DNA of 62,247 bases, filler included, from Basidiobolus meristosporus CBS 931.73 (lineage: Eukaryota; Fungi; Basidiobolomycota): assembly GCA_002104905.1 (NCBI GenBank). It is 3 parts of 3 records of this genome, joined end to end, with 100 filler letters (N's around TTAATTAATTAA, not from the genome) between each part and the next. Parts side by side here need not be neighbours in the genome. Positions count along the whole stretch, not along the records: positions 28,494 to 52,499 come from MCFE01000959.1; 2 more parts are not named here. One strand, given 5' to 3'. The translations under genes and the position numbers were made by a program. Positions 1-62,247 of the stretch are shown here, in pieces. Within the stretch, counting starts at the first letter, position 1, and the number at the start of each line of letters is the position of its first letter. The notes beneath the pieces were generated by a model. It was not told the origin of the DNA. It ran no database searches and saw only the letters and a program-made list of their open reading frames with translations.

Positions 1-630
1 TGGAACACCATGTTTAGTAATTACTTTGCCTGTGAGAGAAGTATACAAGGGAGGCAATCCCACAACAATAGATCATCATCCCTTTTATCAATATACTAAT
101 TTGTTGATCAGTGTGAGCACTGCTACCTGGTGCTACCTGAGCTCCAGCCTTTGCCCACAGGACACTCCCAGGAAGCCGTGCTGACAGCCAACTGACCTTA
201 GAGGCACTACTTGTGAGGAATATTCAGAGTAGGTATCTTTTATTACATTTGATTTTTTCCCAGGTTTTTTCTTGTACAGGCATAGGTACCTTTCTGTCTG
301 TGTAACTATTGACCTTAGCTGCATTCTTATCAGGTCCCTGCTAATGGAGCTTACAGTGATTTGACTTTGGAAGCTTTAGTATATTGTTTTCTCAAAAGAT
401 GTTGAACCCAGCACATACTTTTGTTAAGATGCTAACTATGTTGGGGGTTGTAGCAGAATAGTATTCCATTGACAAGCTTGTGGCTTTATTCCCCTTCACA
501 TTAGAGTGGAGTCAGACCCAGATATTCCTAACAAGCTATTGCCAGAGGTTATTACACCCATTGAACACCTTACACAACACACTTGAGAAGTGATGGACAT
601 ATCTCTCCCTTGGACCTATACACAACCACA
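1..630 (+). repeat. Gypsy family B 5' LTR, truncated by the window start
   Basis: Collinear with the 3' ~60% of the intact B LTR at 15794-16864; ends CACAACCACA and is followed by a PBS-like sequence. Confidence 0.85.
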
Positions 631-633
631 TAT

Positions 634-652
634 TTGCACCCAATGTGGGGGG
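634..652 (+). promoter_or_regulatory. Decayed primer-binding site, tRNA-Lys(CUU) type
   Basis: TTGCACCCAATGTGGGGGC lies 3 nt after the LTR. It matches the Lys(CUU) PBS TGGCGCCCAACGTGGGGC once two CpG transitions are reverted, leaving one other mismatch. Confidence 0.6.
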
Positions 653-764
653 CTTGTACAAGCTCCATAGGACCCAACAAGATTTACCCAAATACTTGAG
701 TCATTACACACTTACTGAAAAGATACTACCAATATTATAAAGATTAAAGCCCCTACCTACATAT

Positions 765-2113
765 GCAGAATGAACTCTATGCCATTATCACTCTCAAATG
801 GTGCCCAATAGTTTGATGTGAAGAATGTGGAAAGCTTCATACTCAACTGGGAGATGCTCTGCAAAATGTGCAGCCTTACTAAACAAGAAATGGCTGAAGA
901 CTTCCCCCTACTACTGCACCAATGATATTACCACTAAGCTTCTCAGACAAGGAGACATTGTCACTGACTGGGCCTTAATGAAGACCTAACTACAAGTCAA
1001 GTATGGTAGAACCCTCATATACTATGAAACTGAAGATCTGAGACACTTTGAAAGATCTGGACTCTTGAAGTTACCACTATAAGAGTTCATTCAGCAGTAT
1101 GAAGAGATGGCCAAGCCACTCCTAGAGTTCCAAGCTATAACTGAGCTTACCATGAAACTTTACCTTGCACAAGGACTTCCCCAGGACTTGGCAAAGAAAG
1201 TTGACCTACATGCAGCCAAGGATGACAAGTATGGCATTCCATGCTTTGCAGAGATGAAATATGTTCTTCTAGAGGCCAGACAGACTTCCACCTTTGTGAG
1301 ACTCTTTAAGCCTAATCTGCCAGACCTAAGAGCTTGATACAGATGGAATGGTTGCTGACAAGGAAGGAAGAAAAATCCCCACCAACTTCCAAAGAGGATG
1401 GATGAGGGCCCTTTTCCAAAGATCCAACTCAGCAACTAGAAAGATTACAGCTGATGCCCCTATATGGATATTTATACTTCAAGGCCTTATTGGCAGATTT
1501 GGCTGCATCGAACAGTTTGTTGGTCACAGAGAAGAGATGACATCCCCAATAATTCAGGAGTTATGCTCAAAGTACAAGATACACATTGCTTTTGCTACAG
1601 CTTACCTTCCTCAAGCCAATAGAATGGCAGAGAGAAGACATGGACCACTGGTTAACTCTCTAGTCACAACCTGCAAGAATAATACAACACTGTGGCCACA
1701 GCAGTTGCATTGTGCACTCTGGGCAGATAGGACTACTACTAAGAGAATGAATGGACTATCACCATTTAAGCTACTGATTGGAAATGACTGCATACTACCA
1801 GTTGAGTTAGGCACAGCCATTTAGAACTTGTTAAATTGGAAATCTAATATGCACACTGAAGACCTCCTAGCCACTTGTACACAGCAACTTGATCACCATG
1901 ACTAAAATATCAACATAGCTGCTGAACAACTTAAGGAAACATGGCTAGAGAGCAAAGTACCCATTGACAAGTCACATTCAACAAGACCAAAGCCACAGTC
2001 ACTTGGAGACATAGTAATACTCTATGATTCCACCTAAGTTATTCAAGCAAGGGAATTTGACACAGCCTGATTAGTTTGCTTTAATCCAAGCTCAAAGCTG
2101 CAAGGGGGGTGCA
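765..2113 (+). pseudogene. Internally deleted Gypsy B interior: gag-like remnant, integrase core/C-terminal remnant, PPT
   Basis: ORF 1348-1824 reads ATAYLPQANRMAERRHG...WPQQLHCALWADRTT...GLSPFKLLIG (integrase). A purine tract AAGGGGGG at 2102-2109 precedes the next LTR. No RT/RNase H between gag and IN. Confidence 0.7.
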
Positions 2114-4053
2114 CGTAGTGGGGTCAGAGTAACACCCACTGACATATGTGCTCATTCCCATATTTTCTATTTCCCAATTTTTCTACTACACTTATATTAG
2201 TTTTATCCCATTTGCCTTACTTGATCAGTACTGTGCCATAAGCTGGTGTGGTGGTGTATAGGTCCAAGGGAGAGATATGTCCAACGCTTCTCAAGTGTTT
2301 TGTGTGTTGGGTGTTCACTTGGTGCAATAACCTCTGGCAAAAGCTTGCTAGGAATACTTGGGCTCTGTCTCTGATCTAATGTGATGGGGAATAAAGCCAC
2401 AAGCTTGTCAAGGGAAAACTATTGAGCTACAATCCCCAACTTAGTTGGCGTCTGACAAAAGTATGTGCTAGGTTCAGCATCCTTTAAGATGACAATGTAC
2501 TAAAGCTTCCAAAGTCAAAACAACTGTAAACTCCACCAGCAGGGACTTGATAAGAATGCAGCTGTGGTCATTAGTTACATATACAGAAAAGTATCTTTGC
2601 CTGTACAAGAACAAACTTGGGAAAGAATCAAATATAATAAAAGATATCTACTCTGAGTATTCCTCACAAATAGTGCCTCCAAGGTTGGTTGGCTGTCAGC
2701 GCGGTTTCCTGGGAGTGTCCTGTGGTCTGGGGTTAGAAGTTCAGGTAGCAGCAGGTGGCAGCTATCACACTAATCAACAAGTCGGTATATTGATAAAAGG
2801 GATGATAACTTATTGTTGAGGGATAGCCTCCCTTATATACTTTTCTTACTGACTAAGTGATAACTAATCATGATGTTCTAGAAGGTTCCGGATATAAATA
2901 GAAATCTTAATGAGCTCAGAATGACCTAAGAATGTTTGAAGTAGGTGCCAGAAGGTTCTATGAGGCACAGCACATTCAACCAATCAGCAATCAGTACTCT
3001 GAAACCTGTGTAACATAGGGATACCATATATGATATGGAAATGGTAGGGATGGTGACACAGGTTGAACATGTGTCACGGGTACTGGTGTGGGTACTTGCC
3101 TAATATAGAAGTACCTTCTGCTAGTAATCTTACATAAAGTGGGGGATAACTTGTGCAATAAGGTAAGCAGGTGTGATAGTCAACCGGCTTATGGGATAGT
3201 ATTGATCAGGTAAGACAAATGGGATAAAACTAATTTACCAAACTGTGTCACCATTCCTACCAATTTCATACCATATATGGCATCCCTATGTTACACAGGT
3301 ATTAGAATACTAATTCCTGATTGTATGCATGTGTGGTATCTCTTAGAGCCTTCTAGTACCTACTTAGAACATTCTTAGCTCATACTGATGTCATTAAGAT
3401 TTCTATTTGGCCACCAGAACCTTCTGGAACACCATGCTTAGTAATCTCTTAGTCAGTAAGAAAAGTATACAAGGGAGGCTATCCCACAACAATAAATCAT
3501 CATCCCTTTTATCAACATACCAACTTGTTGATTAGTGTGATCACTGCTACCTGCTGCAATCTGAGCTCCAAGCTTTGACCACTGGACATTCCCAGGAAAC
3601 TGCAATGACAGCCAACTGACCTTTGAGGCACTACTTGTGAGGAATACTCAAAGTAGATATATTTTTTACATTTGATTTTTCCCAAGTTTGTTCTTGTATA
3701 GGAAAAGATACTTTTCTGTCCTTGTAACTATTGACCACAGCTGCATTCTTATCAAGTCCCTGCTGGTGGGGTTTACATTTGTTTTGACCTTGGAAGCATA
3801 AGTACATTGTGATTTTAAAGAATGCTGAACCAAGCATATGCATTTGTTAAGATGCCAATTAAATTGGGGATTGTAGCTTAGTAATTCTCCCTTGACAGGC
3901 TTGTGGCTTTATTCCCCTTTGTATTAGAGATGAGCCAGAACCCAAGTATTCCTAGCAAGCTTTTGCCAGAGGTTATTGCACCCGGTGAACACCCCACACA
4001 AAACACTTGACAACTGCTGGACAAATTTCTCCGTTGGACTATACACTACCACA
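2114..4053. repeat. Composite of B LTRs: direct piece 2114-2246, inverted LTR 2247-~3233, direct piece ~3238-4053
   Basis: Each segment aligns to the reference B LTR (15794-16864); orientation flips at AGCTGG|TGTGGTGG and again near 3233. Confidence 0.8.
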
Positions 4054-6259
4054 CCATCATAATACCAGCAGCTTAGAATTAGTGACTCACTTGACAATCT
4101 GATAATAGGATCACAACAGCATTTTGCTAATTCTACTGCCAAATACAGTTATAAACTTGACAGGGTTTGATTGGTGCTGTGACAATAATGGCATGTCTTT
4201 GTTGTGGTCTTAATGCACTCTACAGTTATCTTAATTTGATCTAACTGTCCAGCACATCCAGTTGCCTTATATGGCCAAAAGATTGACGGTATTTTGATAG
4301 CCTCATTGCAAGTCTCTGATGGCATTATTGCAGCAGTATGACAGTCTACAGCTGTTTCTGTGTAATGCTACCATACCAATTTACCATATGGTGTTTCCTT
4401 TTTCTACCTCCCCTTGTGCAATTCAAATATTCCACTGTAAAATCACCCCTCTTTATTTGCTTACCCACTACTACTTTAGGTATTCCACATATGGTTTGAA
4501 TAAAAAAAAACTATTGCCTCCTGCTTACTAACCTTTACAATTGAACAGACCTGCCACAATTTACATACTGCTATTGCCTCAACTTTATGTCTTCTTAGTG
4601 TGATACTTGCACAGCTACCATGTACCTTGGGCTGCTGTTATCATATACATCTTGCAAACATATGCTTTGTTGCTGCCACTTCTGCCATGAATATTTACTG
4701 CACATTTGCATGCACTTTTTAGTATTGAGCCAATATATTCCTTCTTCCTGCTGGATTCTAGTCCCCCTTATATGTGACCTCTGGCTCTTGCTTGTGTGAG
4801 TTCCATATTGAATGGTGTGAAGTTGGCTTGTGGCCAAGTGAAGTCCAGTACAAGTTGGTAGCATTGTCCTAATAGAAATTAGCTGCTTGTTGCACCCAAC
4901 CCAGGTTTGCACTGCTTAACTTATTACCCATGCACTGGGGCTGCTCAGATTCTTAATGCCATACACATAGATATCTCCATATGCATATCTGTCCACATTA
5001 TTTGCAACTCTTCATGGCTGTCCCCTATGTGCTAACTTTTCAAATCCATGACAGACTTGAAGGTTATATTCTTGCAGAGATTAGGATATGATAGTACCTG
5101 TGACTTGACTTGACTTCCTGTCTTGCCACACATCTGCTCCATAAAAACTCCCAAAAGATGAAGCAAGACCTAATATTCTCCACACACTAAGCAAAATGGA
5201 CTAGAGAATGGATACAGTAGCAGCAGAGATCTATGTGTCAGCTTTATGCTTGTAGCATAGCCGCTCAAATCCCTTTACAAACTCCTTGCACAGCAGCTTT
5301 AGATGTATCTAGTCAGCATTGGTAATCAGCTTCTGGCTAAATATTCTTACAATGTCCACATATGACTCCCAATTCTTCCAATGTACTCTTGGTAGGAATG
5401 TCTTCAGAGCACCACTTGAATAAATACATATCCCGCTCATCCAGTTGTGCATTTGTATTGTTGCATATGTGTATGAATATTGATTGGAGCCTGTGAGAAG
5501 TACTTAGGCTAGCAGATACTCTGTAATGACTTGTCAAATCTTTCAAATTTCTCCAGTATTTCAAAGGGCTCATTCAGCTTGAAGCACCCCGTGTACAATT
5601 TGGTTATTATTATAGGGAGTTGTTGAAAAGCAAATACATTACTCCCAGTGGAAAGCTTTTGCTCCAATAGATACCCTTTATCCCAAGTATCTCTGCTTTC
5701 TGATTAATTCCATATTCTGGCCCATGGCTTACAGCTTGCCAACTTTGCTGCAATTGCATGCTGACTTCTGTAGGTTCTCTCTGTTGAAAGATAATGTTCT
5801 TAGTGTTGATGTTTTGGCTATAAAAATGTGTGTGTGTTATGGAGTAAATCCCTTGGATCTCACACATTTAACAGCAATACCGGCCATTGAGCCCAGAAAA
5901 GCCTGATATCTTGCTGATGGCTGGGGTATCTCCAATGCAGATAATAATGTTTGCTTTTACATGACAGCCACTTACTGTTTACCTGCTGGAAAGCATACAA
6001 AACTTCTCTGGCAATAGATACAGGTAGCTATCCAGGTTGGACAGTGATCTGGGCCCAGATACCAGTGAGACTACCATCAGATTCTGCTATGATACTGTAA
6101 GATAGGTGGCAGATTCAGGCTGATGAGAATAAGTGGCCAGCATAATTTGGTGTTAGAGTACTTATATAATGGGAATCCATCAAGTGCTAAGGCCAAGGCC
6201 TGGTCATATAAGCCTTCAATGTAGACCTTGCTTCTTGGCTGTTTGCAATGTTGCCATTA

Positions 6260-7306
6260 TGTTATGATCTGCCGCTTGAATGTTTGAGTTAGATCAGTTT
6301 TAGTCAAATCAATCAGTTATATGTTTAACTTATCAGTACGTCAGTATTGTCTATCAAATCAGCTGCATTAGTCAGGAAATGAGCCAGCAGATCCTTATCA
6401 GACAGAAATAGATATATTAAGTAGGATCTTATTGGGTGATGATGATGCAATCAAATAAGTCATTAGCCACAGCCTACATTAGGAAATATAATTAGTCAGC
6501 ATTTGATCTGGCAAAATGTATATAAGGAGCTGCTGGAACCTCAATAAAGATCAGTTCAAGTTTTAGCAAATACAGTACTAGCTAAACTCCCTATTCCTCT
6601 ACAACTCTTAAGACTTGTTCTGTTGGATAGTGCCACACTGAGCCATGAGTGCCAAATGATGCCATAGTGTGCAAAGAGGCCAAGTGAGCCTATACTTGGC
6701 CACAGAGTGTGAAACATGGATCTGCATCTTCATGCAAAGCAGCCCCTGTGTTTCACCTCTGATGCAGGAGAAAATCCATTTTTTGACGTTTTTTTGTGGA
6801 TCAATGTTGTGCAGGATGTGTAAGAGCACAGAAAAACTGAAGACATGCATCAGGTACTCAATACCCACGGCACTCTGAATCTAGCTCCTGTAGCTTGTAA
6901 CACGTCACAACAATGCATGGCACTATTGTGGTCCACTGGTACTATCTGGCACAAAGAACTTATAGTGCCAGATAGTGTCATGCATTGTTATGGCTTGTTA
7001 CAAGCCACAGGAGCTAGATTCAGAGTGCCATGGGTATTGAGTACCAAATGCATATTTTCAATCCTTTTGTTCTCTTACACATCCTGCACAACATTGACCT
7101 AAAAAAAAAGGTCAGAAAATGGGTTTTATCCAACAAAATTGTTGAAACACAGGGGCTGCTTTGCATGAAGATGCTGATCTATGCTTCACACTGTGTGGCC
7201 AAGTATAGGCTCACTTAGCCTTACTGGCTCACTATGGCATCATTTGGCACTCATGGCTCAATGTGGCACTATCCAACGGAACAAGTCTTTATACTAAGAC
7301 TTGAAA
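6260..7306 (+). repeat. Solo Gypsy family C LTR containing a MITE
   Basis: Starts TGTTATGATCT and matches C LTRs at 11093 and 24816. The flanks rejoin into sequence collinear with CACTA copy 2. Confidence 0.75.
6611..7288. mobile_element. Foldback MITE (678 bp), PIF/Harbinger-related, TSD TTA
   Basis: Termini AGACTTGTTC...GAACAAGTCT; ~330-bp inverted arms; TTA at 6608-6610 and 7289-7291. Removal restores the C LTR tail CTCTTATACTAAGACTTG. Confidence 0.9.
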
Positions 7307-8223
7307 AATTGAATATATTGGATATGTTTGCCCTAATTGATATCAAGTGTGGTACATTATAGCTTTGTAATATCTGTTGGATGGCATGAGCTTTTTTCTC
7401 AGGGTATTACCAGAATATATCCGGAGTTTGTATTATGTTTTCCTTCAATGGTGGTGGATTCCAGGCAATTTGGACATGATGCAATGGTGGCATTTTTGGA
7501 TGTGAAAGCCATGCAACTGTTGACATATACTGGAATCAGGACAGTCTCTGGGTCATATATTGCCAGCTGCATGATAGTTGTCCACTTGTACCATGTACTT
7601 GGTAAGTTGCATCCCAGAATGATTTTGGCAAATTGTAGTAATAAATCCTCAAAGCCCCCAATACTGATATTAGTGGAAACACACCACTTCTGTAGCTATA
7701 ACATTACATTATCTACCAGTAAATGGATTACTGGTCTCACTTGACTCCATTAATTATCCTTGGCATTTGTTTCAATGCGGGTTGTCTCATTTTATATTGG
7801 GATTTGACCAGGCTCATGTGTGGTACTGTTGTTAGGGGAGATAGGCTCACAAACCCCTTTTGAAAGATATGTTGTAATGATCCCATTAAAAGGCCATCAC
7901 AAATTTAATGTCCTGTTACTAAGAGGTACTGATCCAGTCAGGATACCATGCAGAGACTGTTCCAAAATAATTGAGCACTAGATTTCACAAAAAACTTAGT
8001 CAAGATATTTTATCACAATAATATATAGGTGGCTTTTGATTGATTCCCTGCCAACTTGCTCACTTTCTGATCCCAGACACTCTGTCACCTTCTATCTTTG
8101 TGTGCATACTTCCTGACACAACTGTTTCTGTTACTTTTTGTGCATGCAAATTGATTTATTGTTGTTGATACTTCAGTTGTACCTCAATTGCCAATTGTAC
8201 TGACCTAAATAAGTCCCTATACC

Positions 8224-10110
8224 CTACACTAACATTAAGCCCAACCCCACACTCAACAAGTGACTCCAATAATATCCACCATTCAATAAGTATTTCTGCT
8301 GTAACACAAGTAATTCCATAAAAGTCCACCACTTAAAAATTATTTCTGCTGCAACGTTCTGGTCCCACAACTTTGGTAAGAACTCAATGGCACTATGCCA
8401 CTGATCATTCACCGGTTCCCACATGTCCTGGTCTTCAGCCAGCATTGCAAGGTCTAGCACCTCATCTGCCAGTCTTTGCAATAAATCCTTGCCACATTTA
8501 AGTGAGTCTTCTTGAGCACTGCTCTTGAAGCAGTGCTGCAACCTCTTGGTGCACCTATGAATGCTCCAAAATTCTACTGAAGGCATTGCAATAGTCCTTT
8601 GGGTTCTTGACATTAAAGCCTTGTTGATCAGTAAAATCATCACTCTGTCAACAATGGAGCACATGGAGGCTGTGGTAGATAAATTGCCTTTTTCTGCAAA
8701 CACATCTACCTTGCTGGAGTGTAGCTCAACTGGCTGCACTTCCAACTCTTGTGAAAACAGCTGCTTTCTTGTTGGTGATACTTTTTGGTTATAATGGGAT
8801 TCAGTCTGTTCCAGGCTTGCAGTGTAAATTGGCAAGAACTGTAAGTTTGTTACATGCTTCCCTGTCTCAGGCTTAGGTAGACATTTTTCTCTTTTCCTTA
8901 TCACTGCGAGGTTTCTCACTGCTACTTTGTCTGAGTGCTTATTATAATGACCCACATATCTGTTTTGGCCTGCATATCTCTTGCTGGCACTCTTCTAGCA
9001 ACCTGATGTTTCTTTTCAGCTTGTTTCAAGCTCTTAACTGTAGTTGTGACAGGCTCCTGTAAAAGCTGCTGGTTTTTATTGCTGCCAGGTCCTTCACTCC
9101 TACTCTGACTGAGTGCCTCTTGAGTGGTCCTATGCTTTTTCCTTGATAAATGTTGTGCTGGTGTATCCGTGTCAGCCTGCTTGTCCCTAGTTGGCACTCT
9201 TCCAGCTACCTGATGTCTCTTTGATGCCTTTCTGGAGCTTTTGACACTGCTTGTAATGTGCTCCTCAGGAAGCTACTGGTCTTTAACCATGACACACTTG
9301 TACTTCTGCCTATGATAGTTTCTGCTACTCTTAAGATACTTTCTTAGCATACCAGTGCTGGCGCAAAATGAATTTGCCCATTTGAATCCAGGATAATGCT
9401 CTTAGAACAAGTTAAGTGCATTCTGCTTGGGCTTATGTCCCTGAAAGTCCCATGGTATGCCAGCCTTAAGGTGATTGCATGCTGGAATTCTGATGGCCCC
9501 TTCAATATTTGACCACTCTTCATTATTGCACTCAATGGCTTCACAGTTCTTCAATGTCTTTAAATTCTTTGGCTTCAGTATACATTGCATTGTCTCCTTC
9601 CCATGCTGTGATAGGCTTTCTGTGGGCTTTATTTTAGAACACTGTTGTTGTGCTTCAAAGACTGTAGAGTATTCCCCGGCTGTTACATTGGGAAATGGCT
9701 CAATTCTTGGCTGCAGCATAGAGCTACCTTAGTTCCTTCATTGTAGCAAAGATATTGCTTTCTTGACCTAGGATATTTATTGCTTTAAAAATATTATTTG
9801 CTTATCCTGTTTCTGGACTATTTCCTGATTTCTCTGGGTCATTGCATCTATCCTATCTGCCACTGCACCTGATTGCTTCATTAATTTTTTGGTATGAGCT
9901 GGCAACATACTTACTAATATGGGTTGTGCCAAAGTTATGATGGCTACTTGCTAGTCTTCAACCAAGGGGGCTGTGTTTGCTACATTCTCATCAGCCAGAC
10001 CATAACAGTCAGCTTGTGGCTTTGCAGAGGTTCTCACTTGCCTACCTGACTGAGAGCCTGAGGGGTCTGCATCATTATCTTCAGCGGCCACACTGTCAAC
10101 ATGGCCTGGA
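8224..10110 (-). pseudogene. Unclassified repeat family G, copy 1 (decayed gene-like ORF)
   Basis: ORF fragments 8224-8955, 8922-9197 and 9402-9719 are homologous to 46899-48289 and to 55350-56268. Confidence 0.6.
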
Positions 10111-10119
10111 CAGTTCTGG

Positions 10120-11092
10120 ACCAGATATAGAGATTACCAGTACTTAGTCAAGCATTTGGCATCACCAATGCCCTTGCAACAATCATGACCTTGATGCACA
10201 ACATCTTCCAGGAGTACTTTGACAGGTTTGTGGTAATCTACCTAGAAGACATATTGATATACAGCAAGACACCAGAGGACCACTTGGCTCAAATCCAAAA
10301 TGTCTTCAAGAAGCTAAGAGAAAACAAGCTATACAGCAAGCTAGCAAGGTGTGAGCTCTTGAAGAAACTTCTTGTCCTGTGGAGATCTTATAAGATAGAG
10401 CAGCAAACTGTAAGGCAAAATATAGGTATTCTACATGAAAATGCAGCATATTAATCATTGAAAACTTTGGCATGTCACCATAAGCTAATGATGCTACTGA
10501 GAGGTTAAATAATTTATTTGGAAAATGACAACCAAATATTCAAACAGATCTTTAGTAAATGGGAAAAGTGTATTTGCCATGCACTGTTTGCCTGCAGAGT
10601 TAGGGGGCACAACACTACCCAACAATTGCCATTTTTCTTAGTGCTTGGATGTCAATTGTAGATTCCAGGAGATCTCACACAGCCAAACTCACCGACAACT
10701 TGGAGGATGAGCTCAGTCAGCATACTAGAAACCAACAATTGAAATAAGTATATCTGGAGGCTCAGACCAAAATTTTTAAAGGTACAGAAATGATGAAGCA
10801 AAGACTGAATAAGGCTATATCACTGGAGGCTATGATAATTGAAAACCTTGTATTAATATGAAACAGCACTCAGAAGGAGTCTTAAAGCAATGGACAAGTC
10901 CATTAAAGATCATCAGATATTGTCCATTTGTAACTTACTAACCAGTAGACAAACAAGGGAACATCAGAGAAGATCTAGTTCATTGAGATAAACTCAAGCT
11001 TAGAAGACTAGCTCACAATACTGAGCCATCAAGATACTGGCTCCATAAGATAGGAGATTCAGGAGGACCCTCATGGCTTTTGTAGGGGAGAA
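10120..11092 (+). pseudogene. pol: Gypsy C fragment: RT piece, integrase tail, PPT
   Basis: [20 protein letters not shown] (RT YxDD region). Collinear with the minus-strand C pol at 26162-28393. PPT TAGGGGAGAA at ~11082-11092. Confidence 0.75.
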
Positions 11093-11448
11093 TGTGATGA
11101 TCTTATTCTTGAATATCTAAATTAGATAATTTCTAGTCAAATCAATTAGTTTTATGCTAGGTCTATCAGCATATCAGCATTATATATATTACGTCAGTAG
11201 TGTTAGTCAGCAAATGAGTCAGCAGATTGCTATCAGACAGAAGTGGATATGCTGAGTAGGATTTAGTTGGGTGAACATGAAGGAATCAACTGAACCATTT
11301 CCACAATCTTCAATTAGTCAGCAATTGATCTGGCAAAATCTAAATAAGAATCTGCCAGAACCTCAATAAAGATCAGTTCCAGTTTTAGTAAATATAACAA
11401 TAGCTAAACTCACCATTTCTCTACAACTTTTATTTAAGACTTGTATCA
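11093..11448 (+). repeat. Gypsy C 3' LTR
   Basis: TGTGATGATCT...AAGACTTGTATCA directly after the PPT. Confidence 0.8.
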
Positions 11449-13950
11449 TGTTAACTGTTGCATAGAACTTACATCACAGAATGCCACCATTCAAAGGTAC
11501 TCAAGTTTTCAGGAGTCCACCACCATAGGAGGAAAACATTGTTGATACTCTGGACATATTCCTGCAATACCCCATCTAAGGAAGCTTATGCCATTAAAAA
11601 AATGTTGCAAAGCTATGTACTGCACTCAGTAACAATCAAGCGCAAACATTTACAATTTATTTGATTGCAAAAATTTCATACAACTAAGAAGCAACATCTA
11701 CCTTGAAGGTATATATGAAATGCCTTGGCCCTGACACTTGATGGATTCCCATTAAAAAAAGATTCTGCCTGCAAATCCTGCTGGCTACTGATTCTTATCA
11801 ACCTGAACTTGTTGCCTATCTTACAATATCAGAGCATAAGTGTGATGATGCTCTCACTGGTATCTGGACCTAAACTACCATCCAACTTGAGCAGCTACCT
11901 CTATCCATTGCTAGGTGAGTTTTGTAGGCTTTGCAGCAGAGTATTACTAAATGGCCATCATATCAGAGCATGTTCTTTTATCTTCATTGGAGATACCCTA
12001 GCCATCAGCAAGATAGCTGGCTTCTCTGGGCACAGTGAATGGTATGGCTGGCAAATGTGTAAGATCCCAGACATTTGATCTATAACTAACACAGATTACC
12101 AATATCCAAGCAACAACACTGAGTACATTTTCTTCTCCCAAGAAACCTTTCAGAAGTCAGTATGCAATTGCAGCAAAGTTTGCCTGCCATAAGCCATTAG
12201 CCAGAACATGGAATTAATCAGAAATCATAGATATTTGGGATAGATTGAATATATTGGAGCAAAAGCTTTCCACTGTGGTCAATGCCTTTGCTTACATCAA
12301 TATCACCATGACAATGACCAAGTTGTGCATTGGGCACTTCAAGCTGATTGAGCCCTCTGAGATATCAGTGAAATTTAAAAAAATTGGCAAAAAATGATAG
12401 AGTACTTGCTACCCAAACTACTTCTCACAGGTGCCAATATGTATTTATATACAACTACAGCAATACAAATACCAGGACTGGATGAGCTGATCATGTCTTT
12501 ATCAAAGTAGTCTTCTTAAGCCATTTTAGCCAAGAGTACATCAGAAGCATTGGCAGTCATATATTAGACTTGTTCCATTGTGCCATTGATCATAGTGCCA
12601 GAATGTGCTGTATATTTTGTTATAAATTTGATATTTTAGGGTCATATGCATGCCAATTTTGATCCCAAATTGGCACTGTATGGCACCATCTGGTATTCTG
12701 TGGCATGATCAGACACCATCTGGCATGATTAGGCACCATCTGGCATGTTATGGCACTATTGAGCACTATAATCAGCTGCAATGATGGAACAAGTCTATTG
12801 ACATTGTAAGAATATTGATCCAGAAGGGGATCATTGTTGACAACTTGATGCATCTACAGCATTTGTGCAAGGAGCTTGTGCCAGGATTTGAGTGGCTATA
12901 CCACAAGCATAAAGCTGAGCACATATATCTCAGCTACTACTGTATTCATTCTCCACCATATCATAGTTGGTATGTGGATAATACTTGACCTTGCTTCACC
13001 TTTTAGGAATTTCCTATGGAGCAGATTTGTAGGGAGATAGGAAGAAAAGTCAAGTAGCAGGTACTACCATACCCTAATCTCATCAAGAATATTACCTTCA
13101 AGTTCATTATGGACTTGATAAATTTGCACTTGGCAGACAGCCAGGAAATGTTGGAAATACTGAGGCAAATGTGCACATATAGACACCAATGCATTTGCCA
13201 TCAAAGTACTAGGCAACTACAATATATTGCTATTCAGCTAAGCACTGCACAGGAATTCACACAAACAAGAGCCAAAGTACACCTATAATGGGGACCAGAG
13301 TCCAGCAGATAGAAGGAATATGTTTGCTAAATACAAAAAAATTCTTTACCAATATTCAGGAGGTATTTATGACAAAATTGGTGGTAACCAGGCATATATT
13401 TGCAAAATGTGATTGTTACCAGCAATACAAGATATATGGTAACTTCCAAAATATCAAACTAAAAAGCTATAAGGTTAAGGTTATAGATGTGTGTCAATTG
13501 TAGCAGTTGTTCATGTATGCAGAGGTTAGTAAATAGTAGGCCATAGTTTTCAATGGTTTAGACAAAATGTGTAGTTCCCAAGATAATGGTGGGTAAGTTA
13601 ATCATGAGGGGTGATTTTACAGTGGAATATATGAATGGAGCAAGGGGAGGTAGAGGGAGAAAATATGGTTTTATTAAGTGGCTCAGTAGCATTTTACAGA
13701 ACTAGCTGTAGTCTGCCACACTGCTGTATATAATGCCTGCTTCTCCTCAGATAGGAGTAGAGCACATTAAGACCATCAGAATGCTGTGCAATTGATTTCA
13801 AAAGACCACTTGAGCATTGTCAAGCTTTCACCTTAGTTGGCAGTAAAAGCAGCCAAACAGCACCTCAATCCAAACATTAGAATGTGTAAATGGCCAATAA
13901 TGCCAAACTGCTGGCATTATGATGGACTCATTGTTGGATCCTAACAACTG
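11449..13950 (+). pseudogene. Decayed CACTA-like transposase, copy 2
   Basis: ORF 11725-12078, ALTLDGF...LILINLNL...SLVSGPKLPSNLSSYLYPLL...FIGDTLAISKIAGFSGH, follows the Transposase_21 motif order (DG, NLPP, GPKxP, DxPA, GH). Right boundary approximate. Confidence 0.7.
12566..12796. mobile_element. 231-bp PIF/Harbinger-related MITE, TSD ATT
   Basis: Termini AGACTTGTTCCAT...ATGGAACAAGTCT; ATT at 12563-12565 and 12797-12799. The homologous site in CACTA copy 1 (~5350-5370) is empty. Confidence 0.9.
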
Positions 13951-14269
13951 TTCTAGACTAGATCAACCTGGGTGACCATTTTATTTTTCACAAGGAGTGA
14001 GGGCATTGTTTGAGTAAGAAAATAGTGAATAGGACAATGCAGCAATAGCAAATCAGCACACATATATGGGAGGTGTTTGAGTGTTGGGATCAGAATGCAA
14101 GTGAATTTGCATTGAACAAATAAAAATCACTTAAGTATTGATGTGATGAAAAATTTGACCAGGCTTTTTGTAAACTATGGGGCCCAATGTTTTGTAAACA
14201 GTCTTTGCATGGTAGCTTAATGGCATCACTATCTTTGCAATTGGATATAAAATCTGTGATGGCATATTG

Positions 14270-14520
14270 ATGGGATTATCACAATTATTTTTCATTAGGA
14301 AGCTACAGAGATGGAGTACATGGCAGCCTGTGAGGCAGTAAGGTAATTATGCAATCAAGAAAGCTTTTCAAATATTTGGCATTAATTCAAAAAGCCCCTA
14401 TTGCATTGATTTGGGATAATTAATGCTGCATACAGTTGTGTAGAAAACCAACCTTTCATGCCGGAACTAAGAGCATAGATATTAGATATCACTCATATGT
14501 AAAGCTTTTGATTTCAGCTT
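14270..14520 (+). pseudogene. Copia RNase H remnant
   Basis: Decayed EYMAACEA...DN...FHAGTKSIDIRYH, similar to the F-family RNase H. Confidence 0.55.
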
Positions 14521-14897
14521 GGCCAACTTGACCCACCAGCTTATGGATAAAGTGATTGAAGATAGACTCACTAGGCCACAAGTAACAAATCATTTAAAAC
14601 ATCTCAGATCATAATAAGAATGATGTTTTGTGATTATTGGTCTGATTAGGAGTAAAGTACAAGCTGGTAATATCACCTAAATACATGTTGCAAGAGTTTG
14701 AAGATAGTAAAGATAACTGCAAGAGCTAGTATTTTGTATGGTTTTCATATGGGTTTGGTAAAGCAAAACTTATAATATACTTAGGGCAGCTCCAGTAACA
14801 TATTTACAAGTTTCTGGCTGTTTGGATTACTTTGAGAATTCTGTTCCGCTTGGTAACTGATGTTATGGTGAATATATTTAAGTGGATCACTGCAAAG

Positions 14898-15284
14898 TGT
14901 GGGTTATTACTGACTGTACTTGGTGAGTGGGAGAGCTTGTAGGTCAAGTCAGTACCACTTGGTTCAGAATAGCTTCCGATAGAAGGTAGCAAGGTAATAA
15001 AGACTTCTGTTTATTTCGTCCAAATCTTGTTGTTCTTCCTGGTTCAATTGGGTAGATATATATATTACTTGGGGGGGCTTAGACAATAGACAATGTGTTA
15101 TAAAATAGGGGTGTGAACACCTTCCTGTTATGGTAAGTGTTCTAACTAGATAAGGGCAGGGATAGGAGGGGAGGACGCGTGGGGGAATCATAGGGAGGGT
15201 ACTGGAGGACTTTGGGTAGGACTCTGGAGGGAACTCTTGGGAGAACTCTTGGGCAAAGAGTGGGTACTACATTGAGTACTCACA
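14898..15284 (-). repeat. Gypsy A 3' LTR
   Basis: Direct repeat of 22360-22746. Confidence 0.97.
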
Positions 15285-15328
15285 TATCCCGGGGGTTAAG
15301 TGGGAGCTTCGTCCTCGAAGTTCTTTGA

Positions 15329-17573
15329 CTAACTCGCTTCTCCAGGATTGATTTCGTTTACGGAGCATGGGGAGTCACCGTAGTACCATTGCTGGTTGTC
15401 ACTCGCGAGGGGATTGCGGGCGAGTACCTGATACCATTCGGCAGCAGAGTGGGGTGCGGCCTGTGTTGCTCGAGGGATGTTTTCCACAGAGCCAAATAGT
15501 TGGCAAACCATAGGGTTCTGGGTAAGTTCCTTGGGAGGGTTGGAGAACGAGAAAAGGTGCAATAGCGCGATAAACTCTTGCTACTTTATCTTGCAAACAT
15601 TATTGGGGCTTGTCCTTTTCGTGTTCAATATGACGGCGAGGGACCTTTTGAAGAGGGCGTACACTCGGTCAGCAGTCACCTGTTGTCAATAACAAGTTTT
15701 TGCTTCTTCTGAGACGTATTGTAGTTCTTCCGTAGAAACTGTGGCGCGATCAAGGTGCTTTTGTACTTGCCTCATGGTTTCTACAGAATCCGCTGTAGTG
15801 GGGTGACAGTGACACCCACTGACAGATGTGCTCATTCCCTTATTTTCTACTTCCCTATATCCCTACTACACTCATTTTAGTTTTATCCCATTTGTCTTAC
15901 CCAATCAGTACTATCCCATAAGCCGGTTGACTATCACACCTGCTTACCTTATTGCATAAGTTACCCCTCACTTTATGTAAGATTACTAGTTACAAGTGCT
16001 TCTATATTAGGCAAGTACCCGCGCCAGTACCCGTGACACATGATCAACCCGTGTCACCATCCCTACCATTTCCATACCATATATGGTATCCCCATGTTAC
16101 ACAGATTTCAGAATACCGATTCCTGATTGGTTGGATGTGCTGTGCCTCTTAGAACCTTCCGGCACCTACTTAGAACATTCTTAGGTCATTCTGATGTCAT
16201 TAAGATTTCTATTGAACTCCGGAACCTTCTGGAACACCATGATTAGTAATCACTTAGCCAGTGAGAAAAGTATATAAGGGAGGCTATCCCTCAACAATAA
16301 ATCATCATCCCTTTTATCAATATACCAACTTGTTAATTAGTGTGATCACTGCTACCTGCTGCTACCTGAACTTCCAACCCTAGACCACAGGACACTCCCA
16401 GGAAACCGCGCTGACAGCCAACTGACCTTGGAGGCACTACTTGTGAGGAATACTCAGAGTAGGTATCTTTTATTATATTTGATTCTTTCCCAAGTTTGTT
16501 CTTGTACAGGCAAAGATACTTTTCTGTCTTTGTAACTATTGACCAAAGCTGCATTCTTATCAAGTCCCTGCTGGCAGAGTTTACAGTTGTTTTGACTTTG
16601 GAAGCTTTAGTACATTGTCATCTCAAAGGACGCTGAACCCAGCACATACTTTTGTTAAGACGCCAACTAAGTTGGGGATTGTAGCTCAATAGTTTTCCCT
16701 TGACAAGCTTGTGGCTTTATTCCCCTTCACATTAGATTAGAGACAGAACCCAAGTATTCCTAGCAAGCTTTTGCCAGAGGTTATCGCACCCAGTGAACAC
16801 CCCACACACAAAACACTTGAGAAGTGTTGGACGTATCTCTCCCTTGGACCTATCCACCACCACACCGCGGCGGTTTCTTTGGCTTCTTGGAGTTGGACTT
16901 TGTACTGATTCCTGAGTTGTCCTATGGTAAACCACTGTAATAGTTGTAACACAGCAACTTGGTGGATTGCATGGGTTAACTGGCCAGTGTATTTAATCCG
17001 TTCGCGTATCTTCTCTAAGATGGTTCCTTCTTGGAAATGTGGTTCGAGATGTTCGCAAATTTCTCGGAGGAGTCCTTTGATCGGGAGTTCTACTTCTGGT
17101 GCTCTTGCAGCTTGTACCAGGTCTGCGTATACCTCAACAACCGTGGTACCTATTAATGGCAAGTATGCAACAAAACAGGGGGGCTCTTGAGGTCTCGTGA
17201 GGGCGCAACAGTTGATTCCTTGTGTCTTCTGTCTGACTGTGTCCAGTATGGATACAGGAATCAGCGCGGTGTCCTTCTCCTTAATGATCAAGGAACCTCC
17301 TCTTAGGTGGTACACGGTCTTCTCGGGTAGTATCTCCATGCTTTGTATCAGCGTGGGTAACTTGTCTTGTCCCTCTCTGATTGTGTCTCGAATTAGCGTG
17401 ACTGCTCCGGCAAACAACTCTTCATAGGTGGCTCTTGTCGTATGTAACGCTTGTACCATATCTCTTAACACTTGCAGGTCGGTTTCGTTTTCGATATCAT
17501 CTTGGTTCTTGCTAGTGGGAGGGGTATCGCCAGTTTTGGGTGAACTGTTTCCTTTGGCGCTTTCCATATGCAT
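15329..17573 (-). pseudogene. Extra ORF3 of Gypsy A, ~389 aa reconstructed, unknown function, interrupted by a solo LTR
   Basis: Removing 15794-16864 plus one CCGC joins ...EAKETAA to DSVETMRQ... in frame. The frame then runs into ORF 15329-15562 through only one TGA and one TAG. Confidence 0.8.
15794..16864 (+). mobile_element. Solo family B LTR (1071 bp), 4-bp TSD CCGC
   Basis: TGTAGTGG...CCACCACA; CCGC at 15790-15793 and 16865-16868; retains more CpG than the other B copies. Confidence 0.92.
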
Positions 17574-17702
17574 TCTTTTGTTCTCCCCTTTGGGCAAACT
17601 CCCTCGCGCATATTATTTGTACCTATATTGACTAAAATCTCCTCTAATAAACTTTGACTGTATCCCGTGTCTTCCTCTATCCTTGTCCTGATAATTGTTT
17701 AA

Positions 17703-20700
17703 TCACACTTCGGTCTCAGTGATGATTGGTGGATCATCATGAAACGGTTTCAGATGGGCTGGCGCTACGTTGCTGATTGTCTTATTATTCAGGGTGATGG
17801 TGTACTTTGGTCCGTGGTCCAAACTGATAACGTTGCATGGGCCAATCCATCGGGGTGTAAATTGTGGGCAGAACTTGAGGCCTGCAACAGTTTGGTCATA
17901 CCACACCTTATTGCCTGGTTTCCACTTTTGTCTTGTTAGTTTCTCATTTTTGGGTGGAGGGGGAAGGTGCTTGTCGACATTTTCAAATACTTGTATGTAT
18001 AGGTGGGCGATACGGTGTATCAACCTTTCTATATAGTTGTTATGTGTTGTCAGGGGGACACCTTCCATTGTCAATCCAGCTTCCTCCCACCACTTGGGTC
18101 TTTGTCCATATAGGATTTCATATGGGGAGAAACCCGTCGTTTTATTTGGTGTGGTGCGCATTGCTAGGAGTGTCAGTGGGAGCAGCTCGGCCCATGATTG
18201 GGGAAGTTCCCAGTGAAGCTTCTCCAGTATGCGGCAACACGTCTGGTTCATCCTCTTGGTTAATCCGTTAGTCTGGGGGTGATACGTGGCCGTGAAGACT
18301 TGTTTCACGCCCATCATTTTGTACAGGTGGGCCACGGTGTTGTTCAGGAAGGAACCACCATTGTTGGACAGGAGTATCTGAGGATATCCGTGTCGGCAGA
18401 TGAGGTGTTCTAGAATGAATTGGGCGGTTGTCTTCTGATCTTTATTGCGGACGGCTTGGGCTTCTACCCACTTTGAGAAATAATTGGTAACAATTATTAT
18501 GTATCGTTCTCCTTTCTTTGTTTTCATAAAGGGGCCAACAAAGTCAATCCCTACTCGGTGGAAGGGCAGGTCAACCGGTATTGGTGCGGTTGTCCCTATC
18601 TTCTGACTCCGGTTGAATCTTTCGCAAGTGGTGCATCTTTGTAATGTATTTGTAACGTTGGTCATCATTTTTCGCCAATAAAACGTTTTTCTTAACATCT
18701 TATATGTTGTCAGGGGGTTAGCGTGTCCTAATGACATATGTCTTTCTTGTATGATTTCTTCACGGGCTGCTAGTGGGGGTACCTTGGCTCTGGACTGTCC
18801 TTGGAGGAACCATAGTTGATTTTCTTGTACTTTGTACTGACACCATTTCCTTTGAAATTCTCTCTTCTGTTTGTTTGTAACAATGTGTTTGGGATACCTC
18901 CCTTTCTTTTTAAAGCAGATTACGACCTTGTACTCATCACTGACACGTATTTGGCAAACGGGATAGAGACTGAGGAAGTCTGCGTCCTGGTGTTTCTTGC
19001 CAGCGTGGTGAATTATTTCAAAGTTGTATTGCTGTAGTCATAGGGCCCAACATGCTAGTCGGCCGGTAAAGTCATTAGTTTTCATCAGCCAGACCAGTGC
19101 ACTGTGGTCCGTTACTATTGTGAATTGGCGACCATGTATGTATGTATGGAATTGTTTAATTGAATAAACAACAGCCAGATGTTCTATCTTGGTAACGGGG
19201 TAGTGGCGTTTGTGTTTGTTTAGCAAACGGCTCACGTAACCAATTGGGTGGGATTTGCCGGGTTGGTGGTATTGTCCCAGTACGGCGCCTATACAGGTGA
19301 GGCTTCCATCACAGTTAATAAAAAATCTTGCATCCCAATTGGGAAATTGTAACACTGGCGGTGACGTCAGGGAATGTTTCAGCTGATCAAATGCTCTCTT
19401 TTGAGGCTCCAACCATACAAAACACTGGCCCTTTTGCGTCAATTCATATAGGGGGGCTGCTATCGTCGCGAAGTTTTTGACAAAGCGGCGATAGTAGCCG
19501 GCTAATCCTAGGAATCCCAACACTGCATTAATGTCCTTTGGTGCAGGTGCATTTTGAACGGCTTTCAGGAGTGACGTAGATGGGTATATTCCATCTGCCG
19601 AGATCTTGTGGCCCAGGAACACCAATTTTGTATACAGGAAATGGCACTTCTTGGGATGTAGTTTGAGTTGGTTCTCGAGGAGGGATGTCAGGATACATTG
19701 CACGTCGTGTATATGTTCTTCTACATTGGGGGAATATATCGTGATGTTGTCCAGATACACAAGGGCGCATTCCCATCGTAGATTTCCTAGCACCTTGTCA
19801 ATCATCCTTTGGAACGTAGCGGGGGCATTGCACAAGCCAAAGGGTAGTTGGTTCCATTTGTATAATCCAAACAATGTTATAAAAGCGGTTTTGGGTCAAT
19901 CTTCTGGGGCTACTTTTACTTGCCAATACCCGGAGATTAAGTCAAGAGAGCTAAAATATTTAGCTCCGATTAATCTGTCCAAGAGGTTGTCTATTTGCGG
20001 TAGCGGATACACGTCCTTCCGGGTGACGGCGTTCAATTTCCGGTAGTCGATGCAAAAGTGTCGCTTTCCGTCTTTCTTTGGGACTATCACTACGGGGGAG
20101 GCCCACGGAAACTGGCTCTCTGTAATGATGTCGTCTTTCAATAAAGTTTCAATTGTCTCTTTGATATAGTCTGTGTCAATTTTCAAATTCCTATAGGCTT
20201 TTTGCTTGATGGGGTATTTGTTGGCAAGGTGGATTTGGTGATATACCCCAGGTATATGACCAATTACTTGGTTCTTAGAGAATACTCGGGCAAGCGGACG
20301 TATTCCTTCTAGGAATTTGTCTTGTAACGTAGGCGGTAGACCAGGGTCCACATCTAGTTTGGGGAGTTCTTCTTCTGGTTCTTTGTTTGGAGGTGGTCCT
20401 TGGTCGTTTCTGTCAACTTCCTCTAAGTTTAACAATGGCACTCCTCTAGGCAATGTCACCATGTGTTGCCCGTTGTTAACCACTAAGCATTTCAGGCTTT
20501 GCGTTTCAAATTTTGGTGGTATCCATACTTTAGGGATTGAGATTCCTTCCAGTTGCTTGGATGCTTTTGCTGCGGTTATCATTCTTCCGCTTGTTGAATA
20601 AGCTATTGGTGTTTCTAATGAGATCACCGTCTCACTGGCAGGTGGTATTTTTATCACCTTTTGTGTGATGATCGGAGACTGCAACGGTTTCACCTCTTCA

Positions 20701-21545
20701 ATTGTCACACTGTTGCTACGCGCCTTGCTCTCATTGGTGATATGAATCAGTGGGATACTCTTGGTATCCCACCTGAGTTCAGATGCACTGTAAAGTATAT
20801 CCATCTTATGTTGGATAAACCAACTCTCGCCAATGAGTAAGCCATTGGCTGCAACGGGTAGGACCACGACATCTTGGCGTATTATCAAGTTGCCTAGCCA
20901 AATAGGGCAATTAGGCACCACACCTATCGTTGTATCCAGTTGGTCATTTGCTAGCCGTACTCAAATGGTGTTGTTGGGGACTATATTTAGTTTTAGACGT
21001 TTTGCTAATGACTCTGACATGATCAACGTAGAGGATCCTGTGTTGATAAGGGCAAGAATCTCCTTATTCTCTATATGTACCCTTACGTATGTACCTTTAT
21101 TTGGTTTTTGCAGGACCGTCTGGTTGACATGGAGGGTTGTTATCTCCTTCAATCCCTCTATCAGTTCCTTGACTAGAGCCGGGGCCAGTCCCAGTAAATT
21201 GGTTATTGGGAGGGTTGCCTTGGTTTGCTCTAGTACCTTCATTATGGGGAATAGGCCATGGGAAGACGTGCTAGCGTTCTTCGTTCGCTTTAACACTTCT
21301 TCCCAAGGTTCATTCCGTACTTCTTCACCTAATTCCACGCTCTTTCCTTTTGACGGAACCTCTACTACAGGTTCCTTTGCCTCCTCTCTAGAAGCATCAT
21401 GTCAACGCTTCTTCTTCCGCACTTTGATTGTCCTGACCGGAGGGCTTAGATTGACTGAGTCCCGTTGGCCTCCTGGCAAGGGACTCTGTCTTTTGACGCC
21501 TTCTTCTCTTTTGTGTCCAGTATGGCTTCTCTTCCGTACCGTTTT
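17703..21545 (-). pseudogene. pol: Gypsy A pol (protease, RT, RNase H, integrase; no chromodomain)
   Basis: One reading frame broken only by four TGA codons (21402, 20961, 19896, 19038). Motifs ALINTGSS, FCIDYRKLN, LDLISGYWQ, YLDN, TDHSAL, H-H-C-C, GIDFVGP. Confidence 0.95.
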
Positions 21546-22318
21546 TCACATTCATGGGCCCGGTGACCTACTTCTCCACACACATAACACGGATACTGTT
21601 GTCGCGGTTGTTCCATCTGTTGGGTCAGGACTTGAACCTGGGCCTTTAGATCTACAACAGCTTCCCAGAGTTTATCACCTTCTTTAGGGACTTCTTGGAT
21701 ATTGTTGATCGAGAGTTCTTGGACCTTTTGCCGTAATTCCTCTAACTCACGGTCTTTTGGGGAGGCAATTTTTCTTTTCTTACGGGGGATCCCTGTCCTT
21801 CGATCATTCGTATCACTATAGGGTAGCCCCCATAGCAAGATGACCCCTTGTACTCGTTCAACCAACTCTTGCAACGTTTTACATCCCTGTTGTTCTTTGG
21901 ACGCCCTACGTCTTATTTTGTCATCTAAGCCCATGATGTAATACCTCATGAGCTGTTGTTCGGCGATTTTGTCCTTTGGGAGACATTGAACTCGTTGGAG
22001 AAACAGTTCAGTGTAGGCTTCATAGCTTTCACTGCTTTTCTTCCGCAAGGACAGTAGAAGGGCTTTGTAGTGGTATCCTTTGGCATATAGAAAGCGTGTC
22101 TTGTAGGCTTCTTCTAGTGCATCCCAGTCATCTTTGACTGCGTCTTCCAACCCATAATGCCATTGCCATGCTGACCCTTCCATATGTCTTGCAAACTCTC
22201 TTACTTTCTTATTGTCATCCCATCCAGCATCAACCGCAACTCTCTCAAACTTATCAAACCACTCAAGGGCTTTCTCTCTTGTTCCCTTGTATGTTTTTAG
22301 TTTGATTGTAGTAGTCAT
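21446..22318 (-). CDS. gag: Gypsy A Gag, 290 aa, with CCHC zinc knuckle
   Basis: Intact ORF starting 41 nt after the 5' LTR; CYVCGEVGHRAHEC. Confidence 0.9.
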   Translation of the reverse strand: MTTTIKLKTYKGTREKALEWFDKFERVAVDAGWDDNKKVREFARHMEGSAWQWHYGLEDAVKDDWDALEEAYKTRFLYAKGYHYKALLLSLRKKSSESYEAYTELFLQRVQCLPKDKIAEQQLMRYYIMGLDDKIRRRASKEQQGCKTLQELVERVQGVILLWGLPYSDTNDRRTGIPRKKRKIASPKDRELEELRQKVQELSINNIQEVPKEGDKLWEAVVDLKAQVQVLTQQMEQPRQQYPCYVCGEVGHRAHECEKRYGREAILDTKEKKASKDRVPCQEANGTQSI

Positions 22319-22337
22319 TACCTCACTTGTGCTTATT

Positions 22338-22355
22338 TCCGCAGAGACGGCACCA
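22338..22355 (-). promoter_or_regulatory. PBS, probably tRNA-His
   Basis: TGGTGCCGTCTCTGCGGA lies 4 nt after the 5' LTR; complementary to a tRNA ending -AGACGGCACCA. Confidence 0.65.
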
Positions 22356-22359
22356 AATA

Positions 22360-22746
22360 TGTGGGTTGTTACTGACTGTACTTGGTAAGTGGGAGAGCTT
22401 GTAGGTCAAGTCAGTACCACTTGGTTCAGAATAGCTTCCAATAGAAGGTAGCAAGGTAATAAAGACTTCTGTTTATTTCGTCCAAATCTCATTGTTCTTC
22501 CTGGTTCAATTGGGTAGATATATATATCACTTGGGGGGGCTTAGACAATAGACAATGTGTTATAAAATAGGGGTGTGAACACCTTCCTGTTATGGTAAGT
22601 GTTCTAACTAGATAAGGGCAGGGATAGGAGGGGAGGACGCGTGGGGGAATCATAGGGAGGGTACTGGAGGACTTTGGGTAGGACTCTGGAGGGAACTCTT
22701 GGGAGAACTCTTGGGCAAAGAGTGGGTACTACATTGAGTACTCACA
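22360..22746 (-). repeat. Gypsy A 5' LTR
   Basis: Adjacent to the PBS; direct repeat of 14898-15284. Confidence 0.97.
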
Positions 22747-22799
22747 CAAAGAACTTGCTCAGAGTTTTCCAAGAGTTGTATGTATTGACACAAGTGACT

Positions 22800-24815
22800 G
22801 TGTAAGAAAAATACAAAGGTGGAACTTCAGGCTTTTGCAACACTCTCAATCAGCTTAATATTCATATAGCTAATCCTGATTGAGATCAAAGATACTCCAG
22901 CTTGCATGCATTATAATAGTTTGGCATATACCCCTACAAGCATTTCATCTGTAAGTCAGTAACCTAAGTTAGCAAGGCAATTCTCTAGAGTAGTATATAT
23001 GAAATGATCTCAGTAAACTTGCATAGTTCAAGTATAAAAAGTAAGATATCAACCTAATTGTATACATTCTTCATTATTTAAAATAATGTGGCAGGGGGTT
23101 TTGCCATAAGCCTGAGTCTCTGAAAAGCTTTCTGAGCCACATTGCTTCCTTTGCAGCCTCAAGGGCTGCCATATACTCTGTTGCTGTGCTTAAAGTGATA
23201 TAGCTGGTACTATATTAAGTTCTACAAAGTTGCTCCTTTATAGTGAGGCAAGATGTAACCAGCAGCAGATCTTCTTTTTCTTATATTTTGTCACCGGTCA
23301 GCTTCAAAGTAGCCCTCAGGATCCTGTTCTGAAACTTGATAGGTGTGCCATAAGCATGTATCAGCAGCTCTGTGTAAGTATCTATAAGTTACCTTAACTG
23401 CTGTATTATAATAAAATTATTAATTTGATCAAGCTGGTAGACAACACCCACTGAATACACAATATCTGGAAAGGAGAAGAGTCATAAAGTATTCTTCTTT
23501 GACTTCTTTATTTATGTTATGCAGCTGTAGTAGCAGATTTTGAATGTAATATATAGAGTATGCTCTTTCATGGATCAGATATCTTGCCATATCAATGATT
23601 GACCTGCTGGTATACTCTGATACTCCATTTTGTGGCAAGGAATAGGGTACTATAGTCCCTTGGCTCATCCTGTGAGTTTTGCTGGTGCAGACAAAGAGCT
23701 TTGCAGTAACTTGTCTACCATTGCCCTGGCATATTCCTACATTTGCTCACAGGCTTATCTTGCCATTAGTGCCCTTAGCCCCATGAGCTTAGACAGAGCT
23801 TCTTCCTTTCTTTACATGATAATTAAAGCTGATTTGTCCAAGCATTCATTGCCAAAGCACCAGTGCATCATCACTAATATTACTTATATTGGCCTTAAGA
23901 TTTAATGGAATGTAAGTTTAATCTGTTCAGATTTTGAGCTTTATACCCAAAGCAATGTGAGCTTCATTCAATATTATGATTCTGCATCCAAGATAACTGT
24001 ATCTGAGGCTGAGTCTCCATGCTGTTGCCGTCTTAGAGTCAATAGAGCTGTGAGGGTCTTGGAGGTATTGAAAGTGATTTGGCGAACAATTATATTATAT
24101 GGCTTTCACTTGATATTTATTGATTGTAAAATAGCAATTAGACTTTTGCATGATTGTGGCATAGCAAAATTGTAGAGAAGATCTAGGGAGCTCCCAACAA
24201 CATGTGTGCAAGGTTTGGGGCTGTCTGGACAACTTTGAGAAGTTTCATGTTCAGGGTATTTGATATTCTGATGAGAATATTCTAGGTAAATCCCAACAAG
24301 AAATTTGGTCATTATTTTGTGAGATTTGTAGGTAATGATCTAAGCAACTATGTCAGGTGAATACTCAGGTGCAAGTACAAATATATAAAATACTCAAACT
24401 CAACTGAACATTCAAACAGACTTGTCCTAATCTTGACCCAAAATGTTAAATCTGCCTCTCGCTAATTGATTGGCAATTATGTCTGTGATTATATCTTCTA
24501 TAGAACAGTAAACTAAGTTAACTAAGCTATTCTCTATAGCTTCCTTTATGAAATGATGTCTAATAACTATGTGCTCAGCTTTAGCATGAGAAGCTATATT
24601 TCTACCTGATTGTATACATCCTTGATTATCCATATAAAAAGTAAGCATTTCTTGATATAAATATAAATCTTCAATGAGCTTTCTTGAAAATATTGCTTTT
24701 TGTGAAGCTTTACAGGAAGTTGTATACTCTGCCTATGTTGTGGAAAGTGCCACAGTAGATCACTATCTTAAATTCCATGATTTTACACTTTACAGTGAAG
24801 AAAGGTTATTACAAG
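22800..24815 (-). pseudogene. Heavily decayed Copia remnants, including an F-like LTR (~24046-24392) and an RNase H end (24427-24815)
   Basis: DNQGCIQSGRN...HAKAEHIVIRHHFIKEA; integrase fragment PYSLPQNGVSE at 23429-23668; LTR similar to the F LTRs. Confidence 0.6.
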
Positions 24816-25793
24816 TGTTATGATCTACCACTTAACTGCTTAGGCTAGATCAAAATTTGGTCAAATCAATTACTTTTATGGTTAGCCTTTCAGTACATCA
24901 GTGTTATCTATCAGATCAGTAGCATTAGTCAGCAAATTAATCAGCAGATCCTTATCAGACAGAAATAGATATATTAAGTAGGGTTTAATTGGGTGATGAT
25001 GATGCAATCAAATGAGTCATCAGCCACAGCCTACATTAGGCAATTCAACTAGTCAGCAATTAATATGGCAAAAACATATAAGAAGCTGGTGGAACCTCAA
25101 TAAAATTCAGTTCAAGTTTTAGCAAATATAATACTAGCTAAACTCTCCATTCCTCTACAACTCTTATACCAATGCCATAACATTGGTAGCAACAATAACT
25201 AGTAACCTCTCTTGCAAAGAAAGAAGAAGCCTCCCTCAAGATCTCAGAGAATCAATAGTGGAAGAATGCAATGCAGCAAACCCTGGCCCAATAGCAACAG
25301 TTACTGCAGATCTTTAGCCAGCAACAACAAGGAATGACTACCATGGCCCAAAGCCAGCCAAACCCTGTCAAGAACAGCTTTAGTGTGAAGGTCAACCAGT
25401 ACCATGGTAGAGTCAATGCAAAACTGGGAACTTGGTTTGTCCCAATTGAAGAAGCTTTAAGGCTCAGGGAATTGCTCCAGAAAGCAAGTTAAATTATGCA
25501 GCCTCTTACCTAGCAGATGCAGCTTCACAGTGGCACCTCAACAAGATCAGGTCAGCCACCATGATGCAATGCTCTACAATCCCTACCTGGGATTAGTTGG
25601 TGTAGGAAATTCAGGATGATTTTGAACCTCCACACCAGCAGACACTACTAAGAAGAAAGTTGAAGACACTCAGACAGAGAGGAATGGTCCAAGAGTACAT
25701 CTATGAATATAGATGTCTACTTGGACAACTTGAAAGAATGGACCCTCTAGATCAAGTGGAATACCTTATTGATGAGTAGAAGGACAGAACTTG
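24816..25793 (+). mobile_element. gag: Gypsy C 5' end: LTR 24816-25182, PBS TGGTAGC at 25184, decayed gag
   Basis: TGTTATGATCT...ATAACA followed by an iMet-type PBS start. Gag-like YAASYLADAASQW...FEPPHQQTLLRRKLKTLRQRGMVQEY; cut off by an inverted C LTR. Confidence 0.75.
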
Positions 25794-28393
25794 AGTTACA
25801 AGTCTTGGTATAAGAGTTATAGAGGAATAGGGAGTTTAGCTAGTATTGTATTCATTAAGACTTGAACTGATCTTTATTGTGGTTCCAGCAGCTCCTTATA
25901 CTCATTTGCCAGATCAATTGCTGACTAATTGTTTATCCTAATTTAGGCTGTGGCTGATGACTCATTTAATTGCATCATCATCACCCAATTAAACCCTACT
26001 TAATATATCTATTTCTGTCTGATAAGGATCTGCTGACTCATTTGCTGACTAATACTACTGATTGGATAGATAATACCAACGTACTGATAAGTTAAACATA
26101 TAACTAATTGATTTGACTAAAAACTGATCTAACTCAAAAATCCAAGTGGTAGATCATTATATTCTCCCCTACCAAAGTTGAGAGGGTTCTGCTGAATCTC
26201 TTTTCTTGTGATACCAATATCTTGATGGTTCAGTATTATCAGCAAGTCTTGCAAGCTTGAGTCTGTCTCTATGTACTAAGTCTTCCCAGATACTGCCTTT
26301 TTGTCCACTAGTTGTAAGTTGCAAATTGACATTCTCTGATGATCTTGAACGGTCCTGTCCATTGTGGCTCAAACTTCTTCCAGGTGCAGTTTTTTAGCAA
26401 TACAAAGTTCCCAACTGTCAATGCTTTGGTGCTATAGTTTTTAAATCTCTGCTTAATCTTTTCTGCACTTTGAGATACTTTGGTCTGTGCCTCTTGACAT
26501 CTTTGTTCCAGTTGCTGGTATCTATTTGGATGACTGAGTTCATCTTCTAAGGTGTCTGTAAGCTTTGGTTGTGCAAGATCTCCTGGAATCCCTGGTTCAC
26601 ATCCATACACCAAGTCCAATGGTAATTCTTGGGAGGGGTTGTGTACTCTGACTCTGCATGCAAAGAGTGCTTGGTCTATATACCCATCCCATCTACTGAC
26701 AACTCCATTTGCATACTTGGTCTGCATTTTTCCAAATAAGCCAATAAACCATTCAGTGACACCTTTAGTTCCAGGGTGATATGCCAAGGTTTTCCAGTGT
26801 TTGATCTGCTGCATTTCCAGGTAAGCCTCTAATGTCTTTGCCATAAAGTTTGCACCTCTGTTGGATAGAATCTCTACAGGGCATCCAAACTCCATAAGGA
26901 TCTTGAGGTAGATGAAACTTACAACTTCTTTTTCACTGGCTACAGGTACAGCTTTAGCCACTGACCATTTAGTGGTATGGTCAATTGCTACTAGGATCCA
27001 ACAGTTGCATTTCCTGGTAGTTGGCAGTCTTCCAGTTACGTCAATTCCCCATTTTTTAAATGGTCTTACAGGCTCTAAGAACAGTGTGTGGCAATTCTCT
27101 GTGGTTGGCTTTGGTAGATTTGGTAATTTGGGCATGTTTTCACTAGCTTCTCAATGTCATGTTTCATTCTGGGCCACCATACTCTGGCTTTCACAAGGCT
27201 ATAGGTCCATCTCCATTGTGTAGCTTATGTATTAAATCCAGGCAAGCAACATAAGGGCAATTAGGCAATAGGGCTTCCATCAACAATTTGGTAGAGTGTT
27301 TCATCCTGTACTACAAATTTGCTGGCTTCATCCCAGATAATCTTCTTGATATTTTCATCCACCTCATCAGCAAAGGCTTGGTCCTCCAAGTACTTTGGTA
27401 ATAGGCTAGGCCAATCTGTTTCATGCACCAAGTTGAGTTGTGCAACTTTCTCTAATCTTGATAAGGCATCAGCAACTGTGTTGCTTTTTCCAGGACAGTT
27501 AACAATCTCCAAATCAAATTGCTGAATGTGTTCACTCCATCTTGTCATTCTTCTACAGAGTCCCTTCTGAGTAAATATGTACTCAAGGGAGGAATGATCA
27601 GTCTTCACAGTGGATTTGACTCCTTCAATATAGCATCTCCAGGTCTTCAAACAGTGTATTATAGCACGCATCTCCTTCTCATGCACTGGATAGTTTTGTT
27701 CTGCTGAGTTCAGTTTCTTGGATTCAAAGGCAATGGGGTAGTCCTTTCCCTTCTGTTTTTGGCTCAACACTCCACCAATTGCATAATCTGAAGCATCTGT
27801 GCACAGAGTGAACTCTTTTCTGAAGTCAGGTATTCTTAAGCTTGGTAACGTAGCAAGTTCTTTCTTGAGCATCTGGAGGGCAGTGTCACAAGCTATGTCT
27901 CACTTGCAGGTATTTTCTTTCTTGAGGATACCGGTTAAAGGGGCTGCAATACTTGCAAAGACTTGACAAATCTCCAATAATAGGAAACCATTTGAAGGAA
28001 TGATCTGAGCTCTGATATGCTATGGGGCTGCTTCAGATTCTTGATAACTTCAGCCTTCTTAGGGTCTAAGTTACTCCTGTGCTAGTCACTATGTGTCCCA
28101 GATATTCAACATGTTCCTTGAAGAATTCACACTTGGCTAGCTTGACATATAGTTTGTTCTCTCTTAGATTCTTCAAGACCTTTTCAGTGTGTACCATGTG
28201 ATCTCTACTGTCTTGCTGTATATCAATATATCATCTTGGTAGATTATCACTAGCTTGTCTAAGTGCTCCTGGCAGACAGTCTGCATCAGGGTCATGAATG
28301 TTGCAGGGGCATTGGTGAGGCCAAAACTCATGACTAAGTACTTGTAATGTCTATAGCTAGTCCTGAATGCTGCCTTAGGGATGTCTTCTGGCT
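25794..28393 (-). mobile_element. pol: Gypsy C element, 3' half: LTR 25794-26161, PPT 26162-26173, IN 26308-27135, RNase H 27261-27872, RT to the gap
   Basis: WGIDVTG, AYHPGTKGVTE, TDASDYAIGGVL, EKEMRAI, TDHSSL; PPT GGTAGGGGAGAA. Confidence 0.9.
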
Positions 28394-28493
28394 NNNNNNN
28401 NNNNNNNNNNNNNNNNNNNNNNNNNNNNNNNNNNNNNTTAATTAATTAANNNNNNNNNNNNNNNNNNNNNNNNNNNNNNNNNNNNNNNNNNNN
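28394..28493. other. Artificial contig linker
   Basis: 44 N + TTAATTAATTAA (stops in all six frames) + 44 N. Confidence 0.95.
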
Positions 28494-31400
28494 TTACACT
28501 GATGCCTGGAATCTTCTAGAACCTAGTATGTTTCACAGTTTGTGGGCAAATGCTGTTCTGCTGTGCTTCTGTAGTGCATTATTGGAGTACTAACACTTAT
28601 GGCTCAATATGGTGCTACACAAAATTACAAGTTAACTTTCACTTGCCTATTTGACTTAGAGCCTGAGAAGACTGCATTGTACCCTTCAGTGGCCATACTG
28701 TTGATATGGTTTTTTACATGTAATCATGCTAATTGTACCAGCTGCTAATGCATGCATTTGCTCAAGCCTTCTTCAGTTGCTGCCTGGAGTGGGGTAAAGT
28801 AACAAGCAAGACATGTGTCAAGCTACAGCTTCAGACTTAATGCTGACTATTATGGGTAACCATTTGGTTGTACACAAATGTAGACACCACTTGCCAAGTA
28901 CAAGAGTCTCCTATGTCCAATAGACAGTTGAAAAGTCAGTGCTGTAATCATGCCATATTGCTGGATGTGGGGCTGTTTGCCCAACAGACAAGACTATTCT
29001 GGTTAAAGGTTCTAAGAGAGGAAAAGATTTACCACATGGTTTTTTTATGATGCACTTCCACCCTTTAGCATATAGACTTACTAAGTACAAAAAAGATCAT
29101 GGTGGGTGTTTTCCACAATAGTCATATTTTAACATTAATGATTTGCTACAGCACTTAGAATATCCTGCCACCAGCCTCATACTTCTGGTCCAGTATTAAG
29201 TTACACTTGTCACCTTATCAAAGCTGAGCTAGATGAGTCTGCAGTGCCTTTTGGCTTGCTTCTGACAATCAATTATGGCCTGTACATTGATGGTGCTACA
29301 GAGTGATCACTGATGGATCTGAATCTGCCTACACTCAATATAATACTCAGCATGGTACCAGTACAATACAATAGAGTGACAAGATAGAGCTGAGAAAATA
29401 TGCAGGTATATATTTGGTGACATGATAGAATCAACAAGAAATGGTGACAAAGCTGGACCTATGTCCTTGTTAAAGATCCTCAGTATCACACCTTTGCTTA
29501 TGTGGTATAGCTGTTACATCACAACAGGGGAGATTCATATTGTCCAAATGCATACCATCACAGCTTCAGAGTGAATACACAATGCACTATCAATGATTTT
29601 ATTTAGTCTTGACAATTGTGCAAAACTTGTAAGATCTTAGCACTGAAGGGAGTGACAAGGTCAAGACTGCAAGTGAGTCCTAAAGGGTTATAGTTAGTCA
29701 AGAGTTGTTAAGCAGATTTTAGCTGCGGTTGCTGTGTTGTCTCCTTGGTTGCTTTACAAGCAGTCATATACTCTGCTTTATTTGCAGAAGTTGTTAGAGC
29801 AAGTTGTTTCTTATAGGTTTAAGTCATAACTGCACCAGTATTCAGAGTATATATCTAATAGTGGAATATTGGCCAAATTGATCTCTTCCCCATTTAGTAG
29901 CATCATTGCCATCAAGCTTAACATGTTGATGGCTCTAGCATATTTTAAAACATTATTAGTAGCACCTTGCATGAATCTGAAGTTTAATCTATGATCATTG
30001 TACCAACAGTGAACCCAGAAAATTACATGTCTTCAGCTGTCTTGAAAATGTGGTGTTGTATCTCAAGAAATGTCTAGATAAAGGAGCTTATCAAGAAGTA
30101 GTGATAAAGATCTAACTATAGCTCATTCATAAGGGAGCTCAGCATTTGTACCTTTGTAGAAATAAGACAAATGTAGAATTAACTTTTTAGCTTCTTAATA
30201 CTCAGGAGCATGCTGCTACAGTCTCAGAGTAGATTATCGCTGCTCAGTAAAGGTGATAGTGTCTTGATGACTATCAAGGAACTATCTCTGATTCATTGGA
30301 GTAATGAAAGTGGCAAAGCAAGGGCTGTAATTAAGTCTCACAGCAGCTATGGCCATGATAGAGTTGTTGAGCATCTTTTAAGTGGCAGGAACTTCAATAA
30401 AAGCAGCTCAGGTCTCAATGAATGCAATGCTGACTAAACTTCTTATTCTTCAACAACCCCAATATCAAGATTTGTAACATCTACAATCCAATGGCCTCCT
30501 AGGTTGCTTAACAAGCTGCCAAATATGCACTTCAGCCGCAGAGTTGCTGCAGACTTGCAATTTCCTTTATTGAGGTGTCCCTGAATGTCTTTGCTTTTTT
30601 AAGATCAATTTAGCATTGATGTTTGCATGGATGAATAAGCTTTGAGCTCAATAGAAAGAATCAGCTCAATATTGTAACTTCCCTACACTCATGCTTGCTA
30701 CAGAGATCTGCTTTTACTTGTTTAAGAGCCTGCTGTTCACTAGTAATCAGGATTAAGCTGTACATATGGAGAACCTATACCATCATTCCCTTTTAGGTTG
30801 TTTTTATATATACCTTGACCCATCAGGCTGCAAATGAACCTTATCTCTTCCAGATATGTGCTGATCATATAATTTCATGCCCTAGATGCCTGCTGAGGCC
30901 CAAACAATAATCTTCTGAGTTTGGGCACCTTGTCAAGTGTTGGCTTCTTTGGGCATGGAATAAGTTTCTAGTTACTCTCTAGATATGATTTGAGGCTGAT
31001 TTGCATTATGGAACATTACCCATGAGGTTGTATGTTGTAGATCTGACCAGTGTGCAGCAATTAGGAGCTGAGCTGTCCTAAAGCAGCCAATGCTACCTAC
31101 CAAAGCCAATCTTTCCTTGAGGTACTTTGCATACTCTTTATAGCAGTGTTCCCATCCATTGTCACCTCAAAATGCCTTCAATATGGAGCCAGCTTATGCC
31201 CTTGAGATTTTCTTGTTGTGCCTATACATTTGCTTAGCCTCATTCATGTTTTTGGAAGTAATATACAAGCCTAAGTTATCTTAACATCAATTGATGTCAT
31301 TCAATATATATATCTTAGCTCCCAAGTGTAGCAATCTTATGGACCCACCTGTGTCTCAGTGTGCTCCAGTCACTACTTTGGAGGTGTCAATATCTCCAAA

Positions 31401-31725
31401 GCTCTGGAAAGCTGTCAAGCTTAGTTTCTATATAATCATCTTGTGAAGTCATTTGGTTGCACTGGAACTGGGTAATAGTGGCCTAGCATTAGCTAATTTT
31501 GCATTCATTTAGTCATTCTGTTTTCCTTTGTGTGTTCCATTGCCATAGGTGAATCTGACTGTTTCAACAGTGCTTACGTACTCAGGTACTATTATCTGGT
31601 ACGTAGACTTGCATATATTGTGATCCCTGACTTCCAAAGCTACATTTTGACTATTTTGGCTCATATTTGGGCTGCTGGGTAGTTGCTTAACTAGCTGAGA
31701 GTTGGTTCTTGCCTATTCCAGAGGC

Positions 31726-32089
31726 TGTGATATATTACTTCAGTGTTTAAATAGGATTTGTTTTAGTAAAGTCAGATAGCTTAGTGTCTAGCCTATCAGT
31801 ATATCAGGCTTAGCTATCAAATCAGCAGTATTTGTCAGCAGGTGTATCATCAAATCCTTCTTAGTCAGAAGTAGAAGTATTTAGTTGAATCTAATTGGGT
31901 GATGATGATGCAATTAACCAAGTCATGAGCCACAACCTACATTAGGCAATATAACTAGCTGTCACTTTATCAGTCAAGTGCACTTGAGTAGCTGGTGGAA
32001 CCTCCATAAAAATAAGTTCAAATTTCAGTGAATTCAATACTGGCCAAACTACATGTTGCTCTACATCTCTTATTTCAAGACTTGTAACA
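31726..32089 (+). repeat. Divergent solo C-type LTR
   Basis: TG...AAGACTTGTAACA; shares TTGGGTGATGATGATGCAAT and other blocks with the C LTRs; no clean TSD. Confidence 0.7.
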
Positions 32090-33408
32090 CAGCCAAACAG
32101 AGTACATCAGTCAGTTCTGCAGTTTTGCTCCTTAGCTACAAAGATTGCCTTAAAGTTGCTGAACCACTCCACTGTACCTTAAGTATGCTGTAATGCTTCA
32201 GAGCATTATACCACTCTTTACAATGGCTTCTTTGACTCACTTGCACTGTCACAAGCAGCGGCTCACCTTTGATGTATAATTTGGTTGCTTCATTTTTTTT
32301 TGTCTACCGTTAATTCCTGTATATAGAGCTTGTATGCATTTTAACATCCTATTAGTTTTCTACAGTCAGTATTAAAACCAGTTCCTATCATATTGCCTTG
32401 GGCAGATATCAGCAATCCTCCTGCATGCCTGTATGCTTTAAAGTAGCATCTGGACTCTGCATTGATTGTTTCAAACTCTGAGGTCCAGTACAAATGGCAA
32501 GATAAGCTTCTTCATGTACCTTTTATTTCCAACACTAAAATTCAGGACTATTTCTCATTCCAGTACATATCCTAACAGGGATAATCTGCTCTTTCTCAGT
32601 ACTGTTAGATGATCTGTCCCTTTCAGGCTGTGTTTAATTCCTATCATCATCATTGGTGGTAATCACTTCACAACAGTGTCCTCCGTAAAGCAGCTGGCAT
32701 CATATGACCATAGGAGCAGCCTGATACAAGCACTCAACAGTGGCTGGATGACCTTCTTGTCATAAAAAACTACTAACACTGAATGTCCTACTTGCAAAGA
32801 TTTCACCATTGTGGTAGAAAACATTACTCTGATTCTGCATATAGACACATAAGATCCTATCTACCAAAGCTCATGCTGTCCAACATATATTGTGATATTA
32901 CTGAGTACTACACCTGGTTTGAATCAGGTGCTAATATTTTCAACATTCATGATGACAATCAGTAAAAAAATTATTTATTTATTTATCAGTAATGCTGCAG
33001 AAGTATTTCTCTCAGTGGATATCTTCTTCAATGAATATAATGTTGAAATATTGGACTATTTGGTATCATTCAGCAGCTAAAAATTTACTTAACAATTCTA
33101 GGCTAGTCTTAGTCACTGTAGGACTCATTTACTGCCTTAACTTTGCCACTTTCTCTAGATATATGATCTTATGATTATTCCCCTATAGTCAGGATCAAAT
33201 TGGCACTATTACCAAACATTATGTACTAACCCTGAAACTGTTACAGAATGCTCCTGAATATTGAGAAACCCTCCCTACTTATGTTGCAGCTGTATTACTT
33301 CTACAAAGGTATAAATACTGAGCTTCTTTATGAATAAACAACAGTTCAACTATTATCACTATTTCTTGATAAGTTCCTTATATCCAAATCACTTCTTAAA
33401 TTGCAACA

Positions 33409-33420
33409 GGTTATGAGCCC
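33409..33420 (+). promoter_or_regulatory. Half-tRNA (iMet anticodon arm) PBS
   Basis: GGTTATGAGCCC abuts the LTR and is complementary to GGGCUCAUAACC of yeast-type initiator tRNA. Confidence 0.8.
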
Positions 33421-36400
33421 CAATTGCCTTAATCTATTCTAAAGATGACTTCTACCAGCAAACAAAGCAATACCAACATCTTCCCTGTAAAGGAGAGGTT
33501 TGATGAGAAGAACTACAGACTTTGGAGAATCAAGATGCAGATCCACCTTGAGGAAAGAAAGCTTTGGAACATAGTAACAGGAAAGGAAGTTGAGCCCAAA
33601 GGAACAGCAGAAGATGTGGAGAAGTTTCAAGAGAAGGAGAGAAAGGCCTTCAATGCAATATGCATCAATGTGCAAGACTCCTTCATTGGACAAATCCATG
33701 CCTCAAATACTGCCAAAGCAGCATGGGAATCCTTAGAAAAGATCTTTAGAGCAAAGTCAGTATCAAGCAAGCTTTACTTGAAACAAAAGTTCTTCAACAT
33801 GAGAAAAAAGCCAGATGATGACATGCTACAACTCATTACCAGAATGGAGACACTTGCAGAAGAACTTTACAGTATTAATGCTGGTGTAGATGATGAAGAA
33901 AAGATACTCTGTCTGCTTTGCAGCCTACCAGACGAGTATGAGCCACTCATACTTTCTTTTGAAAGCAGAGAAGACAACTTGACTTTAGACTATGTCAAAG
34001 GAAGACTTCTCCATGAAGAGCTCAGACGTAATGATCAAACAGAGAAAATTGAAGATAATGCTTTATTCAGTTCAGAAAGGCGTACAGAAAAGAAGGGAAA
34101 GCAACAAAACCAAAGAAAACCTGGCTGCTGTAACTACTGTAAGAAGCCAGGACACTGGGCAAGAGAATGCAAGAAGAAACAAGCAGACGAAAAACAGAAA
34201 CTAGAGCAGGCAAACCATATAACTACTGATGAACAGTTATTTGTCACTGTACAAGAGAGTGCAAGTAACCAAAGTAATGAATGGTATATTGACTCTGGAG
34301 CATCACAGCATATTTGTGGTATAAAGGATTGGTTCAGCAACTTAAAGACTATTCCCGTAAGAAAGGTTTATCTGGGAGATAACTCTGCATTGGAAGCTAC
34401 CGCTAGTGGGTCTATACAGCTAAATATGAGTGATAACTCAGGGGCAACAACAGCAAAACTGACTGACGTACTCTATGTACCTGGAATAGCTAAGAACCTA
34501 CTCTCAGTCAGTAAAGCAACTACTCAGGGACTGAAATTTGTTTTTACTAAGCTGAGCTGCTCAATATTGAGTGAAAATGGACAAAAATTAGCTTCGGGAA
34601 TCAGAGATCACAATATATACAAGTTACAATGCAAGATCTTTGTCCTTGAGTATGTCAACATTGCTGAAACTGATGAAACCAACTGGGAGACGTGGCATAG
34701 GAGGCTAGGACACATAGGGGAACAGAAAATGAGCCAATTGGTGAAAAATCAGCTTGTTTTGGGCCTAAAATACTCAATTCCGATCAAATTGAATGTTTGT
34801 AAGGGATGTTCATATGGCAAACAAGCTAGGCAACGTTTCAAGAGCTCAGAAGGCATCAATACTACCGAAATATTGGCTATTGTACACTCAGACATATGTG
34901 GCCCCATGAGAACACTGTCCTTTGGAGCCAAGAGATACTTTATGACGTTTATTGTTGACAAGACAAGATATACATGGGTGTACTTCCTCAAAACAAAGGA
35001 TGAAGCTTTAGAGACGTTTAAGCACTTCAAGAACATGGCAGAAACACAAACTGGCTGTAAATTGAAGGTACTACGAAGTGACAATGGAGGAGAATACTGC
35101 TCAAAGGAGTTTGCAAAATACTGCTTATCTACTGGTATACTTCAACAGACCACAGTTCCTCATACTCCACAGCAAAATGGAGTAGCAGAACATGCAAATA
35201 GAACAATAGTAGAGATGGGAAGATCTATGCTACATGATAAGGGAATGGACTACAAGTTTTGGGCTGAATCTGTTGCTACCGCTGTATACATTAAGAACAG
35301 ATGCCCAACAACAGCACTACGTGATTCTACACCCTTTGAAGCATATACAGGCAAAAAAACCAGATCTCCAGCACCTCAGGATCTTTGGCAGTGATGTTTT
35401 TTATCACATCCCTGACAAAAAACGCTCAAAGTTGGAACCAAAGAGTAGGAAAAGGGATCTTTCTTGGGTATTGTGAAGATACTAAAGGGTATCAGAGTGT
35501 ATGATGGCAAAGTTCAGAAGCTGATCAAGAGCAGGGACGTTGTATTTGAGGAGAATTCAGATCAGAAAGCCACAGAAATCATTGGCCAGCTGCCTGATGA
35601 TGCAATCAACACAAATGAAGAAGATACGTACCAAATCCAGCCAGAGATGGAAGATACTTCTACAAGTTCCAGATCGGAACAGATTATCCCAGTTAGGAGA
35701 TCTACCAGAATAAGAAATGCCCCTGGATCCTGGTGGCAGACATCCAATGATAATCGAAGAAGCTTATCTTGCCTTATGTGCCAAACCTCAGAATCTGGAA
35801 CAGGCAATGCAAGGTCCAGATGCTACTAAGTGGCAACAAGCCATGCAGGAGGAGTACCAATCACTGATCAAGGCAAAAATGTGGGAACTGGTAGATTTAC
35901 CAAATGGGAGAAAGCCAATAGGATGTAGATGGGTCTACAAGATCAAGATAACCTCAAATGGTGACGTTGATAAGTACAAGGCTAGATTGGTAGCTAAAGG
36001 CTATTCCCAGATCCAGGGACTAGACTTTAAGGAAACATTTGCTCCAGTTGCCAAGTTTAACTCTATTAGGACAGTTCTAGCCCTGGCAGCTGTACACAGT
36101 CTAGATCTACACCAAATGGACGTCAAAACAGCCTTTCTAAATGGGGATTTGCAAGAAACTATATATATGGAGCAACCAGAAGGTTTTACCAATCCAAAAG
36201 GCCCCAAAAGGTGTGCAAACTTAGAAAATTGTTGTATGGGCTTAAGCAGGCACCCACAGCATGGTATAACAAGATTGACACATATCTAGAGGAAATTGGG
36301 TTCTCTCGTAGCACTGCAGATCACAGTATAATATGTGAAACAGCTCAAAAAGGGTGTGATCATCCTAGTTCTTTATGTGGACTACTTAATTATAGCTACA

Positions 36401-38020
36401 AGTGATCAAGAGGCACTTAAACAGACAAATCAGATCTCTTCAGCAAGTTTGAGACAAAAGATCTTGGAAAATTGAGCTATTTTCTTGGAATTGAGGTCAA
36501 ATTTGACATAGCTACGCAGAAAATTGTGCTGAATCAGTCTAAGTACATCAGGGACATTCTTAGACGCTTCAAGATGGAAAATTGCAAACCTGCAGCAACC
36601 CCTATGGACAATAACCTGAAATTAAGCAAATCTTAGCCAGTTATAGATGAATACGGCTCAAATATGGACAAAAACTTTCCCTATCAATCAATGGTTGGTA
36701 GCCTAATGTACTTGATGGTGTCTACACGTCCAGATATTGCAGTAGCAGTTGGAATAGTCAGTCAATTCATGCAGAATTATGGATCAGATCAAATTGCAGC
36801 AGTTAAGTGGATTTTCAGATATCTACAAGGTACCATAAATATGGTACTGGAATACTCTGGAGCAGCTAATAGGCAAAAATTTGATGGTTATAGTGATTCA
36901 GATTGGGGTAGGGATCTGATTGACAGACGCTCTACCACAGGCTATGTATTTCTTTATGCTGGTGCAGCTATTACTTGGAATTGCAAGAAACAACCAACTG
37001 TGGCACTATCTACAACTGAAGCCAAATATATGGCTGCATGTCAAGCAACTAAGGAGGCTATATGGCTACAAAAATTATTCAAAGACTTAGGTTTTAATTC
37101 AGGTGAACCAACATGTATTTACAAGGATAATCAAAGTTGTATTTCATTAGACTTGTTCCATCGTACCGTGCCAGGGCGCGCGGCGCAATCCGCGGTTGCA
37201 AAGAACAATCGGGCGCGATATTATAGCTACCAGAAGGCAGGATTGTTCTTGGACAATTTTGCACTATGCGGGACAATCTTGCACACTATGGCACAATCTG
37301 ACACGATGAGGTTGGTGCAGATGATTGCGCCAACTTGTAATGCTTGCATCACGTGCGCGATCGGATACCGCTATAATGGCAGGTAAAATCCGGTATTTGG
37401 ATATGTTTCTTTAATGTAAATGGAAATAAATGTGTATGACACTAAAAACTACACTGATACTTACCATTTTGGTTACCCTCACTCCAATTGGACAGTATCT
37501 CAGTGGTTAATTGGTGCAAAAGTATCCTGAAGCTGGCAGCCCCCAATTGGCTCATTGACTACTGAAAAAGCTACCTGATTTGCCATCAAATATCCCATTT
37601 AGCCCATTGAGCAAGTAAATCCCTGATCCTAGTGATTGGGCAAGGTGTCATAGCTAGCACGCAAGCAATCGTGTAGGTGCAAAACAGATCCAATAGCTGC
37701 ACTGGTATTACAGATGACGTATATATATGCAGGGTGTTTATTTATAGGGGTTCTGTCTCAAATGTGAGACGTCCTTGATATTACTTATATCAAAAATTTG
37801 ATGATCACTGATTTGCGATGGCTTGATTCGGATTGCAAAAAAAAAGGGCTGTTGGGATCATTACAAATGTGAGCGATTCAAAGCAATTGCATCATCTTCT
37901 CCTGGGTTTTTTTCTCACAGGGATTACTACTGAAGCATTTGGTAGTGACTCACTTTGCACACCTATACTACTTCCTGGCTGACTATCATCTTGGCTACTT
38001 GTGTATTCGTAGTCAGTATT

Positions 38021-39148
38021 TTAAGTTGATGAGTGCAATGCTGCAGCTTGGCCGCGCTGAATCGCTCCGACTGAACCAACTGAACCGGCCTGTAGTGCTA
38101 CGCGCTGACGCGTTCTTTTACTTGCCAAGGGCTCCGGTGGTTGAGTCACTTCATGTTGGTCATCATCAGTCAGTTCACCAGAAGTAACTTGCTGATGGTC
38201 AGGCAAAACGGCACGCGCAGGCGCGCCTTGACGCATTGAGATGGCCCTTGGCTGAGTTCAATGTGATGCCGCATGTTGACGCGACTCGGTCCGCTCCAAT
38301 GGACTTGTGTCTAAATGAGCAGTTTGGCGAGTTCTTGTAGTTTTGCTCTGAAGCGCGCACGTTGACCCAACGCGCGTTGACTCAATGCGCGTTGACTCGA
38401 CGCGGGGCGTTCTGTTAAAGGGTGTTGGTGTAGTCTGGACTGACGTGCGCCGGCGCGCTGTGGTTGCAAGAGATGGTAGGGAATCCAGCAAGGCATGCTG
38501 GCGCGATCTGGACAATGTTGCTTGCAGTCTGTATTCTTCCTCCTGAAGCTCACCATCTGATTCCTCAAGGTATTCACTTACCCTCTGTCTGATACTTTGG
38601 AGCTGTTGCCTGGATGAGTCCTGTGTATATTGCTCTCGGAAGCCACTTAGCTCTACTAATATATCACGTAGTACATCAGTCATTTGAGGCAAAAACTCAT
38701 TCAAAATCTCTTTGGTTCCCAAAGTTGTGGCACAAACGGACGCGTCCGGCCCGTACTGTGCAAATTGCGCGCGAAATTGTTCCCGCGCGGCTTCCTTGTC
38801 AAATCCCCTCACTCCCAGCTCATTCTTGATTTCAATACTTGTCTTGTTATATATCTTTTTACATACATTGGCTGGCATCTTGATGTAGAACTCATGCCAC
38901 AGCTTTCTACTCAAATTCTTCCATCTTTGTCGACTCTCTGAGGTATCTAGTTCTGCTAGATTAATCAGTAGTGCCCAAATATCTGTATGAAGGCTCATCA
39001 TAGACACTTGGGCCATACTAAAATCATTTGGCGAGAACTTGAACGGATCCAACATTGACTTCTCCGGTCCGGACCGCGCTAGTGAGCTGGGGGATGGGTT
39101 TTGTCTGGGTTGTACTAAAGATGAGTTGAGGCTTGGTATGGGGACCAT
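38021..39148 (-). pseudogene. Harbinger partner ORF, ~375 aa with one internal TGA; possible Myb/SANT-like DNA-binding protein
   Basis: ORFs 38258-39148 and 38021-38236 share a frame, separated by a single TGA. SRQRWKNLSRKLW resembles a Myb/MADF recognition helix (weak). Confidence 0.65.
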
Positions 39149-39507
39149 AGCAACAGATTTGGATACTTATACAGCAGTATATTGGCATCAACCTGGTCTT
39201 ATATGAAATATATATGAAAACTTAAGTGATTGTTGAATTTTCCATATATTATGCATGATGCATCTTGGATTGCGTTGACACGGATCAGATCACATCAATC
39301 GCAGATTTCCTAGTTGATTATAGACCTATGATTAAAGCATCAATAAAAGTACCAAGGCATTGTTTGCGGATGATTTTTGCGACATAATGATGGGATACAT
39401 GGCAATTGATGGAGATTTAACCATAATGTGTTAAAAATCAGATAAATAACGCAGATCGCGCTGAATCAATTCAAACCGCCTCCATACGATCATCCATCAA
39501 TTTTAAT

Positions 39508-40392
39508 ATGACTTACTCATCTGAATGGTCTTTTCTCATCAATCCCATCACTACCACTGGATTTCCTTTTGACACACTGGAGGAGATCTATTCCAAGTAC
39601 TGTGGACCATCAACCCCAATCTACTCAAGGAGATCCCTTGTTAAGCTTCTCTGCTATTACAAGAACTATTGCCCTACAAGGTTTCATCTCACCATCCATG
39701 GCAACAAAAGTCCTAGAAGCTTTCATTCCCAGCTGACAGCAATGGACAACCACCTTGCAGAGGGTATGAATGACTTAGAGCAAGCTTGGAATACTAGGTT
39801 CAGAAGCTCCAATAGACTTCCATATCCCAGAGTGTTCAGCAACAGGTTCCATATCAGGAGTATTTTGGATACCTTCCCAGTGAGGATTAACAGACCTTCT
39901 AGAGGGCAGAGGCACTTTTATTCCGGCAAGTACAAGGCACACTGTGTGAAGTTTCAAGCACTGTCTGACATTGAGGGTAACATCATCTGGTTTGGTGGGC
40001 CATTTGCTGGAAGTAGGCATGACAAAGCACTCTGGGTAGAGAATCATCCTGAATTCAGTAGAGGGGAGAAATGTATGGCAGACTTGGCCTATATAGGAGA
40101 GGATTGTCAGAGATTAGGATGTATTACAGCTTATAGGAAGCCAAGGAATGGTGTGCCTAGCAGGAAGCAGAAGCTCTACAATGAGATATTTAATCATTTC
40201 AGAGTGAGGGCAGAGCACACATTTGGATAACTGAAGAGATTCAGCATATTGGCAGGTAAATACAGAGGAAAGTCATATATAGGTGAAAACAGCAGAATAG
40301 GTAAAATAGTTAAGATACTTATTAATGCACAGTATGTTCATACAAGAAGACATCTACTGAGAGAAATGTGTCTGGAGCATTATGAAGAGTAA
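39508..40392 (+). pseudogene. Harbinger/IS5-type DDE transposase (DDE_Tnp_4-like), 294 codons with one internal TAA at 40228-40230
   Basis: ILDTFP (D), YSGKYKAHCVKFQ, GSRHD, ADLAYIG (D), RVRAEHTFG (E). The frame continues after the TAA as LKRFSILAGKYR. Confidence 0.88.
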
Positions 40393-41419
40393 ATAAAGCA
40401 AGGAAAGCACTATTCTGAGCAACATAAGTAAGATTGAGTAAAATTTCCAGTAACTGTATCATACCACTGGCATCATGGTAGAAATTATAGTGCCAGATAG
40501 TGCCGTAGGGTGCCAGATCGATCCGGCACTATAAACCGGCTGGCACTATGTGGCACTATCCAATGGAACAAGTCTATTAGCTAGAAATCCTACTAATCAT
40601 GCCAGAACACAGCACATTGATATACAGCATCACTTTGTGAGGGAAGCTGTAGAAAATAACTTAGTGGAGCTGGTTTACTGCCCAACTGACAAAATGGCGG
40701 CAGACATATTGACAAAACCACTAGCTAGGCCACAGTTTGAGATCCTTAAAGAGAAATTGGGATTAAGAAATTATTTAGTTGAGGGGGAGTGTTGAAATAT
40801 TGGACTATTTGGTATCATTCAGCAGCTAAAAATTTACTTAACAATTCTACGCTAGTCTTAGTCACTGTAGGACTCATTTACTGCCTTAACTTTGCCACTT
40901 TCTCCAGATATATGATCTTATGATTATTCCCCTATAGTCAGGATCAAATTAGCACTATTACCAAACATTATGTACTAACCCTGAAACTGTTACAGAATGC
41001 TCCTGAATATTGAGAAACCCTCCCTACTTAGTGTTGCAGCTGTATTACTTCTACAAAGGTATAAATACTGAGCTTCTTTATGAATAAACAACAGTTCAAC
41101 TATTATCACTATTTCTTGATAAGTTCCTTATATCCAAATCACTTCTTAAATTGCAACAGCAATACCATCAGCTCCATAGGATTTATTGTGCTGGCTGATA
41201 GCTCTCACTGAATATGAAATATTTGGACATGTTCTGATCATGATGTACATTAGACTACCAGCCATAGACTGATAGGTTGGTTGTGGCTTTCTAATGACAT
41301 CATGCTTGCTTGATTTGGTTGAGTTTTGACCAAGTCAAGGTTGATCACCATTAGGTTGGCTGCCAGTTTATAGTCCTCCATTTGGTACTTCTTTAGTATA
41401 TCTTGAGTATTTATGGACT

Positions 41420-41755
41420 TGTTGTAAGAGTCTTAGGGATATTAGAAGTGATTGGGAGAGGAAGTGGATAATGTAGGTTTCACTTAATGATTTTTTTCAC
41501 GAGACAGTAGTAGTTATACTTTTACATGGTCTTGTCATAACAAACACATAGAATAGGTTTAGAAAGATTCCAAGAATATGTGTGCAAACTTTGGGGCTGT
41601 TAGAACAACATTGAGCATTTTCATCCTCAGAGTATCTGATATTCTGGTGAAAATATGCCTAGTAAATCCCAACAAGGATTTTGACCAGTTTTCTCTAGGA
41701 TTTGAAGGTAATGATCTAAGTGACTAAGTTAGATAAATATTTAGGTAGAACTCCA
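41420..41755 (-). repeat. F LTR inserted in F RT, one end truncated
   Basis: Starts TGTTGTAAGAGTC; flanked on both sides by adjacent F RT sequence. Confidence 0.7.
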
Positions 41756-42558
41756 AGCTTTTATAGCAGGACTTGCTTTGGATGAAAGTGTGGATTCTTC
41801 TGTCTATGGAGAACTTTATACTTATGTAGTAACTGAGTTCTCCCTGATTGGACATCTTGAACTCCTTAGATAAGATGCATTTAGTCACTTCTGGTGCATT
41901 TGAATGATTAGTGGCTATGATAACATTACCCACACATAGAGCTAATAGAGCTGGATTTGCTCCATCTGACTTAGAGTAGATACTATAGTCAGCAGTACAC
42001 ATTTGGAGACTCAAAGATTCCAAATAAGAATCTATCTTGCAATTTCAGGCTCTTGGTGATAGTTTAAGTCCATACTAAGATTTTTAAGCTTGCAAGCCAC
42101 ATGGGAGGGCATCTAGAGCAGCAAACCCATCAGGGTTATCCATATGCATGTCCTTATCAAGTTCTCCATACAAAATGCAGTTTTACATCCATATGATGTA
42201 TAAATACATATATTTGACTGCAACTGCCCCTATTAATTTGATGGAATTGAGCTAGGCAACTTATGCAAAGGTCTCAGTGTAGTCAAGTCTTTTTGTCTGA
42301 GAGTATCCTCTGGCCACAAGTCTTGCTTTGTATCTGTGGATTGTAACATCTGTATTGTATTTTTTGTTGACAACCCATCTGCATCCAATTGATTTTGGTC
42401 AACTGAAAACTTGACTAAGTCCCAAGTTTGATTTTCCATCAGGGCCTAATACTCAACAGTCATTGCAAACCTCAAAAACATTGCTCAAGGGCTATTTAGG
42501 GTTTTATTCGCAGTCTGTGATGTATCAATTTTGACTGAATAGGCACAGACCAAGTTTG

Positions 42559-42907
42559 TATTGTAAGGGTGTTGGAGATATTGGAAGCAATTGGGAGGAC
42601 AAGGTGATTATTTGGTTTTTGCATGATGATTTATTGTATGTAAAAGTAATATTCATACTTTTACATGTTCCTGGTACCCCAAACATGTAGAATAAGCTTA
42701 GGAAGGTCCCAAAAACACGTGTTCAAAGTTTGGGGCTGTTTGGACAACTTTACAAATTTTCATGTCAGGGATACCTGATATTTTGGTGCAAGAAATTCCA
42801 CTAAATTTCACCAAGGAGCTTGGTCAGTGTTTGCTAGAGCTTTTAGATAACAGTTGAAGCAACTAAGATAGGTGAATATTTAGGTGGAATTACTAATTTT
42901 TACTACA
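42559..42907 (-). repeat. Solo F LTR, 5-bp TSD GTTTG
   Basis: GTTTG at 42554-42558 and 42908-42912; the joined flanks match the uninterrupted F sequence near 50195-50220. Confidence 0.88.
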
Positions 42908-45591
42908 GTTTGTGCCCTCATTAATATAGTAACTTGGGCTATTTCTGGTCTGTTTAGATCCCATGGCTTTTGATACTGGAATGATCACATCTTGGATATT
43001 CCTGTGCACTGATTCCAGCTGAAACATGGTTGTAGAGTCCTCTGGAATGACAAGGATCTCATTGTCTTGCACTGATTCAACTCTGCCCATTGGTTGACTT
43101 GAGCTCAGATTTTGTCATCATCACATGTCATTTTTGTGAACGTTTTGAGTTTTCATCAAGCTACACATCCCAGAGCTTGATCAGCTTCTTTGCTTTGGTA
43201 TTGCATAGTCTATATACTTTATTTGCATTGCAGTAGCCCAAAAGTATGAATTTCACACATTTTAGCTTAAGCTTTGAATAATTTCCAGGTAATTTCTTAG
43301 CATACAATATGCACCCAAATATTCTTAGATGTTCAGCACTAGGTTTGTATTTATACCATGCTTCAAATGGAGTAGAATCATGAAGTATTCTGTTAAAACT
43401 CCTATTTTTAAGGTATACAGTTTTAGCAACTGATTCTACCCAAAGTTACAGGGTACTTTTTAATCAAGGATGATCTACTTTGCAAAATCAGTTGTTGATC
43501 TGTTTGCTCATTCCACTACTCCATTTTGCTGTGGGGAGTTTGGTAAAGTAGTCTTTTGCTTGATCCTATGAGTTTTTGAAAGTGGATGAAGAGTTTTGCA
43601 ATATATACTCCAACATTTTCAGAGTGTATTTTCTTAATATTTTCACCAGTTTCTTGCTCCACCATGGCTTCAAGCTCCCTGTGCCTAGATTAAGCCTGTT
43701 TCTTTCTCCCCATGAAGTAGGCTCACTTATATCTTGAATAATCATCAATAGAAGTGACTAAATGCCTTGTCCTGCACAAGGATAAACTTTGCATAGGTCC
43801 ACTTGGATCTGAGTTTATTTGATCTACTTTTTCTTAGTTGTGATTAATCCAGAGATCTCAAATGGTTGTCTAGCTAGCTTCCCATATATGCAGACTTTGC
43901 AGTGCTCCAAATTAGCTTGGGGATCAACTTTGAGTCCAGAAATAAGCTGAACTTTGATTGTTATTTGCAAATAAACAACATCAATATGTCCAAGTATTTT
44001 GTGCCAATGCATTTGTATAGCTTTGTTTAATTTACTTGTATTTGCTTCTAGATATGCTGGAATATAGGTTAGCTTGTTCAGATACTAATCCATGATACTC
44101 AAAGCAATATGGGCACCATTTTGATCTGTGATCCTGCATCCAGAATTGTTTAAGCCAAAACTGAGTCCTTTGTCAATGTCCTTACCTACAGGTAGGAGGT
44201 TCTTGGCTTTTTCTGGTGCGTAGAGTACTTCTTTGCAAATAAGCATTTGACTTCCTTCTCTGATTTTAAGGTTTACTTGGATAGTTCCTTCTCCCACTGC
44301 ATCAACTATTCTGATGTCACCCATCAAAACCTTCTTGTTTGGAATTTCCTGATATTGGGTTAAAGGATCCTATTGATGTGTAAAGTGTTGAGATGCACCA
44401 GATTGGCATACCATATGTAAGAATCCTTGCTTGTGGTCATATTTAGCGCAGATATGAATAGTCTATTTTCAGGCTTTTTCTGCTGACCATCTCTTTTTTT
44501 GAGACAACAGTCTGATGTGTGTACTTTCCTTTTGCAGTAGCTGCAAAACAGGTTAGTATTGGCTTCAAAAGGCCTTAGGTACCTTATTTGCTGGTTATCA
44601 TTGCTTACTCAAGCTTATTCTTCTTCTTTCTTGTTGGTGCTTGATTTTTTTAATTCTTCATCCAGGAGCATTCTATATTTGTAATATAAGGTCAAGTATT
44701 TAGTTCTGGACTCCAGGGCTGTTACAAGGCCCTGAGACTTGTCTTTTATGCTATTCAGGATGGTAACCATCACGTCCTCATCAGTAGTTGGTATGCCCAC
44801 AAATTCAGTTGCACGCACCCGCAGGGTAATTCTGTTAATCAGATTTTTTGTTTTTTCTCATGGCTGCTTCTTTGCAGTAACAAATATTTGTCAAAGATAC
44901 ATTTTCTTAGCAGCTGAGAATGATTGGTAGGTGTCTTCAAATGTCCTCCAGGCATTCTTTGCTGTTTTTGCTCTATAGCATTCAATTAGCAATTTGTCTT
45001 TAACATTAAGGGAAATGCAGTAAAAGGCACTTTGTTCCTTCATCTGATACTTTAAGGCTTCCCCTATATTATGTGATTTCACCTTGTGACATATTGAATG
45101 TAAAAATAGTATTTATACTTTTACACAATCTTGGCATAATAAGCATGTAGAATAGGTTTAGGAAGGTCCCAAGATTGTGTATGTAAAGTTTGGAGCTGTT
45201 AGGACAACTCTGAGAATTTTCATGTTCTGGGTACCTGATATTTGGTGCAAATATTTTAAGTAACTCCTAACAAGGAATTTGGTCAGTACTCTAAGACAGT
45301 CCAAGTATATTTATGATGCACCAAGGAATTTCTAAATAGAAGACTGTAAATTGGTAGCTACCCCAATGGAGACAAACCTTAACTTGGGCAAAACTCAACC
45401 AAATCAAGAGAGCTTGGTGTCATCTGAAAGCTCAAAGTTGCTTTCCTTACCTATGACTGACAGTCTGATGTATCCTATGCTTGGACCATGTCCAAGTATC
45501 TTATATCAGTGGGAGTTGTCAGCCAGCACAATTGGTACTATGGATCTGATTGTATTGCAGTATTTAAGTGTATCTTTAGATACCTAAAAAG

Positions 45592-46375
45592 TGTTGAAAT
45601 TATTAAGTTGTCACCTAAGTATTGATGCTGACTTAGTCCAATAGATCTTATTCTCTGATTAGCATTCTGTTCTGACCAGAGGGGGCGGCCCTTTCACCCC
45701 CCCCTGGCCCCCCGACCCGTAGGCCCCCCCCTTCGAGACCCCCATGGGGGCGAAAAAGGGGCCACTATGGGGGCCTACGGGAGGGGGCGGGAGGGGGGCC
45801 TACGGGCAGGGTGGGGTGGGTGGGGGGGGCAATAGGGGGGGGGCGGGGGATAGAGGCCCCAACCTCGCCTCTATCAGTGACTGACAACCACAGAATCTCA
45901 GTCTCCCATCGAGTCAACTAGGGAAGGGGGGCGGGATCTATTTAGGAATGCCCCGACTATTTTCCGGAGCCCTAATACGACCAACCCCCCGGGGGAGAGC
46001 CATCAACCCATTTGAAACTGTTACAGAATGCTTCTGAATATTGAGAAACCCTTCCTATTTAGTGTTACAGCTGTATTACTTCTACAAAGGTATAAATACT
46101 GAGCTTCTTTATGAATAAACAACAGTTCAACTATTATAATTATTTCTTGATAAGTTCCTTATATCCAAATCACTTCTTAAATTGCAACAGGTCATGAGCC
46201 TCAATTGCCTTAATCTATCTCTAGATGATGACTACCAGCAAACAAAACAACACAAACATCTTCCCTGTAAAAGAGTGGTTTGATGAGAAGAACTACAGAC
46301 TTTGGAGAAGCAAGATGCAGATCCACCTTGTGGAAAGGAAGCTTTGGAATACAGTAACAGGAATAGAAGTTGTGC
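45592..46375 (+). mobile_element. E-related Copia 5' stub: LTR 45592-46189 with a different U3, PBS GGTCATGAGCC, gag start
   Basis: From ~46013 nearly identical to the E LTR; gag MTTSKQNNTNIFPVKEWFDEKNYRLW truncated after ~50 codons. Confidence 0.85.
45679..46000. other. GC-rich, CpG-containing hairpin/G-quadruplex block
   Basis: Long C and G runs, several perfect inverted repeats, and many G-tracts at 45804-45849. Confidence 0.85.
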
Positions 46376-46559
46376 AAGTATCAACTTGCGGGCAAGATAA
46401 TATTGGAACAGTAGTTACTGATGACTGGTCAAATATAACTGGGGTGGCAAATCACTGGCCATGATCCTTGAAATACTCCCTATGCTGTAAGCATGCTTCA
46501 TGGCTGAGATGCTTGCTACAATAGCCATGTAGTCTTTTTCTCTTCTCTTATGGTGTTGA

Positions 46560-48241
46560 GTCAAAGTAGTCTTGTCCATAGAGCAAAGAGTTTGACCTTC
46601 AACAATGTAACCCTATTATATCACCTTTTGGGCAATACTCATGTGAATTCAAGAAAGTCTTGTACTTGAGACATTCCACATATATGAATTTAAGATCCAA
46701 TGTTGACCTGCCATAGTAAGCATTATGAATAAAGCTGTAGCACCACATACACATGTATATATAACACTATTTCCCCTTTGGTTTGACTCACTTCCATATA
46801 TATGCCACTAAAAAATAAAGCAAAATTGTTTTGTTCCCAACTAAACCCCACTGCTGAAGGCAGCAAAAGAGCAGTTGGACAACTGCTTGTTTTGACATTT
46901 GGTGCAACAAGCAGGGCTACATCCTAAAAAGACCATGCAGACAGTGTGCCCATTGAAGTTAATAATGTGGACTCCTGAGGCTGTCATAACATCATCACCA
47001 CCCATATTAGCAAGTATGTTGTCAGCTCATACCAATGCATTAATGTGGCAATTAGGTGCAGTGGCTGATAGGATAGATGCATTGGCCCAGAGGATTCACA
47101 AAGTAGTCCAGAAACAGGATAAGCAAATAGTACATGTAGAGCAATCAATATCCCCAGTAGAGAAAGCAATGTCTTTGCTGCAAAGAAGGAACTCAAGTAG
47201 CTCAATATCAAAGCCAAGAATTGAGCCATTTCCCAATGTAACAGCAGTGAAACACTGTATAGTCTTTACAGCACAACAACAGTGCGCAAAGATAAAGTCC
47301 ACAGAAAAACCTATCACAGCATGGAAGGGAAACAGTGCAGTACTTATACTAAACCTAGCATGCCATCACCTTAAGGCCGGCATACCATGGGACCATTAGG
47401 AACTCAAGGCCAAGCAGAATGCTCTTGACTTGTTTGATGAGCATTATCCTGGATTCATACAGGCAAACAGATCTTGGGCCAGCATTGGTATGCTAAGAAA
47501 GTATCTTAAGAATAGCAGAAACTATCAAAGGCAGAAGAACAAAGATGCCATGGCTGAAAACCAGAGGCTTCCTCAAGAGCCCGTTACAAGCAGGGCCAAA
47601 AGCTCCAGACAAGCATCAAAGCAATGTCAAGTAGCTGGAAGAGTGCCAAATGGGGACAAGCAGGCAGACACAGATGCACCAGCACAACATTTATCAAGGA
47701 AAAAGCGTAGTACCACTCAAGAAGCACCCAGACAAAGTAGCAGTGAAGGACCTGGCAGTGATAAATACCAGCCGCTTTTACAGGAGCCTGTCATAACTAC
47801 AGTTGAAAGCTCAAAACAAGCAGAGAAGAAATGTCAGGTTGCCAGAAGAGTGCCAGCAAGGGACAAACAGGCCAAAACAGATGCATCAGAGTAGAATCTA
47901 GCCAGGAGAAAATGTAGTTCTACACAAGAAGCACTCAGACAAAGTGGCAGTGAAAGACCTGGCAATGATAAAGGAAAAATGTCTACCCAAGCCTGAGACA
48001 GGGAGGCATGCAAAAAAAACTGCAGTTCTTGCCAATTAATGCCACAAGCCAGGAACAGACTCAATCCCATCATAGCCAAGAAAAATTACCAACAAGAAAA
48101 CAGCTGTTTTCACAAGAGTTGGAAGCGCAGCTGGTTGAGCTTTACTCCAGCAAGGTAGATGAGTTTGCTGAAAAAGGAAATTTGTCTACCACAACCTCCA
48201 CATCCTCCATTGTTGACAGAGTGGAGATCCCACTAACAGAC
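46560..48241 (+). pseudogene. Family G, copy 2, cut by a Copia F insertion
   Basis: Fragments 46899-47399, 47430-47894 and 48008-48241; contains a 69-codon tandem duplication; probable ATG at ~46802. Confidence 0.6.
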
Positions 48242-51200
48242 TGTTGTAAGAGTCTTGGAGATACTGGAAGTGATTGGAAGAACAAGTAGATTATGTGGTT
48301 TTAACTTAATGATTTATTGAATGTAAAAGTAGTATTTATACTTTTACATGGTCTTGGCATTACAAACACGTAGAATAGGTTAAGGAAGGTCCCAAGAACA
48401 TGTGTGCAAAGTTTGGGGCTATTTGGACAACTTTGAGAATTTTCATGTTCTAGGTTCCTGGTATTTTGGTGAAAATATTGTAAGTAAATCCTGACAAGGA
48501 ATATGGTCAGTATTCTCTAGGATTTGAAGGTAATGATCCAAGTGACTAAGTTAGGTGGACATTTAGGTGGAATTACAAATTTTTACAACACTCCCACTTA
48601 GCTAAGTGTTCATACTGACTAGTCCTAATTTTGACCTAAGATATTTAAACTTGTCTCTAGCTAATGGTTTGGTAAATATGTCTGCAATTATTTCATCTGT
48701 AGGACAGTAAACTAAGCTAACTAAGTTATTCTCTATAGCTTCATGTACAAAATGATGTCTGATATCTAAGTGCTTGGTTATAGTGTGAGAAGTTGGACTT
48801 CTACCTAATTGTATACATCCTTGATTATCTTGAAATAAAGTAATAGGAGCTTTTTGACATAGGCCTGAACCTGTAAAAAGCTCTCTTAGCCACATTGCTA
48901 CTTTTGTAGCTTCACAGGCTGCCATGTACTCTGCCTCTGTGGTAGAAAGTGCTACAGTTGGTTTCTTTCTTGAATTCCATGAAATTGCTCCCTTATAGTA
49001 ATGGAAGGTGTATCCTGTGACGGATCTTATGTCTTACAAATTCTGTCCTCAATCTGCATCAGAGTATCCCACAAGATCCTGTTTTGAATCCTTATCAGTG
49101 TATCTTAAGCAGATATCAGTAGTTCCTTTTAGGTATCTAAAAATCTGCTAACTGCTGCAATATGATCAGATCCATAGTTCTGATTATGTTGGCTGACAAC
49201 TCCCACTGAATATGAGATGTCTGAATGTGTTCCATGCATGGTATACATTAGACTACTGACCATAGATTGATAAGGAAAGTCAGGGCTTTCAGATGGCACC
49301 AAGCTCTCTTGATTTGGTTGAGTTTTGACCAAGTTAATGTTTGTCACCATTAGGGTAGCTGCTGGTTTATAGTCTTCCATTTAGTACTTCTTTAGTATAT
49401 CTTGAATATACTTGGATTGGCTTAAGGTATTGGTCTAGGTACTTCTGTCTATGGAGAACTTAATTACCAAGTATTAGCTGAGTTCTCCTAGACCAGACAT
49501 CTTGAACTCTTTAGATATGTTGTATTTAGACACTTCCAATGTTGCTAGGTTATTGGTGGCTATAATAAGATCATCAACATATAAAGCTAATAGAACTGGA
49601 CTTGCTCATTCTGGCTTTTAGTATATAATACGTTCAGCATTACTCCTTTTGAAATTCAAAGATTCCAAATAAGAATCTGTCTTTTAATTCCAGGCTCTTG
49701 GTGATTGTTTGAGACCATATAGTGACTTTTTAAGCTTGCAGACCAAATGGGGGTTATCTTGGTCAGCAAACCCATCAGGCTGGCGTATATACACATCCTC
49801 ATCAAGTTCTCCATTCAAAAATGTAGCTTTTACATCCATTTAATGAATAAAAAACTAATATTTGGCTGCAATAGCCAATATTGATCTAATGGAGTTAAAC
49901 TTGGATACCGGTGCAAAGGTCTCAGTATATTCAAGTGCTTTTGTTTGGGAGTATCCTTTGGCCCCAAGTCTTGCTTTGTATCTTTCAATTGTACCATCAG
50001 CCTTGTATTTTGTCTTGAAGATCCATCTGCATCCAATTGATTTTTGGTTGATTGGTAATTTGACTAAGTCTCAAGTTTGATTTTCCATCAAGGCCTGATA
50101 TTCCTCAGTCATTGCAGATCTCCAAAACCTCATCTGAGGGCTATTTAGGGCCTCTTTTACAGTCTGGGGTTCATCAATATGGACTGAATAGGCATAGGCA
50201 AGTTTGTATCCTCATTGATATAGTAATTTGGGCTATTTCTGTCCAATTGGATATCCGGGCATTTGATACTAGAATGATCACTTCTGGGATAGTCCTGGGC
50301 ACTGATTCTGGCTGAACCATAGTTGTAGCGTGCTCTGGAGTGAAAAAAACTTCATTGTTTTGCTCTGATTCAATCCTGACAACTGGTGGACTTGAGATCA
50401 GATTCTTGTTATCATCTGATGTCATTTTTTGTAAAAATCTTGATTTTGATCAAACAACACATTCCTGGAGTGGATTAGCGTCTTTGCTTTGGTATTGTAG
50501 AGTCTGTATGCTCTACTCTCATTGCAGTAGCCCAAAAATATGAATCTTACACTTTTTGCTCAAATTTTGACTGATTTCTAGGCAGTTTCTTGGCATATGC
50601 TGTAAACCCAAATATTGTTAGATGCTCTGCACTTGGTCTGTATTCATACCATGCTTCAAATTCAGTAGAACTACAAAATGTTCTGTTATAACTCCTGTTT
50701 TTAAGATATACAGCAGTGGCAACTGTTTCCACCCAAAAATCATTGGATAACTGTTGATGATAGATCATAGATCTTGCCATAGCAATTATTATTCTGTTAG
50801 CAGGTTCTGCTACTCCATTTTGCTGTGGGGACTATGGTACAGTAGTCTCTTGCTTTATCCCATGAATTTTGTAGAAGTGGATGAAGAGTTTTGAGGTATA
50901 TTCTCCACCATTCTCAGAGCATATTTTCTCAATTTTTTCACCAGTTTCTCTCTCCACCGTGGACTTAAACTTGCAGAACTTAGACAGAGCTTCTTCCTTT
51001 CTCTTCTTGAAGTAGATTCATTTGTATCTTGTATAATCATCAATAAAGTACTTGAACACTTCATCCAGCCTAAGGATAAATTTTGCATAGGTCCACACAG
51101 ATCTGAGTGAATTAGATCTAATTTTTTCTTAGTTTTGATGAACCCAGAGCTCTTGAACAGCTGTCTGGCTTATTTCCCATATATGCAGGCTTCATAGTGC

Positions 51201-52499
51201 TCCAGATTAGCTGGGGGATAAATTTTTATTCCAGAAATTAGCTGATCTTTGATCATTTTGCGCAAATAATCAAAATTGATGTGCCCAAATCTCCTGTGCC
51301 AAAGCATTGGTGTTTCTTCATTTAAGTTACTTATATTGGCTCCCAAATATGATGTAATACAAGTCAACCTGTATAGATTCTGATTTCTGATACCCAAAGC
51401 AATACAGGTATCTTTTTGATTGGTGATCTTGCATCCAGAATTGTCAAAGCTGAAACTGAGTCCTTCTGCAGTGGCCTTGCTTACAGAGAGTAGGTTCTTG
51501 GCTACTTCTGGTACATAGAGCACTTCTTTGAAAGTCAGTGTATGACTTCCTTCACTACTTCTTAGGTTTACTTGGATAGTTACTTCTCCCAATGCATCAA
51601 GTGTTCTATTGTTGCCCATGAAAACCTTCTTAATTGGAATTTCCTGATATTGGGTAAAAATTCTTTTTGGTGTGTAAAGTGTTGAGATGCTCCAGAGTCA
51701 ATACATCATGTCTGAGAATCCTTGTTTGTGGGCATATTTAGACCAGATATGAATAGTCTTGCTTCAATTGTTGCAGCATTTCCATATTCAGGCTTTTTCT
51801 GCTAACTATCTTTCTTTGTGAAGCACTGGTTCCATGTGTGTCCTTTCCTTTTGCAGTAGTTACAAAACAGGTTGATGTTGCCTTTGTAGGCTCTTGGTTA
51901 CCGCCTTTGTTGGTTATCATACTTATTAAAGCATTTTCTTCTTCTTTCTTATTGGTGCTTGATTTTCTTAATTCTTCATCCAGGAGCCTTGCATATACGT
52001 AATTTAATGTCAAATCTTCAGTTCTGCAATCTAGGGCTGATACAAGACCCTGAATCTTGTCTGTCAGGCTATTCAGGATGGTAACTATCACATCCTCATC
52101 AGTAGTTGGTACACCCACAGATTCCATTTCATCTACCAGCATGGTAATTCTGTTAATTAGATTTTTCATTTCTTCTACTGGCAGCATCTTGGTAGTAAAG
52201 AATTTTTGTCTCAGATACATTTTCTTAGCAGCTGAACATGACTGGTAGGTGTCTACTAATGCCTTCCCAGCATTCTTTGCCATTTTTGCTCTTGGACATT
52301 GAATTAGCAGTATTTCCTTAACATTAAGGCAAATGAAGTTCAGTCACTTTGTTCTTTCTTCTGGTACTTTAAGGCTTCCTCTCCCATGTTTTTAGGAGGG
52401 CATTCTTCTCATATGACAATATCCCAAAGGCCTCTTTCTTGTAGCAGCATCATCATCTTCACCTTCCACACTTGGTATTTAGATCCTTCCAACTTTTCA
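48242..52499 (-). mobile_element. pol: Decayed Copia F element: 3' LTR 48242-48590, PPT, RH-RT-IN-PR-gag to the gap
   Basis: TGTTGTAAG...TTTTACAACA followed by CTCCCAC; DNQGCIQLG, WHRRFGH, gag LDEELRK. Confidence 0.9.
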
Positions 52500-52599
52500 N
52501 NNNNNNNNNNNNNNNNNNNNNNNNNNNNNNNNNNNNNNNNNNNTTAATTAATTAANNNNNNNNNNNNNNNNNNNNNNNNNNNNNNNNNNNNNNNNNNNN
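52500..52599. other. Artificial contig linker
   Basis: Same N44-TTAATTAATTAA-N44 pattern as 28394-28493. Confidence 0.95.
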
Positions 52600-53297
52600 A
52601 AGATGCCCTTTGATCCCAGCCAGATACGGATACCCTGGCTGACCATCAGCAGTGTCCTCCCCCACTCCCTGACTTCCTTGGCCACTTGGCCCATGCCAAT
52701 AGGTCTGCGGGTTGGTGCTTGGGATTTGATAGTCCAACACTGACTCTGCAGAGGGTGCAATGGGAATTGCTGCTGAAGTTATACCATGATTGAGTCCTGG
52801 TGGAGTGATACTAGGGAGAATGCTCTGTGAATGCCTAGTGTCTGGTGAATGTCAACCTGTTTAGCTGGAATGCTGCCCCCACCAGTACCCATTCACCACC
52901 ACATCTAACATTTCAATTTAGTCATGAAAGATGCTTCATTGGCAAAGGATTGGTCAACCCTGAAATTATCTAGACCACATGGTTGCTGCACCTGCCTCTA
53001 GGGATGACCACCACCTCAGACATGGTCAAGTGTTCAGCTCAACAAGTTACCCATCAGTATGTAGGATAGACCCCAAGAGATTTGGCACCTATGGGGATCT
53101 GGTTTCTCTCCCAATGGATTGCCTTGTTGTGAATAAAATCTTTCTTGTGCCCAGAGATTTCCATCAACTTGGACCACCCTTATGACCAGGTTTACCTGGG
53201 ATGCCATCACCAAATGTAAAGTACTCTGGATATGATACTTCCCAAAGTTGCCCACCAAGGCCATCCAAACTTTGCATCCACCTTGTGGGATCCTCCC
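52600..53297 (-). pseudogene. Possible Gypsy gag remnant
   Basis: EDPTRWMQ and CGGEW fragments resemble gag motifs; heavily decayed. Confidence 0.35.
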
Positions 53298-53643
53298 TGT
53301 TGTGAAAATTTGGAATTCCACCTAAATATTCACCTAACTTAGTCACATAGATCATTACCTACAAATCTTAGAGAATACTGACCAAATTCCTTGGGATTTA
53401 CTTGGAATATTTTCACCAAAATATCAGGTACCCAGAACCTGAAAGTTTGATAAGTTGTCCAAACAGCCCCAAGCCTTGCACACATGTTCTTGGGACCTTT
53501 CTTAGCCTATTCTATGTACTTGTTGTGCCAAGACCATGCAAAAGTACAAGTACTACTTTTACATTCTATAATTCATTGAGTGAGAACCACTTAATCTACT
53601 TGTTCTCCCAATCACTTCAAATATCTCCAAGACTCTTACAACA
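53298..53643 (+). repeat. Solo F LTR with near-TSD CTCCC/CTTCC
   Basis: TGTTGTG...CTTACAACA; the flanking pentamers differ by one C/T. Confidence 0.75.
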
Positions 53644-53658
53644 CTTCCAACATTGAGG

Positions 53659-55345
53659 ACTTTTATTGATGATTATACAAGATACACATGGGTCCACTTC
53701 ATGGAAAGAACACAAGAAGCTCTGTCTAAGTTCAGGGAGTTCAAGGCCATGTGGTAGAGAGAAACTTGTGAAAAAACCAATCAAATACACTCAGATAATG
53801 GTGGAGGATATACATCAAAGCACTTCATCCACAGGCGCAAAACTCATGGGATAAAGCCTGACACTACTATACCATACTCCCCACAGCAAAACATAGTGAC
53901 ATAGTGTGCAAACAGATCAATAACTGATATGGCAAGATCTATGATCCATGATCAGAAATTTTTCTATGATTTTTTGGTGGAATCAGTAGCCATAGCTGTA
54001 TACCTTAAATAGGAGTTATAACAGAATACTTTGTGATTATACTCCATTTGAGGCATAATGTGGATATAGACCAAGTGCAGAACATCTAAGAATATTTGAG
54101 CGCACACCATATGCCAAGACACCGCCTGGATATTAGTCAAAACTTGAGCCAGAAAGTGTAAGATGAATATACTTGGGCCACTGCAATGAGAGTAAAGCAT
54201 ACAGACTCTACACTATCAAAGCAAAGAAGCTGAGCAAGCCCAGGGATGTGTTGTTTGATGAAAATTCAAAATGCTCACACAAATGATATCAGATGATGAC
54301 AAAATCTCATCTCAAGCCCACCAATAGTCAGGATTGAATAAGAGCAAAACAATGAGACTTTCTCACTCCAGAGGACTCTACAGCCATAGTTCAGTTTAAA
54401 TCAGTGACCAGGAGTATCCCAGAAGTGAGCATTCCAGTGCTACAAGCCTGGAGATCCAAGCAGACCAGAAATAGCCTGGATTACTATTTCAATGAGGGTA
54501 CAAACTTAGCCTATGTCTATTCAGTCCATATTGATGAGCCCCAGACTGTAAAAGAGGCCCAAAATAGCCCTCAGATAAGGTTTTGGAGATATGCAATGAC
54601 TGAGGAGTATCAGGCCCTGATGGAAAATCTAACTTGGGACTTGGTTGAATTACAAACCAACCAAAAATCAATCAAATACATATGGGTCCTCAAGAAAAAA
54701 TACAAGGTTGATGGTACAATTGAAAGATAAAAAGCAGGACCTGTGGCCAAAGGACACTTTCAAACAAAATGACTGGACTATACTGAGACCTTTGCACCTG
54801 TAGCCAAGTTAAGTTTCATCATACTAATATTGACCATTGCAGCCAAATATAAGCTTTCTCATCATCAAATGGATGTAAAAGCTGCATTTTTGAATGGAGA
54901 ACTTGATGAGGACATGTACATGAACCAGCCTAATGGGTTTGCTGACCATGATACCCCCCATTTGGTCTGCAAACTCAAACAACTCTATATGGTCTGAAAC
55001 AATCACCAAGAGCCTGGAATTGCAAGGTGAGTTCTTATTTGGAATCTCTGAGTTTCCAAAGAAGTACTGCTGACCATAGTATCTACAACAAGCCAGATAG
55101 AGCAGGCTCAGCTCTATTAGCACTATAGGTGGATGATCTTGTTATAGCCACCAATAACCTAAAAATATTGGAAGAGACCAAGTTCACCCTATTTAAGGAG
55201 TTCAAGATGCCCAATCTAGAAGTGCTCAGCTACCACTTAGGGATAAAGTTCTCCATAGACAGAGGTATCCAGACTATCCCCTAAGCCAGCCTAAGTATAA
55301 TCAAGATATACTTAAGTACCAAATGGAAGACTGTAAACCAGCAGC
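53659..55345 (+). pseudogene. pol: Copia F fragment (integrase to RT)
   Basis: TFIDDYTRYTW; collinear with 59130-60840. Confidence 0.85.
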
Positions 55346-55349
55346 TATC

Positions 55350-56268
55350 AAAAGACTTTGCAGATCCTTAATATCTTTTGATCTTTAGGCATGGGTATAA
55401 ACACCACAGTCTCTCCCTCTCATGCAGTCATAGGTCTTTCTGTGGGCTTTATCTTTGGGCACTGTTGATGTGCTTCAAAGACTGTGAGGTGTTCCTCTGC
55501 TGTTATATGGGGATATGGCCCAGTTCTTCTTTGTGATATTGAGCTACTTAAGTTCCTTCTCTGCAGCAAAGATACTGCATTCTCTACCTAGGATATTGAT
55601 TATTTGACATGCATTATCTGCTCATCCAATTTGTGGACTATCTTGTGATATCTCTGAGCCTTAGCACCTATCCTGTAAGCCACTGCACCTAATTGCCTCA
55701 TTAATGCTTAGTAAGAGCTAACAGCATACTTGCTATATGGGCAGTGATGATGTTATAATATCCACTTGCTGGTATCCAACCAGATATACTGCATTTGCTA
55801 CAGTCTCATCTGCCTGAGCATTATGGGCAGCTTGTGGCGCTGCATTTATTCACAATTGCCTACCTGACTGAGAGCCTGAGGAGTGTGCATTATCACCTTC
55901 AGTGGCCACACTGTCAACATGGCCTTTTTTGGACTTAGCCCTGCGTGCTGCACTGAATATCAATGCAAGCTGTTGTCCACTGTTCTTCTGCTGCTGTTAG
56001 CAGTGGGGCTTGCTAAGGAACCAGACAACTTTGCTTTTTTTGCAGCATATAAACATGGAAGTGCATCAAACCAAAGGGGGAAATAGTGCTACATATACAA
56101 GTGTATATGGTGCTATAGCTTTATTTATAATGCCTACAATGGTAGGTCATCATTGAATCTACATTCATGCAAATGCAATATCCAAAATACAAGACTGTCT
56201 AAAATTCACATGAGTATGGACAAAAAAGGGATATAATTGCATTACAACATTGAGTGTTAAGCTGTTTG
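55350..56268 (-). pseudogene. Family G, copy 3 (5' part and upstream region)
   Basis: Reverse complement aligns with ~46600-47350. Confidence 0.6.
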
Positions 56269-56915
56269 TGTTGTAAGAATCTTGGAGATATTGGAAGTGA
56301 TTAGGAGAACAATTGGATTATATGGTTTTCACTTAATGATTTATTGAATGTAAAAGTAGTATTTATACTTTTAACTGGCTTTGGCATTACAAGCACGTAA
56401 AATAGGTTGAGAAAGGTCCCAAGAACATTTGTGCAAAGTTTGGGGCTGTTTGGACAACTTTGAGAATTTTTCATGTTCTGGGTACCTGGTATTTTGGTGA
56501 AAATATTCTTAGTAAATCCCAACAAGGAATTTTGGTCAGTATTCTCTAGGATTTGAAGGTGATGATCTAAGTGACTAAGTTAGGTGAATATCTAGGTGGA
56601 AATACAAATTTATACAACACTCCCACTCAGCTAAATGTTCATACTGACTAGTCCTAATTTTCACCTAAGATATTCAAACTTGTCTCTAGCTAATGGTTTG
56701 GCAAATATGTCTGCTATCATTTCATCTGTAGGACAGTAAAATAAGCTAACTAAGTTATTCTCTATAGCTTCACATATGAAATGATGTCTAATATCTATGT
56801 GCTTGGTTCTAGCATGAAAAGTTGGATTTCTACCCAATTGTATACATCCTTGATTATCTTGAAATAAAGTAATAGGTGTTTTTGACATAGGCCTAAATCT
56901 GTAAAGAGCTTTCTA
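56269..56915 (-). mobile_element. Truncated Copia F: 3' LTR 56269-56619, PPT, RNase H end
   Basis: ORF 56661-56888, DNQGCIQLGRNPTFHARTKHIDIRHHF. Confidence 0.85.
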
Positions 56916-57116
56916 AATCATCACCTAGCTGCAATTGTGACCTTGCACAAATTGAGTCAGATGAGTTTCTGGTGGCTTTAGGCACATTGCAGACTGCAGA
57001 ATAAAGCACATAGAGTGACAGCTCTGAAGCAGAAGGCTAACTGATGAATTGCAAGCCTATTTCCCCCAGCAACAGGTGAATGATGTGATGTTTTGGCTAG
57101 AGAAGTGGCATGTTTC

Positions 57117-60100
57117 TGTTGTAAAAATTTGTATTTCCACCTAAATATTCACCTAACTTAGTCACTTAGATCATCACCTTCAGATCCTAGAGAATACTGA
57201 CCTAAATTCCTTGTTGGGATTTACCCAGAATATTTTCACCAAAATACCAGGTACCCAGAACGTGAAAAATTCTCAAAGTTGTCCAAAAAGCCCCAAACTT
57301 TGCACACATGTTCTTGGGTCCTTCCTTAACCTATTCTACATGTTTGTAATGCCCAGACCAGGTAAAAGTATAAATACTACTTTACATTCAATAAATCATT
57401 AAGTGAAAACCACATAATCTACTTGTTCTCCCAATCACTTCCAATATCTCCAAGACTCTTACAACAGAATTAAGAAAATCAAGCACCAATAAGAAGGAAG
57501 AAGAAAATGCTTTAACAAGCAATGATAACCAACAAAGGAGGTACCCAAGGCCCTACAAAGGCAACAGCAACCTGTTTTGCAACTACTGCAAAAGGAAAGG
57601 ACACACATCAGACTGGTGTCTCAAGAAGAGAGATTATCAGCAAAAGAAGCCTGAATATGGAAATGCTACAACAACTGAAGATAGACTATTTATGTCTGCA
57701 CTAAATATGACTACAAACAAGGATTCTCAGATGTGGTATATTGACTCTGGAGCTTCTCAACACTTTACACACCAAAAAAGACTTGTTCTGTTGGATAATG
57801 CCACATTGAGCCATGAGTGCCAAATGATGCCATAGTGTGCCAGAGAGGCCAAGTGAGTCTATACATGGCCACAGAGTGTGAAACATAGATCTGCATCTTC
57901 ATGCAAAGCAGCCCCTGTGTTTCACCCATGATGCAGGAGAAAATCCATTTTTTGATGTTTTTTTGTGGATCAATATTGTGCAGGATGTATAAGAGCGCTA
58001 AAGGATTGAAGATATGCATCTGGTACTCAATACCCATGGCACTCTGAATCTAGCTCCTGTGGCTTATAACATGTCACAAAAATGCATGGCACTATCTTGG
58101 TCTACTGGCACTATCTGGCACTATATTTAATTATATGCCCTAAAGTAAGATAAATACAAAGCACTTATAGTGCCAGATAGTACCAGTGGACCAAGAGAGT
58201 GCCATGCATTTTTGTGACATGTTACAAGCCACAGGAGCTAGATTCAGAGTGCCATGGGTATTGAGCACCTCATGCATGACTTCAGTCCCTTTGTGCTCTT
58301 ACACATCCTGCACAAAATTGACCTAAAAAAAAAGGTCAAAAAATGAATTTTCTCTAACACAATGGGTGAAACAAAGGGACAACTTTGCATGAAGATGCAG
58401 AGCTATGTATCACACTCTGTGGCTAAGTATAGGTTCACTTGGCCTCTCTGGCACACTAAGGCATCATTTGGCACTCATGGCTCAATGTGGCACTATTCAA
58501 CAGAACAAGTCTAAAGAACTTTCACCCAATATCAAGAAATTCCAATTAAGAAGGTTTTCATGGGTGACAATAGAACACTTGATGCAGTGAGCAAAGGAAC
58601 CATCCAAGTAAATCTCAGAAGCAGTGAAGGAAGCCATACACTGACCTTTAAAGAAGTACCCTACGTACCAGAAATAGTCAAGAACCTACTCTCTGTAAGC
58701 AAGGCCACAGCAGAAGGACTCAGTTTCAGTTTTGACAATTCTGGATGCGGGATCACTGATCAAAATGGTGCCCATATTGCTTTGGGCATCAGAGATCAGA
58801 ATCTATACAAGTTGACTTATATTCCATCATATTTGGAAGCCAATATAAGTAACTTAAATGAAGAAACACCAATGCTTTGGCACACAAGATTTGGATACAT
58901 CAATTTTGATTATTTGTGTGAAATGATCAAAGATCAGCTAATTTCTGCAGTGAAAATTGATCTCCCAGCTAATTTGGACCACTGTGAAGCCTGCATATAT
59001 GGGAAACAAGCCAGACAGCCGTTCAAGAGCTCTGGGTTAATCAAAACTAAGAAAAAATTAGATCTAATTCACTCAGATATGTGTGGGCCTATGCAAAATT
59101 TATCCATAGGCGGGATGAAGTATTTAATCACTTTTATTGATGATTATACAAGATACAAATGAGTCTACTTCATGGAGAAACAGGAAGAAGCTCTGTCTTA
59201 GTTCAAGGAGTTTAAAGCCATGGTGGAGAGAGAAACTGGTGAAAAAATCAAGAAAATACGCTCTGACAATGGTGGAGAATATACCTTAAAACTCTTCATC
59301 TACTTCTGCAAAATTCATGGGATAAAGCAAGAGACTACTGTACCATACTCCCCACAGCAAAATGGTATAGCAGAATGTGCTAACAGAGCAATAATTGATA
59401 TGGCAAGATCTATGATCTATGATCAAAGATTATCCGATGATTTTTGGGTGGAATCAGTTGCCACTACTGTATACCTTAAGAATAGGAGTTATAACAGAAT
59501 ACTTTGTGATTCTACTCCATTTGAAGCATGGTATGGATACAGACCAAGTGCACAACATCTAAGAATATTTGGGTGTACAGCATATGCCAAAAAACTGGCC
59601 ACAAATCAGTCAAAATTTGGGCCAAAAAGTGTAAACTGCATATTTTTGGGCTACTGCAATGAGAGTAAGGCATACAGACTCTACAATACCAAAGCAAAGA
59701 AGCTGATCAAGTCCAGGGATGTGTTGCTTGATGAAAATGCAAAATTTTCACAAAAAATGACATCAGATTATGACCAAAATTTGATATCAAGTCCACCAAT
59801 TGTCAGGATTGAATCAGAGCAAAACAATCAACATTTTTTCACTCCAGAGGACTTTACAACCGTGATTCAGCCATAATCAGTGCCCAGGAATATCCCAGAA
59901 GTGATCATTCCAATATCAAATGCCTGGAGATCCAATCGGACAAGAAATAGCCCAAATCACTATATTAATGAGGGTACAAACTTAGCCTATGCCTATTCAG
60001 TCCATATTGATGAATCCCAGACTGTAAAAGAGGCCCTAAATAGCCCTCAGACAAAGTTTTGGAGATCTGCAATGACTGAGGAATATCAGGCCCTGATGGA

Positions 60101-61942
60101 AAATCAAACTTGGGACTTAGTCAAATTACCAATCAACCAAAAATCGATTGGATGCAGATGGGTCTTCAAGACAAAATACAAGGCTGATGGTACAAATGAA
60201 AGATACAAAGCAAGACTTGTGGCCAAAGGATACTCTCAAACAAAAGGACTTGACTATACTGAGACCTTTGCACCGGTAGCCAAGTTTAATTCCATCAGAT
60301 TATTATTGGCTATTGCAGCCAAATATAAGTCTTTTATACATCAAATGGATGTAAAAACTGCACTTTTGAATGGAGAACTTGATGAGCACAAGTATATGGA
60401 CCAGCTTGATGGGTTTGCTGACCAAGATAACCCCCATTTGGTCTGCAAGCTTAAAAATTCACTATATGGCCTCAAACAATCCCCAAGAGTCTGGAATTGC
60501 AAGATAGATTCTTATTTGGAATCTTTGAGTTTCAAAGGAATAATGCTGACTATAGTATATACTACAAGCTAGATAGAGCAAATCCAGTTCTAGTAGCTCT
60601 ATATGTGGATGATCTTATTATAGTCAGCAATAATCTAGAAACATTGGAAGAGACTAAACCCAGCCTATCTAAGGAGTTCAAGATGTTCAATCTAGGAGAA
60701 CTTAATTAATACTTAGGGATCAAGTTCTCCATAGACAGAAGTACTCAGACTATCACCCTAAGACAATCTAAGTATATTCAAGATATTCTAAAGAAGTACC
60801 AAATGGAAGACTGTAAACCGGCAGCTACCCTAATGGAGACAAACCTTAACTTGGTCAAAACTCAACCAAATCAAGAGAGCTTGGTGCCATCTGAAAGCCC
60901 TGACTTTCCTTCTCAATCTAGGGTTGGCAGTCTGATGTATATCATGCTTGGAACACGTCCAGATATCTCATATTCAGTGGGAGTTGTCAGCCAACATAAT
61001 CTGAACTATGGATCTGATCATATTGCAGCAGTTAAGCGGATTTTTAGATACCTAAAAGGAACTGCTGATATCTGTTTAAGATACACTTATAAGGATTCAG
61101 AACAAGATCTTGTGGGATACTCTGATGCAGATTGGGGATGGAATTTAGAAGACAGAAGATCAACCACAGGATACACCTTTCTTCACTGTAAAGGAGCAAT
61201 TTCATGGAATTCAAGAAAGCAACCAACCATAGCACTTTCCACCACAGAGGCAGAGTATATGGCAGCCTGTGAAGCTACAAAAGAAGCAATGTGGTTAAGA
61301 AAACTTTTTACAGATTTAGGCCTATGTCAAAAAACGCCTATTACTTTATTTCAAGATAATCAAGGATATATACAATTGGGTAGAAATCCAACTCTTCATG
61401 CTAGAACCAAGCACATAGATATTAGACATCATTTCATATGTGATGCTATAGAAAATAACTTAGTAAGCTTAGTTTACTGTCCTACAGATGAAATGACTGC
61501 AGACATATTTCCCAAATGATTAGCAAGAGACAAGTTTGAATATCTTAGGTCAAAATTAGGACTAGTCAGTATGAACATTTCGCTGAGTGGGAGTGTTGTA
61601 GAAATTTGTATTTCTACCTAAATATTCACCTAACTTAGTCACTTAGATCATTGCCTTCAGATCCTAGAGAATACTGACCTAAATTCCTTGTTGGGATTTA
61701 CTCACAATATTTTCACCAAAATACCAGGTACCCAGAACATGAAAATTCTTCAAGTTGTCCAAAAAGCCCCAAACTTTGCACACATGTTCTTGAGACCTTC
61801 CTTAGCCTATTCTACATGTTTGTAATGCCAAGACCAGGTAAAGTATAAATACTACTTTTACATGCAATAAATCATTAAGTGAAAACCACATAATCTACTT
61901 GTTCTCCCAATCACTTCTAATATCTCCAAGACTCTTACAACA
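57117..61942 (+). mobile_element. pol: Copia F element with two LTRs (57117-57466, 61594-61942), TSD GTTTC, lacking PBS and 5' gag
   Basis: GTTTC at 57112-57116 and 61943-61947; LTRs about 95% identical by eye; PPT GAGTGGGAG. The joined flanks match the CACTA N-terminal region at ~7560-7730. Confidence 0.93.
57779..58512. mobile_element. Foldback MITE (734 bp), TSD AAA
   Basis: Same family as 6611-7288; inserted just after the protease motif WYIDSGASQHFT; AAA at 57776-57778 and 58513-58515. Confidence 0.9.
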
Positions 61943-62039
61943 GTTTCCACTAATATCAGTAGTGGGGGCTTTGAGGATTTACTCCTACTTTTTGCCTGAA
62001 TCATTCTGGGATGCAACTTACCATGTACATGGTACAAGT
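61943..62039 (+). pseudogene. CACTA-like transposase N-terminal fragment, copy 3 (continues from ~56930-57116)
   Basis: VSTNISSGGFEDLLLLFA matches copy 1. Confidence 0.6.
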
Positions 62040-62247
62040 TGTTATGAATAGACACAAGGCAGGAGGAAAAGCTAGGCATGGCAGGAAAGGACTTAGGTGT
62101 GGACCATCAAGGCAAGGCAGGATTCAAGGCAAGGCTGTTTATTCAAGACCTGTGTTTATCAGACTGAGGAATACTTAAGGGGGGATAGGACTATATATAC
62201 TTTTTGGTTATACTGATGCCAAGAGATATTGGCTAATCCTAATGGGG
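62040..62247 (-). repeat. Probable LTR of a further family, truncated by the window end
   Basis: Abrupt TGTTATG start within CACTA sequence; AATAAA and TATATATA on the minus strand. Confidence 0.4.

Follow-up and report, generated by a model that had tools for sequence, protein, structure and literature searches.

LTR retrotransposons take on new functions, among them fusogens, nucleases and RNA export, through additional open reading frames in the env position, the majority of which have no known role. In the plant Ty3/Gypsy elements Athila and Bagy2, such a frame, aORF-3S, lies between pol and the 3′ LTR, and splicing has been reported for Bagy2 (PMC7264820). The ORF3s of bdelloid rotifer LTR retrotransposons fall into DEDDy exonuclease, GDSL esterase, coiled-coil and transmembrane types according to PMC5408684, which also states that the third ORF of an LTR element is as a rule a unit of its own with a spliced message. 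CERV of the C. elegans element Cer1 is described in PMC10309623 as an orphan protein of 517 aa, made from a spliced mRNA and required for the export of genomic RNA. Literature searches listed nothing on the element family described here, and the passages covered of PMC6431247 and PMC5006619 add nothing specific.

The window analysed here is the whole 62,247-nucleotide stretch of DNA, filler included, from Basidiobolus meristosporus CBS 931.73. It contains a complete Ty3/Gypsy LTR retrotransposon, element A, on the minus strand from 22746 down to 14898, with gag followed by pol (in the order RT, RNase H, integrase), direct LTRs and a target duplication. The features of the element, in its own 5′ to 3′ direction, are as follows.

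22360-22746, minus strand: 5′ LTR of element A, 387 bp, TG...CA
22318-22359, minus strand: leader, containing a sequence-based candidate primer-binding site that opens with TGG near 22355
22326 and 22321, minus strand: splice-donor-like GT-R-A sites right at the gag ATG (22318), sequence-based candidates
21446-22318, minus strand: gag, with Pfam matches to Ty3 capsid, Retrotrans_gag and a CCHC knuckle; no internal stops
17703-21401, minus strand: pol, with Pfam matches to RT, RNase H and integrase (H2C2 and rve) and a protease-like region by inspection
17574-17702, minus strand: spacer between pol and ORF3, 129 nt, 43 codons in the pol/ORF3 frame
16865-17573, minus strand: 5′ part of ORF3, 236 codons, stop-free
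15794-16864, plus strand: solo LTR of family B, 1071 bp, TG...CA, in the orientation opposite to element A
15329-15789, minus strand: 3′ part of ORF3, with two internal stops and the terminal stop at 15331-15329
14898-15284, minus strand: 3′ LTR of element A, 387 bp

The two LTRs of element A differ at 6 of 387 places (98.4% alike), and the 5-bp target duplication CTTTG lies outside both, at 22747-22751 and 14893-14897. Pol is in the −1 frame relative to gag; it probably begins further upstream than the counted 21401 and overlaps the end of gag, and no canonical slippery site was found at the gag-pol overlap. The three internal stops of pol, at 20963, 19898 and 19040, are all TGA, and an extra TGA in the pol frame (21404-21402) stands immediately upstream of the counted stretch. 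The chromodomain at the integrase C-terminus that distinguishes chromoviruses was not found in element A: a Pfam search of the pol end and the spacer, with X at stops, gave no match up to E 10, and Pfam does detect a chromodomain in comparison locus L006. The 44 nt preceding the 3′ LTR lack a clear purine-rich stretch, and Rfam gave no match over the element. Both flanks match Copia-type repeats elsewhere within the window, so element A likely sits inside an older element.

The reverse transcriptase of element A is at most 53% identical to any comparison protein. In an RT tree of 117 sequences, a subset of the comparison proteins and loci, it forms a long branch that is sister to one protein (0.80), within a weak group (0.72) that also includes a Rhizophagus element, other elements and some plant elements. 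Relative to the rotifer elements it is an unrelated RT lineage as far as this tree, which has no rotifer reference, goes.

The original prediction had placed a third ORF downstream of pol on the same strand, with its first in-frame ATG at 17573, and had attributed its fragmented appearance to a 1071-bp solo LTR with the target duplication CCGC. The frame and its ATG are as described, and CCGC is present at 15790-15793 and again at 16865-16868. When the solo LTR and one CCGC were removed (1075 nt), the expected continuous frame was obtained, comprising 1170 nt, or 389 codons and a stop, without a frameshift and with the two predicted internal stops, a TGA at 15688-15686 and a TAG at 15583-15581. 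In its length, its location downstream of pol and ahead of the 3′ LTR, and its strand, which is that of pol, ORF3 belongs to the described class of sense additional ORFs (PMC7264820, PMC5408684).

The ORF3 frame in element A is coding, beyond chance, and it is dead in the present copy. It contains 2 stops where 18.9 ± 4.0 are expected, and a count of two or below was reached by none of 20,000 dinucleotide shuffles, even when the best of their three frames was taken. With gag-pol as the training set, the codon-usage score was 0.081, compared to −0.013 ± 0.017 for shuffled sequence, with none of 3,000 shuffles as high; the remaining five frames of each ORF3 part scored at most 0.022, and the codon-position composition of ORF3 matches that of gag-pol. 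The density of stops is also no different from that of gag-pol (2/389 and 3/1523; Fisher p = 0.27).

The solo LTR that splits ORF3 is 87-93% like three other LTRs in the window, at 1-630, 2245-3233 and 3239-4055, and its target duplication is 4 bp long versus 5 bp for element A. The stretch 1-4055 is a deleted B-family element with an LTR at 1-630 and an integrase remnant at 1330-1824; its second LTR is interrupted by the inverted B LTR at 2245-3233. No second copy of ORF3 occurs within the window. The likely order of events is that element A entered a Copia remnant, that a B-family element then entered ORF3 and collapsed to the solo LTR, and that point changes gave ORF3 its two stops.

Seven public runs, from three organisms (A, B and C) and two studies, contain part of this stretch, and the best-matching run may be the window's own sample. 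Four of the seven were compared with the window, organism C coming from another study. Among the 15 joints listed (of 197), four cross the solo LTR: three of these amount to a net loss of 1075 nt with the frame intact (nine contigs of X1 and one of X3), and the other, in one contig, shifts the ORF3 frame by 2. Uninterrupted copies of element A, which had been proposed as a check, are thus present in two organisms, A and B, with ORF3 unsplit. The organism C pieces are 78% alike over 15261-15753 and 87% alike over 17385-17964; that organism has no cover at 17256-17379, a gap that carries no weight either way. The joints in two organisms, together with the diverged pieces in a third, indicate that ORF3 belongs to the element family, with a presence beyond a single transduction, the contigs being a record of presence and not of copy number. 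An ORF confined to the present copy would have spoken against the original prediction, and the ORF3 region is instead found in three organisms.

The same comparison shows how the copies have changed. Among 12 listed indel places (of 23), none falls in ORF3 or integrase, four fall in the spacer and eight in the LTRs; the four longer contig pieces that overlap ORF3 contain one to four gaps each, with the place within the piece not given. Transitions make up 301 of the 326 differing places in X1, the solo LTR included. Overall there are 656 differing places, of which 40 are listed, 28 of them in the 3′ part of ORF3; 20 of these 28 are at strict CpG sites, a pattern of mostly CpG decay, and 11 are at third positions (p = 0.31). 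The two internal stops of ORF3, each of which had been proposed to be a single C-to-T step, differ in this respect. The TGA falls on a CpG-type site at which the copies vary, and the TAG is a transversion private to the present copy, from which 99% of the X1 depth and all of the X3 and X5 depth differ by that transversion.

It is likely that ORF3 has been kept by selection as an element-maintained gene. A captured host gene or a functionless hitch-hiking relic is a very unlikely account of the same frame, given that ORF3 and integrase have similar summed contig depth in X1 (ratio 1.14, a rough guide only) and that pieces occur in three organisms, that its codon usage is of the gag-pol type, and that a word search of 5.8 billion clustered proteins returned no cellular relative. 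In that search, the 5′ part of ORF3 gave 0 of 287 candidates at protein lengths of 130-417, and the 3′ part, with X at stops, gave 0 of 189 at lengths of 269-2000.

The other searches gave the same picture of an orphan. The whole 5′ part and its residues 28-236 had no usable match in the ESM Atlas, and Pfam, PHROGs and PDB sequences gave nothing below E 0.03; a Herpes_glycop_H row (E 0.13, 11.3 bits against a cut-off of 20) was rejected as noise. None of 12 pattern matches in viral contigs and none of 117 in metagenome contigs was confirmed as ORF3, and searches of viral contigs with integrase and RT alone found none. No ORF3 match was present in 97 Gypsy loci with an RT alignment. No enzyme match that would point to an ORF3 of the DEDDy or GDSL kind turned up in Pfam, PHROGs or PDB.

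The comparison loci contain third ORFs of their own. Two sister Gypsy elements have homologous soluble third ORFs of 253 and 304 aa (L032:7772-8530 and L039:6284-7195; mutual E ~1e-18) that have no Pfam match and are unrelated to ORF3, and thus form another orphan ORF3 family. Further ORFs behind integrase, candidate element genes, match a TatD DNase (L063:5716-7785), a GDSL lipase (L002:7295-7780) and a viral fusion glycoprotein (L081:3669-5681).

The absence of a signal peptide, transmembrane stretch and furin site, on which ORF3 had been judged not to be a classical Env, was confirmed. The best 19-residue hydropathy values of the two parts are 1.45 and 0.93, with no transmembrane stretch; no R-x-K/R-R furin-type site is present in ORF3; and no signal peptide was seen by inspection, the N-terminus being polar. 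An Env or small fusogen serving cell-to-cell spread would agree with ORF3 in position and strand only, and ORF3 also has no match to a fusion-protein family, though Pfam does detect one behind integrase in L081; we regard this reading as extremely improbable. With pI values of 5.7 and 6.3 for its two parts, the protein is acidic, and it has no basic cluster. It had further been described as soluble and helical with a coiled-coil-like middle. Crude heptad scores did not confirm the coiled-coil middle: the segment immediately after the junction scored 0.47 and residues 36-63 scored 0.55, compared to 0.59 for gag. Single-sequence AlphaFold2 models hint at an N-terminal tail that is polar, then helices and one short beta hairpin, with the rest mostly helical, at unreliable mean pLDDT values of 38.6 (5′ part) and 40.6 (3′ part) and with the long helices below 50. 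Foldseek found no match at E 0.001 for the 5′ part against PDB or for both parts against BFVD, a result that is meaningless at such pLDDT.

Set beside the described systems, ORF3 resembles aORF-3S in its position, its strand, its presence in most family copies and its lack of similarity to known proteins, and it differs in that some aORF-3S have transmembrane domains and are called env-like (PMC7264820); no sequence link between them was found. Like the rotifer ORF3s (PMC5408684), it is family-specific, in the env position and not Env, and the coiled-coil type is nearest to it in kind; unlike those types, it has no DEDDy or GDSL Pfam match, and its crude heptad scores lie below that of gag. 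The additional ORFs of Retand and Grande likewise lie between pol and the 3′ LTR, but in the descriptions given in PMC11963269 and PMC7264820 they are antisense with a TRP28 domain, whereas ORF3 is sense with no Pfam match.

ORF3 is in phase with pol, the pol TGA (17705-17703) being followed by 29 sense codons, a TAA (17615-17613), 13 codons and the ATG at 17573. This shared frame, interrupted only by the pol TGA and one TAA, speaks for a reading in which ORF3 extends Pol at its C-terminus as a tethering or targeting domain fused to integrase and replacing the chromodomain, either without a break in live copies or by way of programmed read-through. The three internal lesions of pol are likewise TGA, the listed spacer indels of organism C are +1/−1 pairs that keep the length (possibly alignment artefacts), and folding of the spacer is slightly stronger than that of shuffled sequence (z −1.7, 8 of 200), all of which would suit such an extension. 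Two stops within 30 codons, however, have a probability of about 0.3% at a lesion rate of 5 in ~1,910 codons, and ORF3 would be in frame by chance one time in three. In addition, the second stop, the spacer TAA, is away from a CpG-type site; the spacer has a GC content of 0.38 compared to 0.45-0.49 and lacks coding bias (codon-usage score −0.02, weak for 43 codons); and 12 of 118 integrase-bearing proteins extend at least 100 residues past integrase, none of them like ORF3. The two stop sites (17705-17703 and 17615-17613) are not among the 40 differences listed of 656, which is uninformative either way. We therefore consider a Pol extension to have little probability, and ORF3 very probably stands alone.

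A stand-alone ORF3 would be translated from a spliced sub-genomic RNA. Splicing is the route we favour by a small degree, on the precedent of the elements described in PMC5408684 and PMC7264820, with an internal promoter as the alternative. The spacer holds six YAG candidates, at 17688, 17677, 17658, 17644, 17632 and 17623, and these, with the two donor-like sites next to the start of gag, would suit splicing of the kind used for env; donor-like words of such short length are common by chance. The ATG at 17573 has an A at −3. Against splicing, each of the YAG candidates is followed by an out-of-frame ATG, at 17611, ahead of the ORF3 start, and no branch-point consensus was found in 17560-17800.

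If used, these donor-like sites would also pose the problem that CERV solves in Cer1, the best-studied functional model of an orphan Ty3/Gypsy accessory ORF expressed from spliced RNA (PMC10309623). By analogy, ORF3 could act in the nucleus as a regulator or RNA exporter of the Rev or CERV type, made from spliced RNA and exporting the unspliced genomic RNA. Against this, ORF3 is acidic and has no basic nuclear-localisation-like cluster, and neither Pfam nor protein searches linked its sequence to CERV. According to PMC10309623, CERV has five exons, three of them shared with gag and in its frame, a basic candidate signal (KRKK) and a G-protein-like domain, none of which is seen in ORF3. An export factor is accordingly unlikely. 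A tentative preference goes to a protein-binding cofactor acting in particle assembly or trafficking. The ORF3 product, predicted to be soluble, acidic, mostly helical and non-enzymatic, would bind other proteins and help the element's own replication, with no membrane fusion and no catalysis. This role is reached by exclusion, as no fold, relative or motif names a partner or compartment.

Across the window, CG is strongly depleted (observed/expected 0.20), and CA (1.31) and CAG/CTG (1.53) are not. RIP-type CpA decay and plant-type CHG decay were rejected on these values. Plant methylation has a CHG pattern, unlike the CG-only depletion of this window, which would fit CpG-only methylation. Inside element A the CpG ratio is 0.58-0.86, compared to 0.02-0.37 in most neighbours, a contrast that would be in line with an anti-silencing or counter-defence role for ORF3, in which it would protect its element against small-RNA silencing or methylation at CpG. 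The youth of element A, with its nearly identical LTRs, explains this retention, and a nearby Harbinger-like ORF has a ratio of 0.85. That ORF belongs to a divergent PIF/Harbinger-type pair:

38258-39166, minus strand: DDE_Tnp_4 transposase (Pfam), one half of the pair
39427-40230, plus strand: partner ORF, 302 aa, with no Pfam match, a CpG ratio of 0.85 and no relation to ORF3

Copies of the element A family are moreover decayed mostly by transitions (the X1 count above, and 20 of the 28 listed ORF3 differences at strict CpG), and ORF3 has neither a basic cluster nor a DNA-binding domain. The anti-silencing role that the original prediction found attractive thus gained no positive support, and we hold it to be doubtful, though slightly less so than an export function.

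The explanation that we put forward, with confidence evenly balanced, is that ORF3 is a family-wide, stand-alone accessory gene, kept by selection and expressed from spliced RNA, whose soluble, acidic, helical protein would aid replication. ORF3 then represents a new accessory-protein family, an orphan common to three organisms, in a divergent RT lineage. A bolder reading, which we think improbable, is that it founds an undescribed family for a deep-branching, chromodomain-less Gypsy lineage, either as an integrase extension steering insertion into repeat-rich chromatin or as a counter-defence against CpG-methylation silencing. ORF3 would matter more if it were a true integrase targeting extension or a counter-defence protein.

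Other parts of the window hold further features. The N runs at 28394-28493 and 52500-52599, which flank a 12-base linker, are not biology. A repeated region at 8224-9728 on the minus strand has open frames of 256, 116 and 108 aa, with inverted copies near 46984-47882 and 55395-55707; its 256-aa frame has no Pfam match, and the region is possibly an extra ORF of another element. A fairly intact Copia element lies at 33433-37386 on the plus strand, with a 653-aa open gag-protease-integrase frame.

Follow-up and report, generated by a model that had tools for sequence, protein, structure and literature searches.

Pangu transposons generate ANT target site duplications (TSDs) and carry terminal inverted repeats (TIRs) of 11–40 bp starting with AG or GG; their mean length is 3487 bp, and their second ORF is mostly without a known motif (Han et al., 2015; PMC4482050). 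The TSDs in Table S3 of that study (n = 34) are given as 23 ANT, 9 AWT, and 2 ATT. Pangu corresponds to Harbinger2 in Repbase (PMC12730594), and the autonomous Harbingers of Ectocarpus, including those of the ANT type, all have tail-to-tail genes (PMC12477816).

Other PHIS-type systems resemble the element described here in part. Canonical PIF/Harbinger elements likewise have a DDE_Tnp_4 transposase, a second gene, 3-bp TSDs, and MITE families, but differ in their TWA target, the motifs of the catalytic block, and apparently their Myb/SANT partner. ISL2EU and Spy share with it a PHIS-type transposase and an AT-rich target; however, ISL2EU has a 2-bp AT TSD, GG ends, and a YqaJ gene (here 3 bp, AG ends, and no YqaJ found), while Spy leaves no TSD at its AAA|TTT site, in contrast to the 3-bp duplication present here at all four sites. 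Cyanobacterial IS5-family elements such as ISCysp19 have the same AGAC...GTCT ends, an AAT/ATT duplication with occasional TTT, a 17-residue spacer, an EH motif, and a transposase of about 300 residues, but they consist of a single gene, are about 1 kb long, share about 30% identity, and fall on a separate branch. We take the ISCysp19-type elements to be the ISL2-like group.

A two-gene transposon inserted in a Copia element

The window, i.e., the whole stretch of DNA analysed (62,247 nucleotides of Basidiobolus meristosporus CBS 931.73), contains the following features of the main element and its host:

37149..40575, no strand assigned: PHIS-type DNA transposon at full length (3427 bp), neither gene being intact here
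37149..37161, plus strand: left TIR, 13 bp perfect, starting with AGAC
40563..40575, minus strand: right TIR, pairing with the left TIR
37146..37148, plus strand: left copy of the ATT TSD; 44 contigs (X1 and X2) skip 3430 nt
40576..40578, plus strand: right copy of the ATT TSD, matching 37146..37148
39508..40392, plus strand: DDE transposase gene, 294 codons, D121/D192/E236, N-terminal helical KYCG domain
38021..39055, minus strand: ORF2, head-to-head with the transposase gene, start at 39055 or 39148
40490..40556, no strand assigned: subterminal RTGCC motifs, 10 bp apart, common to the element and the MITEs
33041..41158, plus strand: host Copia element, LTRs at 33041–33408 and 40790–41158, several stops and frameshifts

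The original prediction of a complete two-ORF Harbinger-type element between 37149 and 40575, with AGAC termini and an ATT TSD, is borne out; its genes lie head-to-head. The TIR (AGACTTGTTCCAT) is perfect over 13 bp, and 19 of the 25 outermost bases are complementary. Contigs jumping the element (20 in X1 and 24 in X2) skip 3430 nt, that is 3427 plus 3, so that the net duplication is 3 bp. Ends reading TAGAC with a 1-bp TSD, or a 2-bp TSD, were ruled out by this skip and by the TTA and AAA sites described below, which share AGAC only. The element has the TIRs, the target duplication of 0–3 bp, and the IS5-related DDE transposase that are required of the PHIS superfamily. A TIR pattern search of metagenome contigs returned 0 matches.

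The transposase ORF contains one internal stop (TAA, 40228–40230), as had been stated for both genes; ORF2 contains two (TGA, 38258–38260, and TAA, 38021–38023). In other copies, ORF2 reads through owing to 6 extra bases at 38023, seen in 24 and 27 loose-end contigs, and the frame runs to about 37895. The ORF2 product has a helical N-terminal half and a tail rich in S/T/R/Q. It belongs to no known family at the Pfam cut-off and is blank in the Atlas, and the element as a whole gives no YqaJ or THAP match in Pfam. Fold searches with a single-sequence model of ORF2 (pLDDT 60) yield generic helical bundles only. By eye, a W-x17-W stretch in ORF2 resembles a trihelix, and the protein may have a Myb fold.

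The transposon lies in the RNase H region of the Copia element, between whose LTRs there are 3 substitutions and 1 indel. A recent insertion had been proposed from their near-identity; however, the Copia flanks have no matching TSD (TATAA vs. GCAAT) and derive from two different loci. The LTR pair is therefore not a clean single insertion, and the dating is weak. RIP was ruled out as the decay process (observed/expected CA 1.34, TG 1.30, TA 0.82, CG 0.20).

Three MITEs are present elsewhere in the window:

12566..12796, no strand assigned: MITE of 231 bp, identical 13-bp TIR, ATT TSD, 10-bp-phased motif run
6611..7288, no strand assigned: foldback MITE of 678 bp, TTA TSD
57779..58512, no strand assigned: foldback MITE of 734 bp, AAA TSD, same family as the MITE at 6611

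All three had been described as having the termini of the main element. This is true of the MITE at 12566, which lies inside a decayed Transposase_21 element, whereas those at 6611 and 57779 form a separate foldback family of about 700 bp in which only the 10 terminal bases are exact; the right end of the element matches them at 32/35 and 30/35 positions, respectively. The two foldback MITEs are identical at 608 of 678 positions and have almost no CpG, and are therefore old. Of 27 intervals between the RTGCC motifs, 14 measure exactly 10, compared with none of the 9 intervals in other parts of the window.

The transposase and its relatives

The transposase matches DDE_Tnp_4 in Pfam (E 2.7e-15) and the NCBIfam IS5 model NF033581 at E 3e-11, short of that model's cut-off. 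Its structure model (pLDDT 83.6) retrieves weak Foldseek rows, mostly DDE enzymes and none at E ≤ 0.001, and no sequence relative was found in the PDB.

In structure the element resembles Pangu/Harbinger2 throughout: a 3-bp ANT/AWT TSD (AAT/ATT by majority, with two of the four window sites as exceptions), a 13-bp TIR starting with AG, a length of 3.4 kb (about 3.5 kb in Pangu), two ORFs of which the second is motif-less, and the same catalytic block layout. By eye, the catalytic block reads ILDTFP, IEG, a spacer of 17, and EH, and shares with core Pangu an ungapped RP-Q-Y[SN]G-H-K-Q-GP-G-HD block; the Pangu core residues (G[FC]xDGT, P[DN]G, spacer 22–30, EW; Fig. S3) are absent from it, as they are in part from 3 of the 14 published Pangu rows. 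Thus, DxFP stands in place of the Pangu DGT, EH in place of EW, and P[DN]G is missing; unlike Pangu, the element also has an N-terminal KYCG domain and head-to-head genes. Among its relatives (147 clusters at E ≤ 1e-30), EH occurs in 89 of 100 aligned homolog rows, P at D+3 in 112 of 125, and a spacer of 17 in 55 of 80, vs. 22–30 in 14/14 Pangu rows aligned by eye.

A tree that includes no named eukaryotic PHIS protein (no Pangu, HarbingerS, or ISL2PR reference) groups the window transposase with 18 unnamed metagenome proteins (support 98/95), apart from the bacterial IS proteins and from P0011, a single unnamed long-branch stand-in chosen for its Pangu motifs; a second tree gives a similar grouping. 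Metagenome members of the bacterial IS5-family group have an HTH_Tnp_4 N-terminus, unlike the window transposase. None of the close homologs carried a taxon (cluster look-ups, 19 homologs), scans of metagenome and viral contigs with the transposase gave no confirmed locus, that of genome contigs gave 1 weak match among 17 candidates, and no published account of the clade was found in literature searches.

Judged from its sequence, the new part of this system is the transposase, which combines the 17-residue spacer, EH, DxFP, and the KYCG domain without the core Pangu motifs and likely belongs to a large branch lacking a described or named member among the homologs checked. It could instead be an ordinary divergent Pangu/Harbinger2, or a member of another named Repbase group such as HarbingerS or ISL2PR, so that the lineage would not be new; this is possible, but we lean against it. 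The full set of Pangu structural features and the gap-free alignment of the catalytic block with core Pangu rows, unlike Nuwa, are in its favor, as are the position near Pangu that Kojima assigned to HarbingerS and the existence of ISL2PR as a name lacking a description in the literature found. On the other hand, P[DN]G is present in 11/11 and EW in 10/11 core Pangu rows, neither these nor the 22–30 spacer occurs here, both core motifs are found together in 0 of the 145 top homologs, and the transposase reaches up to 79.6 bits against bacterial IS proteins but 41.5 bits against P0011.

On balance, we consider it probable that the locus is an abundant two-gene DNA transposon that likely moves by cut-and-paste, like Pangu/Harbinger2 and the AGAC-ended bacterial IS elements, and whose 3-bp TSDs are most often AAT or ATT, and that its transposase likely represents a separate branch without a named member among the homologs checked. 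More tentatively, this branch might be a new PHIS group, the seventh, so far undescribed and common among microbial eukaryotes that have not been sampled. In it, a compact IS-like transposase would have retained the AGAC ends and the AWT target of bacterial elements while acquiring the KYCG domain, a new partner gene, and subterminal sites in helical phase. An IS5-family element may have entered eukaryotes independently in this way, and some relatives would have an added Tudor/Agenet-like tail that may read chromatin.

Target site choice

The four TSDs reported earlier are exact 3-bp repeats (ATT at 37149 and 12566, TTA at 6611, AAA at 57779), and collapsing the 3 bp gives a gap-free match to paralogous empty sites within the window in 4/4 cases. 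Four A/T-only 3-mers out of four have a chance of about 0.001 given the window base composition; an AWT preference also explains them.

At the terminus, loose contig ends with different flanks (155 in X1 and 139 in X2, together one sample, perhaps of the same source as the window) have AAT as their majority string, which is a column majority and not a count of exact AWT sites. Further contigs clipped one base earlier (12 in X1 and 12 in X2) read C followed by ATT, with T-starting flanks possible within these rows. This is the MITE terminus, at which AAT/ATT is the majority in 4/4 flank rows; the set mixes MITE ends with some main-element ends, and in AT-rich flanks A/T majorities are expected anyway. 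Contig rows at the right end of the main element read A then AT (28) or ATT (24, 30, and 31). T-starting flanks of the TTA/TAA type amount to roughly a fifth at most, and none of the 12 flank rows listed is T-starting.

The AWT target is a known habit, already published for Pangu/Harbinger2, and not a relaxed choice; the headline claim of a relaxed AT-only target therefore falls. Of the distinct fungal lineage with broader target choice that had been proposed, the distinctness from canonical Harbinger stands (catalytic motifs, non-TWA target), the broader target is contradicted by the AAT majority, and the fungal assignment finds no support, no close homolog having carried a taxon. We interpret TTA and AAA as less common sites occupied by old MITEs, although the real tolerance for non-ANT sites may be sizeable.

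We regard as unlikely a broad A/T-only target with a slight AWT preference, the foldback MITEs having perhaps been moved by a laxer sister transposase. Both foldback MITEs do lie at non-ANT TSDs that match empty sites, the flank data are majorities, and a sister gene is present in the window:

32915..33043, minus strand: sister transposase gene, of which the 3′ end is present (80% over 70 bp), truncated by the 5′ LTR of the Copia

However, the same MITE terminus has AAT/ATT as the majority in all four rows, with T-starting flanks at roughly a fifth at most, and bacterial IS elements found via the transposase show a like exception, their matched TSDs being AAT (5), ATT (2), and TTT (1) (n = 8, leaving out 4 further end pairs with unmatched flanks). 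A canonical PIF/Harbinger (TWA, Myb/SANT partner) that happens to have made some unusual insertions is very improbable and largely refuted. The DDE_Tnp_4 match, the one TTA site, the head-to-head gene pair, an arrangement also known from Caenorhabditis Harbingers, and the W-x17-W stretch would suit it. However, TWA requires flanks starting with T on either side, and such flanks are in the minority, as the original prediction of a family without TWA targeting anticipated; the transposase has neither the N-R-K nor the WPGS block of the Nuwa rows, and Pfam gives no Myb/SANT match for ORF2 at E ≤ 10.

Proposed transposition pathway

For the AWT-targeting transposon favored here, the transposase would bind the 13-bp TIRs and excise the element, and a 3-nt staggered cut at AWT followed by repair would yield the TSD. 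ORF2, or the N-terminal domain of the transposase, is the putative binder of the RTGCC motifs, all of which would lie on one helix face, and MITEs having the TIR and motifs alone could move in trans. TTA and AAA would be tolerated as minority targets, and copies would decay via CpG deamination, which may have created the first ORF2 stop.

Should the clade prove to be unnamed, it would bridge the bacterial IS5-family elements and the Pangu/Harbinger elements of eukaryotes, and one could ask how frequently such elements crossed into eukaryotes and how the second gene was acquired. Given its great abundance, 294-residue transposase, and 3-bp AWT target, the system may also be considered as a compact tool for gene delivery, provided that there is an intact copy.

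Atlas rows for P0001 are DDE_Tnp_4 clusters, most commonly from diatoms or arthropods, with few phyla known, and serve as leads only.

The element and its target sites

The two-gene, Harbinger-like DNA transposon of the original prediction is real, and its features are listed here with those of its surroundings.

37149-40575: main element; perfect 13-bp terminal inverted repeat (TIR) starting AGAC; ATT target site duplication (TSD)
39508-40392, + strand: transposase; DDE_Tnp_4 match; triad D121/D192/E236; one internal TAA
Start at 39055 or 39148, opposite direction to the transposase: ORF2; two stops in the window copy
12566-12796: MITE; ATT duplication; ends related to the main element
6611-7288: foldback MITE; TTA duplication; ends related to the main element
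57779-58512: foldback MITE; AAA duplication; ends related to the main element
32915-33043, - strand: 3′ end of a sister transposase, cut by a Copia LTR
14898-22746, - strand: full-length Gypsy; LTRs 98% identical; CAAAG TSD
4321-7530 and 11443-13737: one element present as two inverted copies, both decayed

The four predicted TSDs are equally sound, since in each case (4/4), once the insert and 3 bp are taken out, the sequence aligns without gaps to paralogous empty sites of the window. At the main site, exactly 3430 nt are skipped by 20 and 24 public contigs from X1 and X2, two runs of one sample. In X1, 24,080 contigs align to the main element, mostly 90-99% alike, with changes mainly C>T and G>A.

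Target choice was read from the contigs aligned to the right end of the MITE at 6611, whose own flank starts with TTA; this read-out includes some main-family ends. Contigs whose flanks differ from this one end at the terminus (155 in X1, 139 in X2), and the majority string is AAT in both runs, these strings being column majorities rather than counts and the runs a single sample. The 155 flanks imply at least ~80 insertions. Another 12 contigs per run stop one base before the terminus, reading C+ATT; such rows would admit T-starting flanks, yet begin with A. The 601 partly aligned contigs comprise 416 in the 12 rows listed, none of which starts with T, and at most 185 over 120 other rows. By our own arithmetic, which assumes one loose end per contig, T-starting flanks are bounded at roughly a fifth; therefore, TWA is not the target rule of this family. 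The right end of the main element agrees, with 28 contigs reading A then AT, and 24, 30 and 31 contigs reading ATT. The proposed survey of TSDs, run here on contig flanks, thus shows no dominance of TWA, but neither does it show a broad A/T choice, the majority being AAT. The relaxed AT-only targeting that had been claimed does not stand: the majority reading of flanks at the MITE terminus is AAT or ATT, as in Pangu and in bacterial insertion sequences (IS).

Comparison with known systems

This target behaviour is already known. In Han et al. (2015, PMC4482050), the defining marks of Pangu are ANT TSDs, TIRs 11-40 bp long whose first bases are AG or GG, a mean length of 3487 bp and a second ORF that mostly lacks known motifs; Table S3 of that paper divides 34 families, several of them in fungi, into 23 ANT, 9 AWT and 2 ATT. 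Pangu is the Harbinger2 of Repbase according to Kojima 2025 (PMC12730594), and ANT-type Harbingers were found again in an Ectocarpus study (PMC12477816). PHIS groups are defined in PMC11304231, PMC13668399, PMC3673617, PMC4122938 and PMC9179366. In the available text of PMC10045372, ISL2PR is named but not described.

The closest named proteins to the transposase are bacterial IS5-family transposases (27-34% identity), whose cyanobacterial elements end AGAC...GTCT and have matched TSDs of AAT (five), ATT (two) and TTT (one), a count that excludes four further end pairs with unmatched flanks. Unequal flanks are seen in the AGAC-ended bacterial copies L019/L025 (AAT/ATT), L016/L023 (ACA/AAT) and L015/L022 (CTT/ATT). 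The window family thus has its AGAC ends, its AWT targets and the odd exception made only of A and T in common with these bacterial relatives, and none of this is a new relaxation; the bacterial proteins also share the spacer and EH of the window transposase. Compared by eye with Fig. S3 of PMC4482050, the latter fits the Pangu core block without gaps but lacks its P[DN]G, EW and 22-30 spacer, and does not fit the Nuwa block. The element works like Pangu, of which it may be a member.

Lineage of the transposase

Word-based searches gave 2, 10 and 25 homologs and the full profile search 147 clusters at E<=1e-30; all 19 homologs looked up are without a taxon label, and none of the results speaks for or against the fungal host that had been proposed. 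Homologs share an N-terminal KYCG motif and D[TS]FP at the first aspartate, with a spacer of 17 residues in 55 of the 80 measurable and EH in 89/100. The distinct lineage that had been proposed is partly borne out: in a 37-row tree, the window transposase and 18 unnamed proteins form one branch (support 98/95), separate from the bacterial IS and from P0011, a single long branch and the one protein of the data set in which the core Pangu motifs occur. A quick tree including 19 of 145 new homologs gave support 98 for 24 rows. On these sequence comparisons, in trees whose references are bacterial IS and P0011 rather than named Pangu, HarbingerS or ISL2PR proteins, the transposase probably belongs to a PHIS branch that has no name. 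The relatives P0004, P0007, P0026 and P0040 carry a C-terminal extension that looks Tudor/Agenet-like, a hint given by Pfam Agenet at only E 0.29 (P0004) and 0.11 (P0026).

ORF2 and a possible mechanism

In a predicted model of the transposase (from 7 sequences, pLDDT 83.6), the N-terminal domain is helical and the core resembles RNase H. One stop per ORF had been predicted, which is correct for the transposase but not for ORF2: its TGA (38258-38260) is a decayed CpG, the other decay product being present in ~58-60% of summed contig depth, and its TAA (38021-38023) falls where 6 bp that other copies have are missing. The window copy cannot be autonomous. For ORF2, the Pfam scan gave no family at cut-off, the Atlas search no match, and a fold search from a weak predicted model generic helical-bundle matches only.

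RTGCC motifs occur near the ends of all four elements, with successive spacings (<=45 nt) of exactly 10 in 14/27 cases vs 0/9 in the rest of the window. This phasing suggests binding sites for a protein, all facing the same side of the helix. The second protein of canonical Harbinger attaches to DNA at or near the ends (terminal or subterminal) and aids complex assembly (PMC13668399); by analogy, ORF2 would bind end DNA and help to assemble the complex. The TSDs are consistent with a 3-nt staggered cut at AWT, followed by gap repair. Either this transposase or its sister may be what the foldback MITEs rely on; downstream of the sister's 3′ end (32915-33043), no TIR was found.

Age and surroundings

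Recent movement had been deduced from the host Copia (33041-41158), whose LTRs are indeed 99% identical (3 substitutions and 1 indel); however, this Copia has no TSD and its flanks come from two loci, the left being the sister transposase end and the right the RT region of another Copia. This Copia has either recombined or been misjoined, which makes its LTR clock unreliable. At 46013-46461 there is a third, partial copy of its LTR that includes the beginning of gag. Compared with four low-depth contigs, the window copy of the main element has 7/581, 9/455, 37/1163 and 21/1421 differing positions; given these differences and the CpGs kept in ORF2, the main copy appears young relative to its surroundings. 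Within this one element, CpG is at 0.03 of expectation in the transposase (1 in 885 bp) and at 0.91 in the adjoining ORF2 (38020-39055; 57 CpG). Divergence between the TTA and AAA MITEs is ~10% and both are poor in CpG, hence old.

The window consists nearly entirely of nested Copia, Gypsy and DNA-transposon remains; its CpG is 0.20 of expectation, and it holds no RIP or CHG signature. The gaps at 28394-28493 and 52500-52599 are N runs around the TTAATTAATTAA spacer, and joins nearby may be artificial. A 600-1000-bp repeat has several direct and inverted copies (83-93%) at 1-4056 and 15795-16866, and the frames that were scanned gave no match to Pfam. The MITE at 12566 sits inside one of the two decayed inverted copies, whose element contains a Transposase_21 (CACTA-type) fragment at 11719-12075. 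The Gypsy has CpG at 0.62 of expectation and several stops.
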